NCBI GenBank assembly: GCA_016188985.1 | Contig: JACPGM010000053.1 | Location: 4,290-68,289, forward strand | DNA length: 64,000 nucleotides | Direction of reading: 5' to 3' | From: Lentisphaerota bacterium | Lineage (GTDB): Bacteria > Verrucomicrobiota > Kiritimatiellia > JAAZAB01 | Part shown: in pieces, positions 1 through 64,000 of the stretch | How the letters are laid out: each line of letters opens with the position of its first letter | Position numbering within the stretch: the first letter of the stretch is position 1 | Program-made: the position numbers and the translations under genes | The notes under the pieces: generated by a model | The model's database searches: none | What the model was told of the DNA's origin: nothing | Seen by the model: the letters and a program-made list of their open reading frames with translations, nothing else

Positions 1-1
1 G

Positions 2-592
2 GTGGTGGCGCTCAGTATCGCCTTGCTGTGCGCCTTCTGGCGGAATAGCTGGCTGGATCGCGGAATCGTAGTGATTGCCGTGGCGCTGATGAGCGTGAAT
101 TACCTGGTTTGGATAATTTTTGGCCAATACCTGCTGGGCTATCGCTGGGGCTTCTTCCCCTTGTGGGGGTTTGAGGCCTGGTCCTACCTGCTTCTGCCGG
201 TATTGATCGGTGTGGTTAGCGGCCTGGGTGCAACCGTCCGGTTTTATCGCACGGTGATGCTGGATGAAATGTATCGGGATTACGTGCGCACGGCTCTGGC
301 CAAGGGCGTCAGCCGCCCGGGCCTCCTGTTCCGGCATGTCCTCAAAAATGCCATGATCCCGATCCTGACCAATGTGGTTATCGCCATTCCCTTTCTTTAT
401 GCCGGCAGTCTGCTGCTGGAGGGCTTCTTCGGTATCCCCGGCCTGGGCAACATGGGCATCAATGCGCTCAATTATTCCGATATTGATGTGGTCCGCGCCA
501 TCGTGCTGATCGGTTCGGTCCTCTATGTCGCGGCCAACCTGATGACGGACCTGTGCTATGCGCTGGTTGACCCGCGCGTGCGCCTGGAATGA
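2..592 (+). CDS. ABC transporter permease, OppB/DppB-like (5' partial, C-terminal half)
   Basis: Frame open from window edge; hydrophobic TM-rich translation with the conserved C-terminal region of binding-protein-dependent permeases (…LAKGVSRPGLLFRHVLKNAMIPILT… ending …LVDPRVRLE). Sits upstream of a second permease and two Opp-type ATPases. Confidence 0.8.
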   Translation: MVALSIALLCAFWRNSWLDRGIVVIAVALMSVNYLVWIIFGQYLLGYRWGFFPLWGFEAWSYLLLPVLIGVVSGLGATVRFYRTVMLDEMYRDYVRTALAKGVSRPGLLFRHVLKNAMIPILTNVVIAIPFLYAGSLLLEGFFGIPGLGNMGINALNYSDIDVVRAIVLIGSVLYVAANLMTDLCYALVDPRVRLE

Positions 593-779
593 ACTGTTGA
601 GGGCATGTTGCCAAAAAGGTTTTGTAAAAGAAAATTGCCGACTTTTTTCGCGCTGGCGGGGCAGCGCTCCTACACGAATACTGCAACAACGGCATGTAGG
701 AGCGCCATCCCTATGGCGCGAATTATTTGGGCAACAAGCCCTTGATGTCCAACAATGCAAATTTTTTCGATAAACTCCC

Positions 780-1808
780 ATGAATCAGTCCAACGCTCAA
801 AGTAAGTCCGCCGGTCGTTCACTGTGGGCCGACGCCTGGCGCCAATTGCGCCGCAACCGGCTGGCCATGGCCTCGTTCTGGATTATTTTGCTCTACCTGG
901 CCATGGCGCTCTATGGCGAAGGCGTTTACTGGTATTTCCATTGGCAGGATACCACGCCGCCCTACCAGCAGACCAATTTGCAGGAAGAATACCTTAGGCC
1001 CAGCGTGTTCCGCCATCCGTTTGCGGCCGACCCTGGCGACGATAGCTCGCTCCTTACCGACCATCATGGCTCGCCGGCGGCGCCTGGTTTGGCCGCGCGG
1101 TTGCGGTCCGGCCTGCGCGTGCTGGCTCATCACCCGCTCGGCACCGACAACCTCGGTCGCGACGTCTTGCAGCGCACGGTCCAAGGCGCGCGGATTGCTT
1201 TCCAGGTGGGCATTATCACCTCGTGTATTGCCATTCCGATTGGCGTGTTCCTGGGGTGTTTGGCCGGTTATTTCGGGGGCAAGACCGACGATTTTATCGT
1301 CTGGTTGTATTCCACTTTCTCATCCATCCCGGGATTGCTCTTTATTTTTGCCATTGCCATGGTGGTTGGCAAGGGCCTGCTGGGGGTGTATCTGGGCATT
1401 GGCTTGACCACCTGGGTCAATCTCTGCCGGCTGATGCGCGGCGAGGTAATGAAGCATAAAACGCGTCCTTATGTCCAAGCCGCCCGCGCGCTCGGTTTGG
1501 GTCCCTTCCGCATCATGTTTCGGCACATCTTGCCCAATATATTTCACATCATCATCATAACTTTTTCCCTGCGGTTTCCCGCAGCCATCTCCACGGAGGT
1601 ATTCATGAGCTTTCTCGGCATTGGCGTGCAGGGCGAGCCTTCCTGGGGAATCATGATCAGTAACGCCCGCCTGCGCCTCTGGCAGGGCGTCTGGTGGGAA
1701 ATGACTTTTGTGACCGCGGCGATTTTTTTCGTTGTGCTGGCCTTTAACCTGCTGGGCGACGCCCTGCGCGATGCCCTGGATCCGCGCCTGCGCACTTCGG
1801 AACATTAA
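780..1808 (+). CDS. ABC transporter permease, OppC/DppC-like
   Basis: 342 aa with N-terminal TM helix, long periplasmic loop and C-terminal permease core (…LGTDNLGRDVLQRTVQGARIAFQVGIITS…), ending …DALDPRLRTSEH as in DppC/OppC. Operon context with OppD/OppF-like ATPases. Confidence 0.8.
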   Translation: MNQSNAQSKSAGRSLWADAWRQLRRNRLAMASFWIILLYLAMALYGEGVYWYFHWQDTTPPYQQTNLQEEYLRPSVFRHPFAADPGDDSSLLTDHHGSPAAPGLAARLRSGLRVLAHHPLGTDNLGRDVLQRTVQGARIAFQVGIITSCIAIPIGVFLGCLAGYFGGKTDDFIVWLYSTFSSIPGLLFIFAIAMVVGKGLLGVYLGIGLTTWVNLCRLMRGEVMKHKTRPYVQAARALGLGPFRIMFRHILPNIFHIIIITFSLRFPAAISTEVFMSFLGIGVQGEPSWGIMISNARLRLWQGVWWEMTFVTAAIFFVVLAFNLLGDALRDALDPRLRTSEH

Positions 1809-1848
1809 AACCGTGAGCAATCGTGACTACTCAGCTCGTCAAGAAATG

Positions 1849-1966
1849 GAACTACGAAAAACGCGAAAGACACGAAAATGGGAATTGTAATTGCAATCAA
1901 ATTTCGCGTATTTCGCGCATTTCGTAGTTTCCACCTGAGGCGGATCCGCCAAGGGCGGAAATTGTT
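1849..1966. mobile_element. MITE-like repeat family A, copy 1 (TIR aactacgaaa…tttcgtagtt, ggcggatccgcc core)
   Basis: Terminal inverted repeats actacgaaaaacgcg … gcgcatttcgtagtt, followed by the palindrome ttccacctgaggcggatccgccaagggcggaa. Near-identical architecture recurs at ~9233-9350 and ~53540-53650. Confidence 0.6.
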
Positions 1967-2017
1967 CTCTCCGATAGCTGAATAGTTACGAGCAATTATT
2001 ATTTGTGTTGAGCCAGG

Positions 2018-2659
2018 ATGAACACTATTCGCGCAGTTTTATTTGATTTTGACGGCACGCTGACCTTGCCGGGCAGCATTGATTTCATGGGCATCAAGCG
2101 CTCCATCCGCTGCCCGCGCGACGTGACGATCCTGGAGTTCATTGGGCGCTTGCAACCCGCCTCGGCCCGGCGCCGGGCTTGGGCCATCCTCCACCGGTTT
2201 GAAGATGAGGCCGCCCGGCGCAGTCGGCCGAACGAAGGCGCCGAGGACTTGGTCCGCTGCCTGAAACGGCGGCGCATTCGTCGCGGCATTCTCACGCGCA
2301 ACCGGCGCGTTTCGGTCGCTACAGCGCTTAAAAACTTTGCCCAGGTGCGCCTGGCTGATTTTACCGTGATTATTACCCGCGACCATGTTGAGCGGCCTAA
2401 ACCCGATCCCGAAGGAGTATTGCTGGCGGCGCGCCGCCTGAAAGTCAAGCCCAGTGAGTTGCTGGTCGTGGGGGACTACATCTATGACATCGAAGCGGGC
2501 AAAAGCGCCGGCGCGCGCACGGTTTTCCTGGAGAGCGAGTTCACTACCCGGCGGCCCGCTCCGCCCGCCGATTTTTCGATCCGGTCACTGAACGAAGTCG
2601 CCGGCCTTATTGACCGATTGAACCGTAGCCGCGGAAAGGCCCATAATGCTTCCGGATAG
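2018..2659 (+). CDS. HAD-family hydrolase
   Basis: N-terminal DxDGTL motif (VLFDFDGTLT), internal …ITRDHVERPKPDPEG… and …LVVGDYIYDIEAGKSAG… (HAD motifs II-IV). Confidence 0.7.
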   Translation: MNTIRAVLFDFDGTLTLPGSIDFMGIKRSIRCPRDVTILEFIGRLQPASARRRAWAILHRFEDEAARRSRPNEGAEDLVRCLKRRRIRRGILTRNRRVSVATALKNFAQVRLADFTVIITRDHVERPKPDPEGVLLAARRLKVKPSELLVVGDYIYDIEAGKSAGARTVFLESEFTTRRPAPPADFSIRSLNEVAGLIDRLNRSRGKAHNASG

Positions 2660-2698
2660 AAGTTGTGTTTTTTGTGCTTCTTTGTGGCAAGATTTTTT

Positions 2699-3664
2699 AT
2701 GAATACTTCTGAAGTCCTTCTGGCCGTGGATAACTTAAGCGTCTTTTTCCGGACGCGGTCTGAGCCGATTCGGGCAGTGAATGGCGCATCGTTCAACATT
2801 GCATCGGGCGAGACCGTTGCGCTGGTCGGCGAGAGCGGCTGCGGCAAGAGCGTGACTGCCCTGGCGCTGACGCGCCTGGTGGCCGAGCCCGGCTACGTGG
2901 CCGGCGGCCGGATCCGGTTTGGCGGGCGCGACGTGCTGGCCATGGAACAGCGGCAGTTGCGCGATCTGCGCGGCGCGGAAATCGCTTATATCTTCCAGGA
3001 ACCGGCCGCCGCGCTTAATCCCGTATTCCGGGTTGGCTGGCAGATAGCGGAGTCTTTGCGTCTCCATCGCCGCGACATTGCGGTTCGCCAGGAAGTAATC
3101 CATCTGCTGAACCGGGTGGGCTTGAGCGATCCCGAGCATCGGCGCCGGGCCTATCCCCACGAGCTTAGTGGCGGCATGCAACAGCGCGTAATGATTGCCA
3201 TGGCCCTGGCTTGCCGGCCGCGCCTGCTGGTGGCCGATGAGCCTACTACCGCCCTGGATGTCACCATCCAGGCGCAAATTCTCGATCTGCTGACGCGCCT
3301 GCAGGGCGAACTGGGCATGGCGATCTTGCTGATTACCCACAATCTGGCGCTGGTGGCCGGCATTGCCCGGCGGGTCAACGTCATGTATGCCGGCCGGGTC
3401 GTGGAGTGGGGCTTGGCCGAAGACATTCTGCTGCAGCCGGCGCATCCTTATACCCGCGGACTTATGGCCGCCGTGCCGCGCTTAAGCGGGGGGACAACCC
3501 GCATGGCCGGAATTCCGGGCGCCGTGCCCAACCCCGCCCGGCTACCTTCGGGATGTCCCTTCCATCCGCGTTGCCCGAAAGCCCAGGCCCGTTGCTCCGT
3601 TGAAGATCCGTGTGATGAAAACATAACCGCGGAACATGGTGTCCGATGCCACTTCTGGAAATAG
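2699..3664 (+). CDS. oligopeptide/dipeptide ABC transporter ATP-binding protein (OppD/DppD-like)
   Basis: Walker A GESGCGKS, signature LSGGMQQR, Walker [14 protein letters not shown]-terminal Opp-type extension with CPFHPRCP motif. Start chosen at ATG 2699 (MNTSEVLL…) rather than the ORF-track upstream extension. Confidence 0.85.
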
Positions 3665-4632
3665 CCGATTTACAGGTCTCCTTCAAATCAGGCCGCCGCC
3701 AGGAAGTGCGCGCGGTTGACGGTGTCTCGCTGGCGGTGGCCTCGGGCGAAAGCGTCGGCCTGGTGGGCGAGAGCGGCTGCGGCAAGAGCACGCTGGGCAA
3801 CACCATCTTGCGCCTGGTGCCGGCCTGCTCCGGCCAAATCCGGTTCGAAAACCAGGATGTCCTGGCGCTTGGCTGCGGCGATCTGTTCCGCTACCGCCGC
3901 CGCGCCCAGATGATTTTTCAAGACCCCTACGGCTCGCTCAACCCGCGCCTGACAATCGGCGCAGCAATTGAAGAATGCCTGGCGGTGCACCGGCTGGGCA
4001 ACCGGCTGGAACGCCGCGAGCGGGTGCGCCACCTGCTGGAGACCGTTGGACTCGAATCGGATTACGCCGCGCGATATCCCCACGAGTTCAGTGGCGGGCA
4101 ACGCCAGCGCGTGGGCATTGCCCGGGCCCTGGCGCTTGATCCAGTCTTCATCGTAGCCGATGAGCCGGTCTCGGCGCTGGATGTTTCGGTGCAAGCGCAA
4201 ATCCTGAACTTGCTTAAAGATCTCCAGCTCTCGCGCAACCTGGCCTATCTCTTCATTGCTCATGACCTTTCCGTGGTGCGCTATATGTGCAGCCGGGTGC
4301 TGGTCATGTATTTCGGCCGGATCGTCGAGGCGGCGGATGCCGCCGAGCTTTTTGCGCATCCGGCGCATCCTTATACCCGGACGCTGCTGGCCGCCGTGCC
4401 GGATATTGAGAGAGGATTGCGCGCCGCGCGCGCGCGCTCAGCGGTCGCGCAAGGCGAAGTACCCAGCGTCAGCACTGCGGTAGAAGGTTGTTCCTTCCAT
4501 CCCCGTTGCCCCTATGCCGAGGAGATCTGCCGAGAGCAGACGCCGAAAGACCACGAGGTCAGCCCGGGCCATACCAGCCGTTGCCATTTCGCCGGGACAA
4601 TAAGATTGCATCGGGGCATGATATCTCAGTAA
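3646..4632 (+). CDS. oligopeptide/dipeptide ABC transporter ATP-binding protein (OppF/DppF-like)
   Basis: Walker [10 protein letters not shown], signature FSGGQRQR, Walker B FIVADEPVSALD, C-terminal CSFHPRCPYAEEIC motif. Overlaps the upstream ATPase gene by ~19 nt (operon). Confidence 0.85.
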   Translation: MPLLEIADLQVSFKSGRRQEVRAVDGVSLAVASGESVGLVGESGCGKSTLGNTILRLVPACSGQIRFENQDVLALGCGDLFRYRRRAQMIFQDPYGSLNPRLTIGAAIEECLAVHRLGNRLERRERVRHLLETVGLESDYAARYPHEFSGGQRQRVGIARALALDPVFIVADEPVSALDVSVQAQILNLLKDLQLSRNLAYLFIAHDLSVVRYMCSRVLVMYFGRIVEAADAAELFAHPAHPYTRTLLAAVPDIERGLRAARARSAVAQGEVPSVSTAVEGCSFHPRCPYAEEICREQTPKDHEVSPGHTSRCHFAGTIRLHRGMISQ

Positions 4633-4717
4633 CAACGCTTAAAAGCAAGAAGTTGCTGCTTACCACAGAGACACAGAGATGGCATTGAATAAGAATGCGT
4701 ATTAAGGATCTGTTCGC

Positions 4718-6052
4718 ATGACGAATTCCGACAAGTATGTGCCGAGGCCGGGATGGCACGGTTGGGCGGCGCGGGTCCGGTGCTTTCCGCTCCTGCTGGC
4801 TGCGCCGTTTCTCTGCGGGTTCGCCGGACCGAGCCAAGCCCTGCACGGCGCGGATGTCGCGTTATACAACGACTCGACCGCGCCATATTACAATGGCGCA
4901 TGGCAGGACGGTTTGACGGCCATCCGCAACATGCTGGCGACCATCGGGCTATCTTATGAGGAAATTAATTACTGGGACCTGGACACGTCCTTCCAGGATT
5001 TTTCCAGCCTGTACAAGATCATCTTGATGCCCGGCGGATACGCTCCTTATTACAATTACTGGATCAACCGGACCGGCAAGGACCGCATCCGTGCGTTTGT
5101 CCAATCCGGTGGCGCGTACTTCGGGATCTGCGCCGGAGCCTATTTCGCGTGCGATACCGTGACCTGGGGCGACACGGTGTATGACGACGATGCCGGTTAT
5201 GACCTGGACCTATTCCCGGGTTCCGCCATGGGCGACATAGGCAGCATCGCCGACTACTACGCCGGCAACTGGACCATGACGACGTTAAACTTCACCGCGG
5301 CCAACAGTATTCTCCGCCGGTATAAGACGGTCCCGTACACCGAAGATCTTATTTTTCTCGGTGGGCCCAGTTTCGTTGGTTACGAGCAATACCCTGTCAC
5401 GGTTCTCGCATCGTTCGCCAGCCACGGTCGGCCAGGGATCGTCGCGTTCCCATACGGGTCCGGCCGGGTGATTCTGTCGGGGCCACACCCGGAAATCGAG
5501 GAGGACTCCGCCCGTGACGGTGTTACCCTGTCTGGGGAAGACCAACTTGACGACCGGGGTTCGGATTGGGACTTCACGCTGCACCTGGTTGTCTGGTTGG
5601 CCTACCCCCAGTCCAACCCGATCATGGATATTCCGATGGGGCAGACCACCTTCGCTTATACCCCCGTGGTTACCCCGTCCCGTAGCGCCATTCCAGCGGA
5701 TGCCCGGCCGGTCGGTCTGGGTCCGGTCGCCACCAACGGCAACGAACTGGCCATCTCCATCTCGCTCTACCAGTTCATGACGCCGGTAGACATGTATTTC
5801 GGTTATTCCGCCGCGGATGATCCGGCGACCATTCACATTCTACGGCCGGACGGCGCATTGCAACCCATGGCCGAAGGTCTGATCCCGTTTCAGGCAAGCG
5901 TTCTGGACCCGGTGGCGGTTTCGTTCGGCGGAGGAATTCCGATTGCGGCCATCCGGCCTGGCACATACACCCTGTATTTCGCGGCCGCCCCAGCGGGCCG
6001 GACCGATGCCTACTACCTCTGGACCACAACGCTAACAATCCCGGGTTCGTAA
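4718..6052 (+). CDS. secreted protein with BPL_N-like (class I glutamine-amidotransferase-like fold) domain, function unknown
   Basis: N-terminal signal-like hydrophobic segment (…CFPLLLAAPFLCGFAGPSQA). Motif …GGAYFGICAGAYFACD… resembles the nucleophile-elbow region of BPL_N/DJ-1-like folds. No experimental analog recognised. Confidence 0.4.
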   Translation: MTNSDKYVPRPGWHGWAARVRCFPLLLAAPFLCGFAGPSQALHGADVALYNDSTAPYYNGAWQDGLTAIRNMLATIGLSYEEINYWDLDTSFQDFSSLYKIILMPGGYAPYYNYWINRTGKDRIRAFVQSGGAYFGICAGAYFACDTVTWGDTVYDDDAGYDLDLFPGSAMGDIGSIADYYAGNWTMTTLNFTAANSILRRYKTVPYTEDLIFLGGPSFVGYEQYPVTVLASFASHGRPGIVAFPYGSGRVILSGPHPEIEEDSARDGVTLSGEDQLDDRGSDWDFTLHLVVWLAYPQSNPIMDIPMGQTTFAYTPVVTPSRSAIPADARPVGLGPVATNGNELAISISLYQFMTPVDMYFGYSAADDPATIHILRPDGALQPMAEGLIPFQASVLDPVAVSFGGGIPIAAIRPGTYTLYFAAAPAGRTDAYYLWTTTLTIPGS

Positions 6053-6208
6053 CTTCGGTCCGGGTCTCGGAATAAGGGGAATCAGGGACGCATCCGAATC
6101 GCGCGAAGCAGGGTTTGCGGCCGGGTTTCTTTTGAATCGCCCTTACAAAAACATCACAAAAAAACATCAAAAAAAGTGTAATCTCACTGACGCAGGTGGG
6201 TATCTGTT

Positions 6209-6260
6209 GTAGGCCCGCATAGCATGCGGGCAATCGCGCCACATTGTGGCGCGCTACAGT
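6209..6260. terminator. pair of adjacent perfect hairpins between convergent genes (REP-like / bidirectional terminator candidate)
   Basis: gtaggcccgcatagcatgcgggc and gcgccacattgtggcgc palindromes, lying between the 3' ends of the 4718..6052(+) and 6292..7206(-) genes. Confidence 0.3.
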
Positions 6261-6291
6261 TGTCACCACCCATTGACTATAAGGGGCTACG

Positions 6292-7206
6292 TCAAAAATT
6301 CAAGGTCAGGCCGTCGTAGGCCAGAGTGATCCCCTGTTTTGCCAACCGCTCCGCGGCCACCTCGTGTTCCGGAACCATTGTGCTCGTACTCAGGTGGGAA
6401 TAAACCAGGATCGTCTCCGGTTTGATCATGTTGGCGCCGCGATACTCCGCCAGATCCTCCGCCAACATGGCGTAATTATGGTGCCCGGTGCCGGTCGGGT
6501 CCACCGCCAAGTCGCAATAGCTGGCGTCCAGGATCATGATGTCGAACCGATAGCGCGCCATAAACTCCAGCGTTTTCGGCAGCGTGTAGCTGCAATCGAG
6601 CCCGTAGAACAGCGTCTTCCCGTCGCGTTCGATAATGTAGTTCAGGGCCTGCTGTTCCAGGATCGTATATTCCTTGTCCATCTGCCGATTGATAAAGTGA
6701 GCGGCCAGGACGGGGGTCACCCGCAGGGAGCTCAGGCGGAACGGTTTTTCCAGCACAACGGTTTTGACGCGCAAGTTGGTCACGGGCCGGGAGTTCAGGA
6801 TATGGCGTTTGCGGGTGTTGTCCCAGCGATAGGTCTGGGCAAAGGCGATGGCATCCCGAATCATGGTGTTGCCGTAAACACGCAGCGGGTGATCCAACGC
6901 CGCGGCAAAGGGAAATATGGCGGCGGGAAAGAAATGGTCGTAGTGCCCGTGCGTGATCAGCAGATGGCGCACGGCCCGTTCTGGAATACCGTACTCCTGG
7001 AGTCGCGCGCGCGCGCCCTCGCCAAAATCCACGATGATGTCGGGCGCAATGAAAAGCGAGGCGGAGGAACGAATGTTTTTCCCGCCCAGGCGCAGCGCCT
7101 CCATGTATTTCGGATCGTCTTTATAGGCGGCCTCGTTAACGCTGCCCGGCGCATGGTAGTCGCCCCCGCCCGTGCCAAGGAACTGAATGTATTTTCCTTG
7201 TTTCAT
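6292..7206 (-). CDS. MBL-fold metallo-hydrolase (RNase Z/PhnP/PqqB-like)
   Basis: N-terminal FLGTGGG and metallo-beta-lactamase motif ITHGHYDHF. 304 aa. Confidence 0.7.
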   Translation of the reverse strand: MKQGKYIQFLGTGGGDYHAPGSVNEAAYKDDPKYMEALRLGGKNIRSSASLFIAPDIIVDFGEGARARLQEYGIPERAVRHLLITHGHYDHFFPAAIFPFAAALDHPLRVYGNTMIRDAIAFAQTYRWDNTRKRHILNSRPVTNLRVKTVVLEKPFRLSSLRVTPVLAAHFINRQMDKEYTILEQQALNYIIERDGKTLFYGLDCSYTLPKTLEFMARYRFDIMILDASYCDLAVDPTGTGHHNYAMLAEDLAEYRGANMIKPETILVYSHLSTSTMVPEHEVAAERLAKQGITLAYDGLTLNF

Positions 7207-7209
7207 GGA

Positions 7210-8895
7210 TTAGACCACCTCATAGTAATGATAGCGATCGCAGCGAAAGCCTTCCAGCGTCGTCAGTTTGACCCGCCGGCCACCAGGGGCCGGCGTGGGC
7301 GGTTTGATCTCCACCCGGTCTGCATACCCCACGTCAACCTTGGCAAAGTTGCTCCCATCGCCGTCTGGCGTGGAATCCCACGCGGCATACATGTCTGCTC
7401 CCCGGTCCAGGTAAGAATACACATAGTCCCGCCAGGCCTTGTAGTCGGAGGAAAACAGGTCCCACGGATACAGCAGCGGAATGAGCCGGATGTTTTTGCG
7501 GCCCTCCAGGCGATTGAAGTAATCGAAATCCAGGCTTTTGGGATCGTCCCGATGCACGTCGTTTTCACTGAAAACCTGGCCCGTCGGCAGGAGATCGTCA
7601 ATGATCCCCGCTTGCACCCACGTCGCAACGTCCAATCCCCACCGTCGGCAATCGAGTTCGTTGCCGGGAACGATGACCGATAGGCGCTGTCCCCGGTTCA
7701 AACAGGCCTTCGCTTTTTTGATGAACGGTGTCAGCACCGATGCCTGAAACGCCATCCAGCGCGCATCCGTTTCCGGCAGATCGCGCGGGTCAAGGCTGTA
7801 GCGCTTTTTGAATCCTGCCACCATGATCTTTTCATAGAGCACCAGCGGCACGCCGCGGATGAAACACAGACAGACGCCGTCCGGCTTGTAGCCGGCGATC
7901 TCCTTGATCAGCGCGAGCATATGCGCCTGGACTTCGGGGTAGGCGTAACTCAGACGCATCACCCGCTGGCCACGGCTGTCAAAACAATGAAATTCCGGAT
8001 GACGATGGAAGAAATTGGAATGCAGGCTTGTCTTGTCGAAGGGAAACGGCGCGTCAAAGGCCTCCATCCGCAGGTACGTCTGAAATTCCCACTTCCGCCG
8101 GCGCGTATAGTCCCGCATGAGTTTGAGGCTGTCCCACCCGTTCTTGCGCCAGAGCGCCATATTCCCATAAAGGGTCCGGTAGTTGGCCGCCAGGAACCGG
8201 CCCTGGGTCGGGTAGAAGTTTCCCACGCTGGTCGGATAGTTACACATGTCGCCGGTGCCGAGTCCCCAAAGCAACATGCGCATGCAGGTATGCTCGGGAA
8301 TCATTTCAAACGGCTCCAGCAAATCCTCCGGGCGGCAATGCGGACGTTCGCCGAAGATGCCGTGACCGTCGTTGGTCACCACCAGGGGGTGGCGGACTTT
8401 TCGCGGCTTGACCGGTTTGGGCGAACGAATCGGCTCCAACCGCAGAAACGCCAGCGCACACCCCCGCAGCGCACCAGCACTGAACGAGGGCTCCACAATC
8501 AGCGTTTGCCCCGTCAACTCCGCGTCGCGCCACCATGTTTCGTGGAGCGCCACGGATTCGGTGTACAGGTCCGATCGCGCGCCTGCGGGCGACGAGACGG
8601 GACGCGAACAGAGATCCCCGCTCAACCTTAAGCGCAGTGAATCCCCGTGACAGAAACTGAACAGCGCCACCCAGACCCGATACCAGCCCTTGACATTGAG
8701 CCTGACCGCGATGGGCGCCGGCTTGGGGCCTGTGCCGCAACCAAGCATGACGCCGGCGAAGCCCTCCGTCGTATAGGGAACCGCTCGCCAAAGATTCGGG
8801 TCATCCGGGTTGACCAAACGCTTGTTGGCCATTTTGGCGACATCGCTGATCAGGATGTTGCCACGACTGCGGCGCGGCCGTGAAATGGTTCTCAT
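7210..8895 (-). CDS. hypothetical protein (possible TIM-barrel glycoside-hydrolase-like protein)
   Basis: 561-aa ORF with a 4-bp gap to the downstream MBL gene (operon-like). No confidently recognisable family signature; the glycoside-hydrolase-like label is only weak sequence resemblance. Confidence 0.45.
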   Translation of the reverse strand: MRTISRPRRSRGNILISDVAKMANKRLVNPDDPNLWRAVPYTTEGFAGVMLGCGTGPKPAPIAVRLNVKGWYRVWVALFSFCHGDSLRLRLSGDLCSRPVSSPAGARSDLYTESVALHETWWRDAELTGQTLIVEPSFSAGALRGCALAFLRLEPIRSPKPVKPRKVRHPLVVTNDGHGIFGERPHCRPEDLLEPFEMIPEHTCMRMLLWGLGTGDMCNYPTSVGNFYPTQGRFLAANYRTLYGNMALWRKNGWDSLKLMRDYTRRRKWEFQTYLRMEAFDAPFPFDKTSLHSNFFHRHPEFHCFDSRGQRVMRLSYAYPEVQAHMLALIKEIAGYKPDGVCLCFIRGVPLVLYEKIMVAGFKKRYSLDPRDLPETDARWMAFQASVLTPFIKKAKACLNRGQRLSVIVPGNELDCRRWGLDVATWVQAGIIDDLLPTGQVFSENDVHRDDPKSLDFDYFNRLEGRKNIRLIPLLYPWDLFSSDYKAWRDYVYSYLDRGADMYAAWDSTPDGDGSNFAKVDVGYADRVEIKPPTPAPGGRRVKLTTLEGFRCDRYHYYEVV

Positions 8896-8978
8896 GTTCG
8901 TTCTTTTATTGTGTGGTGTGTTCCTTAGTTGATTATTCGCGGCCGGCCGGCTGCCGTCAAGCGATCACGGGCGGCAGC

Positions 8979-9188
8979 TTAGGGCCGCTGACCTTGCTCA
9001 GTGGCGCGCGCGGAGAGCGGTTCCGATTTTTCATGGCTCAGGTGCCAGAAGCGCGCGAGCAGTCCCAGCAGCAGCAAGCCGAAAACTACGGCGAGAGCCA
9101 GCCGCTCGTTGGGTGTCAGGTAAAACCAGGCCCGCGGCAGACCGCGCCACCGGCCATTTCCTTTTTCGGATGATTCAGAGGTAGGCAT
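8979..9188 (-). CDS. small single-TM hypothetical protein (69 aa)
   Basis: ORF between the leuS 3' end and the 561-aa gene start; one hydrophobic helix (LALAVVFGLLLLGLLARFW). Could be spurious. Confidence 0.2.
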   Translation of the reverse strand: MPTSESSEKGNGRWRGLPRAWFYLTPNERLALAVVFGLLLLGLLARFWHLSHEKSEPLSARATEQGQRP

Positions 9189-9232
9189 GGATAGGAATAA
9201 GGAATTGTATCTACTCTACCCGTGAAAATTAT

Positions 9233-9350
9233 TAACTACGAAATGCGCAAAATACGCGAAACTTTCAATATAATTTCATTTACCATTTTCGCGCCTTTTC
9301 CGCCTGAGGCGGATCTGCCTTAGGCATGACGCGTTTTTCGTAGTTTCATT
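9233..9350. mobile_element. MITE-like repeat family A, copy 2
   Basis: aactacgaaatgcgcaaaatacgcgaaa … ccgcctgaggcggatctgccttaggc … gcgtttttcgtagtttc. Same TIRs and palindromic core as the copies at 1849 and 53540. Confidence 0.6.
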
Positions 9351-9388
9351 TCTTGACGACCTGGGCAGTTGCGGCCTTGCCGACTAAT

Positions 9389-11920
9389 TCATGACTTTAC
9401 CACAATATTGACCAGGCGGTTCGGGACGACCACGAATTTAAGAACCTGCTCGCGCTTGACGGTCTTGGCGATCTGCGGCTGCGCCAAGGCGAGGTCTTCC
9501 AGGGCTTGGCGGTCAGAGCCGGACGGGGCCATCATCGTGCCGCGGAATTTGCCGTTCAGTTGGAGAGCGATTTCTACCTGGTCGCGCGCCAGAGCAGCGG
9601 GGTCGGCGGTTGGCCAGGCGACTTGCAGAATGCCGGGAGCATGTCCCAGCTCTACCCACAACTCTTCGGCGATATGGGGCGCCAGGGGCGAGAGCAGCAG
9701 AACAATCGTCTCCAGGGCGAAGCGCATTACGGCCTTTTCCTGGTCGCGCGCGCCGGCGGCGAGCTGGATGGCTTCCACCGCGTTCAATAGTTCCATGATG
9801 CGGGCCACGGCGGTATTAAAATGGAAGGCGCCTTCCAGGTCGCCGGTAACCGCTTGAATAGTTTCATGGGCCTTACGGTAAAGCTCACGCTCGCGGGCGT
9901 TCAGGGTAGCCAATTCCGGCCGGACCGGTTTGGCCGCCGCTAAGACGGCGTGGTGCGCGTAGATGAAACGCCAGAGGCGCTTGAGAAACCGGGCAGCGCC
10001 CTCAATGCCCTGGTCGCTCCATTCGGCGTCCTTTTCCGGCGGCCCGATAAAAAGCGTGTAGAGCCGCACGGTGTCGGCGCCGTATTTACGGATCAGTTCA
10101 TCCGGGCTGACCACGTTGCCTTTGGACTTGGACATCTTATAGAGCTGGCCGTCCTTGGCGCTGCGCTTGCAGATCATGCCTTGGGTGAAAAGGTTGGCGA
10201 AAGGCTCGTCAAAGCCCACCAGGCCCAGGTCATAGAGCGCCTTCGTGAAAAAGCGCGCATACATGAGGTGCAGGATGGCGTGTTCGATGCCGCCGATATA
10301 CTGGTCCACCGGCAGCCACCGATTGCAAAGCTCGGTCTGGATGGCCTGGCGCTCGTCGCACGCGGAAAGGTAGCGCAGGAAATACCAGCTTGAATCCACG
10401 AAGGTGTCCATGGTGTCGCTTTCGCGCCGCGCGCTCCGGCCGCAGGTTGGGCAGGAAGTGTTGATAAAGTCCGGGCAGCGCGCCAGCGGGGATTCACCCG
10501 TTGGTTTGAATTCGACATCCTCCGGCAGCAGCACGGGCAAATCCTTTTCCTTGACCGGCACGATGCCGCAGGCCTGACAGTAGACGATCGGGATTGGCGC
10601 GCCCCAATAACGCTGGCGGCTGATCAGCCAGTCGCGCAGGCGGTAAGCCACAAAGGCGCGTCCGAATCTTTTTTCCACGGCGTAGGCCGTCATCCGCGCG
10701 CGGGCCTCAGCGCTGGGCAAATCGGTGAACGCTCCGGAATCCACGGTGAGGCCGTCTTCGACGTAGGCCTGCGCCATGGTTTCCAAGCGCAGCGTCTTTT
10801 CCGGGTTTTGAATGGAGAGTCGGATGGGCAGGCCGTATTTGCGGGCGAAGGCCCAGTCGCGGGTGTCATGGGCTGGCACCGCCATGACCGCGCCGGCGCC
10901 ATAGCTCATCACCACATAATCGCCGACCCACAGGGGAATTTTTTCGCCGGTATAGGGATTGATCACCAACCGCCCGGTGAATACGCCGTTTTTCTCACCG
11001 GCATCGCCGGCGCGTTCGGCGGCGGTAATTTTGATGGCCTGGGCAATGAACTGCCGGACCGGCGTTTCCTGCGGCAGGCCGCGCACCAGTTCCGGCAAGT
11101 CCGGATACTCCGGCGCCAGAACCATGTAAGTACAGCCGTAAATTGTGTCCACGCGTGTGGTGAAACAGCCCACGCTTTTTGCGCTATCGCACCGGCCATC
11201 AGGGCGGGGTACCAGGGGGAATTCGAGCAACGCGCCTTCGCTGCGACCGATCCAGTTCTGCTGCATGAGCTTGACCCGCTCCGGCCAGCCCTTCAGCTTG
11301 GCCAGGTCGTCCAGCAGCCGCTGGGCATACGCGGTGATCTTGAAAAACCACTGCTCCAGGCGCTTTTCCTGGACAGGCGACTCGCAGCGCCAGCACCCTC
11401 CATCAATTACCTGTTCATTGGCCAGCACCGCCGCGCAGCCCGGGCACCAGTTAACCGGCGCCAAGGCCTTGTAAGCCAGGCCGCGCTTGAAAAACTGCAG
11501 AAACAGCCATTGGGTCCAGCGATAATAGTCCGGCAGGCAGGCGGTCACCTCGCAGTCCCAATCATAGCAACAGCCCCAGGCGTCCAATTGCCGCTTCATG
11601 GTGGCGATATTGGCCAAGGTGGTGAGGCGCGGGTGGGTGCCGGTCTGGATGGCCGCGTTTTCGGCGGGCAGACCGAAAGCATCCCAGCCCATGGGCGTCA
11701 GCACGTTGTAGCCGCGCATCTTTTTGTAACGGGCCACGGCGTCGCCGATGATGTAATTGCGCCCGTGGCCGACGTGCAGGGCCGCCGAAGGATAGGGGAA
11801 CATCATCAGGCAGTAAAATTTCCGGTCGGTTTTGCTCAAGTCCGCCTTGAACTGGCCCTGAGCGCGCCAATAGGCCTGCCACTTGCTCTCAATTTCAGCA
11901 AATGGATATTGCTCTTGCAT
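9389..11920 (-). CDS. leuS: leucine--tRNA ligase
   Basis: 843 aa; HIGH-type motif ([15 protein letters not shown]), KMSKS motif (KMSKSKGN), CP1 editing-domain architecture typical of bacterial LeuRS. Confidence 0.95.
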
Positions 11921-12068
11921 AATTGGCCTGATAGTTAGCTCTGCTCCTTAGCCGGAGAGAATGGACGCTACTATAATTAAAGCGGCGGCGAAACGCATTA
12001 ATAAAATGACAGGGCAGGAATGATCTGGTAAGAAGAGCGATAGTAACTGCTCAGACATCTAAGCAAAA

Positions 12069-12215
12069 CCGGCGGGACAAGGCTGTCCCGCCCTACCAAT
12101 GGGAAGATGTCCCGCCATAGGCGGGTCTGCCTATGGAATGAAAATCTGGCTTGCCGTCGTCCGGCAACAGCCGGACTATGGCTGAGCACGGTAGGGCCGC
12201 ACAGCCTGTGCGGCC
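12069..12215. repeat. REP-like palindromic repeat family C (gtagggc + hairpin units), copy 1
   Basis: ggcgggacaaggctgtcccgccctacc … gtcccgccataggcgggtctgcctatgg … ggtagggccgcacagcctgtgcggcc. An inverted copy lies at ~38131-38247. Confidence 0.6.
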
Positions 12216-12260
12216 GTTGGGACAGTTGAACGAGTAATAAATGTCTCGGTGAGGTAGAGC

Positions 12261-13478
12261 ATGCGTATTCAATCCTTTAAGGCTTGGCGGCCGGTTGCTG
12301 CTGCCGCCGCCGAGGTAGCCAGCGTGCCCTATGATGTGGTGGACCGGGCCGAGGCTCTCAGGGAGGTCCAAGCCAAACCGCTCAGTTTTCTGCATGTCAC
12401 CCGCGCGGAAATAGACCTGAGCGAAGCTACCCAGCCCTATGCCGAGGCGGTCTACGCCAAAGCCCGCGCCAATTTTGAAGCATTGCGCAAACAGGGCGTG
12501 CTCGTTCGGGAAGATGAGCCGGCGTTTTTTGTCTATCGTCAGGAGTGGCAAGGCCACGTCCAGCGCGGGGTGGCTGCCTGTTGTCACATTGACGATTACA
12601 CTGGTGGCCGGATCAAGCAGCATGAAAGAACGCGGCCTGACAAGGAAGCTGACCGTTTGCGGCACATTCTGGCGCTTCGTGCGCATACTGGCCTGGTGTT
12701 CCTGGCTTATCGCGATGAGTCGGCGGTAGACGCTCTCGTTCGAACTACCGAAGAACTCGCGCCGCTTTATGATTTCACGGCCGGGGATGGCGTGCGGCAT
12801 ATTGTCTGGCGGGTAGGGGCTATGCGGGAATTAACCGAAGCGTTCAAGGGCGTGCCGTGTCTTTATATTGCCGATGGGCATCATCGCGCGGCGGCTGCCG
12901 CCCGCGTGGCCGAGCAGTTGCGCGCCCAAGAGCAAAAACCCGCGGGTTCGGAAGAATACAACTGGTTCCCGGCGGTCATGTTTCCGGCCAGTCAGCTCAA
13001 GATCCTTAGCTATAACCGCTGTATCCGCGATTTGAACGGCTTGACCGAAGCCGCTTTTCTGGAAACGGTTGGCCGGCGGTTCAAGCTGACCGCCAATGCT
13101 GACCCCACACCGCCGGGGACGGCGCAGATTGCCATGTTTCTGGGTGGGCGTTGGTTTGGACTGAGCTGGTTGCCGGAGCGCAACGCCGAAGCGCTTGCGG
13201 CTTTGGACGTCAGCGTCCTGCAAGACCGGCTGTTGTGTCCCGTCCTGGGAATTACCGACCCGCGCACGGATAAACGCATTGAGTTTATCGGCGGCATTCG
13301 CGGCGTGACGGAGTTAGAAGCGCGGGTTCAGACCGGGCGCTCGGCCGTGGCTTTTTCATTGGCGCCGGTGACCATCGCCCAACTGATGACCGTTGCCGAC
13401 CAAGGTAAATGTCTCCCGCCCAAGAGCACCTGGTTTGAGCCCAAACTGCGCGACGGCCTCCTCGTGCATACCTTTTAG
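12261..13478 (+). CDS. DUF1015-family protein
   Basis: 405 aa; N-terminal M-I-x-x-F-K-A-W-R-P-… start and overall conservation pattern characteristic of DUF1015/COG4198. Confidence 0.55.
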   Translation: MRIQSFKAWRPVAAAAAEVASVPYDVVDRAEALREVQAKPLSFLHVTRAEIDLSEATQPYAEAVYAKARANFEALRKQGVLVREDEPAFFVYRQEWQGHVQRGVAACCHIDDYTGGRIKQHERTRPDKEADRLRHILALRAHTGLVFLAYRDESAVDALVRTTEELAPLYDFTAGDGVRHIVWRVGAMRELTEAFKGVPCLYIADGHHRAAAAARVAEQLRAQEQKPAGSEEYNWFPAVMFPASQLKILSYNRCIRDLNGLTEAAFLETVGRRFKLTANADPTPPGTAQIAMFLGGRWFGLSWLPERNAEALAALDVSVLQDRLLCPVLGITDPRTDKRIEFIGGIRGVTELEARVQTGRSAVAFSLAPVTIAQLMTVADQGKCLPPKSTWFEPKLRDGLLVHTF

Positions 13479-13486
13479 GGTAAGAT

Positions 13487-14551
13487 ATGACATCGAAAGA
13501 GCGTGTCCGCATAACGCTCGCGCGCAACGCCGCCGACCGGGTTCCGGTGAATTACGAGGCAAACCCGGGCATTGATCGGCGTCTTAAAGAGCATTTCGGG
13601 CTGACCGCCGACGATGACGAGGGATTGCGTCGAGCGCTTGGCGTGGATTTCCGCAGTGTCGAGGCTGTGTACCGGGGACCAAGGCTGCACCAGGACATTC
13701 CCGAACGGGGCATCAAGGTGGACAATATGGGTATTCACTGCCGCTGGATCGAGCACGAGAGCGGCGGATACTGGGACTACTGCGATTTTCCGCTGAAGGA
13801 TGCCGACGAAGAGACCGTTGCCAACTGGAGCATGCCCGATGCGGATCAATATGACTTTTCGGAAGTTCGCCGCCACTGTCAACATTACCGCGAGTATGCG
13901 GTCAGCCTGCTGTGCTATGGGGATTTGATCAATGGCAACGGCATGCTGCGCGGCATGGAGCAGACCCTGATAGATCTAATTACCGATAACCCGGCCGGGC
14001 TGCTGCTGGCCGACCGCCGCTTCGGTTTCCAGATGGAAATCGCGCGGCGGACGCTCGAAGCCGCCCGGGGAGGCATTGATATTCTATGGCTCGGAGAGGA
14101 CCTGGGCTTACAGGATCGCCCCATGATTTCCATGGACATCTTCAAGAAACATGTTCGCCCGCGCTATCAGAAGCTGGTTGATCTCGGGAAAGCTTTCGGC
14201 GCTCGGGTCATGATCCACACCTGCGGCTCTTCAAGTTGGGCATACGAGGACTTTATTGAAATGGGTATTGACGCCGTGGACACTCTCCAACCGGAAGCCA
14301 AAGACATGGCGCCGGCCTACCTGAAAAACACTTTCGGCGGTCGGCTTGCCTTTCACGGGTGCATCAGCACGGCCGGAGCGGTTGCGTTCGGCACGCCCCA
14401 GGACGTGGCGGCGTATTGCCGGCAAACACTGGCGATCATGATGCCCGGGGGTGGCTATTGCTTCGCGCCGACCCACGCTTTGCAGGACAATTCGCCCACC
14501 GAGAACGTCGTGGTAATGTACGAGACCGCGCGGAAGCATGGAATCTATTAA
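13487..14551 (+). CDS. uroporphyrinogen decarboxylase (URO-D) family protein (MtaA/CmuA-like), paralog 1
   Basis: 354 aa; URO-D/methyltransferase-like TIM-barrel pattern (…LWLGEDLGLQDRPMIS…FKKHVRPRYQKL…IHTCGS…). 8-nt gap to the DUF1015 gene. Confidence 0.65.
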   Translation: MTSKERVRITLARNAADRVPVNYEANPGIDRRLKEHFGLTADDDEGLRRALGVDFRSVEAVYRGPRLHQDIPERGIKVDNMGIHCRWIEHESGGYWDYCDFPLKDADEETVANWSMPDADQYDFSEVRRHCQHYREYAVSLLCYGDLINGNGMLRGMEQTLIDLITDNPAGLLLADRRFGFQMEIARRTLEAARGGIDILWLGEDLGLQDRPMISMDIFKKHVRPRYQKLVDLGKAFGARVMIHTCGSSSWAYEDFIEMGIDAVDTLQPEAKDMAPAYLKNTFGGRLAFHGCISTAGAVAFGTPQDVAAYCRQTLAIMMPGGGYCFAPTHALQDNSPTENVVVMYETARKHGIY

Positions 14552-14790
14552 GGCGGGCTTGTGCCCGCAACCCAAGTTGTTAATGCTTCCTTCCAATTGT
14601 GCGGTGAATTTGGTTCGAAAAAGGCGGCGGCGATCTTAGGCCGCCTGCAGGTTTTCCGCGCTTGCGCATACAAGAGTATAGCGCTGCGCGCGGCGCACCC
14701 GCATTCGGCCCGAGCTGGCCTTGCTTTTTCGAATCCGCCTTCGGCGGAAACCAAATTCACCCCACGACTGCATCCGCCCGGCAAGCCGGG
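14552..14790 (+). repeat. ~240-bp repeat family F, copy 1 (begins with gcgggcttgtgcccgc hairpin directly after stop codon)
   Basis: gcgggcttgtgcccgcaacccaag…gcggcggcgatcttaggccgcctgcaggttttccgcgc…gaaaccaaattc. Reverse-complement copy at ~26880-27140. Confidence 0.55.
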
Positions 14791-14868
14791 GGCTTGCCTG
14801 GCGGAAATAAAACTAGTTTTCGGCTAAAACATACACCAAAAACGTGTATCTTTACGGGAAAGCGTCTA

Positions 14869-14897
14869 AATAAATTTTTCGCCGGGCGAAAAATTTA
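14869..14897. terminator. rho-independent terminator candidate (A-tract / hairpin / T-tract, bidirectional)
   Basis: aaatttttcgccgggcgaaaaattt: perfect 8-bp stem with 3-nt loop flanked by A and T runs, in the intergenic region between the two URO-D genes. Confidence 0.4.
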
Positions 14898-15077
14898 TGA
14901 TGCGCCTGCGGCGCACAGATGACTTTATGTTTTGGAATATTCTGCTATGTAGCTGCGCCCATGAGGGCGTGGATTTACCTGGCAGCCACGGCGTCACCGC
15001 CGCGGCTTGTTGTTAATTTTTCCGTAAGCCGCTAACCCGCGAAGGAAACCCAGGCTGGGCAACGTTAAGACTAAAAA

Positions 15078-16136
15078 ATGAACTCAAGAGAACGAATGCT
15101 GGCCGCGATCAACCGGCAACCGCTCGATCGCATTCCCACGGATATATGGGCAACCGCGGAGGTCTGGGCCAAACTGCGTAATTACTTCGGTGAGAAGACC
15201 GACATAACGACAGAACTCCACATTGACGGGTTTGCCGCGGTCGGACCGGAATACGTTGGCCCGGCGCTGCCGCCGGTGTTCAAGGATGAGTCGGTAGATT
15301 TCTGGGGCATCCGCAGAAAGCGCGTGCCCCACGAAGGCGGCGCCTATGATGAGCAATTCTTCTATCCACTGGCCAACGCGCAGACCATTGACGATCTGAA
15401 CGATTACGCCTGGCCGAGCACGGAATGGTTTGACTATTCGCTCATGCGGGCCAAAGCCGAGGAAGCTGGAAGAACCAGGGCCGTGCAGTGCGGCTATATG
15501 GCCCCATTCTATTTTCATAACCAGTTGCGAGGCTTAGAGCAATCGCTGGTTGATCCCCTGGTCAAGCCAGAATTTACGCATTTTCTTATCGGGCGGATTG
15601 CGGACTTCTTTTTTAAACATCATCGGCGGATGTTCGAGGCCTGCCAGGGGTTCATTGATGTGGCGCAAGTGACTGACGACCTCGGCAGCCAAACGGGTCC
15701 CCTTATCAGCCTGGACTTGTACCGGGAATTCTATGCCCCTCACCACAAACGCTTTATTGATCTGTGCTACGAGTTCGGGATCAAGGTCTTCCATCATGAT
15801 GATGGCAGTTGCCGCGCGTTCCTGCCTAAGTTGGTCGAGATGGGGATCAATATCCTCAATCCCGTTCAGTGGACTTGTCCGGGAATGGACATGGCCGAAC
15901 TGAAAGCGGAGTTCGGGAAGCGGATCTGCTTCCACGGCGCTGTGGAGAACCAGCGCATACTGCCTTTTGGAACTCCCGCAGAAGTTCGCGCCGAAGTGCG
16001 CCACTGCATTGATGCGCTGGCCAGCGATGGCACGGGATACATCCTGGCCCCCTGCCACAACCTGCAGGTCAACACGCCGGTCGCTAACATCATCGCCATG
16101 TACGACGAAGCCTGGCAGTACGGGAAAATGTCCTGA
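15078..16136 (+). CDS. uroporphyrinogen decarboxylase (URO-D) family protein, paralog 2
   Basis: 352 aa; same family signature as the 13487..14551 gene (…ISLDLYREFYAPHHKRFIDL…FHHDDGSC…). Homologous N-terminal MNSRERMLAAINRQPLDRIP vs MTSKERVRITLARNAADRVP. Confidence 0.65.
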   Translation: MNSRERMLAAINRQPLDRIPTDIWATAEVWAKLRNYFGEKTDITTELHIDGFAAVGPEYVGPALPPVFKDESVDFWGIRRKRVPHEGGAYDEQFFYPLANAQTIDDLNDYAWPSTEWFDYSLMRAKAEEAGRTRAVQCGYMAPFYFHNQLRGLEQSLVDPLVKPEFTHFLIGRIADFFFKHHRRMFEACQGFIDVAQVTDDLGSQTGPLISLDLYREFYAPHHKRFIDLCYEFGIKVFHHDDGSCRAFLPKLVEMGINILNPVQWTCPGMDMAELKAEFGKRICFHGAVENQRILPFGTPAEVRAEVRHCIDALASDGTGYILAPCHNLQVNTPVANIIAMYDEAWQYGKMS

Positions 16137-16228
16137 TCAGGTCGTTTCTTTTCAAGCGCGCCGCAGTTGCCCGACGGGCTTAATATCGGGTAGCGCGCCG
16201 TGTAGGTCGTTCACCGCCCGGAGGCAGG

Positions 16229-16654
16229 TTATTTGCCGAGCGCCTGTTCAAGGTCCATGGCGTGCTCCTGTTCCACCGCCAGAATGGTCCGCAGTTGCTG
16301 GGCCAGATGATACAGGTTCAGTGCCTCGGCTTGTTTTATCCTGACAATGTAACGGGCAATGGCGTCGTTCTCGCCGGCCAGGTCCTGCTTCAGCATTGCC
16401 AGGTTGTCCGCCGAAATTTTCGGAAGGGGCATATTCACGGTGGGAAAGCCGCCGAGATAATCAATCTGGCTGGCCAGGATGGTGGCATGGGCCAGTTCCT
16501 CCTGGGCATGGATAATGAGCTCCTTCTGGATGCTCTGGAACATGGCGCCTTTCAAGACGCCCTGGTGCTGCGTGTATTGCACGCAGGCGGTGTATTCCAG
16601 GCCCAAGTCCTTGTTGAGCAATTCCAGCAATTGTTTTTTCGTTGCCTTCGGCAT
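16229..16654 (-). CDS. ferritin-like domain protein
   Basis: 141 aa, predicted four-helix protein with paired E…E/H motifs (…IIHAQEELAHATIL… and …AVEQEHAMDLEQAL…) typical of ferritin-like/rubrerythrin-like diiron sites. Confidence 0.5.
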   Translation of the reverse strand: MPKATKKQLLELLNKDLGLEYTACVQYTQHQGVLKGAMFQSIQKELIIHAQEELAHATILASQIDYLGGFPTVNMPLPKISADNLAMLKQDLAGENDAIARYIVRIKQAEALNLYHLAQQLRTILAVEQEHAMDLEQALGK

Positions 16655-16784
16655 GATTGCTTCCTCCTATTTTGAAAATTTTACACCTGCATTCAATCAG
16701 TTGTATTCTATTAATCTGGCAAAGTAAGGGAAGCTTTTTTTCTGCCGGGGTTGGGTTTGCGGCACCCGCCGGCAGCTCATCAAA

Positions 16785-17267
16785 TCACGGCAGTGCCGGG
16801 GGCTTGATCGCGCCTTGCAACTCGGTGGTACAATGGGGACAGCGCACCGCCTTTAGGGGAATCGTTGAACAGCAGAACGGGCAAGCCTTGGTTGCGGGTG
16901 TAACCGGCGCTGGGGCCGCGGCGGGGGCTGCGGAAAGCCGTTGTTTCAGCCGTTGAATGAATTGGATCATCATGAAAATTACAAAGGCCTGAATGAGGAA
17001 ATCAATGATGGTGTTAATGAACAGGCCGAACTTAATCGTGGTGGCGCCGGCGGCTTTGGCCGTCTCCAGCGCCGCAAAGCGCCGCGTATTGAGATTAAAG
17101 CAAATGTCGGCAAAATTGATCTTGCTGACCAGCAAGCCCAGGGGGGGCATGAGGACATCGTTCACCAGGGAGCTGACAATTCGGCCGAAGGCGCTGCCGA
17201 TAATCACGCCGACGGCCATGTCAATGACATTGCCGCGCAGGGCGAATTCCTTGAACTCTTTCAGCAT
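16785..17267 (-). CDS. mscL: large-conductance mechanosensitive channel MscL with C-terminal zinc-ribbon extension
   Basis: MLKEFKEFALRGNVIDMAVGVIIGSAFGRIVSSLVNDVLMPPLG is the canonical MscL N-terminus/TM1. C-terminal tail carries CPFCCSTIPLKAVRCPHCTTEL (CxxC…CxxC). Start placed at MLKEF (17267) rather than the ORF-track 17303. Confidence 0.75.
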   Translation of the reverse strand: MLKEFKEFALRGNVIDMAVGVIIGSAFGRIVSSLVNDVLMPPLGLLVSKINFADICFNLNTRRFAALETAKAAGATTIKFGLFINTIIDFLIQAFVIFMMIQFIQRLKQRLSAAPAAAPAPVTPATKACPFCCSTIPLKAVRCPHCTTELQGAIKPPALP

Positions 17268-18406
17268 GGGCTCGGGTAAATCCGCGGGTTTTGCCGCCGG
17301 CATTCGTCAATAACCGCTATCTGCCGGCGAACCTGCTCCGGGGTGATGGCTAGGGGCGCGCCGCGCGTGAGCGTCCGGTAAAGCATCGAATAAAACGCGG
17401 CCGTCAGGTTACTGACGGGCGCGGCAGGAGTATAGCCGGTGGCCTTTGATTTTGCGCCCGCCTTCGCTGCTGGAGCGGCGGGCTTGCCCGCCATAGCTCC
17501 CTGAGCGACGGCGGGCCAGAAACCGGTATGCCAGACAAGCGCCTCGTGCGGATAGGCCGGAGTGCCATCGGGATTAAAGAGCGGCTCTTTGGTTAGTTTG
17601 TGTCGGGGAGCCTCGCTGCGTTTGTAATATTTCCATTCCATATTTGCCTGGGTAGCCTTCAGGCCGCCGCGTGTGCCGTAGATATTGTAATTAAAGCACG
17701 GGTAAGCGCAGCAACAGGAAACTTCCAGGTCAATAGTGGGGTGGCCTGCTCCGCTCAGGATTACCTTGACATGGTCTTCGGCATTGCCAAACGAGTTGTC
17801 GGTATGGTCCATGAAGCAGGCGACTTTGGGCTGACCCTCGCCGAACAGTTGCAGGGCCTGGTCCAGCGGATGCGGGCCGGTATTGGCCAGGCTGCCGCCA
17901 TTGCGGCTCTGCAGGGTCTGCCAGTCCCAGCGCCGGCTGAACCCGTTGAAGGCGATTGAAATCTGAACGATACGGCCCAGTACGCCTGACCGAATTACTT
18001 GTTGCAGTTGAACGAAGTAAGGGGCAAACCGCGACTGCTGGAAAATGGCCAACACCTTTTTGGATTTCCTGGCGGTGACAATTAACCGGTCAACTTCCTT
18101 GACGGTCGCGGCCAGCGGTTTTTCGCAAAGGACGTTATATCCGGCTTTCAGAAACGCCAGGCTGATTGGCGCGTGCAATTGGCTGTAGGTGGCGTTGACA
18201 ACGAGGTCGAGGTCGCGCCGCTTGAAAAGCTGATGATAATCGCGGTACACGTCGCAATGGTATTCCTGGGCGGCTCGTCGCTGGCGGTCTTCCAGGGGAT
18301 CCACGGCGGCCGTGATTTGGAAGCGCGGATCGGTTATTAGGTAGGCGCCGTGAATGTCGCGGCCGCTGCGGCCTTGCCCGATAATTGCCACCCGGATTTT
18401 TTTCAT
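17261..18406 (-). CDS. Gfo/Idh/MocA-family oxidoreductase
   Basis: N-terminal Rossmann motif MKKIRVAIIGQGRSGRDIHG and EKPLA catalytic region. Confidence 0.8.
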   Translation of the reverse strand: MKKIRVAIIGQGRSGRDIHGAYLITDPRFQITAAVDPLEDRQRRAAQEYHCDVYRDYHQLFKRRDLDLVVNATYSQLHAPISLAFLKAGYNVLCEKPLAATVKEVDRLIVTARKSKKVLAIFQQSRFAPYFVQLQQVIRSGVLGRIVQISIAFNGFSRRWDWQTLQSRNGGSLANTGPHPLDQALQLFGEGQPKVACFMDHTDNSFGNAEDHVKVILSGAGHPTIDLEVSCCCAYPCFNYNIYGTRGGLKATQANMEWKYYKRSEAPRHKLTKEPLFNPDGTPAYPHEALVWHTGFWPAVAQGAMAGKPAAPAAKAGAKSKATGYTPAAPVSNLTAAFYSMLYRTLTRGAPLAITPEQVRRQIAVIDECRRQNPRIYPSPC

Positions 18407-18857
18407 TTGCGCTGATGTCCCCCAACCTGCGTTATTAGCTCTGGATCATTTGCGTCAGGCGCTGAGTAATGAAGCATGAAGCGCCGCCGGCTGCAAGTGG
18501 AAAAAACCGCTGCGGGGGGGTAATTGGCTACGGCTGTGTCGCTCTACCACATGAACGCCGCGTGGCCTGTCCGCAATGCTACGCATAGCGTTGCAGACGA
18601 GCTGCCCCGGCGAGCATGACGCAGCCTTGGACAATCCCGATCCCCGCCGGTCTCCCCCCTTGCCATTTAGCCGCCGACAATCTATATTAAGTTTGGGCCT
18701 AAACGCTTTTTGCCAGGCCCTCCTGAGGCCGGCGCTGAATAGGGCCTTTGTTATCCTCGGTCTGGCCGGTGGATTGAGTACCAAATTGGCACGCAAACTG
18801 CTTTATGTAATACAGGATAGCGATTTTGGCTTGCCTACGTAAGGGAGAGGAGCGATT

Positions 18858-19493
18858 ATGAGTCCGATGCAAAGCATAAAAACGGGAAAGTTGAGCGCGG
18901 CAGCGTTCTCCCTCGTGGAAGTGATGGTAGCCACGGCGATATTCGGCCTGGTGACGGCCGGCACCTTCGGCGTCTATATCATGTGCCAGAAGCTGTGGCG
19001 CGCCACGACGCTGAGCACGGATACGTCGCGGCTGGCCAACCTGGCAATCGAACGCATGATCTACGGACTGGGCACCAATAGCGGCCTGCGCTCCGCCGCC
19101 ACCATTTCAATTGACACCAATGTGCACACATATATGACTTATTCAAATTATTGGGATTCGCCGAATGGCTCACCGCCGCCGGCCAACCACTGGTCTCTTA
19201 ATTTATCTCCGACCTGGACTGAGCGCGATGGCAGTTGGCGGATAATTTGTTCTAATGCTTTCGATGGGGTGACCTGGATTGATTATGTAAAGAAACAACG
19301 AAGTATCGTAATGTGGCCAACTATCTGGCAGCCAGACAGCCGGCAGTATATCGCCAATTGGGTTTTGGACGCGGAGGTGTCCACCAACTGGCAAGGGAGC
19401 GACATTGCTGTGATGGTGGTAGTGTGGAAAAAGGATGGAAACTTTGTAGTCAGCAACGAGGCCAGCGCCTTAATCAAAATGCGGAACAAATGA
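18858..19493 (+). CDS. prepilin-type N-terminal cleavage/methylation domain protein (pseudopilin-like)
   Basis: N-terminus …AAAFSLVEVMVATAIFGLVTAG… matches the type IV pilin class III signal (G/A-F-S/T-L-x-E + hydrophobic helix). Confidence 0.6.
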   Translation: MSPMQSIKTGKLSAAAFSLVEVMVATAIFGLVTAGTFGVYIMCQKLWRATTLSTDTSRLANLAIERMIYGLGTNSGLRSAATISIDTNVHTYMTYSNYWDSPNGSPPPANHWSLNLSPTWTERDGSWRIICSNAFDGVTWIDYVKKQRSIVMWPTIWQPDSRQYIANWVLDAEVSTNWQGSDIAVMVVVWKKDGNFVVSNEASALIKMRNK

Positions 19494-19518
19494 AAGCATG
19501 GTTAGCAGAGGGTGGTTT

Positions 19519-19953
19519 ATGAAAGCAACTGATCCGGAGAAAAGAATTGGGCGGGTGACTTGCGGCCCGTCCGGGTTAACCCTGGTTGAGGTGGTGATCG
19601 CCATCGGGATCCTGTTGATCTCCACAGGGGCTCTTCTTTGGGCCTTTGTCAGCGCCAAGCACTCGAGCACCGTCGCGCAAAATCGAGTGTTGGCCATGGA
19701 AAATGCCCGTAACGAACTGGAACTGTTGCGGATTCAACCTTATTCGAGTGTTAGCAATTTCGGGCCCGTAGCTATAACCAATGCGATCTTCACGGGCATA
19801 AGCGGCAAGAGGCAATGGACTGTCACGGACTTTACCAATAGCAGCGGTGATAGCATCTATAAGGAAGTGATTGTGACCATCTCCTGGCTCAATCCAGGAA
19901 GCGCAGAGTCAAGTTCACTGAGTAACAGCACGGTCTTTTTTAACACGAATTGA
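19519..19953 (+). CDS. prepilin-type N-terminal cleavage/methylation domain protein (pseudopilin-like)
   Basis: …GLTLVEVVIAIGILLISTGALL… class III signal-peptide-like N-terminus. Start taken at ATG 19519, preceded by a gagggtgg RBS. Confidence 0.55.
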   Translation: MKATDPEKRIGRVTCGPSGLTLVEVVIAIGILLISTGALLWAFVSAKHSSTVAQNRVLAMENARNELELLRIQPYSSVSNFGPVAITNAIFTGISGKRQWTVTDFTNSSGDSIYKEVIVTISWLNPGSAESSSLSNSTVFFNTN

Positions 19954-19973
19954 CCGGGGTAGGGTGAAGCATC

Positions 19974-21110
19974 ATGAAAACCGGGGAATCAGGCGTTGTA
20001 TTGGAGGCCGTCGTCATTTTTGGCGGTTTGGCCTGTATTCTGGCCGCCGGCATCTACGTGGCCGGCAGTTCCACCGTGGTCAGCTCGGCCCGGACCATCC
20101 GATTTGAAAAAGCTTTTCTGATTGCCGAAGCTGGCGCTGAACGGGCCAAGGCCGATCTGAGCACTAACGCTGATAATATCAACACTATCTTAACCGGCGC
20201 CGATGGCCTTACCAACACGTCCGACGACGGCATTTTAAGTTTTGGCGCCGCAGTGCCCTTTGGCGGCGGAGCCTTTTCCACACGGGTCTGGGACAACAAC
20301 GACAGCGATCCCAGCCTGTTCGTGGATACGGATTGGACGGTTATTATTCGCTCCACCGGTGCCTGTGAAAACGTTCAGCGGGTTTTGGAACTGGCCGTCA
20401 CGGTGTCTAACCCCCCAGCGCCGCCGGCCGATAGTGACGGGGCTTTGGCTATTTATGGGAGTAATACTACCGTGGATGTCGGCGGGAATTCGTCCATTAA
20501 TGGCAATGATTGGGGTGTGCCGGATGATTTTGATTGCACGGGGGCTGCCTGTGACGGCACGCTGACGACCAATCCGGCCGGGCCGGGCGTGTTTTCATCC
20601 ACCAACACCACGCCGACCATCGGCGGCTCGGCCGTCGTGGTGGGTGATCCGCCCGTAACCAATAATGCGACGGGCGACTATGATGCGCAGTATTGGCAAG
20701 CCCAGGTTGACTACTGGACGCCCTTGGCCTCCCTTTCAATCAGCGGCAGCGTTCCCAATGATGCTTACCTCGGGACGCGCGATAACCCGCAAGTTACGCT
20801 GGCTACAGGCGATGTCAATATTGATGGTAATGTGTCCGGGGCTGGTGTTCTTATTGTCCAGCCCGGCGTTGATATCACCATTGCCGGCACGTTTCATTAC
20901 GAAGGGCTGGTGATTCTCCTGGGCAATGTAACTTGCACGGCCCTGGGCACGGCCGACATATTTGGCGCCGTGACCGTCGTGGGTGGAGACAACAGTGTTT
21001 CTCTGAATGGGTTTCCGTCAATCAAATATAGCACCGAGGCGCTGGCCAATCTGGTTAACCTGCCCTTACCCGGCCCGCTCGCGGTGCAATACTGGCGCGA
21101 AATCAAATAA
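19974..21110 (+). CDS. PilX-N-terminal-domain-like pilus-associated protein, tandem paralog 1
   Basis: N-terminal hydrophobic segment (VVLEAVVIFGGLACILAAGIYVAGSS) resembling the PilX_N domain. Paralog of 21450..22595, with long identical blocks (STNADNINTILTGADGLTNT, FHYEGLVILLG, …QYWREIK end). RBS ggtgaag upstream. Confidence 0.5.
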   Translation: MKTGESGVVLEAVVIFGGLACILAAGIYVAGSSTVVSSARTIRFEKAFLIAEAGAERAKADLSTNADNINTILTGADGLTNTSDDGILSFGAAVPFGGGAFSTRVWDNNDSDPSLFVDTDWTVIIRSTGACENVQRVLELAVTVSNPPAPPADSDGALAIYGSNTTVDVGGNSSINGNDWGVPDDFDCTGAACDGTLTTNPAGPGVFSSTNTTPTIGGSAVVVGDPPVTNNATGDYDAQYWQAQVDYWTPLASLSISGSVPNDAYLGTRDNPQVTLATGDVNIDGNVSGAGVLIVQPGVDITIAGTFHYEGLVILLGNVTCTALGTADIFGAVTVVGGDNSVSLNGFPSIKYSTEALANLVNLPLPGPLAVQYWREIK

Positions 21111-21202
21111 ACGTTGCGGGCTTCTTCCTTCCTACCAATCCGTTCCCAGCGGGTGCGTAGCGCCTCAGTTATTTGGGGTCGGCGATCCAAATGTCCTCAG
21201 CA

Positions 21203-21292
21203 AGCTGAGGCCCTACGTAGGGCGCGACCACGCCTCTGGCGTGGTAAACCTCGTGCCAGCCACGCGAAACGCGTGGTCGCGCCATTTTACCC
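21203..21292. repeat. ~90-bp hairpin repeat family D, copy 1
   Basis: gaggccctacgtagggcgcgaccacgcctctggcgtggtaaacctcgtgccagccacgcgaaacgcgtggtcgcgccattttaccc. Long imperfect inverted repeat gcgcgaccacgc…gcgtggtcgcgc. Second copy at 24482-24572. Confidence 0.6.
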
Positions 21293-21449
21293 CTAGATAA
21301 CTGAGACACGGGTCCCAACGGGTGCCAAAAACGGGCTTGACAGCAGCTTCCAATTAGATTAGTCTATTTTTGGTTAATGATTGAATTGGGTCTATTTACA
21401 TGGTTCCAAACCATATAAGTAGGGCCACAATAAGCGTTTCACGCGGGAA

Positions 21450-22595
21450 ATGGGCCTCATGAAAACCGAGCAATCCGGCTTTGCTTTAGTGATTGTCGTT
21501 ATCCAGGCCAGCCTGGCTTCAATCATGGCCGCCGGCCTGTACATGGCCAGCGGTTCTACGGTTGCCCGCGCCAACCGGACGCTTCATTTTGAAAAATCAT
21601 TTCTAATTGCCGAAGCGGGCGCTGAACGGGCCAAGGCCGTCCTGTCCACTAATGCTGATAATATCAACACTATCTTAACCGGCGCCGATGGCCTTACCAA
21701 CACCTGCGACGATGGCATTTTGAGTTTCGGCAACTCGGTGTCCTTTGCTGGCGGAGACTTTTCCGTGCTGGTCTCCGACAACGCTGACAGTAATCCCAGC
21801 CTATTCGTAGATACGGATAATACGGTCATTATCCGCACTACCGGCACCTATGAAAATGCCCGGCATGTGCTGGAATTGTCGGTCACGGTTACCAACCCGT
21901 CCGCCCCGCCGGCCGATACCGATGGCGCTCTGGCTATTTATGGAAGCAATGCTACGGTGAATGTTGGCGGCAGTGCGTCCATTGATGGCCGAGACTGGGC
22001 GGTCCCCGCTGATTTTGACTGCACGGGGGCCGGCTGCGACGGCGCGTTGACGACCAATGCGGCCGGGCCGGGCGTGTTTTCAGCTACCAACACGACAACC
22101 ATTAACGGCTCGAACAACATTGTGGGCAATCCGCCCGTGACCAATAATGCCGTCGGAGAGTATGACGAGCAATATTGGCAGGACCAGGTTGACTACTGGA
22201 CGCCCCTGGCTTCCCTTTCGATCAGCGGGAATGTGGCCAATGGCTCTTCCTTCGGGACGCGGACCAGTCCCCAGATTACCATTGTTACGGCCGACGCCAG
22301 TATTGCTGGCAATGTGGCTGGCGCTGGCGTGCTCATTGTCATGCCCGACGTTGATATCAGCATTTCGGGCACGTTCCATTATGAAGGGCTGGTGATTCTC
22401 CTGGGCGACGTGGTGTGTACGGCCCTCGGCACGGCCGACATATTTGGCGCTTTGGTGGCGCTTGGTGGGGAAAATAGTGTCACGCTGAATGGGCATCCGA
22501 ACGTCAAATACAGCACCCAGGCTCTGGCCAACCTGGCCAACATGGACGATTTACCTCCTCCGCTCTCGGTTCAATACTGGCGAGAAATTAAATAA
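21450..22595 (+). CDS. PilX-N-terminal-domain-like pilus-associated protein, tandem paralog 2
   Basis: 381 aa; N-terminus QSGFALVIVVIQASLASIMAAGLYMASGS. Extensive identity with the 19974..21110 gene. Confidence 0.5.
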   Translation: MGLMKTEQSGFALVIVVIQASLASIMAAGLYMASGSTVARANRTLHFEKSFLIAEAGAERAKAVLSTNADNINTILTGADGLTNTCDDGILSFGNSVSFAGGDFSVLVSDNADSNPSLFVDTDNTVIIRTTGTYENARHVLELSVTVTNPSAPPADTDGALAIYGSNATVNVGGSASIDGRDWAVPADFDCTGAGCDGALTTNAAGPGVFSATNTTTINGSNNIVGNPPVTNNAVGEYDEQYWQDQVDYWTPLASLSISGNVANGSSFGTRTSPQITIVTADASIAGNVAGAGVLIVMPDVDISISGTFHYEGLVILLGDVVCTALGTADIFGALVALGGENSVTLNGHPNVKYSTQALANLANMDDLPPPLSVQYWREIK

Positions 22596-22640
22596 AAGTA
22601 GCGGGCCAATCCACCCTGACTCGTCGCCTCACCATGGAGT

Positions 22641-22735
22641 GTCATTCCGGGCTTTCCGCCTTGGGCGGATCCGCCTGTGGAGGAGACCCGGAATCCAGTT
22701 TTCCTGGTCTGGATTCCCGCCTGCGCGGGAATGAC
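22641..22735. mobile_element. MITE-like repeat family B (TIR gtcattccc…gggaatgac) enclosing a ggcggatccgcc palindrome
   Basis: gtcattccgggctttccgccttgggcggatccgcctgtgg…ggattcccgcctgcgcgggaatgac. Related copies at 53166-53230, 55858-55989 and partial at 63290-63345. Confidence 0.5.
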
Positions 22736-22763
22736 AAGGAGGGTCTGATCTCCATTGCGGGGA

Positions 22764-23492
22764 TCAGGAATTGAACTGCGTGTCGGCGTCTATCGGCAAC
22801 AGGGTCTGCAGGGCTTCGCGGGCCGCCGCCTGTTCGGCATCCCGCTTGCAGGCGCCCTGGCCGGTGCCCCAAACCTTGCCCGCGAGAGCGACCTCCACGG
22901 TGAAGATGCGCTCGTGCGGCGCCCCGTCCAGCTTGACAAGATGGTAAGCGGGATTTTTTTTCCAGCGCTGTTGGGCCAGCACCTGCAAGTGCCCCTTGGG
23001 ATTATCCCGCCAGTTGTCCTGCGGATGGATTTCGATCAGCGCCACGAACAGTTTTCGGAATATCCTGTCCACGGCTTTCAAGTCCCCATCCAGGTAAGCC
23101 GCGCCCAGGATTGCTTCCAGCGCATCGCCGATATTGGAAGCGCGCCGGTGGCCTCCGGAAGCCTGCTCGCCCTTGCCCAGTTTGATGGCTGCGCCCAGGT
23201 CAATCGAGGCGCCAATCCGGGCCAGGGCCTTGCCGCTGGTCAGACGGCTGCGCAGCAAGGTCAGCGGCCCTTCTTTGATCTCAGGATACATCCGGAACAG
23301 GTAATTGCTGGCTACCAGGCTTAAGGCCGCATCGCCCAGGAACTCCAAGCGCTGATTGTCGTTGCGGATCTCGGCGCTTTCATAGCGATAGGACCGGTGC
23401 AGCAGGGCGTTGGCCAGCAGTTCCCTGTTGCGGAAAGTATAGCCCAGCAATTTCTCCAGCGACCGATAAGGATTATGGAAGAATCGTCTCAT
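22764..23492 (-). CDS. rnc: ribonuclease III
   Basis: RNase III signature ERLEFLGDAALSLVASNYLF, C-terminal dsRBD. 242 aa. Confidence 0.9.
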   Translation of the reverse strand: MRRFFHNPYRSLEKLLGYTFRNRELLANALLHRSYRYESAEIRNDNQRLEFLGDAALSLVASNYLFRMYPEIKEGPLTLLRSRLTSGKALARIGASIDLGAAIKLGKGEQASGGHRRASNIGDALEAILGAAYLDGDLKAVDRIFRKLFVALIEIHPQDNWRDNPKGHLQVLAQQRWKKNPAYHLVKLDGAPHERIFTVEVALAGKVWGTGQGACKRDAEQAAAREALQTLLPIDADTQFNS

Positions 23493-24376
23493 GCGCGCGG
23501 ATGGAACTTTTCGTGAATGGCTTTTAAGCGCGAGGAGTCAACGTGCGTGTAAATCTGCGTCGTGGCAATGTCGGCATGGCCCAGCATTTCCTGGATGATC
23601 CTGAGCGGCGCGCCATTGTGCAACAGGTGGCTGGCAAAGGAGTGCCGCAGGGTGTGCGGGCTGATCGGCTTGATGATCCCGGCTTTGTGAGCATATTGCT
23701 TGAAAAGTTTCCAGATGCTCTTGCGATTGAAAGCCTTTCCCGCGCGCGTGAGGAACACGAAACTCGTTCGTGGGTCGTTACTCAAGCGTGGACGCGCCTC
23801 TGCCAGGTAGCGCTTCAGCACGCGACCGGATTTTTCCGAGAAGGGCACCACCCGTTCCTTTTGGCCTTTGCCGACGCAGCGCAGATAGCCGGCGTCAAAA
23901 TGAACGTCGCCAAGCGTCAGGCCGCACAGTTCCGAGACGCGCAGGCCCGTGGCATAGGCGATTTCCAAGAGCGCCCGGTCGCGCAGGGCCTGCGGTTTGT
24001 CGCCCGCGGGAGCCTCCAGCAGGCGCTCGACTTCTTTGAGCGAGAGGGTCTCGGGCAGGACCTTCCAGAGACGCGGCGATTCCATCACGTCGGTAATGTT
24101 GCGGCTTAAAAGACCTTCCTGATGCAGATACCGGAAAAAAACCTTGATGGCCACAAAAAGGCGCGAAATGGAGTTGAGACTGAGTCTGTGCTCCTTGGCC
24201 TCCATCAGAAAGTCGAGGATGTGCTGGCGGGATACGGCGTTAACCGTGGTCAGCTTGCGGCGTTCCAGGAAGCGAATGAATTTGACGAGGTCGGCGCGAT
24301 AGGCCGCCTGGGTATTGGGGCTTAATCTCCGCTCTAAAGCCAGGTAATCAATAAACTGGTCAATGAGGGCGTTCAT
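23489..24376 (-). CDS. xerD: site-specific tyrosine recombinase XerD/XerC
   Basis: N-terminal core-binding domain MNALIDQFIDYLALERRLSPNTQAAYRADL; catalytic R…HxxR…Y region (…HTLRHSFASHLL…GHADIATTQIYTHV…). 4-nt overlap with rnc. The ORF-track 5' extension to 24484 is rejected because it runs through repeat D. Confidence 0.85.
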   Translation of the reverse strand: MNALIDQFIDYLALERRLSPNTQAAYRADLVKFIRFLERRKLTTVNAVSRQHILDFLMEAKEHRLSLNSISRLFVAIKVFFRYLHQEGLLSRNITDVMESPRLWKVLPETLSLKEVERLLEAPAGDKPQALRDRALLEIAYATGLRVSELCGLTLGDVHFDAGYLRCVGKGQKERVVPFSEKSGRVLKRYLAEARPRLSNDPRTSFVFLTRAGKAFNRKSIWKLFKQYAHKAGIIKPISPHTLRHSFASHLLHNGAPLRIIQEMLGHADIATTQIYTHVDSSRLKAIHEKFHPRA

Positions 24377-24481
24377 GGAGCAAGCACAAAAGAAAACGTC
24401 CAGTAATGGGTCGGTTACGCGGGGAATCGATCCCAATGGCCTCAGCCCGCCTGCAACGCTATGCGTAGCATTGCGGGCAGG

Positions 24482-24572
24482 CAAGCTGAGGCCCTACGTA
24501 GGGCGCGACCACGCCTCTGGCGTGGTAAACCTCGTGTCAGCCACGCGAAACGCGTGGTCGCGCCATTTTACC
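24482..24572. repeat. ~90-bp hairpin repeat family D, copy 2
   Basis: Near-identical to 21203-21292 (one substitution in the loop region, gtgccagcc vs gtgtcagcc). Preceded by a REP-like hairpin gcaacgctatgcgtagcattgc, whose reverse complement occurs at ~18570-18591. Confidence 0.6.
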
Positions 24573-24578
24573 CTTTGC

Positions 24579-24890
24579 TTACGGCTTTGCCGCAACGGCG
24601 TTCGACGAGGCCGGGATGTCATTGGCGTCAAAACCGGCCCCGGCAATGGTGTACTCGATATTCTTGCGGGCAATAACCATGGAGTCATAAACGACCGTCA
24701 GGGTGCGCGCCTGGAAATCCGGCCGGATGGTTTTAATGCCCGGCTGACGCATAAAGGCTTCCTGGATAATCTGCGCGCAGGCCGGGTCTTTCAGGCCCGG
24801 CACGGCGATAGTCGCCTCACGAATATCATGTTGGCGGCAGCCAATCAGACTGATGATCAGCAGCACGACCGGCATAACTATTTTCCACAT
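24579..24890 (-). CDS. small lipoprotein, function unknown
   Basis: Start at MWKIVMPVVLLIISLIGC (signal peptide + lipobox L-I-G-C); 104 aa. Upstream ORF-track extension rejected. Confidence 0.4.
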   Translation of the reverse strand: MWKIVMPVVLLIISLIGCRQHDIREATIAVPGLKDPACAQIIQEAFMRQPGIKTIRPDFQARTLTVVYDSMVIARKNIEYTIAGAGFDANDIPASSNAVAAKP

Positions 24891-25002
24891 GCGAATCCCC
24901 TTTTTTTGATAGCGCGTTTTTTCTGTTAATGAATCACATTTCTTATACACTAAACGACCGCTGGAAATCAATAGAAAGGAATGGTAACCCCTTAGCCTAA
25001 TG

Positions 25003-25070
25003 TGGGCAAGAGGTAGGGCGCTTTCGCCGAAAGCGCCGCGGACGGCTCGGCGAGCCGTCCCTACCATCAT
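25003..25070. repeat. REP-like repeat family C (tandem gtagggc-hairpin units) in ilvD 5' region
   Basis: ggtagggcgctttcgccgaaagcgccgcggacggctcggcgagccgtccctacc: two perfect hairpins bounded by gtaggg/ccctac. Inverted homolog at 60979-61060. Confidence 0.6.
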
Positions 25071-25111
25071 GCGACCACCTCGTAAGTAACTCAATAGAAA
25101 GGAATCTTACC

Positions 25112-26779
25112 ATGTATAGCGATCAGATTAAACAAGGCCTGGAGCGCGCTCCGCACCGAAGCCTGTTGCGCGCTCTGGGGGTTAAAGCCGAAGACCTGAA
25201 TAAACCTTTTATCGGCGTCTGCAACTCGTTTACCGAGATCATTCCCGGCCATATGCACCTGAATGCGGTTGGGCGGCGCATCTGCCGGCAAATCCGTAAA
25301 GCCGGCGGTGTTCCGTTTGAATTCAACACCATCGGTATTTGCGACGGGCTGGCGATGGGCCACCGGGGCATGAAGTATTCGCTGCCAAGCCGGGAATTGA
25401 TTGCCGACAGCGTAGAGGCGATGGTGCGCGCCCATTGTTTTGACGCGCTCCTCTGCCTTACTAACTGCGACAAGATCGTGCCCGGCATGCTGATGGGCGC
25501 CTTGCGGGTCAACGTGCCCACCATCATGGTCAGCGGCGGCCCGATGGCCGCCGGCCGATCGCCGGATGGCAAAACCCTCGACCTGATCAGCGTCTTTGAG
25601 GGCGTGGCCTCCTGCCGCAGCGGCACAATGACTGAGGCCGAATTGGAAACCGTTACCGCCCATGCCTGCCCGGACTGCGGGTCCTGTTCCGGCCTGTTCA
25701 CGGCCAATTCGATGAACTGCCTGTGCGAGGCTTTGGGCGTGGCCCTGCCGGGTAATGGCACCATCCTGGCGACCGATCCCAAGCGCAAGGCGCTTTATAC
25801 CAAGGCGGCGAAGCGTATTGTGGAAATGGCCAAGGCCGGCGCCCCAAAACCGCGGGACTTGGTTTCGCTGGAATCGTTGGATAACGCCTTTGCCCTCGAT
25901 ATGGCCATGGGCGGCAGCACCAATACCGTCTTGCACGCGCTGGCCATTGCCCACGAAGCGGGTGTGCGCTATGATCTTAACCGGATTAACGACCTGTCCA
26001 AACGTTGTCCCAACATCTGCCGCGTTGCGCCCTCCAGCTCATATCACATGGAGGATGTGGACCGCGCCGGCGGCGTCAGTGCGATTATTAAAACGATCCA
26101 GGCGGTTCCCGGCCTGATCCATGCGCAGGCGCTGACCGTGACCGGCCGGTCGCTCGGGCGCAGTGTAAGCCGGGCCAAGGTCGCGGATTCGGCCGTTATC
26201 CGGCCATTGGATAATCCTTATTCCCCGCAGGGAGGCTTGACTATTCTCTGGGGCAACCTGGCGCCGGAAGGCGCCGTGGTCAAGAGCGCCGGTGTGGCGC
26301 CTTCCATGTTGTCCTTTGAAGGCGCCGCGGTGATCTTTAATTCCCAGGAAGAAGCTTGCGCCGGCATTCTGGCCGGCAGAGTCAAGGCGGGCCAGGTCGT
26401 GGTCATCCGCTACGAAGGCCCGAAAGGCGGACCGGGCATGCAGGAAATGCTCGCGCCCACTTCCTACATCATGGGCCGCGGGTTGGGCGAACAGGTGGCT
26501 TTAATTACCGATGGCCGGTTTTCGGGTGGGACCCGCGGGGCCTGCGTTGGGCATGTTTCTCCGGAAGCCGCCGCCGGCGGCCCGCTGGCGCTCCTTCAGG
26601 AAGGCGATATGATTCGCATTGATATTCCCGGCCATTGCTTGGAAGTCAAACTGACCGAAGCCGAACTCCAACGTCGCCGCACTGAGCTTAAGCCCTATGC
26701 TCCGCCAGCCTTGTCCGGCTACCTGAAACGCTACGCCGAAAGAGTCGGCGGCGCGGGTAGCGGCGCGGTGTTAACTTAA
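25112..26779 (+). CDS. ilvD: dihydroxy-acid dehydratase
   Basis: 555 aa; IlvD/EDD family motifs ([12 protein letters not shown], Fe-S cluster cysteines, …GRFSGGT…). RBS upstream. Confidence 0.95.
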
Positions 26780-26783
26780 GAAA

Positions 26784-26818
26784 TGCAGAATGCAGAATGC
26801 AGAATGCAGAATGCAGAA
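26784..26818. repeat. heptanucleotide tandem repeat (aatgcag)x5
   Basis: gaaatgcagaatgcagaatgcagaatgcagaatgcagaaac immediately after the ilvD stop. A related motif (caatgcagaatgaagaatgcagaaaca) follows comF at ~47783-47810. Confidence 0.7.
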
Positions 26819-26879
26819 ACATCGAATATCGAATGACGGAGTAAGAACAAAGAAGAACCAGGAACCGTTGTGTGCCGCG

Positions 26880-27140
26880 GTAGCAGTTTATCCGCCGTAG
26901 CTTCTTAGCGAAGGCGGATGGCCACTGTGGCTCGAATTCGGTTTCCCGCGCGAGCGGGATTCGGGAAAGCAAGGCAAGCTTGGGATGAATGCCGGTGCGC
27001 CGCGTGAAGTCATAGGACTTCTGTCCATGCGAGCGCGGAAAAACCGGCAGGCGGCCCAAGATCGCCGCCGCATTTCCCGAACCGAATTCGAGACGCATTG
27101 ACCCAGAACAGGCAGTCTTGGGTTGCGGGCACAGCCCGCA
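26880..27140 (-). repeat. ~250-bp repeat family F, copy 2 (inverted relative to copy 1)
   Basis: Reverse complement begins gcgggctgtgcccgcaacccaag… and shares blocks (gcggcggcgatcttgggccgcctgc, ggaaaccgaattc) with 14552-14790. Lies immediately 3' of the minus-strand gene 27145..27543. Confidence 0.55.
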
Positions 27141-27144
27141 TTGG

Positions 27145-27543
27145 TCACTGGAAATGCGTTAGGATGTACTGGATTGCCGCCGGCAGAGAGGGCAGGATCT
27201 TGGTGCAGTAGCGCACCATCCAGGGACTGCTGTCCTTGAAGCTGAACGGTGAAAAGGCCACCACGAATTTGCCCAGGTCATGCGCGGCGTAAAACACTTC
27301 CATGGCCGTGCCGATGGAGGGTTTGTTGTAATTGACCAGCAGCACCTCCGCGTTGCGAATGTCAGACAAGTCAAATTCCACGATTTCGTTGGCGCTATCC
27401 ACCTCGCGGTCCTTGAAGTTCCGGCGCATGGGATCCAGAATGATGAAGGCGCCGCCGAGTTCCTGGTTGGCCGTCTTGCGCCAGTCGTGGGCCGCGCCGC
27501 CGGCTTCGTCCATGATCGGACCACAGAGGTAAATGGTTTTCAC
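27145..27543 (-). CDS. nucleoside 2-deoxyribosyltransferase-like protein
   Basis: 132 aa, MKTIYLCGPI… N-terminus and overall pattern of the Ndt/YtoQ-like flavodoxin-fold family. Confidence 0.45.
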   Translation of the reverse strand: MKTIYLCGPIMDEAGGAAHDWRKTANQELGGAFIILDPMRRNFKDREVDSANEIVEFDLSDIRNAEVLLVNYNKPSIGTAMEVFYAAHDLGKFVVAFSPFSFKDSSPWMVRYCTKILPSLPAAIQYILTHFQ

Positions 27544-27683
27544 GACCTCAGGTTAGCAGGCTATCCCATGGGAAACAATTCTTTCTTTTCGCTTGACCAC
27601 GGACAGGGCGCAACCTATTGTCGCTTTGTGAATTAGGTCACAAACGCAAGTAAGCATAATCACGTTCGGGAGGTAATCAAACA

Positions 27684-27971
27684 ATGACCAAACGAGATCT
27701 GGTTGTCCGTATTGCCAGGGAAACCGGGCTGATCCAGCTTGATGTGTTGGCCGTTCTTGAAAAAACGCTTAATTATATCATGGAAAGCCTGGCTAAGGGC
27801 GAAAACGTGGAGTTTCGCAACTTCGGCGTTTTTCAAGTGCGCTTGCGCAAATCCCGCATTGGCCGCAACCCCAATCAGCCCACCCACGTGGTAACCATCC
27901 CTGCCCGTAAAGTGGTCAAATTCAAGATGGGCCGGATCATGAAGGCCCGGGTGATGAAACCCGTCAAGTAA
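27684..27971 (+). CDS. HU/IHF-family DNA-binding protein
   Basis: 95 aa; …VEFRNFGVFQVRLRKSRIGRNPNQPTHVVTIPARKVVKFK… beta-arm signature of IHF/HU. Confidence 0.85.
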   Translation: MTKRDLVVRIARETGLIQLDVLAVLEKTLNYIMESLAKGENVEFRNFGVFQVRLRKSRIGRNPNQPTHVVTIPARKVVKFKMGRIMKARVMKPVK

Positions 27972-27973
27972 TA

Positions 27974-29251
27974 ATGGGGAACAACGCCCATTTTGAGCCG
28001 CCGCGCGGCATGCGGGATTTTTACCCCGAAGCTGTTGCCGCGCGCAACGCGCTGTTTGATGCCTGGACCCAATCGTCCCGCCTTTTCGGTTTCAGCCAGT
28101 ATGACGCCTGCGTAGTCGAATCGCTGGAGCTGCTTAAACGCAAGCGCGGCGACGAAATTGTCGAGCAAATCTACGCCTTCAAAGACAAGAGCAACCGGGA
28201 CCTGGCGCTGCGTCCCGAGATGACGCCCACCCTGGCCCGCCTGATTGCCGCACGGCAGGGCCAACTGGCCTTTCCCTTGAAATGGTTTGCCATTGCCCAA
28301 TGTTTCCGCTACGAGCGCATGAGCCGCGGGCGCAAGCGGGAACATTATCAATGGAATCTGGATGTGGTCGGCGAAACGGCCTTGGCTGCCGAGGTGGAAG
28401 TGCTGGCCTGCGCCGCGCACGCCCTGCGCGAGCTCGGCTTAGGCAGCGGCGATTACAAAATCCATATCAATAGTCGGGCTTTGCTGGCCGACCTGTTGAC
28501 GCATTCCGGCGTGGCCCCGGCCTTTCATCCCGCCACTTTTCTGGCCTTGGATAAACGCGGCAAACAGGAAGATGCCGATACCCTCCGGGCCCTCAAAGCA
28601 GCCGCTCTGGATGACAATGCCATCGCCGCCGTGTTCCGGATCATGGGCTTGCAATCGCTGGAGGAGGTCCGCCAATTGTTCGGTGGCGAGCAGCCCGCGC
28701 TCACCGCGCTGCAGACGCTTTTCCAGCTTTTGGCCGAGTATGGCCTGGGTGACATAGCCTGGTTTGATATTGGCATAGTGCGCGGACTGGACTACTACAC
28801 CGGCATAGTCTTCGAAGCGTTTGATGCCGAGCGGCAATTCCGGGCTATTTTTGGCGGCGGCCGGTATGACAATCTGCTCTCCGATCTCGGCGGCGCGCCC
28901 ATGACCGCCGTTGGGCTGGGATTTGGCGACGTGGTGATCGCCGAGCTGCTGGCCGAGAAGGGACGCCTGGTGGCGCAACAGACAAAGCTGGATTATGCCA
29001 TTGGCTATATGGATGATTCTCAGCGCTCCGCCGCGCTGCGCCTGGCTCAGGCTATACGCCGAACCGGACAGAGCGTGGATGTGGCTTTGCACGCGGAAAA
29101 ACCCAAGCAGTTCTTCGCGCGGGCGGGCAAGGGCGCCTTTCAGAAAGCGATCTATGTGGGCCCGGACGACGTAGCCCGCGGCACCGTCCGAATCAAAAAT
29201 CTTGATGAGCGCACGGAGGAGGAAAGGTCTTTGACCGAACTGCTGGGATGA
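27974..29251 (+). CDS. hisS: histidine--tRNA ligase
   Basis: 425 aa; class II aaRS motifs; N-terminal …PRGMRDFYPE…; HisRS motifs (…FRYERMSRGRKREHYQWNLDVVG…, …GGGRYDNLL…). Confidence 0.9.
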   Translation: MGNNAHFEPPRGMRDFYPEAVAARNALFDAWTQSSRLFGFSQYDACVVESLELLKRKRGDEIVEQIYAFKDKSNRDLALRPEMTPTLARLIAARQGQLAFPLKWFAIAQCFRYERMSRGRKREHYQWNLDVVGETALAAEVEVLACAAHALRELGLGSGDYKIHINSRALLADLLTHSGVAPAFHPATFLALDKRGKQEDADTLRALKAAALDDNAIAAVFRIMGLQSLEEVRQLFGGEQPALTALQTLFQLLAEYGLGDIAWFDIGIVRGLDYYTGIVFEAFDAERQFRAIFGGGRYDNLLSDLGGAPMTAVGLGFGDVVIAELLAEKGRLVAQQTKLDYAIGYMDDSQRSAALRLAQAIRRTGQSVDVALHAEKPKQFFARAGKGAFQKAIYVGPDDVARGTVRIKNLDERTEEERSLTELLG

Positions 29252-29387
29252 AATTGGGGGAACAAAGGACGGAAGGGACAATCAGGACAGCAATGACTTC
29301 AAGGATGGCAAGAGATCAGACTTCTGCTGGTCGCCGTCTTTGGTGTCCTTGTTGTCCCTTGAGTCCTTTCCCCACCCGGAGCAAGCC

Positions 29388-29948
29388 ATGAACGCGGGTT
29401 TCATCCCGAAACACGGCGGTTACAAAAAGTTGCTCTCCTACCAGAAGTCCGAGATTGTCTACGATGCCACGGTCTATTTCTGCGATCGTTTCATTGATAA
29501 GCGCAGTCGCACCCATGATCAGATGGTGCAGGCAGCGCGCTCCGGCAAGCAGAACATCATCGAAGGCAGTATGGCCTCCGCGACCTCCAAGGAGACCGAA
29601 ATCACGCTGACCAATGTGGCGCGCGCCAGCCTGGAGGAATTGCTGGGCGATTACCGCGATTTCCTGCGCGGGCGCGGCGTGCAGGAATGGCCGAAAGACC
29701 ACGTCTATGCGCGCCGATTGCGCGCGCTCAACAAGATACCGGATGCTACTTATGCCACCTTTAAAAAAGGCATCGAGAACCCCGACCCGGTAATTTCCGC
29801 CAATGTGATCATCGGCCTGATCCGTGTGGCCAGCTACCTGCTGGATCGGCAGATCCGGCATTTGGAGCGCGCCTTCGTCAAAGAAGGCGGCCTGCGCGAG
29901 CGCATGACCCGCGCCCGTCTCGAAGAACGAAGAAAGTCCGGATCATAA
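29388..29948 (+). CDS. four-helix-bundle protein (TIGR02436-like) with C-terminal extension
   Basis: …THDQMVQAARSGKQNIIEGS…ARASLEELLGDYRDFL… matches the conserved core of the four-helix-bundle family. Flanked by ~35-bp direct repeats (see findings). Confidence 0.45.
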   Translation: MNAGFIPKHGGYKKLLSYQKSEIVYDATVYFCDRFIDKRSRTHDQMVQAARSGKQNIIEGSMASATSKETEITLTNVARASLEELLGDYRDFLRGRGVQEWPKDHVYARRLRALNKIPDATYATFKKGIENPDPVISANVIIGLIRVASYLLDRQIRHLERAFVKEGGLRERMTRARLEERRKSGS

Positions 29949-30155
29949 GCCGCTTTAGATGCCTCAAAGGTCGGCAAATACTGCCAAGGCTCTCATGATT
30001 GCGGGGCTGTCTTTGGTGTCTTTGTTGTCCCTTTGGTCTTTTGCCGCTCAGGGTAATCGGATGGGAGTGTTAAATGGAACAATCCGGTTCGGTCTCAGGC
30101 TGACCAGGTCCCGGCACAGGTATAGATAACGCATGAAAATCTTACAAATTATTGT

Positions 30156-30190
30156 TGACTTACTTATTGATATATGTTTAACTTTGGGCC
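30156..30190 (+). promoter_or_regulatory. candidate sigma70-like promoter upstream of vapB-like gene
   Basis: ttgact (−35) – 17 bp – ttaact/tatatg (−10-like) in an AT-rich stretch immediately upstream of the 30191 start. Confidence 0.2.
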
Positions 30191-30484
30191 ATGAAAAGAA
30201 CCGGACCTAACGATTCGGTGCAGTTTTCCGTCAAAGGCCAGGTGGTCATTCCCCGCCGGCTGCGCCGGGAGTACCATATCGAGGAGGGCACGCGCGCCGT
30301 TGTCCAGGCGACTTCCGAGGGTATTCTGATCAAACCGGTGACCAGGGGTCGCATTCAGCGGTTCCGCGGCATCCTCAAGCGGAAACCGGGCGGGAAACCG
30401 TTTGCCCAGGAGTGGGCCGATCATAAGGCCGAAGAAAAAGCATTGGAGGAGGCCAAGTATGCCCGCCTCGCCGGTTCTCGATAG
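30191..30484 (+). CDS. AbrB/MazE/SpoVT-family antitoxin (VapB-like)
   Basis: 97 aa; swapped-hairpin motif SVKGQVVIPRRLRREYHIEEGTRAVV. Overlaps the downstream PIN gene. Confidence 0.65.
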   Translation: MKRTGPNDSVQFSVKGQVVIPRRLRREYHIEEGTRAVVQATSEGILIKPVTRGRIQRFRGILKRKPGGKPFAQEWADHKAEEKALEEAKYARLAGSR

Positions 30485-30863
30485 TTTTGCCCTGCTGAGT
30501 TTTCTCCGCGATGAACCTGGGGCGGAGATGGTGGCAACGCTCCTGGAAAAGGCAGAGGAGCGCAGGCACCCCCTTCAGATGACCGAGGTCAATTACGCCG
30601 AGGTCCAATATATCGTTCGCCGCAAGGATGGGGAGGCTGCCTGGCGCATTGTCGCGGACGAACTGGCGACCATGCCCATCGAATTTCGGCCGGCCGACCG
30701 TCCGCTGGCCGATCAGGCCGCCGATTTCAAGACGCGTTTCCAGCTCAGCCTGGCCGCCGCCTTTGCCGCCGCCCTGGCGAAGCTCCGCAAGGCCGTACTT
30801 GTTACCGGCGATCCCGATTTTAAACAGGTTGAGGGTGAAATCGGGATCGGCTGGCTGAAATGA
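30459..30863 (+). CDS. PIN-domain toxin (VapC-like)
   Basis: Start at MPASPVLDSFALLSFL (acidic D near N-terminus); …VTGDPDFKQVEGE… C-terminal PIN acidic residue. Pairs with the upstream antitoxin. Confidence 0.6.
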   Translation: MPASPVLDSFALLSFLRDEPGAEMVATLLEKAEERRHPLQMTEVNYAEVQYIVRRKDGEAAWRIVADELATMPIEFRPADRPLADQAADFKTRFQLSLAAAFAAALAKLRKAVLVTGDPDFKQVEGEIGIGWLK

Positions 30864-31008
30864 CCGCCATGCATTTATACGTCGGTCATGGATAATCGCA
30901 TTGCAATTATACGATAATGATGCAGATTGTCATTGTGAGGAAGCGTGTATTGGCTGAAGTGTTTTTCCCAGCCAGTGTTTACCGTGAGGATGCCGCAGAG
31001 AATTAGCC

Positions 31009-32304
31009 GTGAAAGAATGTGAAACCATAGAATTCAAGAAGAGTCTGTCAGAACTCAAGGAGGGCTTGGTCTCCATTGTGGCCATCCTGAACAAGCATGG
31101 CTCCGGTGAACTGTGGTTTGGCGTCCGCAACGACGGTGTCAGCGTTGGCCTGGATGCCACAACAAAGACCCTTCGTGATGTTTCGCAAGCGATTAGTGCG
31201 CACATTGAACCGAGGATTTTCCCGCACGTCACACTGGAATCCTGCGCCAGGGAGCTGGAGAATCTTATCCTTTCCAGGAATAGCGAGCGACTTCGCTGGG
31301 ACAACAAAGTGTGTGCTGTTTCTATCGGTGACCTGGATAAAGCCGGAATCAGGCGGTTTATCGCGCGTGCCGGACTCGTATGGGATACCCCGACAAATGC
31401 GCTGGAGAAACTCGGACTTCTTCATGCCGGAAAGCTGGTGAATGCGGCCCCGCTGTTCTTTGCGCGAAAGGCTCCGCTGCAACTGCGTTGCGCCGTTTTT
31501 CTGACGACCGAGAGTTCAACAATTATTGACCGGCATGATTTTGACGGCAACATCCTCGAACTGATAGAAGAGGCTCAACGCTACATTCTCAAAAACATCC
31601 ATATCGGCATGCGTGTCAAGGGGCTTTACCGCGAAGACGTGCCGGAAATCTCGGTTGATGCCCTGCGTGAGGCCATTATCAACGCCTTCTGCCATCGTGA
31701 TTACCGCGATCCGGATTATGTGCACGTTGCGATTTTCAAAGACCGCGTCGAAATCCGAAATCCTGGCAGGTTGTTCGGATCACTGACCTTGGACGATTTG
31801 CGCAAAGGATATGTGTCGCAACGGCGCAATCCATTGATCGCCGATCTGTTCCGCCGCATCGAGATGGTGGAAGCCTGGGGTCGCGGCATGCCGTTGATCA
31901 TCAAGAATGCTCCCGACGTCGTGTTTCGCGAAATCGGCAATCTTTTCATCGTTTCCTTCAACCGGCCATCTTATGCGGATGAATCTGGCAGGGGTGATGC
32001 GTCAAGTTCGGGAAAGGAAGTTCCGGTAAGAGGGTTCCTGAAAGAAAGTTCCGGCAAGAAGGTATCTGAAGAAGGTTCGGGAAAGAAGGTTCGGGAAAGA
32101 AGGTTCGGGAAAGATTCTGGAAAAACCGGACATCAAATACTCGATTTCCTTTCACAGCAACCCGAGATGACGGTTCCTGAACTTGCCGGGCGGCTGGGAC
32201 TAACGACTCGCGCGATTGAGAAGCAAATCGCCAAATTGCGGGATGCGAAATTACTGCTTCGCACAGGCGGACGTAAAATAGGGCGTTGGGAGGTGCAGAA
32301 ATGA
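31009..32304 (+). CDS. AlbA_2 (Schlafen-core-like) + HATPase_c_4 + C-terminal winged-HTH protein
   Basis: N-terminus ECETIEFKKSLSELKEGLVSIVAILNKHGSGELWFGVRNDGVSVGL is the AlbA_2 signature. Central …DYVHVAIFKDRVEIRNPGRL… is HATPase_c_4. C-terminus …LDFLSQQPEMTVPELAGRLGLTTRAIEKQIAKLRDAKLL… is HTH. Low-complexity linker encoded by a 14-nt tandem repeat. Confidence 0.7.
   Translation: MKECETIEFKKSLSELKEGLVSIVAILNKHGSGELWFGVRNDGVSVGLDATTKTLRDVSQAISAHIEPRIFPHVTLESCARELENLILSRNSERLRWDNKVCAVSIGDLDKAGIRRFIARAGLVWDTPTNALEKLGLLHAGKLVNAAPLFFARKAPLQLRCAVFLTTESSTIIDRHDFDGNILELIEEAQRYILKNIHIGMRVKGLYREDVPEISVDALREAIINAFCHRDYRDPDYVHVAIFKDRVEIRNPGRLFGSLTLDDLRKGYVSQRRNPLIADLFRRIEMVEAWGRGMPLIIKNAPDVVFREIGNLFIVSFNRPSYADESGRGDASSSGKEVPVRGFLKESSGKKVSEEGSGKKVRERRFGKDSGKTGHQILDFLSQQPEMTVPELAGRLGLTTRAIEKQIAKLRDAKLLLRTGGRKIGRWEVQK
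32020..32115 (+). repeat. 14-nt tandem repeat (ggttcgggaaagaa x3 plus degenerate units) inside the AlbA_2 gene linker
   Basis: gaaggttcgggaaagaaggttcgggaaagaaggttcgggaaagat. Unit length is not a multiple of 3, so successive units are read in different frames (GSGKK / VRERR / FGKDS). Confidence 0.7.
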
Positions 32305-32699
32305 CTTCCGCCGTGAAATGTGGGACAACGCGACGACGGACGGCCCGGGGGTGTCAGTTCCACGCGCTTGCGGACATCGAAAAATAAGCAGGAAACCGCT
32401 CCTGGCATTTTGACGGAGTGGATGTTCTGCCGGTGAGCGAGTTTCTGCGCCAGTTGCATCAGGGAAAGGTTTTTTGAAAAACACTAACCGAATATGTTTT
32501 GCCGCCGGAAATAAATATCCCCTTATTAAGGGCCACTGGGACAACAAAAAGCTAACTTCGCGTGAATGCACCCGGCTCCAGAGATACGAAGATTATTGGT
32601 CCAGATTCCGGCTGCGCTATATGTAAAAGTACCACAATCGCAATTCGCACTGGCAGACAGCCAGCCGTCAGAAAAACCAGTTAAAAATATGATATACAT

Positions 32700-34703
32700 G
32701 TGATGAAAACGACTTCAACCCCTCGTCTGACGCGCTCTTGGTTCGTCCGAACCATAGCTGAATTTGAGAGTGCATCTGACGATCAAGTACTTGCCGAACT
32801 GGTCAGGGGCAGTTTGTTTCCCATTCTGCAATCTCAGAGGGATGCTTGGCTCGCAGAACTGCCATTTTTGCGGAGGGCCCTGACCGGCCATACGGGAATG
32901 GTGTACCTTGAGTTCGCAATCCCGAGGATGGGGCATCGCGTTGATGCGGTCGTGTTGATAAACGGGATTGTTTTGGCAATAGAATTCAAGATCGATGCGA
33001 GGGAATACTTTCTGAGCGATGTTGACCAGGTATACGACTACGCGATCGATCTCAAATACTTCCACGAGGCCAGCCATAACCTATCGGTAGTGCCAATTCT
33101 CGTGGCATCACGGGCAAAGACCAGGTTCTTCCTGCTTGCACCACACGCGAGAGTATCTGGACTTTGTCAACCAATCTGCACGAATGCTGAGGATTTGGCA
33201 GCGACCATCAACTGTGTGATAAGCAAGTTGCCTGCGGAATGCGTTGACCCGGCCACATGGGAGGCTTCTCGTTATTGCCCAACCCCCACAATCGTTGAGG
33301 CCGCCCGCGCTCTCTACGCCGGTCATGGCGTCGCCGACATCTCGCGCAACGATGCAGGAGCCATCAATCTGAGCGAGACATCAGAACAGTTAGTGCGAAT
33401 CATTGAAACCTCGAAGTCCTTGGGCCAAAAGGCCATTTGTTTCGTCACCGGAGTGCCGGGTGCCGGGAAGACACTTGTGGGGCTTAACATTGCGACGAAG
33501 TATAACGACCCCAAGAGTGAACTTCATAGTGTGTTTCTTTCGGGGAACGGCCCTCTTGTAGCAATTCTCCGCGAAGCTCTGGCGCGAGACACCATTCAAC
33601 GCGAACGTGTTAAAGGAAACCGACTCAGGAAAGGCGACGCCATGGCACGGGTGAAGGCGTTTATCCAAAACGTACACCATTTTCGGGATGAATGTCTCCT
33701 TGATCAGTCTCGTCCGCCTGTCGATCATGTCGCGTTGTTTGATGAGGCGCAACGCGCCTGGGATCAGGAGCAGACGGCCTTGTTTATGCGCCGCAAGAAG
33801 GGGGTCACAGGCTTCAACGTATCGGAGCCAGAGTTCCTGATTTCGTGCATGGATCGGCGCAACGATTGGGCGGTGATTGTTTGCCTTGTCGGCGGAGGGC
33901 AAGAGATCAACACTGGGGAGGCCGGCATTGGGGAATGGATTGAGGCCGTGCAACGCGCATTTGGCGAGTGGCACCTGTACATCTCTCCTGCGTTAACGGA
34001 TAGCGAATATGGCGCGGGAAAACTTCTCGAAGCAATCAGGAACCGCGCTAATGTGCACTACCTGCAGGAACTTCATCTTGGCGTCTCAATGCGCTCATTT
34101 CGAGCCGAAAAGGTTTCGGCCTTCGTCAAGATGGTTTTGGATTTCGAAATTACCCGAGCGCGGGATCTATTGCAGGAGTTTGAGGGTCGCTATCCCATCG
34201 TGTTGACCCGCAATTTGGACCTCGCAAGACAATGGTTGCGCGATCAAGCCAGTGGAAACGAGCGGTTTGGGATTGTTGTATCATCGCAGGCAGAGCGATT
34301 GAAACCATATGCCATTGATGTTCGAACGCCTGTGAATCCTGTGAAGTGGTTTCTCGATGGAAAAGACGATGTGCGGTCATCGTACTACCTTGAAGATGTT
34401 GCGACCGAATTTCATGTACAAGGGCTTGAGCTCGACTGGGTGTGCGTATCGTGGGACGGCGATTTTCGCTACAACGAACACGGCTGGCAGCACCTCTCAT
34501 TTCGCGGCACCAAGTGGCAGCGCATCAACAAGGCTTCCAGAAAAAACTACCTCAAGAATGCCTATCGTGTCCTACTCACACGGGCGCGTCAGGGAATGGT
34601 GATATTCATTCCTGAAGGAAGTTCAACTGATCCAACAAGGCATCCGAGTTACTATGACTCGACTTTTGCCTACTTGCGGTCAATTGGGCTGCGCGAGTTG
34701 TAG
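32700..34703 (+). CDS. DUF2075 (Schlafen C-terminal helicase-like) P-loop ATPase with N-terminal PD-(D/E)xK nuclease-like domain
   Basis: N-terminal …GHRVDAVVLINGIVLAIEFKID… (D…E-x-K). Walker A AICFVTGVPGAGKTLVGLN; Walker B-like …HVALFDEAQRAWD…; 667 aa typical of DUF2075. Confidence 0.7.
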   Translation: MMKTTSTPRLTRSWFVRTIAEFESASDDQVLAELVRGSLFPILQSQRDAWLAELPFLRRALTGHTGMVYLEFAIPRMGHRVDAVVLINGIVLAIEFKIDAREYFLSDVDQVYDYAIDLKYFHEASHNLSVVPILVASRAKTRFFLLAPHARVSGLCQPICTNAEDLAATINCVISKLPAECVDPATWEASRYCPTPTIVEAARALYAGHGVADISRNDAGAINLSETSEQLVRIIETSKSLGQKAICFVTGVPGAGKTLVGLNIATKYNDPKSELHSVFLSGNGPLVAILREALARDTIQRERVKGNRLRKGDAMARVKAFIQNVHHFRDECLLDQSRPPVDHVALFDEAQRAWDQEQTALFMRRKKGVTGFNVSEPEFLISCMDRRNDWAVIVCLVGGGQEINTGEAGIGEWIEAVQRAFGEWHLYISPALTDSEYGAGKLLEAIRNRANVHYLQELHLGVSMRSFRAEKVSAFVKMVLDFEITRARDLLQEFEGRYPIVLTRNLDLARQWLRDQASGNERFGIVVSSQAERLKPYAIDVRTPVNPVKWFLDGKDDVRSSYYLEDVATEFHVQGLELDWVCVSWDGDFRYNEHGWQHLSFRGTKWQRINKASRKNYLKNAYRVLLTRARQGMVIFIPEGSSTDPTRHPSYYDSTFAYLRSIGLREL

Positions 34704-34861
34704 ACCGCTAATGCTTGCATCCATCTGACGTAACCGCTTCCCGACGCGGAGACATTCTTGCCGTCGGCGAAGGACAGGTTTTCCACATCGAGAGTTCCTT
34801 CGATTCCCTTAGCCGTATCGGATCCATCATGCAGATACAGGAGACGCAGAAAGAGGGGGAT

Positions 34862-35080
34862 ATGCCTATGGAGTTTTCCCCGGAAGGCGACAAGATTGTC
34901 ATCTTTCTGTCCAAGAGCGATTTTGCGGAATCATGCCCGGCAGGTTATTTCGATGTAAAACAAAACGGAACCCCATGCGGTGAAGCAGGGCACGCACCAG
35001 CCTTTCGGGTTTTGTGTCTTTACACCGAATGCGGCTCATGTTCCAACTGCGTTGCTGTGGCGTTAAAATATCAATCATAG
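34862..35080 (+). CDS. small Cys-rich hypothetical protein (72 aa)
   Basis: ATG preceded by strong RBS aaagaggggga; C-terminal …YTECGSCSNC… Could be non-coding. Confidence 0.25.
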   Translation: MPMEFSPEGDKIVIFLSKSDFAESCPAGYFDVKQNGTPCGEAGHAPAFRVLCLYTECGSCSNCVAVALKYQS

Positions 35081-35463
35081 CGTCATTGCCTCTATTTGCT
35101 CTCCACTGTTGAGTAGACGATTTATCAAGGGAGGCTTGCGATCATCATTAAAGCCGGGACGTCAAGAGGCTCGAAGCGGACAAGTCTATTTCTGTTCTGT
35201 GCCTGCGCCGCTTGCATGTTCACAGCGGTTTTGAATGTATCAGGGCATATCCGGAAAAGCCAGTTGAAATCCACATAAATCCTCCTACGCCCAACGTCAG
35301 GCTATGAAGGACGGGACGGAGGGCGGAATGACGTACGCCGGACGCCGGCCGGAGTGTCCTCATCCGTCGCTCCAAGAGCTATGGATGGCAGGCAGGGAAC
35401 TTTTCATTGTTTTAATATGTAGATAGTTGTTGACAAGTCCCTACATTATGAAACACTGCCGTC

Positions 35464-36069
35464 ATGAGCACTAAGGCAAAATCTATTCTGGAACTCGCTC
35501 GGTATAAAGGGTTCATCAGGGCGCGCGACCTTATTCAGCACGCGATTCCAACTGTGTATCTTGGACGACTGACCCACTTGGGTCTGCTGGAGCGCGTTAG
35601 CCGCGGGCTGTATCGCCTGCCGGATTCTGAAGTGACGGAGCACTATTCACTGGCAGAGGTGGCCGCCAAGGTGCCGGGCGGGGTGGTTTGTCTGCTTTCG
35701 GCGCTCAACTTCCATATTATTGGCACACAACAGCCGCACGAGGTATGGCTGGCAATCCCGGAGAAGGCGCGCCAACCACGACTGAAAAGTCCGCGCCTGC
35801 GCCTATTCCGCTTCTCCAAGTCGGCCTTCACGGAGGGCGTAGAGACTCACGTTATCCAAGGGATACCGGTGAAGGTGTATAGCCCGGCCAAGACTGTAGC
35901 CGACTGCTTCAAGTATCGAAATAAAATCGGACTGGATGTAGCCATGGAAGCGCTCCGGGAAAGTCTGCGGTCCCGTAAGTGCACGCGGGAGGACATTCAT
36001 CGTTATGCCCGGATATGCCGGGTGTGGAATGTCATGCGGCCCTACCTGGAAATGGAGGCTTCGTCGTGA
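35464..36069 (+). CDS. AbiEi-family antitoxin / transcriptional regulator (type IV TA), apparently orphan
   Basis: N-terminal wHTH …ILELARYKGFIRARDLIQHAIPTVYLGRLTHLGLLERVSRGLYRL… and C-terminal AbiEi_4/DUF4095-like region. No AbiEii nucleotidyltransferase gene follows. Confidence 0.65.
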   Translation: MSTKAKSILELARYKGFIRARDLIQHAIPTVYLGRLTHLGLLERVSRGLYRLPDSEVTEHYSLAEVAAKVPGGVVCLLSALNFHIIGTQQPHEVWLAIPEKARQPRLKSPRLRLFRFSKSAFTEGVETHVIQGIPVKVYSPAKTVADCFKYRNKIGLDVAMEALRESLRSRKCTREDIHRYARICRVWNVMRPYLEMEASS

Positions 36070-36245
36070 CTCGCGCACAACCCGTGAATGATTCAACGAT
36101 AGAGCCCAGGAGGCGCAAATAACGAACAAGCCTATTTCTGGGCCTGCGCGCCCGGAATGGTGTCCCACCTTCGTCTAAAGGGCTTCCACCGTCGCCCCTT
36201 CGACTTCGCTCAGGGCTTCGCAGGGCAGGCTGGTGTCTCCCTTCC

Positions 36246-38066
36246 TTATTCTCCGGGCTGTCGTCTGGTGTCTGTCGTCAGTCGTCGGTCTTCGGGCTTG
36301 GGCGGCAGGGCGAGCTTCAGGTGCAATTCGCGGAGTTGTTTTTCGGTGACGCCGGCGGGCGCGCCCATCATCAGGTCCTGTGCCTTCTGATTCATGGGGA
36401 AGGCAATGACTTCGCGAATGTTAGCTTCATTGGCCAACAGCATCAGAATGCGGTCAATGCCGGGGGCAATGCCGCCGTGCGGCGGCGCGCCCAGCCGGAA
36501 GGCGTTGATCAATCCACCAAAGCGCTCATCCACGGCTTGTTGATCATAGCCGGCCAGGGCGAAAGCCCGATACATGATTTCGGGATCGTGGTTCCGGATC
36601 GCGCCGCTGGAAAGCTCCACGCCGTTGCAGATAATGTCATATTGATAGGCCCGGATCGCGAGCGGGTCTTGTTCCTCCAGGGCTTGCATGCCGCCCTGCG
36701 GCATCGAAAATGGATTGTGCGAGAAAATGATCTGGCCGGTTTCCTCGTCCCGTTCAAACATCGGGAAATCAGTGACCCAGCAAAACCGGAAAATCCCCTC
36801 ATCAATCAGCTTCAGGTCCTGAGCCAGTTTCACGCGCAGGTCGGCGGTGATGCGGTTGACCTCGCGCGGCCGGTCGCAGACGAAGAACACCACGTCGCTG
36901 GCGTGAACTTCGCACTGCATGGCAATCGCTTCAAGCTGCGCGGGAGTCAGGAATTTGACAATTGGTCCCTTAACCCCCGCATCGGTCCAGACCAGGTACG
37001 CCAGGCCTTTAGCGCCCAGCCCCTTGGCATAATCCGTGAGCTTGTCAAAGAAACTCCGCGGCTGGGCGGCAATTTTCCCGACGGGGATCGCCCGCACAAT
37101 TCCGCCCTGCTCGATGACCGAGCGGAAAGCGTTGAAGCCGGATTCCTTGAAAAGGGCGGTCAGGTCGCGCATTTCGATCGGAATCCGCAAATCCGGCTTA
37201 TCGGTCCCGTATTTCAACATGGCTTCCGCATAAGGGATGCGCGGGAAAGGCGGAGCGTTAAATGGTTTCCGGGAGAATGTCCGGAATACGCTGGCCAGCA
37301 CATCCTCGACGACGACGAAGACATCGTCCTGGGTGGCGAACGCCATTTCGAGATCCAACTGGTAAAATTCGCCGGGGGAGCGGTCGGCGCGGGCATCCTC
37401 GTCGCGGAAGCAGGGCGCGATCTGGAAATAGCGGTCAAACCCGGCGACCATCAGCAACTGCTTGAACTGCTGGGGGGCCTGGGGCAAGGCATAAAACTTT
37501 CCGGGATGCACGCGGCTGGGCACGAGGTAGTCGCGGGCGCCCTCCGGGGAACTGCTGGTCAGGATCGGGGTCTGGAATTCCTGGAACCCCAGGGAGAGCA
37601 TACGCTCGCGGATAAAAGCGATTACACGGGCGCGTTGAACAATGTTGCCGTGCAGCCGCTCCCGGCGCAGGTCCAGGTAGCGGTAGCGCAGGCGCAGATC
37701 TTCCGGGCCGTCTTCCATCGCGTCCACCGGAAAGGGCAAGCTGCCGCAGGGTGAAAGCACCTGGATGGCTTCCGCCACCAGCTCGATTTCGCCCGTTGCC
37801 AGATTGGGGTTAACCGTTTCCGGCGAGCGCGCCACCACGGCGCCGGTGACGGTAATGACGCTTTCCAGGTGCAGGCGCTTGCTCAGGTTGAAAAATTCGC
37901 GGTCGGGCTGAATTACCACCTGGGTCAATCCGTAATGATCGCGCAGGTCAATAAACAGCAGTTGACCATGGTCGCGTTTGCGATAAACCCAGCCGGCCAG
38001 GCGCGCGCTCCTGGAAATATCGGTTGCTCGTAATTCACCGCAGGTGCGCGTACGATAAGGATGCAT
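36246..38066 (-). CDS. aspS: aspartate--tRNA ligase
   Basis: Start [14 protein letters not shown]…; anticodon-binding OB fold, class II motifs (…[23 protein letters not shown]…, …[14 protein letters not shown]…). Confidence 0.95.
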
Positions 38067-38130
38067 GGGGAATTTTCGATTTATGATTGGTGATTTTTGG
38101 TGACTACTCAGGTCATTCAACTGTTCCAGC

Positions 38131-38247
38131 GGCCGCACAGGCTGTGCGGCCCTACCATATTTTCATGCCATAGGCAGACCCGCCTATGGCGGGACATCTT
38201 CCCATTGGTAGGGCGGGACAGTCTTGTCCCGCCGGCTTTGCGATAGA
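38131..38247. repeat. REP-like repeat family C, inverted copy of 12069-12215
   Basis: ggccgcacaggctgtgcggccctacc…ccataggcagacccgcctatggcgggac…ggtagggcgggacagtcttgtcccgcc is the reverse complement of the 12-kb copy. Confidence 0.6.
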
Positions 38248-38291
38248 TGACTTAAGCAGATACGATTTTTGTTTATTTTCTTCAGTTGTGG

Positions 38292-39284
38292 TTATGCCGG
38301 AGGTGCGGACTGTTGATTGTCAGCCGATTCCGTGTTGAAAACGCCCATCGTCCGGAATTTTTTATAGCGCTGCTCGATGAGCTCGGCGGGCGCTACTCTT
38401 TTCAGGTCGCGCAAATGGTGCAACCAGCGCTGTTTCAGCGTTGCGGCCATGGTCTTGGGATCCGTATGCGCGCCTCCTAACGGTTCGGGCACGATCTCGT
38501 CCACCAGGCCGGCTTGCAACAGGTCCGGGGCGGTCAGTTTGAGCGCGGCGGCCGCCTGGCCGGTGAAGGCCCGGTCTTTCCACAGGATCGCCGCGCAGCC
38601 TTCGGGCGAAATCACCGAATAATAGGCGTGTTCCAGGATCAGGATGCGATCGCCCACGCCGATGCCCAGCGCCCCGCCGCTGCCGCCCTCGCCGATCACG
38701 GTGACAATGATGGGAACCTTGAGGAGAAATAATTCGCGTAGATTCGTGGCAATGGCCTCGGCCACGTGACGCTCCTCGCTGCCTACGCCGGGATACGCGC
38801 CGGGCGTGTCAATCAGGGTCAGAATCGGGCAGGCGAATTTGGCCGCCAGTTTCATCAGACGCAGCGCCTTGCGGTAGCCTTCGGGATGGGCCATGCCGAA
38901 ATTATGGGTCACGTTGCTTTTAACGTCGCGCCCCTTCTGCGTGCCCAGAATCATGACCGGTTCGTTATCCAGGCGCGCCCAGCCGCCGATCATGGCCTGG
39001 TCGTCGGCATAATGCCGGTCGCCATGCAGCTCGATAAAATCCGTGCAGATCGCTTCAATATAGTCCCGCGTATAAGGGCGCTGGGGATGGCGCGCCAGTT
39101 GCACTTTGTCCCAGGCGCTCAGGTTCTGAAAAATGGCGCGCTTGGTCTCGGCGATTTGTTTTTGCAGTTCGGCCAGTTCGGCCGAGACATCAATGTTTTG
39201 CGCGGCGCTGAAGGCGCGCAGCTCCTGGAGCTTGTTTTCCAGCTCCAGAATGGGCGCTTCGAACGGTAACGAATAGGTTGCCAT
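38292..39284 (-). CDS. accA: acetyl-CoA carboxylase carboxyltransferase subunit alpha
   Basis: 330 aa; …FEAPILELENKLQEL… N-terminus and …GMAHPEGYRKALRLMKLAAKF…IDTPGAYPG… AccA signature. Confidence 0.9.
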   Translation of the reverse strand: MATYSLPFEAPILELENKLQELRAFSAAQNIDVSAELAELQKQIAETKRAIFQNLSAWDKVQLARHPQRPYTRDYIEAICTDFIELHGDRHYADDQAMIGGWARLDNEPVMILGTQKGRDVKSNVTHNFGMAHPEGYRKALRLMKLAAKFACPILTLIDTPGAYPGVGSEERHVAEAIATNLRELFLLKVPIIVTVIGEGGSGGALGIGVGDRILILEHAYYSVISPEGCAAILWKDRAFTGQAAAALKLTAPDLLQAGLVDEIVPEPLGGAHTDPKTMAATLKQRWLHHLRDLKRVAPAELIEQRYKKFRTMGVFNTESADNQQSAPPA

Positions 39285-39320
39285 GGAATGAATCCCGCCT
39301 GAAAACGGAGCTGGCCGCTG

Positions 39321-40235
39321 CTATTCAGCGATGGCCACTGGCGTTCCGAGGGGCAGAAGCAAAAACAGTTCTTCGGCGTTGTTGTTGGCCAGGCGCACGC
39401 AGCCGGCGCTGGCTTGCTGGCCGATGGTTTCCGGTTGCCAGGTGCCGTGCAAACCGTAGCCGCGCACCGCCGGAGTCTCGCCGGTGGCGGTCAAGCTCAT
39501 CCAGCGCGTCCCCAGGATGTTTTCCTTGTCGCCATAAGGAACCATCTTGCCGTCCGGCCGCCACCAGTCCGGCTGCTCGATCTTGTCGGTAATCACGAAA
39601 GTGCCGACGGGCGTTGAGCCGTATTTGCCGGTGCCAACGCGGTAGCGCTTGAAAAAACGGTTGTTGACCGAAAGCACCAGATCGTTGCGGCTCTTGCTGA
39701 TGGCCAGTTGACAGGCGCCTTTGAAGACCAGCAAGCGGTCGCCCGGATGCAGCATGGGCCGGTCAAGCGCATTGCTTTTTTTGATCAGTTCGGCGGTAGT
39801 CTTGAATTTCCTGGCAATGCGCTCCAGGTTATCGCCGGACTGAACGAGGTACTCCTCTTTTTCGGGCATGGCCGCCGGCGATAAAAGCAACTCGAAGTTG
39901 ATTTGTCCCAGCAAGGTCTCCAACGATTGCCTTAGCTCCTGGTCTAAACTCTGCGCCAGCAGCTCGTAGCCCTTGGCGCGGGCCTCGGCGAGCGACTTGT
40001 TGGCATAGAGCGCGCGAATTGTCTGCCAAGCCCGCTGCTGGGGCTTGACGGTCGGCTGCGCGCTGACTGGCCGGGAAAGCGCTTGCGCACTACGCCTGGT
40101 TGAAGCCCGGCACGAACGGATCAGAACGACGGTGGCGATGCCGGCAGTGACGAGTAAAATAACCAGCAAGAATACAGCTAACCGGGAACGACGTTCCGGG
40201 CCTTGAATCATCAGGTTATCCAGGTCATCAGCCAT
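39321..40235 (-). CDS. LysM-domain L,D-transpeptidase (YkuD family)
   Basis: LysM (YLVQSGDNLERIARKFKTTAELIKKSN) followed by YkuD catalytic domain (…HGTWQPETIGQQASAGCVRL…). N-terminal TM anchor. Confidence 0.8.
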   Translation of the reverse strand: MADDLDNLMIQGPERRSRLAVFLLVILLVTAGIATVVLIRSCRASTRRSAQALSRPVSAQPTVKPQQRAWQTIRALYANKSLAEARAKGYELLAQSLDQELRQSLETLLGQINFELLLSPAAMPEKEEYLVQSGDNLERIARKFKTTAELIKKSNALDRPMLHPGDRLLVFKGACQLAISKSRNDLVLSVNNRFFKRYRVGTGKYGSTPVGTFVITDKIEQPDWWRPDGKMVPYGDKENILGTRWMSLTATGETPAVRGYGLHGTWQPETIGQQASAGCVRLANNNAEELFLLLPLGTPVAIAE

Positions 40236-40364
40236 AATTTAAATCCTCTGATAAAAGACTAAAGTATCCAACATGGCTTGCCTTAAAGTGCCGCTACGAT
40301 AAACCAGCGCACTTCCCTTGGCAAGCGCATTTCCTGTCAGAAAGTAACCCCTGGTTGCCCAGCA

Positions 40365-41717
40365 TCATTTCGCAACAAGGAGGTTGGCGAGGCCGACTGT
40401 GTGGCGAGGCATGTGAAGGGAGATGCGATTGCCTTGCACAGAGATGGCGTCGCAAACGGTTTGAAGGTCGTGCTCCGGATCAATGCAAAGGATCTGCGCC
40501 TCCTCCATGGATCGGGGGGCCCGGTCGAGGTCAATGGTCCAGCGGTCGCGGTCAGAGCCATGATTGGCAAGGAACATTGATATTCGGCTTCCGTCTGCTG
40601 CGAGGCCCGCCAGCACCGCAAGCCCATGGTCCGGGTCGCTGCCCGATACGGCGAGGCGCTCCGGAGAAGCATCCATTAGTGTGGTCAGGGCGCGAAAGGC
40701 GTAGTAGGGTTTATGCGGCAGTCCTTGGAAGCTGAACATCCCGTAGTTGAAGTTCATGGAGGAGTAGTAGTTCGTCATGTCGAGCGGTAGATCCTGCATG
40801 GCGATGAGGCAGGTGGCGGCCAGCGAGGCGCCGGCGGATGAGTTCTTGTATGCGAAAAAGTCCCGTTCGGTCTGCGGAGTTGCGCGCATACCCTTGAACC
40901 CGCCGGGGAACGGCGCCATGTTCCATTCGTTCAAGTGGTTTTCGGTCTTGGTGAAGCCATAATGGTCGAGGATGGCGCGAACCTCGCGGGAGGCGACCGC
41001 GATTTCTCCAGCGGAGTCAGGATAGGTGTGCCAGGAAAGAAAGTCGAGCGGACACCCCGTGTCACGCAGTTTCGGCAGGAAACTGTGTAATTTGTCACGG
41101 CTGTTGCGTATGCTGCCGTTGAACGCCGGCCCGCCGATGCTGATATCGGGACAGACGGCCTTGATGCGTTTGGCCGCCGTGATAAAGAAGGCGATGAACG
41201 ATTCGTAGGTCCCATTCCACTGCGTTGCGCCGTTATCGGCCTCGTTCCATATCTCCCAATACCGGATGTTGTGGTGGAAACCGCCGGCCCAGCCTTCGTT
41301 GTAATGGCGGATTATTTGGATGCAGATATCGGCCCATTTCTTGAAATCCGCCGGGGGATCGGTCAGGCCGCTGAATTCCGGTCGTCTTCGCAAGCTGACG
41401 CCCAGTCGGTAGACGATGCCGCAGTCACAGTCCAGAATACTCTGGATGTAGCTGTCCGTAGCTCGGAATACGTAATTGGCAGGGTCGGCCGGGTCGAGGT
41501 GAAACAATGGAAAGATGCAGGGGACGTCTACGACGTCGAAACATGCATGTGGGCAGTCGTGCAGACGAACCGTTGGAAATCGGACCTGTTTGAAGAACTC
41601 GCACGCGTTGTACGCGCCCTGTCTGTAGATAGGGCCCACATTTGTGCCGTGGATGCGTCGGAACGATCCCGCCGGCTTGCTGCAATCAATCGTGATGTCG
41701 GCCTGGCATTGCTGCAT
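40365..41717 (-). CDS. glycoside hydrolase, clan GH-A (GH39-like)
   Basis: Catalytic acid/base motif …RYWEIWNEADNG… (NEP-type), TIM-barrel-like. Start at MQQCQ… (41717) preceded by ggagga RBS. Confidence 0.5.
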   Translation of the reverse strand: MQQCQADITIDCSKPAGSFRRIHGTNVGPIYRQGAYNACEFFKQVRFPTVRLHDCPHACFDVVDVPCIFPLFHLDPADPANYVFRATDSYIQSILDCDCGIVYRLGVSLRRRPEFSGLTDPPADFKKWADICIQIIRHYNEGWAGGFHHNIRYWEIWNEADNGATQWNGTYESFIAFFITAAKRIKAVCPDISIGGPAFNGSIRNSRDKLHSFLPKLRDTGCPLDFLSWHTYPDSAGEIAVASREVRAILDHYGFTKTENHLNEWNMAPFPGGFKGMRATPQTERDFFAYKNSSAGASLAATCLIAMQDLPLDMTNYYSSMNFNYGMFSFQGLPHKPYYAFRALTTLMDASPERLAVSGSDPDHGLAVLAGLAADGSRISMFLANHGSDRDRWTIDLDRAPRSMEEAQILCIDPEHDLQTVCDAISVQGNRISLHMPRHTVGLANLLVAK

Positions 41718-41924
41718 ATTGCCTTCCTCCTTGTTTCGTTCCAACTTTGCTATTACCTGAATATTGCGCCGAAGGCGCAAAAAAATGACTGAAAAACCAC
41801 TGGGAACCTCCTGGTGGATTGGGTTAAACCAATAACCAACCCACTGAAACCGATCGCCAGCCATCATGCACAGATCCGGCGGATCGATGGGGCGGAATTC
41901 ACGGCTGGATCGGGATTTTTCATA

Positions 41925-43529
41925 TCACCCCGCAAACGCAAAGGTGAACAGCCGGGCCGAGCGCATAAAGAACTCCAAACGGACAGGCGTTCCGGCCAGG
42001 AAGCTCAAATCGCTTCTTCCCTTCCATGTGACGGTATGCCGCAGGTGATTCAGATCCACCGGATCGCAATCCTCCCGCGTAAAACCGCCGACCGGGCGGC
42101 CCTCGGCGTCCCTGATTTGCACGAAAGCCTCGCCCAACCCCTGGCAGTCAATGTTCAGTTCAAGCTGCTTGCCATCGTGCCACAAAAGAGGCGTCAGAAA
42201 CCGTCCGCCGCGCGGACCGGCGGTTGCGGCGATGAAACGATCTTTTTGTTGCACAAGCCGGAAGACCGTTCCGCCCTCTTGAACGCCGTCCGGATCGAAT
42301 ACGCCGTGCGTTGTGCGACACCCCAGGTAATATTGAAAAACCTCGTCTCCGCGCCGGATCATGCCGGGCACGACCATGATCAAGCCGCCGTCGGGTTCCC
42401 CATACAGACCGTTCCCGACGTAGGGCCGCCGATCGGGCCGGCTCCACGTGCGCCCGTCGCGGCTCACCGCGAGCTGCGTTTCGAAGACTCCGTCATTGCC
42501 GCGCGCAAAATACCGGTGGGTCTCGCGCCCGCGGCGGTCAACAGAACCGGGATACTTGCGGAAAAGACCGGGAAAACCCAGCCATACCCCGTCGGCATAG
42601 CGGGTGGCGCTGAGATGGTTGATGTCAAGACTGGGCAGCGGCATATCTCCGGCGTCAATGTCCAGTGCGGTCTCCAGTTCGTCCGTGACATAGATGCAGC
42701 CCGTATGATCCAGCTTCCGTTCGCGAGCCGCGAAAGGCCAGGGCGTCTGATCCAGACTCTCCACTTCGCACCGCACAATGGTGCGGCGATTTGGAAATCC
42801 GCGCAGCAGCGCCACATACCGGCGCGTGGCGGGGTCGTAGAGGATCTGGTTGTTGGTGTCGGCGGTGAACGGCAACACCGGCTGGGGTTTCATCGTCCAC
42901 CGTATGCCGTCGGGCGATACGCTTAGGTAGAGCTTGCCTCCCTTCGAAGAGATCGCCATGAAGCGTTCCGCTGGGGAGCCCGCGGGATTGATCGCCGCCA
43001 CGCAATTCGCGCCGGTGAAAGGGAAAAAATTGTTCGCGCGGCTGCCGTGATAGTCCATGAGACCGAGTTCAGGACGCTCCCAACGAATGCCGTCCGCGCT
43101 CGTGAAAAAACCTTTGTGATAGAGTTCGCGACAGACCCATTCGATTCCCGGAAGGGGCCAGCCGCAGGAGCGGCAAAGAAGCTGCCGGCCTTCGTTTCCC
43201 TTGTTGCAGCAGGGACAGGCAACCTTTCCCGGCACGCCCTCGTAGCGCGCGATGCCGAGTGTCCACATTTTGTATATCCCATCGTCCTCGAGCACGGCCG
43301 ATGGCTCGATCCGGTAAGCCTCCCACGCATGCTCTGGTTTGAGAACCGGCCCCGCCTTTAGGGCCGGGTTCATTTCAAGCGTCATGCCGTCGCATTCCAG
43401 GAAGAACAAGTCATCCAGAAAGAATTGCGTTGTCGTGCCGATAGTCATGGGCTTCATGCGCAGATTCGGCGGATTCAAGGGACCGTAATTAGCAACTGGA
43501 TCGGAATTTCCCATACCTATGGATTTCAT
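41925..43529 (-). CDS. hypothetical protein (possible glycosyl-hydrolase-like)
   Basis: Long ORF downstream of the GH39-like gene on the same strand. Start placed at MKSIGMGN…; no recognisable signature motif. Confidence 0.4.
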   Translation of the reverse strand: MKSIGMGNSDPVANYGPLNPPNLRMKPMTIGTTTQFFLDDLFFLECDGMTLEMNPALKAGPVLKPEHAWEAYRIEPSAVLEDDGIYKMWTLGIARYEGVPGKVACPCCNKGNEGRQLLCRSCGWPLPGIEWVCRELYHKGFFTSADGIRWERPELGLMDYHGSRANNFFPFTGANCVAAINPAGSPAERFMAISSKGGKLYLSVSPDGIRWTMKPQPVLPFTADTNNQILYDPATRRYVALLRGFPNRRTIVRCEVESLDQTPWPFAARERKLDHTGCIYVTDELETALDIDAGDMPLPSLDINHLSATRYADGVWLGFPGLFRKYPGSVDRRGRETHRYFARGNDGVFETQLAVSRDGRTWSRPDRRPYVGNGLYGEPDGGLIMVVPGMIRRGDEVFQYYLGCRTTHGVFDPDGVQEGGTVFRLVQQKDRFIAATAGPRGGRFLTPLLWHDGKQLELNIDCQGLGEAFVQIRDAEGRPVGGFTREDCDPVDLNHLRHTVTWKGRSDLSFLAGTPVRLEFFMRSARLFTFAFAG

Positions 43530-43675
43530 TGCCGTTTCCTCTTGGTCAGGTCCGGGCGATGCGCGCGGCGGCTCAAACACTTAATGGATAGCGAATTCCC
43601 GGCGCAGAAGCAAAGAGAATTGCCGCGTTTCTATCATTGACAGGCGGGCATAAACGGGCATGGTTAATGCTGCTC

Positions 43676-44974
43676 ATGAAATCCACGCAACCACACGTCT
43701 TGTTTGTATGCACCGGCAACGCGGGGCGAAGCCAGATGGCGGAGGCCCTCTTCAAGCGTCTGGCCGGCGGAAAGACGGCGGTTTCCAGCGCCGGTGTGGC
43801 ACCGTGGGATCATCTGCATCCCATGGCCGTGCGCCTGATGCGGGAACGGGGCATTGACATGGCCCAGGACGGCCAGCGCCCGAAGGATGTTCGAGCCTTC
43901 TCCGAGGCGCTGTTCGATGTCGTAGTCACGCTGGGCGGCCGGGCGCTGGCCTTGACGCCTGAACTGCGCGGCAATCCGCGGCGCATGCACCTGGAAATTA
44001 AGGATCCTGCCGACGCCGATCAGGAGGGTGCGGAACGCCAGGAGGCCGCCTTCCGGTTCGCCTTGACGGAGATCGAAAGGCGCTTGCCGGATGTGCTGGC
44101 GTGCGCCACAGAAGGCGCCCGCGCCGGCGCGCTGCACCTGGCCGGGGGCATTTCAACGTGTTTTTCGCGTCTAGATTTCTCGCATCCCAATGCGTTCGAA
44201 CCATCGCGACATCTGCCCCTGCTGGCCCAGACCGGGTTCAAGTGCATCGAGCTGAATTTGTACCTGGGTGGTTTGGACTTTGCCTGGGATCGCCCGGAAC
44301 GGTTGCGGGAACTGGCGGCCGCCGCCTCCGACAACGGCATCCGCATATATTCGGTCCACGCTGTGGGCGACTGGGTGACCCAGGTCGAGCCCCAGCGCCG
44401 CCGGCTCATGATCGATCTGGCCAAGGCGAGCGCCGATGTCGCCGCCATGCTGGGGGCTTCTGTGATCCCTTTCCATGCCGGGCTTCCGCAAGGTTTGGAG
44501 CGCGCCGAGGGAGAAGCCGTGCTCCGGGATGTTCTCGCGGAGCTGGAAGCGCACGTTTTGTCGTGCTCCTGCGCATTCGGCTGGGAAAACGAGGCCATGG
44601 GGCTGACCGCCGAGGAGCACCTCGCCTGGATTCGCCGGTATCGCCCGGGCGCCATGGGGCTTGTCCTGGATACGGGCCACTCCAATCTTGTCGGTGACAC
44701 CGACCGCTATCTGGCCGTCGCGGGACTGCGTTTGAGCGGCCTGCATCTGAACGACAATCACGGCTCGTCAGACGATCATATGCTGCCGGGCCTCGGCACA
44801 GCCGCGTGGGAAGGCTTTACAGGGAAACTGTTGCGAACCGGCTATATCGGACCGCTGATGTTGGAAATTCACGATTTCGCGCGGCAACACGAGCTGCCTG
44901 CCGTACTGAGAGATGCGGCGGCGTCCCTGGACCGGCTCCGCAGCCAGATCCCGCCGGAGGCGGGCACCCTGTAA
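43676..44974 (+). CDS. fusion protein: LMW-PTP/ArsC-like phosphatase domain + xylose-isomerase-like TIM-barrel (sugar phosphate isomerase/epimerase) domain
   Basis: N-terminal CX5R P-loop HVLFVCTGNAGRSQMAEAL. C-terminal …LVLDTGHSNL…LHLNDNHGSSDDHMLPGLGT… (AP-endonuclease-2/xylose-isomerase-like TIM barrel). Confidence 0.65.
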   Translation: MKSTQPHVLFVCTGNAGRSQMAEALFKRLAGGKTAVSSAGVAPWDHLHPMAVRLMRERGIDMAQDGQRPKDVRAFSEALFDVVVTLGGRALALTPELRGNPRRMHLEIKDPADADQEGAERQEAAFRFALTEIERRLPDVLACATEGARAGALHLAGGISTCFSRLDFSHPNAFEPSRHLPLLAQTGFKCIELNLYLGGLDFAWDRPERLRELAAAASDNGIRIYSVHAVGDWVTQVEPQRRRLMIDLAKASADVAAMLGASVIPFHAGLPQGLERAEGEAVLRDVLAELEAHVLSCSCAFGWENEAMGLTAEEHLAWIRRYRPGAMGLVLDTGHSNLVGDTDRYLAVAGLRLSGLHLNDNHGSSDDHMLPGLGTAAWEGFTGKLLRTGYIGPLMLEIHDFARQHELPAVLRDAAASLDRLRSQIPPEAGTL

Positions 44975-45269
44975 AATTTAAAGTTCAAGGGTTCAGTGCT
45001 CAGGAGAGATGGCATGTTTTAGAGTGCCGATTTCCGATTTTGCGGCAATCCAAAATCTAAAATCTAAAATCCATCTTTAGGAACTTCGGGTCAAACCATA
45101 AAATAACACTTAACGACTTCAGAGTCCTAAATAAAAGGGGGATACTTTTTCGGGCGCGAAGGTCGGCCGGGGATGAACGGATCCCCGCAGGTGGTGGGAT
45201 GCGGCTCACGGTCGTGAGTCGCAATGAGCCGCAACGGGTTGCCTCCTGCGGCTACTATCCACATTAGGG

Positions 45270-45421
45270 GTTACCCAACCCGCTGGGGCGCAACCTCTTT
45301 GGTCGTTGCGCGGCGTTCCACGCGAAGGACAATACCTTCCAGGTATTCCACCTTCGCGTGCGCCTTGCGCAATCGGCAATATAGGTTGCGACATTGTCAT
45401 AATATTTACGAAACAGAGCAC
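45270..45421. mobile_element. MITE family E, truncated copy (right TIR present)
   Basis: cccaacccgctggggcgcaacctctttggtcgttgcgcg…tccaccttcgcgtgcgccttgcgcaatcggcaatataggttgcgacattgtcataatatttacgaaacagagcac. Homologous to the 3' ~150 bp of the full copy at 58663-58939. Confidence 0.55.
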
Positions 45422-45546
45422 TTAGACTTTTTGCTTGTCGGCAGGGAGCCGGAAAACATATATTATCCGCCTAGCGGAGATGAAGCTACCCTGACAGAGC
45501 CGCCGGCTATGTGCTTGACGTGCGGATACTAACACCGGGATTTGGC

Positions 45547-47022
45547 ATGCGCCCTAACATTCTCGTTTTCTATACCGATCAGCAGCGTCAGGACAGCCTG
45601 GGTTGCTATGGCAACGTGATTGCGCAAACTCCGCATCTGGACGCCTTGGCCCAACGCGGACTTCTCTTTCACAACCACTACGTCAGCAACCCGGTCTGCA
45701 TGCCCAGCCGGGCTTCGTTTTTCACAGGGCGCCATTTACAGGCGCATCGCTTGATTGACAATGGCATTCCCCTACCGGAAACGGAAAAAACCCTGCCGGC
45801 AGTCCTGGCCGAACACGGCTATCAGACCCACTCCGTCGGCAAGATTCATCTGACGCCCTATCTGGCGCCGCTGGAAAGCGGCTGCAAGGAATCATGGGCC
45901 GTGTGGCGCAGCGGCGCCCTTGACCAATGGAATGGTCCTTATTATGGATTCGAGCGGGTGCGCCTGACGCTGGGTCATGGCGACGTGCCCTTCACGGCCG
46001 GCGGCCATTATGCGCGCTGGATCCGGGAGCGGGTGAAGGAACCCGAACGTCTGGCCGCAGCGGCGTGTGAGGCGCACAAGAAGCAGCCTTATCGCTCCAT
46101 CGTGCCCGTGGAACTCTATCCTTCCACCTATGTCGCTGAGGAGGCGATTCGTTTTCTGCGCGAGCGCGACCGGAAACGCCCGTTTTTCCTGTATGCGTCA
46201 TTCCCCGATCCGCACGCTCCCTTTACGCCGCCGACGGCCTATGCCGAGCGCTTCGCCGCGGCTAATTTTCCCAAACCGCATCGGCGCGAAGGCGAACACG
46301 ATAACCGGCCGTTTCATTACCGGAAAGCAATGACCGAGCGACTGTTTCCGGAAGACGGCGGCGCGCATTGTCCGCGCAATCTTTCGGCCGATAATTGGCG
46401 GCAGATTTATGCCGCCACTTATGGCATGGTGAGCCTGATTGACGAATGCGTGGGCCGGGTGCTGGCCTGCCTGGAAGCGGAAGGGTTGGCCGCAAACACT
46501 TTTGTCGTTTTCACGTCCGACCACGGCGATTTTCTGGGCGATCACTTCTTTCTCTATAAAGGTCCTCTGCCTTGTCGTTCGCTGCTGAATGTGCCTTTCA
46601 TCCTGGCGGGTCCCGGCTGCCGCGCCGGTGCGACTCAGACTGTCATGAGCAACGTGGATGTCATGCCGACTCTGTTGGATTTAGTCGGCCTTGCCCAGCC
46701 CGCGACGGTGCAAGGGCGTTCTTTCAAACCGGTAACGGCCGGGACGGCTGAACTGGATGAAGCTCCCGCGCTCTGTTGCGGGTGGAGCAAGGATTCGCCG
46801 CAGTATTACCATCAGAGCCTGTATTTCAGCCACTGGCGCATTACTTATTTTCCATTTCAGGATGATGGCGAGCTCTATGATTTGGAACGTGACCCGCACG
46901 AGCTTTGCAATCTATACCATGCGCCCGAGCAGCGCGCGGTGCGCGTTGAATTGCTTGAGCGGCTGTTGAAGGAGCTTGGCCGCGCCGAGCCTTGCCGGCC
47001 GCCGGTTATTTCCCCGTGGTGA
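45547..47022 (+). CDS. sulfatase (arylsulfatase family)
   Basis: Sulfatase signature CMPSRASFFTGR (C-x-P-S-R, formylglycine site) after NILVFYTDQQRQD. Start at ATG 45547. Confidence 0.85.
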   Translation: MRPNILVFYTDQQRQDSLGCYGNVIAQTPHLDALAQRGLLFHNHYVSNPVCMPSRASFFTGRHLQAHRLIDNGIPLPETEKTLPAVLAEHGYQTHSVGKIHLTPYLAPLESGCKESWAVWRSGALDQWNGPYYGFERVRLTLGHGDVPFTAGGHYARWIRERVKEPERLAAAACEAHKKQPYRSIVPVELYPSTYVAEEAIRFLRERDRKRPFFLYASFPDPHAPFTPPTAYAERFAAANFPKPHRREGEHDNRPFHYRKAMTERLFPEDGGAHCPRNLSADNWRQIYAATYGMVSLIDECVGRVLACLEAEGLAANTFVVFTSDHGDFLGDHFFLYKGPLPCRSLLNVPFILAGPGCRAGATQTVMSNVDVMPTLLDLVGLAQPATVQGRSFKPVTAGTAELDEAPALCCGWSKDSPQYYHQSLYFSHWRITYFPFQDDGELYDLERDPHELCNLYHAPEQRAVRVELLERLLKELGRAEPCRPPVISPW

Positions 47023-47055
47023 TAGTTCCAGGATTTTTCTGGCAATGTTTCCGGC

Positions 47056-47772
47056 ATGAAACCCATGCTGCATGCCTTGATGGATATTGTCTTTCCGCGC
47101 TTCTGCGCCGGCTGCGGCCATGAAATCGGCGGGGTCTCCGGATATTTGTGCTGGGATTGCCAAACGCGCTTCGAGTGGATTCATCCGCCCTTTTGCGAGA
47201 TTTGCGGCGATCCGCTGGAAGGCGACGTGCCAATGCCGGTGGTTTGCGCGGGGTGCCGGCAAGGGCTTCCCGCCTTTGAGCGGGCCCGCTCGGTAGCGCG
47301 GTTCCGCGGCGTCTTGCGCGAGCTCTTGCATGATTTCAAGTATCGGGGGGCTACCTGGCTCAGCGGCGACCTGGTGGGACTGCTGCGGACTTGCTACGAA
47401 ATCTACTTTGCCCGGGCCGGTTTTGACACCGTGACCTACGTACCCTTGTATCCCGCGCGCGAGCGGGAACGCTCCTATAACCAGGCGCTGCTGCTGGCCC
47501 AGGGCCTGGCCGGCACCTGCCCGGGCCTGGCGCTGCGCGCGTGTTTACGGCGCATTCGGCCAACCCGCTCGCAAACCAATTTGACAGCCGCAGAGCGACT
47601 TGCTAACGTTAAAGACATGTTCGCGATCCGTTCGTCCCGGGACACGCAGGGCAAACGTATCCTGTTGATTGATGATGTCATGACCACCGGCGCGACGGTC
47701 AATGAATGCGCGCTCACCCTCAAAGAGGCCGGGGCCTCTCTGATCGGCGTGCTGACCGTAGGGCGCGGGTAG
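47056..47772 (+). CDS. ComF-family protein (phosphoribosyltransferase domain)
   Basis: N-terminal zinc fingers (CAGCG…CWDC…CEICG…CAGC) and C-terminal PRTase motif ILLIDDVMTTGATV. Confidence 0.75.
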   Translation: MKPMLHALMDIVFPRFCAGCGHEIGGVSGYLCWDCQTRFEWIHPPFCEICGDPLEGDVPMPVVCAGCRQGLPAFERARSVARFRGVLRELLHDFKYRGATWLSGDLVGLLRTCYEIYFARAGFDTVTYVPLYPARERERSYNQALLLAQGLAGTCPGLALRACLRRIRPTRSQTNLTAAERLANVKDMFAIRSSRDTQGKRILLIDDVMTTGATVNECALTLKEAGASLIGVLTVGRG

Positions 47773-47921
47773 TTGGAAGACAATGCAGAATGAAGAATGC
47801 AGAAACAGGCCGACGGACGCCAGAGGCCAGGCGCCAGATGTCGGAACTGATGTCGGAAATCAGCAATCCGTAATCCAAAATCCAAAATTAGAATAATCCG
47901 CAATCCGAAATCGAAACAATT

Positions 47922-48824
47922 ATGCGCTTATTCGTCCGCAAGAAATATACGGCCATCAAGGTCCAGAAAAAGGATTTGCCCAGCGGCTTGTGGGTAAAAT
48001 GCCAGGACTGCAACGAAATTGCCTATAAGCATGAAATAGATGCGCTCCAGGGTGTTTGCCCGAAATGCGGGTTTCATTTTCAGATTTTGCCTCAGGAGCG
48101 GCTCGCGCAGATGGTTGAAACAGGCTCATTCCAGGAATGGGATGCCGACCTGGTAAGCGCGGACCCGTTGGAATTCAACGGCCAGGTTTCTTATGTAGCC
48201 AAGTTGGCGGAGAACCGCCGGAAAGGCCCGCTCAAGGAGGCGGTCCTCTGCGGCCAGGGGCGCATGGGGCCGTTCACGGTGGCGCTGGGCATCATGGATT
48301 TCAATTTTCTGGGCGGCAGTATGGGCTCGGTGGTTGGCGAAAAAATCACCCGGCTGTTTGAGCGCGCCACCCGGCAACGTCTGGGGATCATCGTGGTCTG
48401 CGCCACGGGCGGCGCTCGGATGTACGAGGGGCTCTTCAGTCTGATGCAGATGGCCAAAACCAGCGCCGCCGTGGCGGCCCACGCCCAGGCCGCGCTGCCC
48501 TTCATTTCGGTATTGACCCATCCCTCCATGGCCGGGGTTATGGCCAGTTTTGCCACGCTGGGCGATGTCATCATTGCCGAGCCGAAGGCCCTCATCGGCT
48601 TTGCCGGCCCGCGGGTGATCAAGGAAACAACCCGCGAAGATATCCCCAAAGGATTTCAACGGTCGGAGTTTGTCCTCAAACATGGTCTTATTGATATGAT
48701 TGTTCCGCGCAAGGACTTGACCAGCACCCTGATCCGTCTGCTGGGTTACATGCTGCCCTTGGTAGAAGAAAAAGCAAACATTCAACATCCAACTCCGAAC
48801 AGCACAAGTCCAAACCAAGGATAG
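47922..48824 (+). CDS. accD: acetyl-CoA carboxylase carboxyltransferase subunit beta
   Basis: N-terminal zinc ribbon (CQDCNE…CPKCGFHF) and carboxyltransferase domain (…FNFLGGSMGSVVGEKI…). Confidence 0.9.
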   Translation: MRLFVRKKYTAIKVQKKDLPSGLWVKCQDCNEIAYKHEIDALQGVCPKCGFHFQILPQERLAQMVETGSFQEWDADLVSADPLEFNGQVSYVAKLAENRRKGPLKEAVLCGQGRMGPFTVALGIMDFNFLGGSMGSVVGEKITRLFERATRQRLGIIVVCATGGARMYEGLFSLMQMAKTSAAVAAHAQAALPFISVLTHPSMAGVMASFATLGDVIIAEPKALIGFAGPRVIKETTREDIPKGFQRSEFVLKHGLIDMIVPRKDLTSTLIRLLGYMLPLVEEKANIQHPTPNSTSPNQG

Positions 48825-49006
48825 AGTTCAGTGCTGGTCGCGGCGCGCCAGCTGTCGTCAAGCGATTATGTCCGGTACAACAGTCGACACCCTTTCCACA
48901 ATACAAACTATTTTTCGAGTTTTTCTTATTGTTTGCTACACGGCAGTATCACATCCTGCCGTTTGAAGTGTTGATTAATATCATGTTGGACAGCAGGAAG
49001 TAACCG

Positions 49007-49561
49007 ATGGTTTGGAGTAATCAACAGAATATTCGCTCGCGATCGTTCACTTGCGGCTACTGTGGCAACGTTGTCGCGTCCGGTGTTGGCTTTCTTCACC
49101 ACAATGACCTGGACAAACGCGTACACATCTGCCCACATTGTGATGAGCCGTCGTACATCACAAGCAAGAAGCAGGTTCCGGGTGTTGCGCCTGGCAATGA
49201 GATAGCGGCCCTTCCCGACGACATCGAGGCCCTTTACAAGGAGGCGCGCAACAGCGTCGCTGCGTCCGCCCACACAGGCGCCGTGCTGTTGTGCCGCAAG
49301 ATACTGATGAACACTGCGGTCTCGCAAGGTGCGCCTCAGAATCAGTCATTCCTCGACTATGTTCAGTACCTGGCCGATAACGGATATGTCCCACCAAAGG
49401 GCAAGGGCTGGGTAGACCATATCCGGAAGAAGGGAAACGAGGCTACACACGAGATCAAAGCCATGGGCAAGACCGACTCAGAGGAGCTCATTCTCTTTGT
49501 TGAGATGCTGTTGAAGTTCATTTATGAGTTTCCGAGTAAGATTCCTGCGAACAAGCCATGA
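49007..49561 (+). CDS. zinc-ribbon + DUF4145 domain protein
   Basis: N-terminal CGYCGN…CPHCDE zinc ribbon. C-terminal region (…EALYKEARNSVAASAHTGAVLLCRKIL…IRKKGNEATHEI…) fits DUF4145. Convergent with the Dam-like methylase. Confidence 0.5.
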   Translation: MVWSNQQNIRSRSFTCGYCGNVVASGVGFLHHNDLDKRVHICPHCDEPSYITSKKQVPGVAPGNEIAALPDDIEALYKEARNSVAASAHTGAVLLCRKILMNTAVSQGAPQNQSFLDYVQYLADNGYVPPKGKGWVDHIRKKGNEATHEIKAMGKTDSEELILFVEMLLKFIYEFPSKIPANKP

Positions 49562-49630
49562 CCTGCTGCCTAACAACGGCTTGCAGCGGAGGCCGCCGCG
49601 GCAGAAACCGTGTCGAGTAAGGCCGGAGGA

Positions 49631-50569
49631 TCAATATGTGAGGAGGAGGCGATCATGGACGACCTCATCCTCAAGCGATTCGCCCTCTCTCTGAAAACGC
49701 CGCAGCATGCTTCTGCCGCAATCCAAGAACACTTCTCGCTCAAATAGACCGTCCGGGATTCCCAGTTTACAGTCCACGCGACCGGATTTCTTTTTGCCGT
49801 CAATACTTAGGGCAACCCGAACACCGCGTGTCTTGCAGTAGGCAATGGCGCGCATCAACCGCTGCAAAGAGAAGTCTTGCCCCCGGTACAAGATTGCCTG
49901 ACTACAGACATAGGGCGGGTCGCAGTACACAAGATCTCTCTCCTTGGCCAGAGACATAGCCTCTTCAAAGTCCATCTGCCGGAAGTCCGCCCCTGCCGTC
50001 CGCCGCAGCCATATGTCAACACGCTGCGCGAATGATCCCGGCGCGATAGGGTCGTGAATGCCGCATGGCGTCGAAATGTACCCATCGCTCTTGCGAAACC
50101 GGACAACCCCTCCGTAGCAACTCCGGCAAATGAACAAGAGATCAGGGCCATTCGGCTTGGCGTTGTAGTTTGCCTTTATCTGCTCGTATCCAGCCGGTTT
50201 GCCTAATTCTCGGAATTCGGTGTACCGACTTCTGTACCACTCCGCGAGTTGGTTGGGGGAATCGTGAAGACACCGCCAAATCTCCATGAGCGGGCCGCAG
50301 ATATCGGAACCCACGGCAGCCGGAGGCTGAAGTGCTGCAAGAACGGCCCCACTTCCCAGGAACGGCTCCCGATATGTGTGAATGTCTGTCGGGAAAAACG
50401 ACGCTATCTTGTGAGCAAACCGTTGCTTGTTCCCTATCCACTTTAGAAGCTGGGTCTTGAACGGAGCCACGTGCTGGAACTCAGTTCCGTAGAACAGATC
50501 GAGAGTATCTTCTTCTTTGACTTTCATGACGTGCCTACAATATCCCGATTTGGGATTATTGTCAACCAT
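49631..50569 (-). CDS. DNA adenine methyltransferase (Dam/D12 class, N6-adenine)
   Basis: Motif I-like …LLKWIGNKQRFAHKIASFF…YREPFLGSGAVL… and motif IV YCDPPY. Alternative start at MKVKEED (50527). Confidence 0.8.
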   Translation of the reverse strand: MVDNNPKSGYCRHVMKVKEEDTLDLFYGTEFQHVAPFKTQLLKWIGNKQRFAHKIASFFPTDIHTYREPFLGSGAVLAALQPPAAVGSDICGPLMEIWRCLHDSPNQLAEWYRSRYTEFRELGKPAGYEQIKANYNAKPNGPDLLFICRSCYGGVVRFRKSDGYISTPCGIHDPIAPGSFAQRVDIWLRRTAGADFRQMDFEEAMSLAKERDLVYCDPPYVCSQAILYRGQDFSLQRLMRAIAYCKTRGVRVALSIDGKKKSGRVDCKLGIPDGLFEREVFLDCGRSMLRRFQREGESLEDEVVHDRLLLTY

Positions 50570-50586
50570 ATTATATACTCCCTCAC

Positions 50587-50832
50587 GTGAAACACAACAG
50601 GTATGCGGCTAACGAGGAACATCTGCGGAGCTTGCTCCGGCAGAAACGAATACAGTGTGGCTTGACACAGGCCGCACTGGCGATTGTTCTTCGGAAACCC
50701 CAGTCCTTCGTAAGCAAGTACGAATCAGGGGAACGGCTTCTGTCGTTTGTCGAAACCATCGACGTCTGCCGAGCGCTGAACATCGACCCACGAACACTTC
50801 TCAAGGAGTATCTGCCACATCATGATGCCTGA
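50587..50832 (+). CDS. XRE-family HTH transcriptional regulator (RM controller C-protein candidate)
   Basis: 81 aa; HTH …LRQKRIQCGLTQAALAIVLRKPQSFVSKYESGER… Divergent from the methylase gene; overlaps the start of the downstream candidate endonuclease by 11 nt. Confidence 0.6.
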   Translation: MKHNRYAANEEHLRSLLRQKRIQCGLTQAALAIVLRKPQSFVSKYESGERLLSFVETIDVCRALNIDPRTLLKEYLPHHDA

Positions 50833-51655
50833 CAAGAGATTTGTTGGCCTGCCGAAGCGGTTTTGGGCACTTGTCCGCCTGAGCGGACAGGAGTGCGGTT
50901 ATGCGAGTCAAGGCCAGATTACCATCCCAACGCGAGAAGCCGTGGCAGATGCCCTCACAACATTGGGACTGGTGCCCTCTGCCCTGGACACGCCTTTGCG
51001 GGGTGGTGGCACATGGAAGACACTCCTCGATTACTTCACGTTTCGGCGGGACCTGCTCCACCAGCATGTGGAACCCAACCTCATGGACGCTCCGCAGGCC
51101 AAGAAGGAGTTCGCCCGCCTCAAGCGCGAGTTGAAGCCGAGATGCCCGCTTCCTATGAACAAGCAGAAGGGGACAAAGAGGGCTCCCGCGTACCTGACTG
51201 GTATCGTAAACATGCTGATCGAGGCGAACGCTGCAGGCAAGCCGTGCGACTACGATCCGCGTGCGCTTACCACGGTTGCGGTCAACAGCGCGCCATTGCG
51301 CACTTTTGCACGCCGCATGGATGGCGCTTTTCCTTCTGTCATCAACCCAATCGCCGTGTGGGAAGTGAAAGAGTACTACTACACCACGACCTTCGGCAGC
51401 CGCGTAGCAGACGGTGTCTACGAGACGCTGCTCGACGGAATGGAGATCGAAGAACTCGTAGTGTCTGAGAAAGTTAACGTCCTTCACTACCTCATGATCG
51501 ACGCACGGTACACATGGTGGGACTGCGGGAAGTCGTACCTCTGCCGGGTGATCGACATGCTCCACATGGGCTACGTCGATGAAGTCCTTGTCGGCCGGGA
51601 AGTCCTCGCGCGTCTGCCAGTTCTTGTGAAGAAATGGACACGGAAGATGGCCTAA
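50822..51655 (+). CDS. putative type II restriction endonuclease (PD-(D/E)xK; DpnII/MboI-size)
   Basis: 277 aa; candidate catalytic motif …PIAVWEVKEYYYTTTFGSRVADGVYE… (E-x-K). Genomic context: Dam-like methylase + C-protein. Family assignment not verified. Confidence 0.4.
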   Translation: MMPDKRFVGLPKRFWALVRLSGQECGYASQGQITIPTREAVADALTTLGLVPSALDTPLRGGGTWKTLLDYFTFRRDLLHQHVEPNLMDAPQAKKEFARLKRELKPRCPLPMNKQKGTKRAPAYLTGIVNMLIEANAAGKPCDYDPRALTTVAVNSAPLRTFARRMDGAFPSVINPIAVWEVKEYYYTTTFGSRVADGVYETLLDGMEIEELVVSEKVNVLHYLMIDARYTWWDCGKSYLCRVIDMLHMGYVDEVLVGREVLARLPVLVKKWTRKMA

Positions 51656-51746
51656 CCAGCGCCTCAACCTTACGTTTTTACCTGGGCGGCAAAAACGACA
51701 GTGAGGCGTAACGATTAGCTGTTTACTTCTCCCCGTCTTTAAGAGC

Positions 51747-53063
51747 ATGACCAGCTTATCAGACTCGCTTTCCCGCCTGTATCGGCTGCATGCCGCCGGC
51801 ATCAAGTTGGGCCTGGATACCGAACGGGCACTGCTGGAGCTGTTGGGCCATCCGGAGCAAGGGCTGCGCTTTGTCCATGTGGCGGGCACTAACGGCAAGG
51901 GCTCGGTCTGCAGCATGCTGGAAGCGGTGCTGCGTTGTTCCGGGCTGAAAACCGGCCTCTATACCTCGCCGCATCTGGTGCGGTTCAATGAGCGCATCCG
52001 GATCAATGGGCAATGCATCGCGGACGAGGCGCTGGATAGACTCATCACGGAGGTTGAGCAACAGGCCCGGGCGCTGACCGCTCGGCCGGGAAGCACGGAA
52101 ATCACCTTCTTCGAGTTCACTACCGCTCTGGCCTTTGAGTGTTTCCGGCGGGAAAATGTTGAGATCGTTGTCCTGGAGACGGGCATGGGCGGGCGGCTTG
52201 ATGCCACCAACGTCATCACCCCGCTGGTTTCTGTTATCACCGGAGTTAGTCTTGAGCATACCGACTATCTCGGCAAAGACCTGAGCGCCATTGCCCTGGA
52301 AAAGGCGGGCATTATCAAGCCGGGCGTGCCGGTTGTCATTGGCGCGCTGACGGAAGAAATTCTGCCGGTTATCCAAAGCCTGGCCCGCGAGCGGCACGCC
52401 CGCCTGGTTCAGGCTGGTGAAGTCGTTTCGGTCCGGCGCAAATCGCAAAACCTCGATGGCCAACGCTGCCGGGTGGAATCGGCCGGCGCTTCGTATGGCG
52501 AGCTCTTTTGCCCGTTGCTCGGCCGGCATCAGCTTGAAAACCTGGGCGTGGCCGTGGCCGTCTTGGAAATCCTGAGGGATGAGTACGGACTGCCGGTGAC
52601 GGAACGAGCAGTGAAGGAGGGCATAAAGCGTGTGCGCTGGCCGGGCCGCTGCCAGGTGCTGGCGAATGAGCCCTTGACGGTCCTGGATGGCGCCCATAAT
52701 CCCGAAGGCGCGCGGATTCTGAACCAGGCATTGCGCGAATTGGCCGGGAATAAGCCTTGGGGACTGGTGCTGGGCATGTGCGCGGACAAGGACGTGAATG
52801 GTTTTTTGCGCGCTTTCAAGGGCAGAATCAAGCGCGTATGGACTGTGCCGCTTAATACTGAGCGCAACTTGTCGCCTGCCGCTATCGCCAAGCGGGCAGG
52901 CATATTGGGGTGCCCGGTCAAAACCGCTGCCGTTTCAGAGGCATTACGCGAGGCTGCGGCCTGGGCCAAAGACAATGGTGGCGTAGTCTGTATTACCGGC
53001 TCGCTCTACCTGGTGGGCGAAGTTCTAGAAAAGCGCGGCGCGATTGATCACCTCTTTGAATAA
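51747..53063 (+). CDS. folC: bifunctional folylpolyglutamate synthase / dihydrofolate synthase
   Basis: Mur-ligase-family P-loop VHVAGTNGKGS; 438 aa FolC architecture. Confidence 0.9.
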   Translation: MTSLSDSLSRLYRLHAAGIKLGLDTERALLELLGHPEQGLRFVHVAGTNGKGSVCSMLEAVLRCSGLKTGLYTSPHLVRFNERIRINGQCIADEALDRLITEVEQQARALTARPGSTEITFFEFTTALAFECFRRENVEIVVLETGMGGRLDATNVITPLVSVITGVSLEHTDYLGKDLSAIALEKAGIIKPGVPVVIGALTEEILPVIQSLARERHARLVQAGEVVSVRRKSQNLDGQRCRVESAGASYGELFCPLLGRHQLENLGVAVAVLEILRDEYGLPVTERAVKEGIKRVRWPGRCQVLANEPLTVLDGAHNPEGARILNQALRELAGNKPWGLVLGMCADKDVNGFLRAFKGRIKRVWTVPLNTERNLSPAAIAKRAGILGCPVKTAAVSEALREAAAWAKDNGGVVCITGSLYLVGEVLEKRGAIDHLFE

Positions 53064-53165
53064 AACTTGGTTTTTCGTAACTGTTCAGGCACCATATCGG
53101 AAGTTGCCTGTCCTGTTCAGGCCAGGGACATTTTTACCACGGATATCCTGGGGGCACTGATTTCT

Positions 53166-53230
53166 GTCATTCCCATGAAAATGGGAATCCAGTTTCGCAT
53201 TTTCTGGATTCCCGCTTCCGTGGGAATGAC
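53166..53230. mobile_element. MITE-like repeat family B, short copy
   Basis: gtcattcccatgaaaatgggaatccagtttcgcattttctggattcccgcttccgtgggaatgac. Nested inverted repeats with gtcattccc/gggaatgac termini. Confidence 0.5.
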
Positions 53231-53292
53231 AATCACGCTTCTTATCCGTGCCATCCGTGTAATCAGTGGTGAGTAGTTGCTTTTCTTTAATG

Positions 53293-53376
53293 CGCCGGGG
53301 TGGCGAAATGGCAGACGCGCCGGACTCAAAATCCGGTGGTGGCAACACCATGAGGGTTCAAGTCCCTCCTCCGGCA
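53293..53376 (+). tRNA. tRNA-Leu (anticodon CAA)
   Basis: Cloverleaf: acceptor gccgggg/ctccggc (one G-U pair), D-arm tggcgaaatggcagacgc, anticodon stem-loop gccggaCTCAAAAtccggt (anticodon CAA), long variable arm ggtggcaacaccatgag, T-arm gaggGTTCAAGTccctc, discriminator A; CCA not encoded. Confidence 0.85.
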
Positions 53377-53390
53377 CTATTTATTATTGC

Positions 53391-53460
53391 GTGGTGGCAA
53401 CACCATGAGGGTTCCCCGCCGGAGGCTGGTCCGCCTAAGGCGGAAAGTCCCTCCTCCGGC
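53391..53460 (+). repeat. partial duplicate of tRNA-Leu 3' half interrupted by a ggcgga…ccgcc-type repeat
   Basis: ggtggcaacaccatgagggtt[ccccgccggaggctggtccgcctaaggcggaa]agtccctcctccggcact, i.e. the variable arm + T-arm + acceptor 3' strand of the upstream tRNA with a ~30-bp insert replacing the T-loop. Confidence 0.6.
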
Positions 53461-53539
53461 ACTCAGTCTCTGATGGGTTCTTGCTCTTACGGTAAGTCCG
53501 ATCTAAGGCGGGCTAAAGCCCTCAACCCAATTCATTGAC

Positions 53540-53650
53540 AACTACGAAATGCGCGAATGGACGCGAAACAATTTTTAATGGGCTTATTTCGTGTTTTTAG
53601 CGTGTTTCGTAGTTTCCGCCTGTGCGGATCCGCCGGGGCGGAAATTTTCT
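53540..53650. mobile_element. MITE-like repeat family A, copy 3
   Basis: aactacgaaatgcgcgaatggacgcgaaa…gcgtgtttcgtagtttccgcctgtgcggatccgccggggcggaaa. Confidence 0.6.
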
Positions 53651-53680
53651 TGTTTTTTGTGACGGTTTTGCGTGTATCAG

Positions 53681-54766
53681 CTAACCGAGGGTCTTGGTCA
53701 CTTTGGCCAACTGCTTCATAATCGGCAGATTGTTCGGGCATTTCGGTTCGCACTTGCCGCACTGTATGCATGCGTCAGCACGCTTGCCAGCTTCCTTCGC
53801 CGCATACTGTGCCCGGGCCCAGTCCGTCATGCCGTAGACCTTGCCCAGGTTGTAGAGATGGAAGTTGCCGGGGATATCCACTCCCTGCGGGCACTCCTTG
53901 CAATAGCCGCACATAGTGCAGAACCTCTCGCCCAGCGAGTGGAGCTCGTCCAGTATCGCGTCCATTCGCCGGAAGTCTTCGGCATTGGCGCCGTGGAAGT
54001 TGTTCGCCGTCTCCAAGTTCTCGCGCAGCATCTCCAGCGTATTCATGCCGGAGCAGGCGGTGCTGATATCCGGGTTCGTCAGCACGAATCTCAGTGCCGC
54101 GTCGGCGGTGGTCTTCGCGCCGCCGGAGATGAATTGCTGCAACTGAGGCGAAGGACTGGCAAGCATCCCGCCCGCCACCGGGCACATGGCAATCACACCC
54201 ACGCCCAGTGCGCCCGCGCGTTTGATGGTCGGCGCGTAGGCGCGGTTCAGCATGTTGTAGGGCACAGTAAAGCTGTCGAATATGCCCGTCTCGATGCACT
54301 TGGTGAAGTTTTCCGGCAAATCATGCCCGGTGAACCCGATGTGGCCGATGAGGCCCTCGCTTCGGGCCTTATCCAACGCCTCCAGCGCGCCACCCTTCTT
54401 CGTCAGAAACTCCATCATTGCCAGGCTGAACCATCCGACCTGGTAGAACTCCAGATAGTCCACGCCCAGAATCTGCATCTGCAGGTCTATCTCCGCGCGG
54501 TAGCTGTCGGCAGTGGTCTCAGCGTTGATTCCCGTCTTGCCGGAGACTATCAGACCACGGCTGCGGCCCTTCAGCCCGGGCGCAGTCAGGTGCTGGCACT
54601 TGCCGGCAATGTACCCCCGGGTGGTCTCGAAATAGTTGACTCCGGCGGCAATCGCCGTGTCCACGATCTGCTCCGCCAATTCCGGGTTGTTCGGATCAAA
54701 GCGCATGCATCCCAGCGCGAGCGCCGAAACCTTCAGTCCTGTCTTTCCCAAATTACGATACTGCAT
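53681..54766 (-). CDS. aldo/keto reductase fused to C-terminal 2x[4Fe-4S] ferredoxin domain
   Basis: AKR N-terminus MQYRNLGKTGLKVSALALGCMRF; C-terminal CTMCGYCKECP and CIQCGKCEPKCP cluster motifs. Start at ATG 54766. Confidence 0.75.
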   Translation of the reverse strand: MQYRNLGKTGLKVSALALGCMRFDPNNPELAEQIVDTAIAAGVNYFETTRGYIAGKCQHLTAPGLKGRSRGLIVSGKTGINAETTADSYRAEIDLQMQILGVDYLEFYQVGWFSLAMMEFLTKKGGALEALDKARSEGLIGHIGFTGHDLPENFTKCIETGIFDSFTVPYNMLNRAYAPTIKRAGALGVGVIAMCPVAGGMLASPSPQLQQFISGGAKTTADAALRFVLTNPDISTACSGMNTLEMLRENLETANNFHGANAEDFRRMDAILDELHSLGERFCTMCGYCKECPQGVDIPGNFHLYNLGKVYGMTDWARAQYAAKEAGKRADACIQCGKCEPKCPNNLPIMKQLAKVTKTLG

Positions 54767-54844
54767 TTGTGTTGCCTTGCTGTTTCGTCGCGAGTGTGCC
54801 GCACCCGGTTGTCTGGACACTGGTTTGCATTATGCCGCTACGGG

Positions 54845-55405
54845 TCAGCCTGATCTTGGTTCTGCCGCGAGCCATTGTCCGGCGAGTTCAAGGATCTGCA
54901 ATTTTGTCTGAAGATTTTGACGTCGAACGGGAATCATGTCCACAACATCGAGCCCACAAGTGGTCATCACTTTTTCCAGACTAACACAGCATGCCGGCGC
55001 GCCCCCGCCGCCGCCGCCGGCTACACACACGCCAATCGCGGGTTTCCCCTTTATAGACACACGGCCGGCCGCGTGTGTGCATATTCGGCGCAAGCGATCA
55101 GCGAATGCGCGCAGACTCTCGCTCAGGTCTGAATAATAAACCGGCGTAGCAAAAACTATAGCGTCGGCCTGTCTTATCTTTTCGACCAGGCCGCTCAGGT
55201 CGTCATCAATGACACAACGTCCCTCTTTCCGGCATAAACCCCAGCCATTATCGTCACATTGACGACAACGCTCGACCTTAAGCGTGGGTAGAAATACCTG
55301 TTCTGCCGAGGCCCCGGCCTTCGCCAAACCTTTCCGCACGGCATCAGCAGCCAGGGCCGTCTGACCATTCGGATTTCTGCTCCCGCATATCAATATAGTT
55401 TGCAT
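54845..55405 (-). CDS. flavodoxin-like fold protein (NADPH-dependent FMN reductase / iron-sulfur flavoprotein-like)
   Basis: MQTILICGSRNPNGQTA… N-terminus; flavodoxin-like pattern; C-rich segment …RCRQCDDNGWGLC…; ggagg RBS 6 nt upstream of 55405. Confidence 0.55.
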   Translation of the reverse strand: MQTILICGSRNPNGQTALAADAVRKGLAKAGASAEQVFLPTLKVERCRQCDDNGWGLCRKEGRCVIDDDLSGLVEKIRQADAIVFATPVYYSDLSESLRAFADRLRRICTHAAGRVSIKGKPAIGVCVAGGGGGGAPACCVSLEKVMTTCGLDVVDMIPVRRQNLQTKLQILELAGQWLAAEPRSG

Positions 55406-55837
55406 TCGTGCCTCCAGGTCTGTTCGCATCCCAACGAATAGACGTTTTATTCCTCAGTGCGGCGAATATAGCACGGTAGGATTGGGCGACAAGCCGATGA
55501 TATATATATTATCCTTACGGCCAACTAATGGGGTTTTAATTTATAGCTTTTTATCAAGTGTGCCGCGAGCATACAAGGACGGCCGAGATGGGACAGGCGC
55601 AAATTGAGCGGCATCCAAATCCTGATCATTACACCTGAAATACCTGCGCTGTCGTGATGCGAAAATGTATGTTGACGTTTACAGACACTTCATATTAGGT
55701 ATCCCTATATGCAACAAATAGGGATAGTCAGATATGATTACTTGTGATGATCTGCTGGAGCAGTCTGTCGCCTGGCCGACCGGGAGATAGCCTCCTCTTC
55801 ATGACCCACGCATATCACTCTGCGCTGTTCGTAGCCC

Positions 55838-56027
55838 CTCAGTCTTGTGGGCTTATTGTCATTCCCGACCTGATGCTACTCTGCGAAGTTCCGCCATAGC
55901 GGATCCGCCTTCTGGCGGAAAGCCTCCCTGCTCTGCGAAGCCGCTACGCAGGGCGTAGAAGAGTCGCTACGAAGCACGAGGGGAATGACAGTGTTGATGT
56001 TCACGACCTACCCACAAGACTGAGGCC
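55838..56027. mobile_element. composite MITE: family B element (gtcattccc…gggaatgac) nested inside outer inverted repeats agtcttgtggg…cccacaagact
   Basis: cctcagtcttgtgggcttattgtcattcccgacc…ccgccatagcggatccgccttctggcggaa…gaggggaatgacagtg…cccacaagactgaggcc. The outer motif cccacaagactgaggcc recurs at ~61040-61057. Confidence 0.5.
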
Positions 56028-56115
56028 TTACCGCTGTTCAACGAAAGATATTGACGCAGGCAAAGAGACGGTGGTAATCTAAAAATCAAATGCGGGGAAA
56101 TACGGAGGATATGAC

Positions 56116-56334
56116 ATGACAGCACTATTGGAGCAAGTCTTTAAAAAGGCGTCTGCTCTTCCCGCGGACATTCAGGACATCTTGGCAGCCGAATTTCTCC
56201 AAGAAATCGAATGGGAATCACAGTGGGACGCCACTCTGAAAAAAACGCAGGATGCGTTAGGCAAACTGACGATGGCCGCAATGGCAGAACACAAAAATGG
56301 CAAGACCGAGGAAATGGGATTTGACGAATTGTGA
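56116..56334 (+). CDS. putative antitoxin of a RelE/ParE-type TA pair
   Basis: 72-aa acidic protein, 4-nt overlap (gtga/atga) with the downstream RelE/ParE-like gene. Confidence 0.45.
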   Translation: MTALLEQVFKKASALPADIQDILAAEFLQEIEWESQWDATLKKTQDALGKLTMAAMAEHKNGKTEEMGFDEL

Positions 56335-56600
56335 AGTCTTGTCTTACCAAGGACTTCCGCATCTGTTTTGCTGAACTTCCGGATCGCGTCCAGCGCCTTG
56401 CGCGAGAGAACTACAGGCTATGGAAATGCAATCCCTATCATCCGAGTCTTTCTTTCAAACGGGTCGGCAGGCGATATCCGACATACTCCGTTAGAATCGG
56501 TCTTGGCTGGCGGGCACTTGGTTTCCGAGAGAATGACACACTCGTTTGGTTTTGGATCGGCTCTCATGCCGATTACGAGCGACGGATTCAAAAACTCTGA
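56331..56600 (+). CDS. RelE/ParE-superfamily toxin
   Basis: 89 aa; C-terminal …YSVRIGLGWRALGFRENDTLVWFWIGSHADY… parallels the RelE/ParE beta-sheet motif (YRLRVGDYRVIYRIDDE…VGHRKDVY). Confidence 0.55.
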   Translation: MKSCLTKDFRICFAELPDRVQRLARENYRLWKCNPYHPSLSFKRVGRRYPTYSVRIGLGWRALGFRENDTLVWFWIGSHADYERRIQKL

Positions 56601-56924
56601 GAATCATCGAACAAAGCGGCGGAAGCTATCGCCCCGCAAGGCGGGGCTCAGCCTCAACGCTGACGTCGGTTAACGATGTGCTGATGAAAAAGTTAAGGCA
56701 GTTGTAAAATTCAGGCATGGTTCAAAACCCCGTGGTTTCAGGTTCCGCCGGAGGCGGATCTGCCTCAGGCATGAAACAATTCTCGCATGGAGATGGAGGG
56801 CGGACCTCCGTGTCCGCCGCGGCGATGACGGAGCATCGCCCTCCATGACGCATGCAGTCCGATACCTTGAATTGAACCAAGCTAAAATTCATAACGGAAC
56901 AACCGATAGGCAAGGAGGTGTGAT

Positions 56925-57815
56925 ATGCCGATTACTGTGTTGATCGTGGTAGCTATATTCGTATTTCTGTTCGGGATCAGAATCGTCCGGCCGACGCATC
57001 GCGGACTGATTGAACGCTTGGGCCGCTACCGCAGATTTGCGAATCCGGGATTCCACTGGATTATTCCGGTAATAGACCGGATGTACCAGGTGAATATTAC
57101 CGAGCAGATGTTCGACGCGGAGCCGCAGGAGATCATCACCAATGACAACCTGAACGCCAAGGTTGACGCGCAAGTCTATTTCAAAGTCAGGGATGACGAG
57201 GAAAGCGTCAAGAGTTCGCAGTATAACGTGAACAATTACGCTTACCAGATTGTGAACCTGGCGCGGACCACGCTCAGGAACATCATTGGCACGCTCACCT
57301 TGAAATCGGCCAATAGCGAACGGGGTAGAATTAATGTTGAACTGCACAAGACGCTGAGCGAGGAAAGCGGACATTGGGGCATAGAGATCGTGAGGACCGA
57401 ACTGAAGGAGATTGATCCCCCGCGCGACGTGCAGGAGACAATGAATAAAGTTGTCAAAGCGGAGAATGAAAAGGTGGCGGCAATTGATTTTGCCACAGCC
57501 GCAGAGACGGTGGCTGACGGCGAAAGACGGGCGCAGATCAAGAAAGCGGAGGGCTTCAAGCAATCCAAGATTCTCGCCGCGCAAGGCGAGGCCGAGGCGA
57601 TCCGGCTCGTGAACGAAGCTGCCGAAAAATATTTTGTCGGCAACGCCCAGCTTCTCAGAAAACTGCAGGCGGTAGAAAATGCCCTGGAAGACAACGCCAA
57701 GATCGTAATTCCAGCAGGCACCGAGCTGGTCAATGTGATTGGGGAAATGGCCGGGGTGTTGCCGCTTAGTCGGGAAAAGGCAAAGCAAGCTTTAAGCAGC
57801 GGTTCACATGAATAA
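56925..57815 (+). CDS. SPFH/band-7 (stomatin/prohibitin-like) membrane protein
   Basis: N-terminal TM helix, then …FGIRIVRPTHRGLIERLGRYRRFANPGFHWIIPVID… SPFH core and C-terminal coiled-coil Ala/Glu-rich region. Confidence 0.85.
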   Translation: MPITVLIVVAIFVFLFGIRIVRPTHRGLIERLGRYRRFANPGFHWIIPVIDRMYQVNITEQMFDAEPQEIITNDNLNAKVDAQVYFKVRDDEESVKSSQYNVNNYAYQIVNLARTTLRNIIGTLTLKSANSERGRINVELHKTLSEESGHWGIEIVRTELKEIDPPRDVQETMNKVVKAENEKVAAIDFATAAETVADGERRAQIKKAEGFKQSKILAAQGEAEAIRLVNEAAEKYFVGNAQLLRKLQAVENALEDNAKIVIPAGTELVNVIGEMAGVLPLSREKAKQALSSGSHE

Positions 57816-58662
57816 TCCCTACCAGCAATTTGTGGCCGGCTATGCGCGCTTGGTGAGCGAACAGTACCCGATGGGTAAAGCCGGTCCCGGCCGGCGCGTG
57901 ATCATTGCGCGCGATGCTCCGCAAGTCCTGCTGTTTTCGCCGCATCCGGATGATGAATGCATTACCGGGGCCTTGCCCCTGCGGCTTGAGCGCGAACGCA
58001 AGATGAATGTGATTAATGTGGTCGTGACCCAGGGTAGCCGCCACGACCGGCAGGCCGAACGCCTGGCGGAATTGCGCCAGGCCTGTGATTACCTGGGCTT
58101 TGGCGTGCTGCCGACGGCCAAACATGGCCTGGAAAAAATCAACCCGGCCAACCGGGAGCAGAACCCCGCCGCCTGGGCCGAGGCCGTGGCCGTAATCGCC
58201 GGGATTTTACGGCAGAGGCAGCCGCGCCTGATTTTTGTGCCCCATGAAAAGGATTGGAACACCACGCACATCGGCACGCATTACCTGGTCAACGACGCGC
58301 TCAAAATCATGCCGATCAGTTTCTGTTGCGGCGTGGTCGAAACCGAATTCTGGGCGCCCATGCTCAATCCCAACCTCATGATCGAATCCAGCGTGGCCGA
58401 TGTGACCGACCTGGTCACGGCCCTCTCGTTCCATGTGGGCGAAGTCAGCCGTAACCCGTATCATTTGCGCCTGCCGGCCTGGCTGCAGGATAATGTCCGC
58501 CGGGGCGGCGAGCTGGTTGGCGGGCAGGGGACCGTGGCGCCAACCTTTGTCTTTGCCACGCTCTACCGCTTCCGAGTCTGGGCCCGCGGCAAATACAAGA
58601 AGGCGGCCGCACCGGGCAAATTCATTTCATGCAACGATAGGCTGGGGGATATCTTCGGCTAA
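57808..58662 (+). CDS. PIG-L/LmbE-family deacetylase
   Basis: …LLFSPHPDDECITGA… zinc-binding PIG-L signature. 8-nt overlap with the SPFH gene. Confidence 0.8.
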   Translation: MNNPYQQFVAGYARLVSEQYPMGKAGPGRRVIIARDAPQVLLFSPHPDDECITGALPLRLERERKMNVINVVVTQGSRHDRQAERLAELRQACDYLGFGVLPTAKHGLEKINPANREQNPAAWAEAVAVIAGILRQRQPRLIFVPHEKDWNTTHIGTHYLVNDALKIMPISFCCGVVETEFWAPMLNPNLMIESSVADVTDLVTALSFHVGEVSRNPYHLRLPAWLQDNVRRGGELVGGQGTVAPTFVFATLYRFRVWARGKYKKAAAPGKFISCNDRLGDIFG

Positions 58663-58939
58663 GTGCTCAGATTCGTAAATATTATGACGAATGATTGTGT
58701 CCATTTTTGCGCAGGGCCAGGCGGCGAAAGCGGAGGCGTACCTGAAAGGTCCGTGCGGCTTTCGCCAACGCCGCCCGGCCCAAAAATGGGCCCAACCCGC
58801 TTGGGCGCAACCTCTTTTGCCGTTGCGCCGTGTTCCACGCGAAGGGAAAATACCTTCCAGGTATTCCACCTTCGCGTGCGCCTTGCGCAATCGGCAAAAT
58901 AGGTTGCGTCATTGTCATAATATTTATGAAACTGAGCAC
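58663..58939. mobile_element. MITE family E, full copy (277 bp, ~28-bp terminal inverted repeats)
   Basis: Left end gtgctcagattcgtaaatattatgacgaatg…; right end …cattgtcataatatttatgaaactgagcac (reverse complement of left end). Internal hairpins; begins directly after the PIG-L stop codon. ORF-track ORFs inside are rejected. Confidence 0.65.
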
Positions 58940-58949
58940 CAAGCAACGC

Positions 58950-59564
58950 TCACGGCTCGTCGGCCAGCGTCAAAGGACGATACAGCCGGTCGTTGATTTC
59001 TTCCAGATCGCTGAAACTGTCCCCATCCGAATCTTTCCGCAGCGGATTGGTCTTCCAGGTGGCAAGCTCCTGGTAATCGCCTACGCCATCGCCATCCGCA
59101 TCCGGCATCACGTTCACCAGCACCTTCAGTTCGCCGCTCACGCCCAGCGGCAGCGAAAAATTGTTGCGGAACTTCAGCTCGCCGGATCGGCCGGCCACCA
59201 CGTTGGTAGCCTGGCCAATGAAATAGACCATATTGGTTTGGTCGCCCAGCCGCATCAGGAGCCCGTAGGCCGGCGCGGCGACCCCCAAGTGGGTTTTGAG
59301 TATGTCCGGGTTGCCGTCAGCGGTGAATTTGGCAAAGGCGTCGCTCCAGTTGCCGGCGGCGTCACAGTGAATAACGTCGCCCTGCCGGGCAAAAATCCCG
59401 CTGGCTTGCCAGAGCTCATTGGCCTGGATGGTGAGCAGGTGGTCTGGCGGTCGGTCCGGATTTGCTTGCGGCGTAGCGCACCCGGCGATGGCCAGCGCCA
59501 GCAGGAGGCAGAAGCAGATTTCCTCTCCCTGGGGAGCAATTTTGTTTTTTAATTCTGGACGCAT
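58950..59564 (-). CDS. lipoprotein with Asp-rich calcium-binding-type repeats
   Basis: Signal peptide + lipobox (…LLLALAIAGC), C-terminal DADGDGVGDYQE / DSDGDSFSDLEE (thrombospondin-type-3/dockerin-like Ca-binding loops). Confidence 0.5.
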   Translation of the reverse strand: MRPELKNKIAPQGEEICFCLLLALAIAGCATPQANPDRPPDHLLTIQANELWQASGIFARQGDVIHCDAAGNWSDAFAKFTADGNPDILKTHLGVAAPAYGLLMRLGDQTNMVYFIGQATNVVAGRSGELKFRNNFSLPLGVSGELKVLVNVMPDADGDGVGDYQELATWKTNPLRKDSDGDSFSDLEEINDRLYRPLTLADEP

Positions 59565-59787
59565 GTTTATCCAGCAGGAGGTATAAACAGATTCCCTCTC
59601 CTTGGGGAGAGGGCAGGGTGATGGGAATTATCCATTCAGGGGTATCTCCTTGACTGGACTACACCCCATATGTTGTGGTGCACGGCCGCTGTCATTCCGA
59701 GCGGAGCGAAGCGGAGTCGAGGAATCTCAAGGGTTGTTAATGCGCATGAGATCCCTCGACAAGCTCGGGATGACGCCTTATTATCCA

Positions 59788-60864
59788 TTACCCGTTCTTC
59801 CGCTCAAATTCCTTCATAAAGGCTGCCAGCGTTTGCACGCCTTCCAGGGGGAAGGCGTTGTAAATTGAAGCCCGAATGCCGCTTACCGAGCGGTGCCCTT
59901 TCAGGCCTTTCAGGCCTGCTTTGGACGCTTCCTTGACGAAGGTTTCTTCGAGAGCTTCACTGGGCAACCGGAAGGTGATGTTCATATCGGAGCGGCATTC
60001 CGGCCGGGCGGTCCCCTTGTAAAAGCCGCCGCCATCCAGCAGCGCATAGATCAGCGCCGCCTTTTCCCGGTTCTGGCGATGCAGAGTGCTCAGACCTTTT
60101 TTAAGGATCCAACGCGAGACCAGCATCATGAGGTAAATGCTGAAACAAGGCGGCGTGTTGTAAAGCGAATTTTCCTCAATAAAGGTTTGGTAGCGCAGGA
60201 TGGCCGGCAGAGAGGCCGGCGCGCGTTCCGCCAAATCCTTACGAATAACGACCAGGGCAATGCCCGAGGGCCCCAGGTTCTTTTGCGCGCCGGCATAGAT
60301 CAGGCCGAATTGGTTGAGGTCGAAAGGGCGCGAGAGAATATCCGATGACATGTCCGCCACCAGCGGGGCGTCGGTCAAGGGAAATGTCTTCCACTGCGCG
60401 CCGGAAATCGTTTCGTTCGAGGTAAGATGCACGTAGGCCGCGCCCGGAGTCAGCTTGAGTTCGTTCAAGGCCGGGACGCGTGTGGGGATTTCCTGGCTGC
60501 AATCAGCGGCCACATGCACTTTGCCGATATGAGCGGCTTCCTTGAGCGCTTTGCTGGCCCAGGCGCCGGAATTGATGTAGTCGGCTACCTGGCCGGGGCC
60601 CAGCAAATTCAACGGCGCCATGGCGAACTGCATACTGGCCCCGCCGGCCACGAAGAGGACGGCATAGTCGTCAGAACAACCCAGCAACTGCCGGTAGTTA
60701 GCCACGGCCTCGGTATGGACCTGGTCGTATTCCTTCCCGCGGTGCGAGCTTTCCAGGATGGACATGCCGGAGCCTTTAAAATCCAGCAATTCGCTTTGGG
60801 CTTCCTGCAACACTTCCAGGGGCAATACCGCCGGCCCCGCATTGAAATTATATACGCGCGCCAT
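59788..60864 (-). CDS. serC: phosphoserine aminotransferase
   Basis: MARVYNFNAGPAVLPLEVLQEAQSELLDFKGSGMSILESSHRGKEY… canonical SerC N-terminus; PLP-lysine region. Confidence 0.9.
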   Translation of the reverse strand: MARVYNFNAGPAVLPLEVLQEAQSELLDFKGSGMSILESSHRGKEYDQVHTEAVANYRQLLGCSDDYAVLFVAGGASMQFAMAPLNLLGPGQVADYINSGAWASKALKEAAHIGKVHVAADCSQEIPTRVPALNELKLTPGAAYVHLTSNETISGAQWKTFPLTDAPLVADMSSDILSRPFDLNQFGLIYAGAQKNLGPSGIALVVIRKDLAERAPASLPAILRYQTFIEENSLYNTPPCFSIYLMMLVSRWILKKGLSTLHRQNREKAALIYALLDGGGFYKGTARPECRSDMNITFRLPSEALEETFVKEASKAGLKGLKGHRSVSGIRASIYNAFPLEGVQTLAAFMKEFERKNG

Positions 60865-60978
60865 GGTATCTCCTTTCGTTGGAATTGGTGAGGCAAGAAT
60901 ATATCGGGTTGCCGCGCCGCCATCCAGTTTTTTGTGGCCTAAAGAGTAATGGGTCAGTTATGAGGTGGTCGCGCAAAG

Positions 60979-61060
60979 GTAGGGACGGCTCGCCGAGCCG
61001 TCCGCGGCGCGTTCGGCGAACGCGCCCTACCTCTTGCCCCCACAAGACTGAGGCCATACC
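60979..61060. repeat. REP-like repeat family C, inverted copy of 25003-25070
   Basis: ggtagggacggctcgccgagccgtccgcggcgcgttcggcgaacgcgccctacctcttgccc + cccacaagactgaggcc. Confidence 0.6.
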
Positions 61061-61074
61061 CTAAAGATATTTGC

Positions 61075-62439
61075 TCAACCCGGCCGCACACACGGTTGCG
61101 GAGAGGCAACCCAACCGGCCGGCCTCTGATTTGCCCCGTCACGACCCAAATCACCCAGGTCCGCTCGGGCACGCCCGGCAAGCGCCAGCAATCTTGCGAC
61201 AACCTCAGGATATTGGGCGGATACTTCGCGCGTTTCCGAAATATCGTCCCGCAAGTTATACAGTTCGGCGGCGGCGCCGGAGCAGCCTTTTGTCTCGGCT
61301 TGCAGATTGCGCAGCTTCCGATCGAGCGCAAGATAGAGCTTCCATGGACCGGAGCGCACGGCCTGCAACTGGTGCATGTAATAATAAAAAAAACCGCAAT
61401 CGTCATACGGCGATGCCACAACCGTGTTTCCCTGGAGAATCGGTCTGATATCGTGGCCGTCAATAATACGGTCCGCGGGAGTATCCGCTCCGGCCAGGCG
61501 GGCAACCGTCGGCAATACATCCATCATGGTTACGATTCGGTCGTCAATGACGTTGGCGGGAACACGGCCGGGCCAACGCGCAATGCACGGCACGCGCTGG
61601 CCGCCTTCGGACGTGTCATAGCCCCACCCGCGCAAAGGCGCGTTGCTGCCTTGCGGGGGATCCCAGCGGACGGCGCCGTTATCCGAGGTCCACAAGACGA
61701 GCGTTTTTTCGTCGAGATCGAGTTCCGCCAGAGTTTGCATGATCTGGCCGCACGACCAGTCAAGTTCCTCCACGGCGTCGCCGTAGGGGCCGTTGGCGGA
61801 CCGCCCCTGAAAAGCGGGAGAGGCGAAAGGCCGCTCCGTGCTGCCCGGCATGGCCTGCGCCAAATAAAGGAAGAAGGGACGGTCGGCGTTCTCCCGTATG
61901 AAGCTGATGGCTTCCTCAGTGTAGCGCCTGGTAAGCGTGTCGCGCTCGGCCGGCGCCTCGACCACCTTTTCGCCGCGCATCAGGGGCAGCGGCGGCCGGT
62001 CCGGTGCAAACGCGGTGGGAACCATGTCCTCGCTGTAGGGACAACCGAAAAACCGATCGAAACCATGGCGCGTCGGCAGAAACGGAAGTTGGTCGCCGAG
62101 ATGCCACTTGCCGATGCACGCCGTGGCGTAACCCTTGGCCTTCAACAGCCGCGCCAGGGTAATCTCGCCTGGATTCAGGCCCTTCGGATCAATGGGCATG
62201 AGCACGGCCTGGCCGCGCCCGGCAACGTGCATATTGATGCGCCGCGGGTAACATCCGGTCATCAGACTCGCGCGGGAGGGCGTGCACACGCCGCTCGTGC
62301 TGTAAAAACTGGTGAAGCGCAGGCCTTGCCGGGCCAGGCCATCAACCTGCGGCGTGCGGTGCTGCCGCGATCCATAGCATCCCAGGTCTCCATAACCCAG
62401 GTTGTCCATCAACATTATAATGACATTGGGTTGATTCAT
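61075..62439 (-). CDS. sulfatase (arylsulfatase family)
   Basis: CTPSRASLMTG formylglycine motif after VIIMLMDNLGYGDLGCYG; 454 aa. Confidence 0.85.
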   Translation of the reverse strand: MNQPNVIIMLMDNLGYGDLGCYGSRQHRTPQVDGLARQGLRFTSFYSTSGVCTPSRASLMTGCYPRRINMHVAGRGQAVLMPIDPKGLNPGEITLARLLKAKGYATACIGKWHLGDQLPFLPTRHGFDRFFGCPYSEDMVPTAFAPDRPPLPLMRGEKVVEAPAERDTLTRRYTEEAISFIRENADRPFFLYLAQAMPGSTERPFASPAFQGRSANGPYGDAVEELDWSCGQIMQTLAELDLDEKTLVLWTSDNGAVRWDPPQGSNAPLRGWGYDTSEGGQRVPCIARWPGRVPANVIDDRIVTMMDVLPTVARLAGADTPADRIIDGHDIRPILQGNTVVASPYDDCGFFYYYMHQLQAVRSGPWKLYLALDRKLRNLQAETKGCSGAAAELYNLRDDISETREVSAQYPEVVARLLALAGRARADLGDLGRDGANQRPAGWVASPQPCVRPG

Positions 62440-62966
62440 GTTCTCCTGACGGCAGGTTCGTGCGTCTTTTTTAGCATTTCGTTTTTTTCCCAGGGGAAGA
62501 CCAGCCAGATATTGGCGGCGGCCGCGCGGGCGTAAAAGTCTGGCGGGCCGCCGCGGCCACGTTTGTAATAGAGCGTGGCGGTCTTCAGGGTGCGTGGTTT
62601 CCGGCGCTTGAGCCGCCGGACTATTTCTTGCAAAGTCTGGCCGGAGTCGTGGACGTCGTCAACCAGCAACACGTTCTTGTGGTTTAGGGAATACCGGAAA
62701 GGTTCGATCTGCACGCGGGCAAGTTGGCGAACGCCCTCTTGCCGGGGCGTAGCGCTTCCGCCTTCGCGGAGCCTGGCATAGGCCTTGGCGCGCAGGGGAT
62801 AGATGTTAATTGCGCCGAAAAAATCGGCGAGCAGCCGCGCCGGCACCAACCCGCCCTGTAGGACCGCCACGACACAATCCGGTTGGAACCGCGCGGCGCG
62901 AACCGCCCGAGCTACCTTGGCCACACAGGCTTCAATTTCGCGCCAGGAGATGTTCCGGTATTTCAT
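62436..62966 (-). CDS. xanthine/guanine phosphoribosyltransferase-like PRTase
   Basis: PRPP-binding motif LLVDDVHDSGQT, Gpt-like layout (…VLQGGLVPARLLADFFG… and …WLVFPWE…). 4-nt overlap with the sulfatase gene. Confidence 0.6.
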   Translation of the reverse strand: MKYRNISWREIEACVAKVARAVRAARFQPDCVVAVLQGGLVPARLLADFFGAINIYPLRAKAYARLREGGSATPRQEGVRQLARVQIEPFRYSLNHKNVLLVDDVHDSGQTLQEIVRRLKRRKPRTLKTATLYYKRGRGGPPDFYARAAAANIWLVFPWEKNEMLKKTHEPAVRRT

Positions 62967-63082
62967 AGCGGGTTTTTATCCAACGTGGGCTCCGCCCGCA
63001 ACCCAAATAAAACAATAAAACAAACCTTACCACGGAGACACGGAGAGAAAAATTCTCCTCCCAGGTTCTCTTCCAACCAATC

Positions 63083-63133
63083 GGTGCGCGCATCCCGAGG
63101 CGCGCTTACGCGCGCTCGGGATGCGCGCACCGC
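63083..63133. repeat. long near-perfect palindrome (~50 bp hairpin)
   Basis: cggtgcgcgcatcccgaggcgcgcttacgcgcgctcgggatgcgcgcaccg. Confidence 0.5.
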
Positions 63134-63438
63134 TCCTGTGGGGAGCCGGAAGAGATTAAGAAGACGGAGTCATTCTCCGTCCCTCCGTGCCTCCGTGGTG
63201 AATCCTCTCTTGCTTTACATCTTCTTGTTTTTTACCGCGGTTCCTGATGTATCAGGCTCTAAAGTAGTGCGATGTCCGCAACCGAAAAATTTTCGCCATG
63301 CGCGGATCCGCACAGGCGGACCCCCGCGCAGCGCGGGATGACAGGGATGACCTGGGATACGAATGGTCAAGGCATTGACAATTGTCCGGCGACCGTCAAC
63401 AATCAGTGCTATCAGTGCCATCCGTGGCAGGTAATTAC

Positions 63439-64000
63439 ATGATTTTAATGATCAGCATGCTGAACCGTAAGAGCTACGACCAGCGGGATGGCCCCGCCAA
63501 GCTTAAATGCCGGCTGGAACGCCTGAGCGGTCGGCCGGTTCGGATAATGCATTATGCCGCGGCCAACCCTGCCTCGGTCAAGGCCGCGGAACCTAAAGCC
63601 ATCTTTATCACCGGCTCGCCGGATCCTTGGCCGAGCGTGCGCGTGAAAGATTTATATGGGCTGGACGACCTGTTGCATTCCACCACTATACCAGTCCTGG
63701 CCGTTTGCCAGGGCCACCAGTTGATCGGCCACTGTTTCAATCGGGATTTAAGAAAAGCGCGCCTCTTGCCGGATGAGCCCATGCGCCGCCTGCGGCCGGG
63801 TGAGCCGGATACCGGCGCGGTTTATGGGCATCAGGGCTATTACTATGCCGAGACCTTCGTCGAGGTAAAGATTTTGCGCCGGGACCCGATCCTGGCGGGA
63901 TTACCGCGGCGCACTGTGGTCCGCGCCGATCATTGGTGTGAGATCAAGAAGCTGCCGCCGGGCTTTATCCATCTGGCCCGGAGCGCCGAGTGCAAGTGTG
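63439..64000 (+). CDS. class I glutamine amidotransferase-like protein (3' partial, runs off window)
   Basis: Not in the ORF track (no stop within the window). Open frame from ATG 63439 with nucleophile elbow …IPVLAVCQGHQLIG… and …FITGSPDPW… typical of GATase1 family. Confidence 0.5.
   Translation, partial: MILMISMLNRKSYDQRDGPAKLKCRLERLSGRPVRIMHYAAANPASVKAAEPKAIFITGSPDPWPSVRVKDLYGLDDLLHSTTIPVLAVCQGHQLIGHCFNRDLRKARLLPDEPMRRLRPGEPDTGAVYGHQGYYYAETFVEVKILRRDPILAGLPRRTVVRADHWCEIKKLPPGFIHLARSAECKC

Follow-up and report, generated by a model that had tools for sequence, protein, structure and literature searches.

A hairpin-led intergenic unit behind two genes of a Kiritimatiellota contig, probably copies of a dispersed, non-autonomous palindromic repeat family

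In this work we ask what the element is that begins within a nucleotide of the stop codon of two functionally unrelated genes in the window (the whole 64,000-nucleotide stretch of DNA analysed here), and whether it belongs to those genes or to a wider family. The initial annotation had described two related copies, and their comparison bears this out: copy 1 (14548-14773, plus strand) and copy 2 (26918-27144, minus strand) represent one shared non-coding unit, with a mean column identity of 77% and single-base indels in a pairwise alignment (69% identity over the unit from terminal hairpin to rod in an alignment of 35 sequences), a shared 25-nt core, GCGGCGGCGATCTTRGGCCGCCTGC, that occurs exactly twice in the window against zero expected (100 shuffles), and predicted folding well beyond that of shuffled sequence (z = -5.5 and -6.5, respectively). 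Both copies had been placed correctly, with the extent of the conserved unit now corrected to 14548-14773 and 27144-26918; accessory 3' modules carry copy 1 to approximately 14871 and copy 2 to approximately 26863. In copy 1, GGCGGGCTTGTGCCCGC runs from 14552, directly 3' of the TAA closing a URO-D-family ORF (13487-14551), and that TAA falls within the conserved 5' motif of the family, YTAAG. In copy 2, read on the minus strand, CCAAT-GCGGGCTGTGCCCGC occupies 27144-27125, 3' of the TGA of an ORF (27543-27145) encoding a nucleoside 2-deoxyribosyltransferase-like protein (Ndt-like; PF05014); the gap between stop codon and unit is 0-1 nt for both. We conclude that both probably belong to a dispersed family of non-autonomous, palindromic repeats found between genes in Kiritimatiellota, of the MITE/REPIN/ERIC-like kind, the hairpin of which is probably under selection. 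The parts of the two copies are as follows.

Copy 1:
14548-14575, plus strand: 5' end, ATTAAG (URO-D TAA at 14549-14551), hairpin H, then AACCCAA
14553-14568, plus strand: hairpin H, GCGGGC-TTGT-GCCCGC, REP-like, its stem covarying across copies
14576-14593, plus strand: spacer, variable, missing from some members of the family alignment (e.g. L003, L028)
14594-14773, plus strand: rod, a branched imperfect hairpin with closing stems P1 and P2
14626-14645, plus strand: GC hairpin of the rod
14664-14684, plus strand: apical hairpin of the rod, variant GCGCATAC/GTATAGCGC
14709-14724, plus strand: conserved stretch of the rod 3' arm
14734-14748, plus strand: side hairpin of the rod
14774-14804, plus strand: accessory 3' GC hairpin of T1 type after ...GCAT, varying between copies
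14829-14871, plus strand: accessory 3' module of 43 nt, ACATACACCAAAAACGTGTATCTTTACGGGAAAGCGTCTAAAT, also 3' of the copies in L017, L005, L030 and L011

Copy 2:
27118-27144, minus strand: 5' end, CCAAT, hairpin H (27139-27125) and AACCCAA, 1 nt past the Ndt-like TGA (27145-27147)
26918-27100, minus strand: rod
27069-27050, minus strand: GC hairpin of the rod
27030-27011, minus strand: apical hairpin of the rod, variant GCATGGAC/GTCCTATG
26984-26969, minus strand: conserved stretch of the rod
26959-26944, minus strand: side hairpin of the rod
26863-26917, minus strand: accessory 3' modules
26917-26892, minus strand: T1 mini-hairpin CCGCCTTCGCTAAGAAGCTACGGCGG, missing from the orthologous copy L013
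26883-26863, minus strand: T2 motif CTACCGCGGCACACAACGGTT

Forty distinct copies were gathered from Kiritimatiellota MAGs and metagenomes, with three more added later, and the orientation of copy 1 is termed forward throughout. An exact-pattern scan of GTDB representative genomes returned 13 real copies, 12 of them in MAGs that bear the labels Kiritimatiellae/Kiritimatiellota or the older Verrucomicrobia, and one on a short contig binned as Hydrogenedentes (a match in Streptomyces was rejected as chance); exact matches per MAG include five in STD1_155 and three in a Lac Pavin MAG. A two-block pattern identified 25 loci in metagenomes, and an nhmmer profile identified 44 strong copies (the window and 39 loci, four of which hold second copies) that score 90-227 bits on one strand and 15-43 bits on the other, so that the element has a defined orientation. 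The window DNA is not itself among the 39 loci; L013, from a Lac Pavin MAG, is orthologous to the copy 2 locus (82-86% identity at the DNA level). We estimate a density of roughly one copy per 30-60 kb. Since most copies were retrieved by patterns derived from the core, part of its apparent invariance is built in, and the pattern-independent copies L044, L001b and L018b vary there. No match to the element was found among PLSDB plasmids by distant blastn or among viral sequences in a pattern scan of IMG/VR.

The family unit is about 222 nt long, or about 300 nt with accessory modules (220-300 bp overall), and consists of H, a spacer and a branched rod. H comprises a 5' YYAAN, a 6-bp GC hairpin (GCGGGC-nnn-GCCCGC) and AACCCAA; the spacer spans 0-45 nt, about 25 nt as a rule; and the rod, of about 180 nt, has ends that form inverted repeats (CAGTGTGGCGAATT.../...AATTCGCCACACGG) and pair as a stem of about 25 bp, with H and the spacer of the shared unit lying outside the left one. 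Closing stems P1 (GTGTGGCGAATTCGGT / ACCGAATTCGCCACAC) and P2 (CGnAAAAG / CTTTTnCG) lead into a 5' arm with the GC hairpin GGCGGC-GATCTTGG-GCCGCC, a further stem (TGCGGG / CCCGCA), an apical hairpin found in two versions that co-vary fully (GCGCATAC..GTATAGCGC and GCATGGAC..GTCCTATGC), and a 3' arm with the conserved stretch CCCAAGCTTGCCTTG and the side hairpin. Optional modules begin after ...CACGGTTGCAT, namely several types of T1 GC hairpin, T2 (CGCTAACGCGGAAATCAACGGTTT) or the 43-nt module shared by copy 1 and four other loci, and these attachments combine as a mosaic. Within the rod, mini-hairpin insertions of 19-46 nt were found in L033b, L032, L019, L010 and L043, and L001b and L044 carry another core between identical ends. 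For a possible, purely rod-like pairing of the core across the arms (TTGGGCC with GGCCCAA), 3'-arm variation is uncompensated in the pattern-selected copies, but the pattern-independent L044 has a different pair that is again complementary; a local GC hairpin is the alternative to this pairing.

The fold is strongly supported by covariation. Of 51 pairs predicted by RNAalifold, 26 show compensatory changes, and once the H stem is added to give 57 pairs, 95.3% of alignment cells hold standard pairs, as compared with 85.1% on shuffling and 34-50% with slid partners. Double changes occur in 29 of the 57 pairs and several pairs show three pair types. Compensated cells number 212 against 73.6 expected, a value reached by none of 500 shuffles, with the qualification that independent events are fewer than compensated cells because a few two-state modules swap between copies. 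Differing versions of the apical and side hairpins are found between the orthologous L015 and L034, and at a locus that precedes a 521-aa gene. Comparison of copy 2 with its ortholog L013 reveals a single compensatory change, G-C to A-T, that arose in place within H, and pairing stays at 95% while rods diverge by approximately 21% in sequence.

These substitutions also agree with the earlier judgement that the element is non-coding, as do rod lengths of 166, 167, 168, 169, 170, 171, 172 nt and so on, which are not multiples of three, and a search of 5.8 billion proteins with the translated ORF across copy 1, which met only seven unrelated singleton 'hypothetical proteins' of 54-135 aa. Although 31 of 35 rods keep one frame open, a coding reading was rejected on the 1-2 nt shifts in length and on the fact that these seven singleton ORFs are all that it yields.

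The family is a structured, non-coding, multi-copy repeat with discrete ends, recent duplicates, recombination and decay remnants. In an all-against-all comparison of copies with 500-nt flanks, non-orthologous alignments open within 0-4 nt of the YYAAN-H motif and run to the end of the rod, or 28-57 nt beyond it where T1/T2 are common to both. L021 and L025 are 98.6% identical with differing flanks, L009 and L021 96.7%, and L005 and L009, from two different MAGs, 93.7%. Because non-orthologous similarity of up to 98.6% has exact unit limits, the element is discrete and has been recently duplicated, and because that similarity starts at the 5' motif of H, H is a part of the repeat rather than a pre-existing host terminator. 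A MITE with a preference for terminator hairpins had been among the candidates first put forward; it names the right kind of element, but the preference does not hold, as H belongs to the repeat and is followed by AACCCAA without a U tract. H was rejected as an intrinsic terminator since its stem-loop is not directly trailed by a U tract, and a scan of both window copies for intrinsic terminators found none that is canonical and no terminator-like site at H; the only terminator-like site is a weak one on the reverse strand, at the GC hairpin followed by CCTTTTTCG.

Copies recombine with each other by module swapping, and partial forms exist. Solo H modules number 8-9 in 327 kb, several joined to another repeat, L014 retains H and the first 13 nt of the rod, and L045 is a truncated copy. 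Two solo modules lie in the window, the first of them joined to a different repeat (..ACCACGGAGACACGGAG..):

62980-63006, plus strand: solo H without rod, CCAAC-GTGGGC-TCC-GCCCGC-AACCCAA, in reverse 13 nt upstream of a minus-strand start at approximately 62967
53508-53530, plus strand: second solo H-like module, GCGGGCTAAAGCCCTC-AACCCAA, downstream of tRNA-Leu

Inverted pairs lie tail to tail 685 nt apart in L018, 209 nt in L024, about 300 nt in L044 and 12 kb in the window, where the pair is not recent because its inner synteny is common to L013. The pair in L018 is instructive in relation to L023, which has the orthologous gene pair (a 602-aa and a 558/605-aa gene): a 108-nt spacer in L023 (2286-2395) corresponds to 1,115 nt in L018 (2279-3370), where a GNAT acetyltransferase gene sits between a forward copy and an inverted copy of the element. 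From its arrangement, the GNAT gene bracketed by inverted copies could possibly constitute a composite mobile unit, and the entire spacer has been exchanged there, not cleanly interrupted. No target-site duplication was found in this comparison or in the aligned junctions; nor did the approximately 45 loci (about 330 kb of sequence) contain a transposase, a recurrent partner gene, an autonomous version or further rod termini that might flank one.

Several orthologous loci keep a copy across species (one upstream of the 521-aa gene, others at glgA and Ndt), a pattern equally compatible with retention by the host and with an old mobile element. A search among close homologs for an empty URO-D site yielded none: the contig of L040, whose URO-D protein is 92% identical, stops inside the gene, and L041 and L042, with URO-D homologs in other contexts, are not syntenic and have no element downstream. 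The L040 contig (GCA_016182435.1, contig JACPGN010000306.1) ends just before the position of the repeat in the window, perhaps an assembly break at the repeat family. As a separate observation, copy 1 is flanked by two URO-D-family paralogs (13487-14551 and 15096-16136, both PF01208), and since close homologs sit in many gene contexts, the window 'URO-D' is probably a member of a multi-paralog family and not the haem-pathway enzyme.

The placement of copies relative to genes was examined with a codon-usage gene caller trained on the loci, for the 40 distinct copies, 33 of which could be scored on the H side. Copies occupy short gaps between genes, and their REP-like hairpin end is flush with ORF boundaries in either orientation: it lies 0-45 nt from coding sequence in 27 of these 33 copies, at a median of 13 nt from the adjoining ORF whether stop or start. 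On the other side, the median distance from rod end to neighbour is 155 nt, which includes 35-100 nt of accessory modules, and the asymmetry between a flush 5' and a looser 3' side is not significant if about 100 nt of 3' modules count as element. The H-side neighbour is the end of a same-strand gene within 45 nt in 10 copies, and in 17 it is the start of an opposite-strand gene, with H 4-45 nt upstream. These start codons appear genuine from the translated N-termini, among them VATKRDYYEVL.. (L032), which we take to be DnaJ, MPSLVIIGAQWGDEGKGK.. (L022), presumably PurA, MDTLTIGQRTF.SRL..GTGKF (L001), which we read as ThiG, and MEVIIQPN.. (L010), which we assume to be NagB. Where both neighbours were scored, 14 copies are reverse between co-directional genes, five forward between co-directional genes, five between convergent genes and two between divergent genes; three further copies, which came to light as spurious ORF calls and thus without use of the DNA pattern, are reverse between co-directional genes without exception, one of them in an ATP synthase operon beside an inserted 671-aa gene, giving 17 reverse against 5 forward (binomial p = 0.017). 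Contexts include operon-like ones, between grpE- and dnaJ-like genes (L032) and from atpG to the next gene (L043). L043 is also of note in that its ATP synthase operon holds, between atpG and atpD (1983-4460), a 671-aa gene with Antibiotic_NAT / ceramidase-like Pfam matches together with an element copy.

The constant orientation relative to the upstream gene asserted by the initial annotation is true of the two window copies only; the rule describes a minority case, because reverse dominates by 17 to 5 between co-directional genes. That account had named random placement of further copies combined with lack of structure as the outcome that would speak against it; orientation does vary, and a conserved secondary structure is common to the copies. 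A 3'-UTR-embedded sRNA, also among its candidates, does not fit variable orientation. We consider it very improbable that the element is such an sRNA or a regulatory cassette specific to the URO-D and Ndt genes: both window copies are indeed in sense and 0-1 nt past a stop codon, as this would predict, but that arrangement is confined to the 10 copies at same-strand gene ends, 17 others face a start codon in reverse, the neighbouring genes are functionally unrelated, and the URO-D homologs of L041 and L042 do without it.

It is likewise improbable, though less so, that the copies are multicopy genes for a stand-alone structured ncRNA, each with its own promoter. Strong covariation, conserved loop sequences, a strand well defined by sequence and conservation across species would all be expected of such genes, which could also take any orientation to their neighbours, but the 27 of 33 5' ends that abut coding sequence leave no space for a conserved promoter. 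A scan of both window copies found no convincing sigma-70-like promoter, in addition to the missing canonical terminator, and with Rfam 15 the whole window gave only tRNA-Leu at the gathering threshold; at E<=10, the interval 14400-15000 gave nothing over H, spacer or rod and four weak matches, all 3' of the rod, at 12.6-17.2 bits as compared with gathering scores of 37-100. Copies moreover tolerate hairpin insertions of 19-46 nt, core replacement (L001b, L044) and truncation, and a density of about one per 30-60 kb is unusually high for an RNA gene. With no room for a private promoter, the repeat copies would instead be transcribed as part of neighbouring mRNAs, mostly in reverse. As to strand, G.U against A.C mismatches (9:5 in forward contexts, 13:17 in reverse) are not significant. 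The predicted RNA is more stable on the reverse strand in 26 of 35 copies, by a mean difference of -4.2 kcal/mol (Wilcoxon p = 0.001, with copies that are not independent of one another), so that modelled fold stability offers a hint in agreement with the orientation bias.

An alternative that places selection on the host is a 'cistron boundary cassette', retained for a benefit at the RNA level with mobility being ancestral or secondary. The rod would be cut by an RNase III-like activity or would block exonucleases, H would protect the upstream mRNA as a 3' stem-loop in forward copies and, in reverse copies, form a 5' stem-loop on the downstream one, and the stability of neighbouring cistrons would thereby be uncoupled. 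The short distance of H from stops and starts alike, the operon-like contexts at dnaJ and atpG, orthologous retention in several species with a compensatory change in place, 95% pairing despite approximately 21% rod divergence, and the 17:5 orientation bias with better reverse-strand folding are all in keeping with this scenario, which we nevertheless consider unlikely: near-identical copies at unrelated loci with sharp limits require a copying mechanism in any case, the flushness asymmetry is lost when the accessory modules are counted, and the remnants and truncated copies resemble decay.

The preferred reading, a dispersed non-autonomous palindromic repeat, can be examined against known systems, and proteobacterial ERIC, REPIN/BIME and Correia elements may be its functional counterparts. 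ERIC sequences, or IRUs, are imperfect palindromes of about 127 bp in transcribed intergenic regions, in either orientation, conserved across species and kept at orthologous loci, with indel size variants and no known transposase. Our element is likened to them by features and not by sequence, being palindromic, intergenic, in either orientation, retained at orthologous loci and variable through internal indels; it differs in its greater length, with a rod of about 180 nt and a separate REP-like hairpin, in its asymmetry (H at the 5' end, a side hairpin on the 3' arm), in its mosaic 3' modules and in its phylum. REPINs are extragenic hairpin repeats whose ends are highly conserved and whose interior varies, with compensatory changes being frequent, and copying by an enzyme acting on a folded single strand has been proposed for them (Bertels & Rainey 2011, PMC3116915). 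The element shares with REPINs and REP-BIME sequences a long hairpin, conserved ends around a variable interior, compensatory changes, singlet remnants, clusters and long vertical persistence, and H resembles a REP in that a short conserved motif precedes a GC stem-loop. The rod arms, however, are not mirror-image REPs, the GC hairpin being confined to the 5' arm and the side hairpin to the 3' arm, and the element is about twice the size of a REPIN; its asymmetric arms keep us from calling it a REPIN. A REPIN is also paired with a single-copy RAYT (a Y1 transposase) that the repeats flank; no candidate protein recurs beside copies of the element.

Correia (NEMIS) elements of Neisseria, like other bacterial MITEs, are small, ORF-less and present in many copies, with inverted termini that give a long stem in mRNA; they often abut gene starts or ends, and can be co-transcribed and processed by RNase III. 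The element is similarly small, ORF-less and multicopy, abuts gene starts or ends and, in inverted pairs, can bracket genes, but has neither a TA nor any other target-site duplication, and shared sequence passes the inverted termini, with H on one side only and termini that covary instead of being constant. In size (about 222 nt, or about 300 nt with modules, where <600 bp is expected), lack of coding capacity and copy number (two in the 64-kb window, five exact matches in one MAG) it agrees with a classical MITE, but it falls short of a strict definition for want of a target-site duplication; the rod ends are inverted repeats, with the shared unit extending beyond them. PATEs of the IS200/IS605 type have subterminal hairpins at both ends and a conserved flanking tetranucleotide, lack TIRs and target-site duplications, and are mobilized by a Y1 transposase. 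Taken as a whole, our unit likewise has no TIR or target-site duplication, its 5' subterminal hairpin follows a conserved tetranucleotide (YYAA), and hairpin integrity is probably selected, as expected under single-strand transposition; unlike PATEs, it has no consistent H-like 3' subterminal hairpin (T1 being optional and heterogeneous) and no TnpA/TnpB nearby. An intrinsic terminator, an Rfam RNA and a gene-specific 3'-UTR element were rejected in turn, on the missing U tract, the lack of a match and the orientation of copies, respectively.

Under the reading as a repeat family, the copies would have spread through a trans-acting enzyme acting on a folded single strand, in the manner of REPINs or IS200. 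Within an mRNA, a reverse copy would place the rod first and H after it, shortly before the start codon that follows; at divergent pairs, the 5' UTR of the H-side gene would include H, or its promoter would lie within or beyond the element. In such transcripts the double-stranded rod may be a site of processing or a barrier to decay, and H a protective stem-loop that ends the adjacent cistron. The long stem may accordingly be kept through the need of the copying enzyme for a folded strand, through utility of the RNA to the host, or possibly through both.

To our knowledge this repeat family is previously undescribed and represents the first palindromic intergenic repeat for Kiritimatiellota; we know of no other structured intergenic repeat in the group, and a literature search on Kiritimatiellota repeats returned nothing relevant. 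REP/BIME, ERIC, Correia and REPIN repeats have been well studied in proteobacteria, and the present family, which belongs to Kiritimatiellota, is of interest for its abundance, its conservation across species and environments and its unusually well supported fold. It probably shapes operon transcripts of the host organisms, may explain contig breaks in MAGs, yields spurious ORF calls and could serve as a lineage marker. Should a copying enzyme or a role in RNA processing be found, persistent vertically inherited repeats would extend to a new phylum. A bolder proposal, which we hold doubtful, is that the element is a host-selected, genome-wide RNA 'punctuation' cassette for Kiritimatiellota operons, its H flush with ORFs, copied by an enzyme that acts on the folded single strand; the rod would then be a processing or barrier site, with H capping either the preceding cistron at its 3' end or the following one at its 5' end. 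If true, the PVC superphylum would harbour a new mutualistic system of repeat and enzyme that differs from REPIN-RAYT.

The window is unusually rich in other intergenic repeats. An unrelated second family occurs at 12063-12233 (plus strand) and 38113-38241 (minus strand) as a string of GC hairpins (GGCGGGACAAGGCTGTCCCGCC, GTCCCGCCATAGGCGGGTC, GGGCCGCACAGCCTGTGCGGCC); its copies are 93-95% identical and both intergenic, one of which carries a hairpin of 43 nt inserted at 12146-12188. Another dispersed family is represented by a direct repeat, about 150 nt long and 91-95% identical (45274-45421 and 58791-58939, with an inverted 31-nt partner nearby at 58658-58688). Further pairs of 40-114 nt and 83-95% identity lie at 24983-25096/60947-61060, 21200-21301/24481-24582 and 18565-18604/24443-24482, and those that could be placed sit in intergenic gaps by called genes. 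A small REP-like family of double hairpins, TTTCCGCC-nnGG-GCGGATCCGCC-nnGG-GCGGAAA, occurs in both orientations at the following sites:

1918-1971: small REP-like family site
9287-9340: small REP-like family site
22643-22689: small REP-like family site
53403-53450: small REP-like family site
53615-53655: small REP-like family site
56743-56785: small REP-like family site
63280-63320: small REP-like family site

Tandem repeats of the heptamer (ATTCTGC)n are found at 47782-47807 and at 26782-26821, the latter between the 3' modules of copy 2 and the stop of a convergent IlvD/Edd gene and shorter in L013. Tandem paralogs of 378 and 381 aa (19974-21110 and 21450-22595) share approximately 77% DNA identity, including their 3' flanks. 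Lastly, a repeat with a 14-nt period (GTTCGGGAAAGAAG-like) occupies 32006-32128 within the ORF 31009-32304, an odd period for coding sequence since 14 is not a multiple of three.

Follow-up and report, generated by a model that had tools for sequence, protein, structure and literature searches.

The approximately 7 kb separating the convergent genes hisS (stop 29251) and aspS (stop 36246), positions 29252-36245 of the 64-kb stretch of DNA analyzed here (the window), are best read as a lineage-variable accretion site, a small defense/toxin-antitoxin (TA) islet and not one mobile element, a reading given a probability of roughly 80%. Both flanks are core genes. The 425-aa ORF of hisS (27974-29251, + strand) showed 55-75% identity to hisS of 80 PVC-group MAG loci, and the 630-aa ORF of aspS (36246-38138, - strand) showed 64-85% identity to aspS of relatives. 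A terminator scan placed a terminator-like hairpin of aspS at 36126-36147 (- strand), the right edge of the accessory block. Searches with Pfam, PADLOC and NCBIfam bore out the positions given in a first-pass annotation for genes encoding a four-helix-bundle (4HB) protein, VapB, VapC, an AlbA_2 protein, a DUF2075 protein and AbiEi, and PADLOC profiles confirmed the TA/defense-type content. No core genes lie inside the block, and nearly all of its genes share one strand.

The hisS-aspS junction and its history

Convergent hisS and aspS are neighbors throughout Kiritimatiellia and Lentisphaerota. Among 23 relatives showing the two genes in this order, the gap between them was just 7-216 bp in 14; the comparison of syntenic regions proposed in the first-pass annotation thus upheld the accessory status of the block, which is missing as a whole from most of these relatives. 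The remaining relatives carried unrelated cargo, e.g. URO-D-like, peptidase or transporter genes, and defense-type cargo was found in only three sampled relatives of the lineage. Relative L001 carries the 4HB and VapBC genes without the AlbA_2 segment, L004 carries URO-D, an AbiEii/AbiEi pair, VapBC and an inverted DUF2075 gene (60% amino acid identity to that of the window), and L011 has a near-empty site with a solo GGAC hairpin exactly at the position of the 4HB cassette and the same aspS terminator core, AGCCTATTTCTG. The hisS-aspS junction is hereby documented as variable among Kiritimatiellia-like bacteria. When the window was compared with L001/L004 at conserved residues, third-position identity was 0.78-0.94 for the 4HB and VapBC genes and 0.54-0.74 for ilvD, hisS, aspS, accA and HU. 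Between the window and L001, intergenic spacers were only 67-74% identical compared to 89-95% for the 4HB and VapBC coding regions, so the high coding identity may come from selection and not from recent exchange. With hisS identity of just 72-75% in even the closest relatives, the order and timing of events are beyond resolution.

Sliding-window GC and tetranucleotide analyses, the other check proposed earlier, both singled out the block. Its GC content (29280-36100) was 0.535 versus 0.579 in the rest of the window, the minimum over all 6.8-kb segments (mean 0.573, sd 0.016, z about -2.4), with a second 2-kb stretch at 55-57 kb just as low, and tetranucleotide distance was maximal at 30001-35000 (z 2.8). 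The description of an AT-richer block therefore stands for the block average but not for its full length, since the GC dip was confined to 30.75-35.5 kb. The only compositional outliers among the genes were AlbA_2 (GC3 z -2.1, CAI z -1.4) and DUF2075 (GC3 z -2.0, CAI z -2.1), with spacers deviating too; the 4HB and VapBC genes were host-like (GC3 0.70-0.73) and AbiEi was mildly low.

No integrase or transposase domain was detected in the scanned island ORFs (Pfam, PADLOC, NCBIfam), in agreement with the first-pass annotation, and the sole tRNA of the 64-kb window lies at 53294. The repeat search returned no pair bracketing the whole block. Direct repeats were confined to the surroundings of the 4HB gene and, in weak form, of AbiEi, where a partial copy of the aspS terminator (35177-35209; direct repeats D11 and D6, matching 36123-36150) is followed by a 59-nt stretch (35212-35270) with 88% identity to L004 16822-16880. 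Searches with the island found no match in phage DNA and, in plasmids, a weak match to AbiEi alone.

A contiguous block, almost all on one strand, with the lowest GC of the window and no core genes inside, would be expected of a single integrative genomic island that arrived in one event and later lost its integrase. This is very unlikely given the split in GC3 and codon usage between host-like 4HB/VapBC and foreign AlbA_2/DUF2075 genes, the partial and rearranged subsets in relatives, and the failure to find a bracketing repeat pair, a tRNA or an integrase remnant. The one inserted island proposed in the first-pass annotation accordingly gave way to a mosaic, heterogeneous in composition and represented by different subsets in L001 and L004. 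It is also unlikely that the block is ancestral to the clade and that the short hisS-aspS gaps of relatives are deletions. Consistent with ancestry, 4HB and/or VapBC genes occupy the same site in L001 and L004, and the solo GGAC hairpin of L011 is what recombination between two flanking hairpins would leave; however, hisS and aspS are adjacent in very divergent Kiritimatiellia and Lentisphaerota (hisS 55-74% identity), AlbA_2 and DUF2075 are foreign in composition, DUF2075 copies of 90-95% identity sit in unrelated contexts, and the L004 DUF2075 gene is inverted and 40% different from that of the window. Against the preferred reading, accretion at a variable site, counts the observation that the entry of none of the modules is accounted for by a mobility gene, a tRNA or flanking repeats of the att type.

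Under accretion, cargo would settle where two essential genes end, flanked by their 3' ends and terminators, a position in which insertions would disturb no operon. At least five modules would have been gained or reshuffled separately, i.e. the 4HB gene with its two hairpins, vapBC, the AlbA_2 gene, DUF2075 and AbiEi. We infer that imported DNA was gained by recombination and joined through short homologies at hairpins and terminators.

Gene content and decay of the block

The antitoxin gene vapB (30191-30484, + strand; AbrB/MazE fold, PF04014 E 5.5e-6, TIGR01439) lies directly upstream of the PIN toxin gene vapC (30462-30863, + strand; PF01850 E 2.6e-17), with a 23-nt overlap. VapB shares 87% and 84% amino acid identity with its counterparts in L001 and L004, in which the vapBC promoter region is also conserved. 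Acidic residues D7, E47 and D117 of VapC are retained, but position 99 is Ala where 39 of 48 aligned sequences (81%), including those of L001 and L004, have Asp, leaving the full conserved PIN acidic set incomplete. Because this D99A change replaces the third conserved Asp, VapC is probably attenuated or inactive.

The adjoining gene (31009-32304, + strand) encodes AlbA_2, HATPase_c_4 and wHTH domains (Pfam) and belongs to a segment, 30938-32400, that is an indel relative to L001, where the equivalents of 30937 and 32401 are joined with 8 bp between them. Of the homologs whose context could be recovered, the two closest (71% and 67% identity) are encoded between hsdM and hsdS of type I restriction-modification (R-M) operons, in the order hsdM-...-hsdS-hsdR. 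Judged by these homologs, the AlbA_2 gene here is stripped of its usual R-M context.

The DUF2075 gene (32703-34703, + strand) gave a full-length match to the PADLOC model PDC-S41 (E 1.9e-277, profile positions 2-653 of 657) and matched PF09848 over residues 244-638 (E 2e-82). Its N-terminal motif E70, D81, E94-x-K96 is invariant, and the N-terminal model resembles McrC, Can2, Cap4 and EndoMS, at a weak structural match (E 0.01). Motif and model suggest an N-terminal PD-(D/E)xK-like nuclease and an SF1-type helicase in one polypeptide, an Nhi-like architecture. The protein is not an Nhi ortholog, since the Nhi HMM matched only the P-loop (residues 235-272, E 7e-5). Relatives at 74-95% identity are single genes in unrelated neighborhoods beside other defense candidates. 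Exact-sequence look-ups of the GTG-start DUF2075 protein and of AbiEi returned no match, and that of the ATG-start DUF2075 protein returned one 2.9-kb contig only, identical to the window. A fragment downstream of DUF2075 was compared with the AIPR/MzaE fragment found downstream of a homolog and did not match it.

The first-pass annotation had described the AlbA_2 and DUF2075 genes as a Schlafen-like pair. PF04326 and PF09848 each correspond to one half of a eukaryotic group-3 Schlafen, and the two genes are adjacent here, in the same orientation, both of foreign composition. A split Schlafen-like two-gene defense system is nevertheless extremely improbable: the genes are 395 bp apart with a scar between them, AlbA_2 was absent from all four DUF2075 contexts, DUF2075 was absent from both AlbA_2 contexts (each a type I R-M operon), L001 lacks the AlbA_2 segment yet keeps both of its flanks contiguous, and PADLOC models DUF2075 as a single-gene candidate. 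With the supposed partner missing in four of four and two of two contexts, the pairing was abandoned, and on this comparative ground the adjacency is one of chance. It cautions against taking neighboring AlbA_2 and DUF2075 genes for a bacterial 'Schlafen'.

The sequence between the two genes (32305-32699) is a non-coding scar in which 32401-32508 is conserved in L001 (84% nucleotide identity to L001 4259-4365; in L001 a duplicated 3' end of VapC comes next). A C-terminal gene remnant had been claimed for this stretch, for which no homology was recovered in any frame using Pfam, BLASTP and tblastn. An assignment of 32474-32626 (+ strand) to the C-terminus of a C5 cytosine methyltransferase, partner of the Vsr fragment described below, was dropped because no match was obtained with Pfam, BLASTP against VapC or tblastn against plasmids; a degenerate PIN C-terminus, to which comparison with L001 points, is likewise no more than a candidate.

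Downstream of DUF2075, the small Cys-rich ORF of the first-pass annotation (34715-35080) probably does not represent a gene. Its residues 10-71 align with the central part of PDC-M33B, corresponding to a gene fragment at 34742-34927 (+ strand; PADLOC E 3.1e-10, profile positions 129-190 of 289), and the 3' half is antisense to an N-terminal Vsr endonuclease fragment (34899-35078, - strand) of about 48 of roughly 150 aa (PF03852 E 1.5e-12; TIGR00632 E 7e-10, below cut-off), for which no continuation was present in any frame. The last gene (35464-36069, + strand) encodes a solitary AbiEi antitoxin/regulator (PADLOC AbiEi E 1e-84, full length), with its stop only 53 nt from the aspS terminator. 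It shares 58% identity with an AbiEi from a plasmid, on which the AbiEi gene overlaps that of AbiEii. As annotated earlier it is an orphan: tblastn with two AbiEii proteins found no AbiEii-like sequence in the 64 kb below E 0.5.

The patch illustrates how such sites decay, with antitoxins orphaned, toxins crippled and genes reduced to fragments. The PDC-M33B and Vsr fragments and the non-coding scar would be leftovers of earlier occupants, and the modules would act independently, if at all. DUF2075 would be the one candidate effector still intact, a single-protein nuclease-helicase against invading DNA if it works like Nhi, and AbiEi could serve only as a repressor or else as the antitoxin of an AbiEii from another locus.

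The four-helix-bundle gene and its periodic hairpins

The gene closest to hisS (29388-29948, + strand) encodes a four-helix-bundle 'suffix' protein with an S23/IVP/Avd-like fold, matching TIGR04258 (E 8e-22; 76.8 bits, cut-off 40), TIGR02436 (24.5 bits, cut-off 24) and, weakly, PF05635 (Pfam). The AF2 model of the 186-aa protein (pLDDT 84) had 2gsc, 2rld and Avd (8ub7_E) as its top Foldseek folds (prob 0.99-1.0). More than 8000 homologs were found, the best 120 being 79-100% identical and from several phyla; by sequence identity, the 4HB protein is more conserved across phyla (80-95%) than hisS within the class. Proteins of the PF05635/TIGR02436 type are extremely numerous and have links to rRNA intervening sequences (IVS) and diversity-generating retroelements (DGR), outside of which we know of no function for them.

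Two hairpins built of 9-nt-periodic units with a GGAC/GTCC core, with stems of 30-45 bp, adjoin the gene. The upstream hairpin (29263-29374), with arms of (AAGGACnnn)x4-5 and (GTCCTTnnn)x4, ends 14 nt before the 4HB ATG; it contains an inverted repeat (29264-29297 / 29336-29369, 82% complementary), scored 65.5 bits with covariance model R1 (E 1.7e-15) and folds as RNA at -56.8 kcal/mol (z -5.9). In the downstream hairpin (29952-30047; R1 33 bits, E 2.9e-6) the A-arm is degenerate, and the B-arm (30006-30045) repeats 29333-29372 in the same orientation at 85% identity (direct repeat D3). The covariance model and a lag-9 statistic were used since a detector requiring exact GGAC arrays failed to pick up the hairpins of the window itself. 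The motif is absent from the rest of the window, with 0 chance matches expected. Such hairpins adjoin the 4HB gene in 31 of 38 loci, in other phyla as well as here, and are almost absent elsewhere. Searches turned up neither an Rfam family nor a paper that describes them. Spacer bases co-vary between the arms. On the sense strand, 65 G-U and 70 A-C mismatches gave no asymmetry indicative of RNA-specific selection, and without a G-U excess over A-C the mismatches do not point to an RNA stem.

The gene and its hairpins may tentatively be viewed as a previously undescribed small cassette spreading horizontally, a reading held at somewhat less than even odds. Were it true, the hairpins would be the cis-acting ends of the cassette, and solo hairpins, such as that at the hisS-aspS site of L011, would be loss footprints or non-autonomous copies. 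The hairpins could serve as arrays bound by the oligomeric 4HB protein, as sites of recombination or insertion, or, by analogy with the stems of rRNA IVS, as stems for processing of the RNase III type. No 4HB relatives were found in a scan of viral contigs, and recent mobility of the 4HB allele P0180 was not seen, all copies in 22 contigs sharing one context. The orientation of the gene relative to its upstream neighbor showed a bias (43 co-oriented versus 24) that was set aside as weak and based on crude ORF calls. A conserved cis element travelling with one 4HB subfamily offers candidates both for a nucleic-acid ligand and for the ends of the element, and with them a handle on what such proteins do and how they spread. 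This result could outweigh that of the island in importance.

Comparison with known systems

Defense islands and variable hotspots between conserved core genes are a general feature of bacterial pangenomes. The patch resembles them in its variable cargo at a fixed core-gene junction, TA/anti-phage enrichment, gene fragments, orphan components and cargo differing among relatives, and as an island it is one more small defense/TA hotspot. It differs from usual hotspots in being very small (7 kb), in lacking integrase, tRNA and transposase, and in its site between two convergent aminoacyl-tRNA synthetase genes. Its vapBC genes follow the type II TA arrangement of an AbrB-type antitoxin gene overlapping a PIN toxin gene, unlike which VapC here has Ala at the third conserved Asp. 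AbiEi is a strong, full-length match to the antitoxin of the AbiE type IV TA system, whereas the AbiEii partner is missing from the 64 kb. The PrrC anticodon nuclease is the classic accessory gene embedded in a type I R-M operon, and proteins sharing 67-71% identity with the AlbA_2 protein are likewise encoded in such operons, between hsdM and hsdS/hsdR; hsd genes are missing at the window locus, however, and nuclease activity or an R-M role of the AlbA_2 family is only putative.

The DUF2075 protein shares its domain architecture with Nhi, the Staphylococcus nuclease-helicase immunity protein (bioRxiv 10.1101/776245), and with 'Nhi-like' proteins, in which a PD-(D/E)xK-type nuclease is followed by a DUF2075 helicase (bioRxiv 10.1101/2022.05.11.491447). 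PDC-S41, the PADLOC single-gene candidate that it matches over its full length, is a computational candidate and not a validated system, and the literature search found no paper on it.

The 4HB protein shares its fold and family with the S23p ORF of 23S rRNA IVS and with Avd, an accessory protein of DGRs (PMC10053308). No reverse transcriptase domain was detected among the scanned island ORFs and no TR/VR-like long repeat was found, so the gene is not placed with DGR Avd. Like a 23S IVS, e.g. that of Coxiella, in which a 28-bp stem is cut by RNase III (PMC4990558), the cassette has a short ORF bounded by long complementary sequences and a sporadic distribution consistent with horizontal transfer. 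Unlike an IVS, it lies between hisS and vapB in a window with no rRNA, its stems consist of 9-nt-periodic GGAC units, and its hairpins are usually complete and stand at one or both sides of the gene, whereas a single stem encloses the gene in an IVS.

The hisS-aspS junction and its variable cargo

The stretch between the convergent hisS and aspS genes (roughly 29280-36100) is an ordinary, integrase-less mosaic hotspot of defence and toxin-antitoxin genes, partly decayed, and is neither a single island nor a Schlafen-like system. Profile matches placed all six genes named in the first-pass annotation where it had put them, namely the four-helix-bundle suffix gene (4HB), VapB, VapC, the AlbA_2 gene, the DUF2075 gene and AbiEi. 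The window derives from a member of the PVC group; its hisS was at most 75% identical to hisS of Kiritimatiellia and Verrucomicrobiota MAGs, and two proteins of the block were 100% identical to proteins of an 84-kb MAG contig that carry the NCBI label 'Lentisphaerae bacterium'. The window also matches a contig of sequencing run SRR12113422. Locally, ilvD, a nucleoside deoxyribosyltransferase-like gene and HU precede the forward-strand hisS, and beyond it aspS, accA and the LysM/YkuD gene follow on the reverse strand. The ends of hisS (29251) and aspS (36246) are separated by a 6,994-bp gap.

For synteny comparisons, 80 loci around hisS relatives were fetched and the window genes located in each. 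Across this sample the order HU-hisS followed by convergent aspS(-accA)-LysM was kept from Kiritimatiellia to Lentisphaerota, and the hisS-aspS gap measured 7-216 bp in 14 of the 23 loci having both genes in window order (e.g. 7 bp in L019, 30 bp in L044, 119 bp in L006 and 176 bp in L011), which confirms the accessory status proposed for the block. In other loci the gap held a peptidase gene, a transporter gene or some 2 kb without clear genes. A lone URO-D-like (PF01208) gene of 340 aa and native GC fills the gap in the close relatives L003, L007 and L024; such a gene also directly follows hisS in L004 and is missing from the window. The junction is rearranged in L036, where HU-hisS lies downstream of aspS-accA-LysM and in the same orientation. 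Among the sampled hisS relatives, only L001 and L004 had cargo in common with the window.

The block had been described as visibly AT-richer than its flanks, which holds for the whole and fails for several parts. Its GC content of 53.5%, versus 57.9% in the rest of the window, was the lowest among all 6.8-kb windows (z about -2.4), and tetranucleotide distance reached its maximum at 30-35 kb (z 2.8). The dip was uneven, being due to AlbA_2 (GC3 0.57, z -2.1), DUF2075 (GC3 0.58, z -2.0; codon-adaptation z -2.1) and the spacers, while 4HB, VapB and VapC were background-like (GC3 0.70-0.73; mean of 43 background genes 0.69) and AbiEi was only mildly low. GC alone does not single out the block, since other lower-GC stretches (55000-57000 and 18000-21000, GC 0.52-0.55) contain no defence genes, their products being an FMN reductase, a Band 7/SPFH protein, a pseudopilin-like protein and proteins without a Pfam match.

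The idea of a single inserted island was contradicted by this heterogeneous composition and by the differing subsets of cargo in the two relatives. L001 carries 4HB, VapB and VapC (92%, 87% and 90% amino acid identity to the window, respectively), and there the equivalent of position 30937 joins straight to that of 32401, such that the AlbA_2 segment is absent. Past its intact vapBC lies a second, partial VapC 3' end (4355-4471, 79% amino acid identity over 38 residues), which points to a local duplication or rearrangement within the hotspot. L004 carries the URO-D gene, an AbiEii/AbiEi pair, VapBC (87% nucleotide identity) and, in inverted orientation, a DUF2075 gene with only 60% identity. 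Because the relatives hold differing, partial and rearranged cargo, the site is a hotspot whose content was built up module by module.

When conserved residues of the window were compared with those of L001/L004, third-position identity was 0.78-0.94 for 4HB, VapB and VapC and 0.54-0.74 for the core genes ilvD, hisS, aspS, accA and HU. This excess suggests that the shared ancestry of these modules is more recent than that of the core genes. Selection on the 4HB and VapBC genes is an alternative explanation of the high identity, since in the window-L001 alignment it is confined to coding regions (89-95%), with spacers falling to 67-74%. We conclude that the module gains were separate. In line with the first-pass annotation, none of the scanned ORFs of the block is an integrase, and nothing else in the patch encodes mobility; imported DNA would most likely have recombined into the site, with joins at hairpin or terminator sequences. 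The right edge of the block is a terminator-like hairpin of aspS (36147-36126), the core of which also occurs in L011. A partial copy of this terminator sequence at 35177-35209 leaves AbiEi bracketed by an imperfect repeat of about 28 nt, which is just marginally over chance by length alone.

Toxin-antitoxin, abortive-infection and decayed genes

In vapBC, a canonical AbrB-PIN pair, the two genes overlap by 23 nt, and their promoter-like region is kept in L001 and L004. VapC was aligned with these two orthologs and 45 more distant relatives. Position 99 is Ala in the window and Asp in 39 of the 48 sequences, both orthologs included, while D7, E47 and D117 are kept. Loss of one conserved acidic residue normally abolishes the RNase activity of PIN domains, and the toxin is therefore probably attenuated, judging from A99.

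AbiEi is full length (PADLOC, E 1e-84) and shares 58% identity with an AbiEi from a plasmid, on which the AbiEi and AbiEii genes overlap. No AbiEii-like sequence was found within the 64-kb window, consistent with its earlier description as an orphan. A 59-nt non-coding stretch at 35212-35270, without an Rfam match, is 88% identical to L004 16822-16880, where it lies upstream of the inverted DUF2075.

Two smaller features fared less well. The small Cys-rich ORF at 34715-35080 (121 codons) is probably no gene: residues 10-71 align with the central part of the PADLOC candidate family PDC-M33B (E 3e-10), and its 3' half is antisense to a 48-residue N-terminal Vsr fragment (35078-34899, E 1.5e-12). 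The supposed C-terminal gene remnant within 32305-32699 had no detectable homology.

The 4HB gene and its periodic hairpins

The sole element of wider interest in the block is the 4HB gene (29388-29948, forward strand) together with its 9-nt-periodic hairpins. The 186-aa protein has a TIGR04258 suffix domain, and its predicted model adopts an S23p/Avd-like fold, with matches to 2gsc, to 2rld and, within the DGR ribonucleoprotein 8ub7, to the Avd chain (prob 0.99-1.0). A homolog search returned at least 8,000 matches. The best 120 of these were 79-100% identical, and those bearing a taxon label belonged to Acidobacteriota, Thermoanaerobaculia, Deltaproteobacteria, Deferrisomatales and Lentisphaerae; among them 4HB thus varies less between phyla than hisS does inside the class. 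The gene was a singleton among unrelated genes in each context examined, with no sign of ongoing transposition, one allele occupying the same place across 22 contigs.

In the window, 4HB lies between two direct copies of a 40-nt repeat (29333-29372 and 30006-30045, 85% identical), and an inverted copy is present at 29263-29297. The repeats are arrays of a 9-nt unit that reads AAGGACnnn in one arm and GTCCTTnnn in its partner, an architecture that recurs in other phyla. Across 80 fetched metagenomic loci, a motif-free lag-9 statistic was specific to the 4HB flanks (mean 23.6 of 36 matches, versus about 16 at other lags and in control windows); for homologs below 70% identity the signal was weaker but present, with variant cores such as ATAGGAC and TGGGAC. 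An alignment of 15 hairpins yielded 34 base pairs with 82.6% pairing, 15 of them changed on both sides, and a covariation score above 500/500 shuffles and every slid control. Several loci, L104 and L171 among them, have perfect stems of 35-45 bp with locus-specific spacers.

A covariance model of these hairpins (R1) was tested on 38 non-redundant loci with homologs at least 70% identical. A hairpin abutted 4HB in 31 of them (16 upstream only, 5 downstream only, 10 on both sides), the upstream ones ending 0-39 nt (typically about 14 nt) ahead of the ATG and all but one of the downstream ones beginning no more than about 14 nt past the stop codon. The window hairpins scored 65.5 bits (upstream, 29268-29374) and 33 bits (downstream, 29952-30047). 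On 1.18 Mb of unrelated loci R1 found three hairpins, a solo GGAC hairpin in L011 and two solo hairpins with different 9-nt motifs. Rfam has no family for the structure, and a text search of the literature found no description of it. In L090 (4585-4700), the GTCCTT arm of the downstream hairpin translates in frame within the ORF that follows (537 aa, without a Pfam match), as the hydrophobic core (…LSLMSFVSLLSFSFSC…) of its predicted signal peptide; another GTCCTT array lies past this ORF (6231-6263).

On the sense strand, G-U mismatches in the stems were not in excess of A-C mismatches (65 versus 70), which disfavours an RNA-level role of the stems. The hairpins could equally be binding arrays for the oligomeric 4HB protein or recombination ends. 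The solo GGAC hairpin of L011 (11274-11380) lies, without 4HB, exactly at the hisS-aspS junction, and is compatible with loss of 4HB via recombination between both flanking hairpins; at the same junction in L006 a hairpin is absent altogether.

Periodic hairpins seem to represent a broader type of intergenic element among these genomes, given the solo CGCAAAG-type hairpins with 9-nt periodicity in L011 (14406-14499, z -9.0) and L004 (3663-3761, z -7.7). The former lies between accA and LysM/YkuD, where the window has just 36 bp. Between the OppC-like permease and HAD hydrolase genes of the window, a solo long hairpin at 1850-1935 (-34.5 kcal/mol, z -4.7; weak R1 match, 22.6 bits) is likewise 9-nt-periodic, its unit, (A/G)CGCGAAAn / TTTCGCGnn, being unlike that of the 4HB flanks.

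Likeness to known systems

The AlbA_2 and DUF2075 genes had been read as a Schlafen-like pair, a reading at odds with the neighbourhoods of their homologs. The 431-aa AlbA_2/HATPase_c_4/wHTH protein (31009-32304) has two closest homologs with recoverable context (71% and 67% identity), both encoded in type I R-M operons, between hsdM and hsdS/hsdR. A KilA-N protein (PDC-S22) is encoded after one of them, and a CD-NTase-like gene lies close to the other. PrrC is the classic case of this location. The AlbA_2 homologs thus resemble PrrC-type accessory genes in operon position, whereas the window gene itself has no R-M partner. Within it, a degenerate 14-nt (or 27-28-nt) repeat at 32006-32128 encodes a low-complexity Gly/Lys/Glu linker from HATPase_c_4 to wHTH.

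The DUF2075 protein (32703-34703, 666 aa) matches PADLOC family PDC-S41 end to end (E 1.9e-277), with a Schlafen-group-3-type helicase domain at residues 244-638. All 36 sequences compared share E70, D81 and E94-x-K96 in the N-terminal 240 residues, and the AlphaFold model of this part (pLDDT 82) was most similar, with weak E-values of 0.01 or worse, to McrC, Can2, Cap4 and EndoMS, all PD-(D/E)xK nucleases. Homologs with 74-95% identity are single genes in unrelated neighbourhoods, beside further defence candidates (PDC-S02, Vsr and an MzaE fragment), and never beside AlbA_2 in the contexts examined. The same nuclease and helicase architecture has been described for Nhi, the Staphylococcus nuclease-helicase immunity protein, and 'Nhi-like' proteins (bioRxiv 10.1101/776245; 10.1101/2022.05.11.491447), but the Nhi HMM matches the P-loop alone. 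For the 4HB cassette, the nearest parallel is found in rRNA intervening sequences, where a 28-bp stem encloses an S23p ORF and is cut by RNase III (PMC4990558).

Follow-up and report, generated by a model that had tools for sequence, protein, structure and literature searches.

The restriction-modification (R-M) systems with which the locus described here can best be compared are those of the commercial enzyme BclI and of BmeTI. In a tblastn search its restriction endonuclease (R) was matched in plasmid pBcl1 of [Bacillus] caldolyticus NEB414, the source strain of BclI, where a methylase gene (M) on the minus strand is followed by helix-turn-helix (HTH) and R genes on the plus strand, and where the HTH gene encodes C.BclI (PDB 2b5a, 1.2e-46). 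The region upstream of C.BclI on this plasmid carries the published C-box blocks TCACTT/AGACTT (PMC2094064), and M.BclI methylates TGATCA (PMC5805893). In GenBank R.BclI itself is labelled 'hypothetical protein'. BmeTI, encoded on pBM69 of Bacillus methanolicus, is a near-identical isoschizomer of BclI: it agrees with R.BclI at 89% of positions, and TGATCA is its site as well. DpnII and MboI also combine a D12-class methylase with an endonuclease of about 280 aa and are, to our knowledge, without a C protein. The controller C.Esp1396I regulates both R and M. [quoted passage not shown] (2009, PMC2632904), a single strong palindrome is located upstream of the controller gene, with a weaker copy downstream of it. 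With regard to the fourth gene considered below, RAZR (formerly PD-T7-4) is a ring-activated zinc-finger RNase of E. coli UMB1727 (Nature 2026, PMC13017515; PDB 9y9c), an abortive-infection HEPN RNase which works as a single gene and which in E. coli is triggered by ring-shaped phage proteins (PMC13017515).

In the present study a stretch of 64,000 nucleotides from the genome of a Lentisphaerota bacterium (contig JACPGM010000053.1, positions 4,290 to 68,289), hereafter the window, was analyzed with regard to an insertion between accD and folC (Table 1). The greater part of this insertion is very probably an intact, horizontally acquired, C-protein-controlled type IIP R-M cassette of the BclI family, with the same gene order as in pBcl1.

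Table 1. Positions of genes and predicted control elements in the window.
Feature	Position	Strand	Description	Basis
accD	47922-48824		flanking gene
Insertion	48825..51746	.	2.9 kb, between accD and folC; carries RAZR-like gene and R-M cassette
RAZR (PD-T7-4)-like gene	49007..49561	+	single-gene defence protein, 184 aa	Pfam DUF4145 6e-10; PADLOC PD-T7-4 1.8e-9
Methyltransferase gene	49631..50527	-	alpha-class (D12) N6-adenine DNA methyltransferase, M.BclI homologue, 298 aa	Pfam PF02086, PADLOC, pBcl1 alignment
Methylase promoter	50537..50565	-	sigma-70-like, TTGACA-17-TATTGT	promoter scan, 10/12 matches
Operator O1	50540..50558	.	ATATCCCGATTTGGGATTA; family consensus ATATCC-N7-GGATAT	predicted C-dimer binding site
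C-R operon promoter	50550..50579	+	sigma-70-like, TTGGGA-18-TATACT	promoter scan, 9/12 matches
O2	50568..50586	.	degenerate remnant of proximal operator; window reads ATATTATATACTCCCTCAC	5/12 consensus positions
Controller (C) gene	50587..50832	+	XRE-family HTH protein, 81 aa, GTG start	Pfam HTH_3 3e-9
Endonuclease gene	50822..51655	+	type IIP, R.BclI homologue, 277 aa	Pfam DUF7690+DUF7687, PADLOC, pBcl1 alignment
folC	51747-53063		flanking gene

Limits and surroundings of the cassette

Similarity to other R-M cassettes at the DNA level (blastn) is confined to positions 49623-51660, which are the cassette ends, and of 80 related loci, which come from many phyla, 78 keep the triad of M, C and R, so that the arrangement recurs more often than by chance. 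The four open reading frames are present in the ORF list of the window at the positions given in the sequence-only reading, and the layout described there, a methylase on the minus strand and, divergently, an XRE-type HTH gene overlapping a 277-aa ORF by 11 nt, was confirmed. Its claim of a C-protein-controlled type II R-M system is borne out too; the HTH gene lies directly upstream of R and in the same orientation in 78 of the 80 loci.

In the loci with accD relatives, accD and folC were found to be immediate neighbours in 16 of 51 cases (gap of 3-232 bp); as no accD relative in the metagenome collection exceeds 59% identity, this speaks for a general accD-folC adjacency only. An empty insertion site was not found in close host relatives within this collection (accD again at most 59% identical), and a search for direct repeats, target-site duplications and terminal repeats flanking the insertion returned only short matches at chance level. 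Horizontal acquisition had earlier been proposed on account of a lower GC content, and GC does amount to 54.6% in the interval between accD and folC, the average for the window being 57.5%, but this is a weak sign, as 12% of equal-sized windows are equal or lower.

Endonuclease, methylase and recognition sequence

That the 277-aa ORF encodes a restriction endonuclease, as had been suspected, is supported by its match to the PADLOC model REase_II PDLC03423 at 7e-61, a model which R.BclI matches at 3.6e-206, and by 42% identity with the R ORF of pBcl1 over the full length (residues 1-270 of 277, E=1e-74); both proteins have the Pfam domains DUF7690 and DUF7687 in common. The E-V-K motif to which attention had been drawn (in AVWEVKEYYY) proved to be part of the family-invariant set D167...E181-x-K183, which together with E134 is unchanged throughout a 69-sequence alignment. 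In an AF2 model computed from a deeper alignment (pLDDT 95.3) D167 precedes strand 168-170, the ExK residues lie in strand 178-184 and helix 193-216 follows, so that alignment and model together place D...(D/E)xK on neighbouring beta strands with a helix after them, the arrangement of a PD-(D/E)XK motif; a first model from a shallow alignment (pLDDT 80) had displayed an ill-defined core and given no useful Foldseek matches. The protein is probably a PD-(D/E)XK enzyme using the candidate site E134/D167/E181/K183. Its top Foldseek matches, BstEII, BsoBI, XPF, XisH, PspGI, EcoT38I and Mus81, are PD-(D/E)XK nucleases, none of them significant (best BstEII, E=0.018; no PDB match at E<=0.001). No match was obtained in PDB sequence searches with the endonuclease alone or with the 69-sequence profile, and a literature search on DUF7687/DUF7690 returned no result.

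The methylase ORF spans 49631-50569 and matches the Pfam family MethyltransfD12 (PF02086) at 4e-23. Its start is most likely the ATG at 50527 rather than the end of the ORF, since the alignments to relatives begin there and gene calling done independently on an identical contig likewise yields 298 aa. With the pBcl1 methylase, M.BclI, it shares 48% identity (E=9e-92), and PADLOC MTase_II PDLC03290 (1e-64) is the top model for both enzymes. The order of its motifs, FLGSG near the N-terminus and DPPY towards the C-terminus, fits FxGxG, TRD, DPPY. Segment 148-177, which would correspond to the DNA-recognition hairpin of Dam-family enzymes, agrees with M.BclI at 67% of positions, against 48% for the whole protein.

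By homology the best-supported specificity is likely the 6-bp site TGATCA, as in BclI and BmeTI; the methylase would most likely methylate its adenine (m6A) and the endonuclease would most likely cut the site where it is unmethylated, with T^GATCA as the cleavage expected of a BclI-type enzyme. The GATC specificity initially assumed thus survives as the core of this site, whereas TGATCA is better supported than bare GATC through the BclI homology, although an identity of 42% does not guarantee the same recognition site. Neither TGATCA (25 observed, 24.3 expected) nor GATC (297 observed, 301 expected) is avoided in the window. For TGATCA the observed/expected ratio is 0.63 in flanks pooled from loci that carry the R-M system and 0.86 in controls; GGATCC, AGATCT and CGATCG are depleted as much in the same flanks, and with all four NGATCN palindromes affected the depletion is non-specific.

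Two other readings of the enzyme pair have to be weighed against this. A GATC-specific system like DpnII or MboI, with the methylase as an orthologue of Dam, could appeal to the D12 class of the methylase, of which M.DpnII (5.9e-12) and E. coli Dam are the best PDB relatives, to the similar size of the endonuclease and to the GATC within the BclI site. Of the Dam-like methylase in the sequence-only reading, the DPPY motif and the minus-strand position hold; its score on the NCBIfam Dam model TIGR00571, however, is 101.4 bits and remains below the cut-off of 114.85, and it reaches 216.7 bits on the M.BclI-type model PDLC03290 against 110.6 on PDLC03294, the next MTase_II model of the same length. 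The endonuclease, for which a DpnII/MboI-like nature had also been proposed, has no Pfam DpnII domain (PF04556) at E<=0.1 and belongs to the DUF7690+DUF7687 family like R.BclI, to which the DpnII/MboI endonucleases are unrelated. As GATC is moreover unavoided in the window, this reading was rejected as highly improbable; a GATC core is probably all the same shared with DpnII and MboI, within a site of probably 6 bp. Less remote, but still unlikely, is a BclI-family system of diverged specificity, in which the fold and layout are kept and the site of the Gram-negative/PVC clade is one other than TGATCA. Members of this clade are 57-88% identical to one another and about 40% identical to BclI, a divergence at which type II endonucleases and methylases can change specificity, and both the frequency of TGATCA in the window and the depletion of all four palindromes in the pooled flanks would fit such a change. 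On the other hand, both enzymes are homologous to their BclI counterparts over the full length, the recognition segment predicted in the methylase is better conserved than the protein as a whole, and a recently acquired cassette is expected to be without site avoidance in its host. A different site in this clade is regarded as a further possibility beside the preferred TGATCA.

Predicted operator and divergent promoters

The C protein, with the recognition helix PQSFVSKYESGER, matches the PADLOC model Control_protein at 9.6e-8, and its similarity to characterised C proteins is weak: C.AhdI was matched at 1.8e-5 and C.BclI at 5e-4 (29% identity), while the best PDB match was the uncharacterised XRE protein 3f6w. 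Like the C.EcoRV- and C.EcoO109I-type controllers and C.Esp1396I it is a small XRE HTH protein that would be co-transcribed with R. It differs from the situation in pBcl1 in that C and R overlap, in that the intergenic region between methylase and C measures 59 bp instead of about 130 bp, and in that the genes are carried by a Lentisphaerae chromosome and not by a plasmid of the Bacillaceae.

Within these 59 bp two overlapping promoters were predicted by a scan with a sigma-70-like consensus, which may not hold for a Lentisphaerae host. The methylase ATG follows its -10 element after 9 nt and the GTG of C follows that of the C-R promoter after 7 nt, so that the methylase mRNA is predicted to be leaderless or nearly so and the C-R transcript to be leaderless. 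The motif TTGAC (GTCAA on the plus strand) is conserved beside the operator in related loci, and close relatives have TATATT/TATAAT at the position of the window's C-R -10 element.

A C-box palindrome had been expected at 50560-50600; a conserved operator was indeed found, but at 50540-50558. This site, O1, is placed within the spacer and -10 element of the methylase promoter, and the -35 element of the C-R promoter shares bases with it. Of 78 related loci, 76 have a site that agrees with its consensus at 9 or more of the 12 positions, 63 of 102 operator sites end 26-31 nt ahead of the C start codon, and the 37 exact matches among 190 loci all fall within the M-C intergenic region. Variants of the half-site co-vary with the recognition helix of C. 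The operator is unlike the four-block AGACTT/TCACTT C-box of BclI, which was not found upstream of the window's C gene and which among the related loci occurs only in L001 and L002, and on the written descriptions given by Sorokin et al. (2009) it could not be assigned to a published C-box class. As in the C.EcoRV- and C.EcoO109I-type classes, the upstream palindrome is strong, with a weaker copy nearer the start in the relatives of the window. It differs from these classes and from C.Esp1396I in that a single site would serve both divergent promoters and in that O2 is degenerate; the predicted placement of the methylase promoter under C control as well is a likeness to C.Esp1396I.

Among the closest relatives O2 is preserved; it directly adjoins the start codon of C and has the -10 element inside it. 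Such a site, at a distance of 0-1 nt from the start and with at least 9 of 12 positions matched, is present in L004-L010, L012, L014, L022, L023 and L052, and two operator sites occur in 25 of 78 relatives, including nearly all of the closest, against the 5 positions left in the proximal site of the window. Many more distant members of the family are also without an obvious O2.

From this arrangement the following course of regulation can be proposed. The C protein would be made from the transcript of R, the two genes overlapping by 11 nt, and its dimer would bind the palindrome O1. Since O1 lies in the spacer and -10 element from which the methylase would be transcribed, binding of C would lower methylase expression; since the centre of O1 is about 38 bp ahead of the C start, binding would probably also raise transcription of C and R. 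In a newly entered cell the methylase would then appear first and the nuclease later, which is the usual order. In close relatives O2, covering the C-R -10 element, would mediate autorepression, and it is this element which is degenerate in the window. Since C is only weakly similar to known controllers and the operator is unlike the C-box of C.BclI, the direction of regulation proposed here is an extrapolation from the position of the site only. It may tentatively be suggested, as one possibility rather than the expected one, that the Gram-negative/PVC clade (more than 6,800 protein clusters) has an undescribed controller lineage and operator class, in which one palindrome, ATATCC-N7-GGATAT, within a bidirectional, leaderless control region of 59 bp represses the M promoter and activates C-R, and that the copy in the window has lost the proximal, autorepressing O2.

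The RAZR-like neighbour and the integrity of the cassette

The gene next to the methylase encodes a protein which, like RAZR, would consist of an N-terminal Cys4 zinc ribbon (C16, C19, C42 and C45, in the form CxxC...CxxC), a linker and a DUF4145/HEPN-like domain with R-x7-H, here R140-x7-H148; the four cysteines, R140 and H148 are invariant in 29 homologues. The PADLOC match to PD-T7-4 extends over residues 8-172, against profile positions 8-177 of 211, and in the match to PDB 9y9c (E=5.8e-4) R140/H148 align to R146/H154 of RAZR. Both are single genes in variable, defence-rich neighbourhoods. The window protein is shorter (184 aa against 219 aa) and the similarity, as seen in the value for the PDB chain, is low. 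Judged by its sequence, the gene is a separate defence gene of the RAZR/PD-T7-4 type and not part of the R-M system, as no homologue is present in any of the 80 loci to which the cassette is related.

The opposite view, in which the DUF4145 protein belongs to a single four-gene unit as accessory or specificity partner, was rejected and is the least probable of the alternatives; the sequence-only reading had counted the gene with the locus because such proteins often accompany restriction genes. Only 69 bp separate the DUF4145 and methylase genes, the same four-gene order was encountered on an independent contig of the same study, and DUF4145 domains are also known from the N-termini of type I HsdR proteins, to which the window protein has a weak NCBIfam match; but besides its absence from the related loci the gene lies outside the DNA homology block, which stops at 49623, its homologues are found in unrelated neighbourhoods, and RAZR, the nearest of its characterised relatives, works on its own. 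Improbable, if less so, is a decaying or silenced remnant in which the ORFs are intact and the cassette is unexpressed or misregulated. The degenerate O2, by which the window differs from nearly all closest relatives, and the GTG start of C on a putatively leaderless mRNA could lead to altered or weak expression, and a host without TGATCA avoidance would agree with silence. Yet R retains all its family-invariant residues, M its FxGxG and DPPY motifs and C its recognition helix, O1 and both promoter-like sites are intact, and O2 is often missing in more distant members of the family, too. The preferred reading thus remains that of an intact BclI-family cassette beside an independent RAZR-like gene.

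As an R-M system the cassette is ordinary and its general significance small. Its comparison with BclI nevertheless allows DUF7687/DUF7690, and with them thousands of homologues annotated as 'hypothetical protein', to be read as the BclI restriction endonuclease family, and on sequence grounds the neighbouring DUF4145 gene may be annotated as a defence gene of the RAZR type. With the conserved ATATCC-N7-GGATAT operator, the study of R-M regulation gains a compact and testable case in which one site would control two divergent, predicted leaderless promoters. For the Lentisphaerota genome, assembled from a metagenome, the insertion would represent a small defence islet of two systems, placed within the conserved pair of accD and folC.

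Genes of the accD-folC interval

The window stems from a Lentisphaerae MAG, for which a 100% identical protein is on record. The four ORFs of the sequence-only reading (DUF4145, methylase, HTH and 277 aa) were present as described, with Pfam support for DUF4145, MethyltransfD12 and HTH_3, and an identical contig with all four genes was found in a Logan assembly. Since the methylase is called there as 298 aa and alignments of its relatives begin at the ATG at 50527, the gene was taken as 49631-50527. The HTH gene and the 277-aa ORF overlap by 11 nt.

Features of the locus and its flanks (window positions)
Feature	Position	Strand	Details
accD, flanking gene	47922-48824
Zinc-ribbon/DUF4145 ORF	49007-49561	+	Pfam DUF4145 6e-10
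D12-class methyltransferase ORF (M)	49631-50569	-	Pfam MethyltransfD12 4e-23
Putative methylase promoter (sigma-70-like)		-	TTGACA-17-TATTGT; methylase ATG 9 nt past -10 element
O1, predicted C-protein operator	50540-50558		ATATCCCGATTTGGGATTA; between and over the two promoters
Putative C-R promoter (sigma-70-like)		+	TTGGGA-18-TATACT; C GTG 7 nt past -10 element
O2, proximal operator copy	50568-50586
XRE HTH ORF (C)	50587-50832	+	81 aa, GTG start; Pfam HTH_3 3e-9
277-aa ORF (R)	50822-51655	+	contains AVWEVKEYYY; Pfam DUF7690+DUF7687 2.6e-82
Imperfect long hairpin	51661-51708		CGCCTCA...CGTTTTT...AAAAACG...TGAGGCG
folC, flanking gene	51747-53063
tRNA-Leu(CAA) gene	53294-53377

Downstream sequence was sufficient in 51 accD-relative metagenome loci, and in 16 of these folC is the immediate neighbour of accD, 3-232 bp away; the full sample of 80 accD-relative loci lacks the island genes. 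The 2.9 kb that separate the two genes in the window are therefore an insertion, around which no flanking repeats were found. The lower GC content claimed for the region holds weakly: it is 54.6% vs 57.5%, and 12% of equal-sized windows are as low or lower. The hairpin between the R stop and folC lies directly beyond the end of cassette homology; it may act as a terminator or be what is left of the junction formed on insertion. The tRNA gene directly downstream of folC lies about 1.6 kb from the insertion.

The DUF4145 protein, previously regarded as a companion of the restriction-modification (R-M) system, matched PADLOC PD-T7-4 (1.8e-9 over residues 8-172). PD-T7-4 is now called RAZR, a zinc finger joined to a DUF4145/HEPN RNase with R146 and H154 as catalytic residues; it assembles around phage proteins of ring shape, and infection is aborted (PMC13017515). 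In the comparison with RAZR chain 9y9c (E=5.8e-4) R140 and H148 fall on these two residues, and 29 homologues all retain C16, C19, C42, C45, R140 and H148. The 3,444 homologues of the protein stand in unrelated, often defence-type neighbourhoods, and none was present in the 80 R-M loci. Similarity to RAZR, unrelated neighbourhoods and this absence argue against a companion and for a separate gene, which lies in the same insertion as the R-M cassette yet, judged by its sequence, is a putative independent RAZR-like defence gene. Between accD and folC, cassette and RAZR-like gene make up an inserted defence islet of 2.9 kb.

Identity and specificity of the R-M system

The cassette is an intact, C-controlled type IIP R-M system of the BclI family. 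In PADLOC, the 277-aa protein matched PDLC03423, a REase_II model, over its full length (7e-61), while the methylase matched MTase_II PDLC03290 (1e-64) and the HTH protein Control_protein (9.6e-8). Searches of plasmids with tblastn yielded REase homologues on pBcl1 ([Bacillus] caldolyticus NEB414), pBM69 (B. methanolicus) and pGA2 (C. glutamicum), which share the order ‘DNA adenine methylase’ (-), ‘HTH regulator’ (+) and ‘hypothetical protein’ (+). BclI comes from strain NEB414, which has a single type II alpha methylase, an enzyme acting on TGATCA (PMC5805893). The HTH protein of pBcl1 is C.BclI itself (PDB 2b5a, 1.2e-46), preceded by the TCACTT/AGACTT blocks of the published C.BclI C-box (PMC2094064). 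The 285-aa ORF of this plasmid matches PDLC03423 along its full length (681 bits, 285/285 positions) and is therefore R.BclI, to which the pBM69 homologue, the experimentally supported TGATCA enzyme BmeTI, is 89% identical. Identity of the window proteins to those of BclI amounts to 42% for R (1e-74), 48% for M (9e-92) and 29% for C. A DpnII/MboI-like system, as originally proposed, was rejected because of this homology of R and M to the BclI pair, the lack of any DpnII-family match to the 277-aa protein in the Pfam search and a methylase score under the NCBIfam Dam cut-off.

In GenBank, RefSeq and UniRef, R.BclI, a commercial enzyme (4001-4858 of the pBcl1 locus L001; protein P0121), bears no other name than ‘hypothetical protein’ or ‘DUF7687 domain-containing protein’; Pfam DUF7690 and DUF7687 therefore represent the BclI endonuclease family.

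No sequence relative of the 277-aa REase was found in the PDB. E134, D167, E181 and K183 are, among others, invariant in a 69-sequence alignment of both clades, and the AlphaFold2 model from this alignment (pLDDT 95.3, pTM 0.91) places D167 before strand 168-170 and E181-x-K183 in the next strand (178-184), followed by a long helix and a further strand, which in the model is the order of the PD-(D/E)XK pattern. Foldseek top hits were nearly all PD-(D/E)XK nucleases (BstEII, E=0.018; BsoBI, XPF, XisH, PspGI, EcoT38I, Mus81), none of them significant, and this fold is likely rather than proven.

The GATC specificity suggested before stands in so far as GATC is contained in TGATCA, the likely recognition site by homology; a bare-GATC (DpnII/MboI-type) system was not borne out, the system being BclI-type. 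Segment 148-177 of the methylase, presumably its DNA-recognition hairpin by analogy with Dam-family enzymes, shares 67% identity with M.BclI vs 48% overall, and this higher conservation supports a presumably conserved specificity. Neither TGATCA (25 observed vs 24.3 expected) nor GATC (297 vs 301) is avoided in the window. In pooled carrier loci O/E of TGATCA is 0.63 (0.65 without the cassette) vs 0.86 in accD control loci, and other NGATCN palindromes are as depleted. Scarce in the window against Markov expectation were CAGCTG (1 observed, 12.4 expected), CTCGAG (2, 12.2), CTAG (6, 59.9) and GTAC (60, 116.6), which may reflect other host R-M systems, past or present; CAGCTG is the most depleted 6-mer also in pooled related loci.

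Distribution of the cassette

Among the candidates scored, the REase family comprised 6,829 clusters at E<=1e-3. When one genome per species was scanned, no fewer than 591 relatives emerged; the 80 best (57-84% identity) belong to Lentisphaerota, Verrucomicrobiota, Planctomycetota, Proteobacteria, Acidobacteriota, Spirochaetia, Bacteroidota, Chloroflexota and others; 15 IMG/VR viral contigs carry relatives of R as well. Methylase and HTH gene precede R in the same arrangement in 78 of these 80 loci, the remaining two ending at the contig edge. Nucleotide homology of the window to all 80 is limited to 49623-51660, from M stop to R stop, and hence the mobile unit is the bare 2 kb M-C-R cassette. 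A Kiritimatiellia locus (L013, 4241-5766) shows a methylase-C gap of ~1.5 kb vs the usual ~57 bp, which suggests an insertion in the control region. In two Anaerolineales MAGs (L057 and L074, ~3400-4700) folC lies directly beside the methylase gene of the cassette in opposite orientation, a second, independent cassette-folC association.

Control region and operators

The 59 bp between the start codons of M and C hold two of only three sigma-70-like sites in 3.15 kb. In 76 of 78 loci a site agrees with the consensus ATATCC-N7-GGATAT at 9 or more of 12 positions, and for 63 of the 102 sites with such scores the distance from the end of the site to the C start codon is 26-31 nt. Exact matches (37 in 190 loci, four viral loci among them) all lie in the M-C intergenic region, and the 80 accD control loci contain none. 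Half-site variants follow the recognition helix of C: ATATTCC/GGAATAT pairs with ...SQSFVSKYE.G.L, TATAC/GTATA with ...PQPFVSKYERGER. Family conservation, position and these helix-linked variants support O1 as the predicted C-protein operator.

Bound at O1, which falls on the spacer and the -10 element of the methylase promoter, C would repress M, as reported for C.BclI (PMC2094064); with O1 centred ~38 bp before the C start, on a putatively leaderless transcript, it would also activate C-R. We infer both directions (M down, C-R up) from the position of O1. The operator differs from the C-box type of C.BclI and C.AhdI. In architecture, one strong palindrome and a weaker downstream copy, it resembles the palindromic classes of Sorokin et al. 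(PMC2632904), to none of which its sequence could be matched from the text of the paper.

Two exact operators, offset by 15 bp and with the middle half-site in common, occur in L045 (5714-5747) and L073 (5713-5746), where the second covers GTCAAG, the -35 of the methylase promoter; the two-site layout of the window's close relatives is unlike this. With two mismatches the pattern recurs in the window at 934, 23060, 26196, 41251 and 45463 (six in total vs 1.3 expected); no R-M gene is recognisable beside any of the five, which are probably due to chance.

Nearly all closest relatives possess a second copy, TATCC-TATATT-GGATA, abutting the C start codon and enclosing the -10 element, which is presumably autorepressing. 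The corresponding 19-mer of the window, O2, agrees with the consensus at 5 of 12 positions vs 9-12 in these relatives, and its right half-site is altered by a five-substitution block (GGATT to CCTCA). Mildly new, and nothing else is so, are the controller/operator lineage of this large clade and the fact that the copy in the window has lost its proximal operator.
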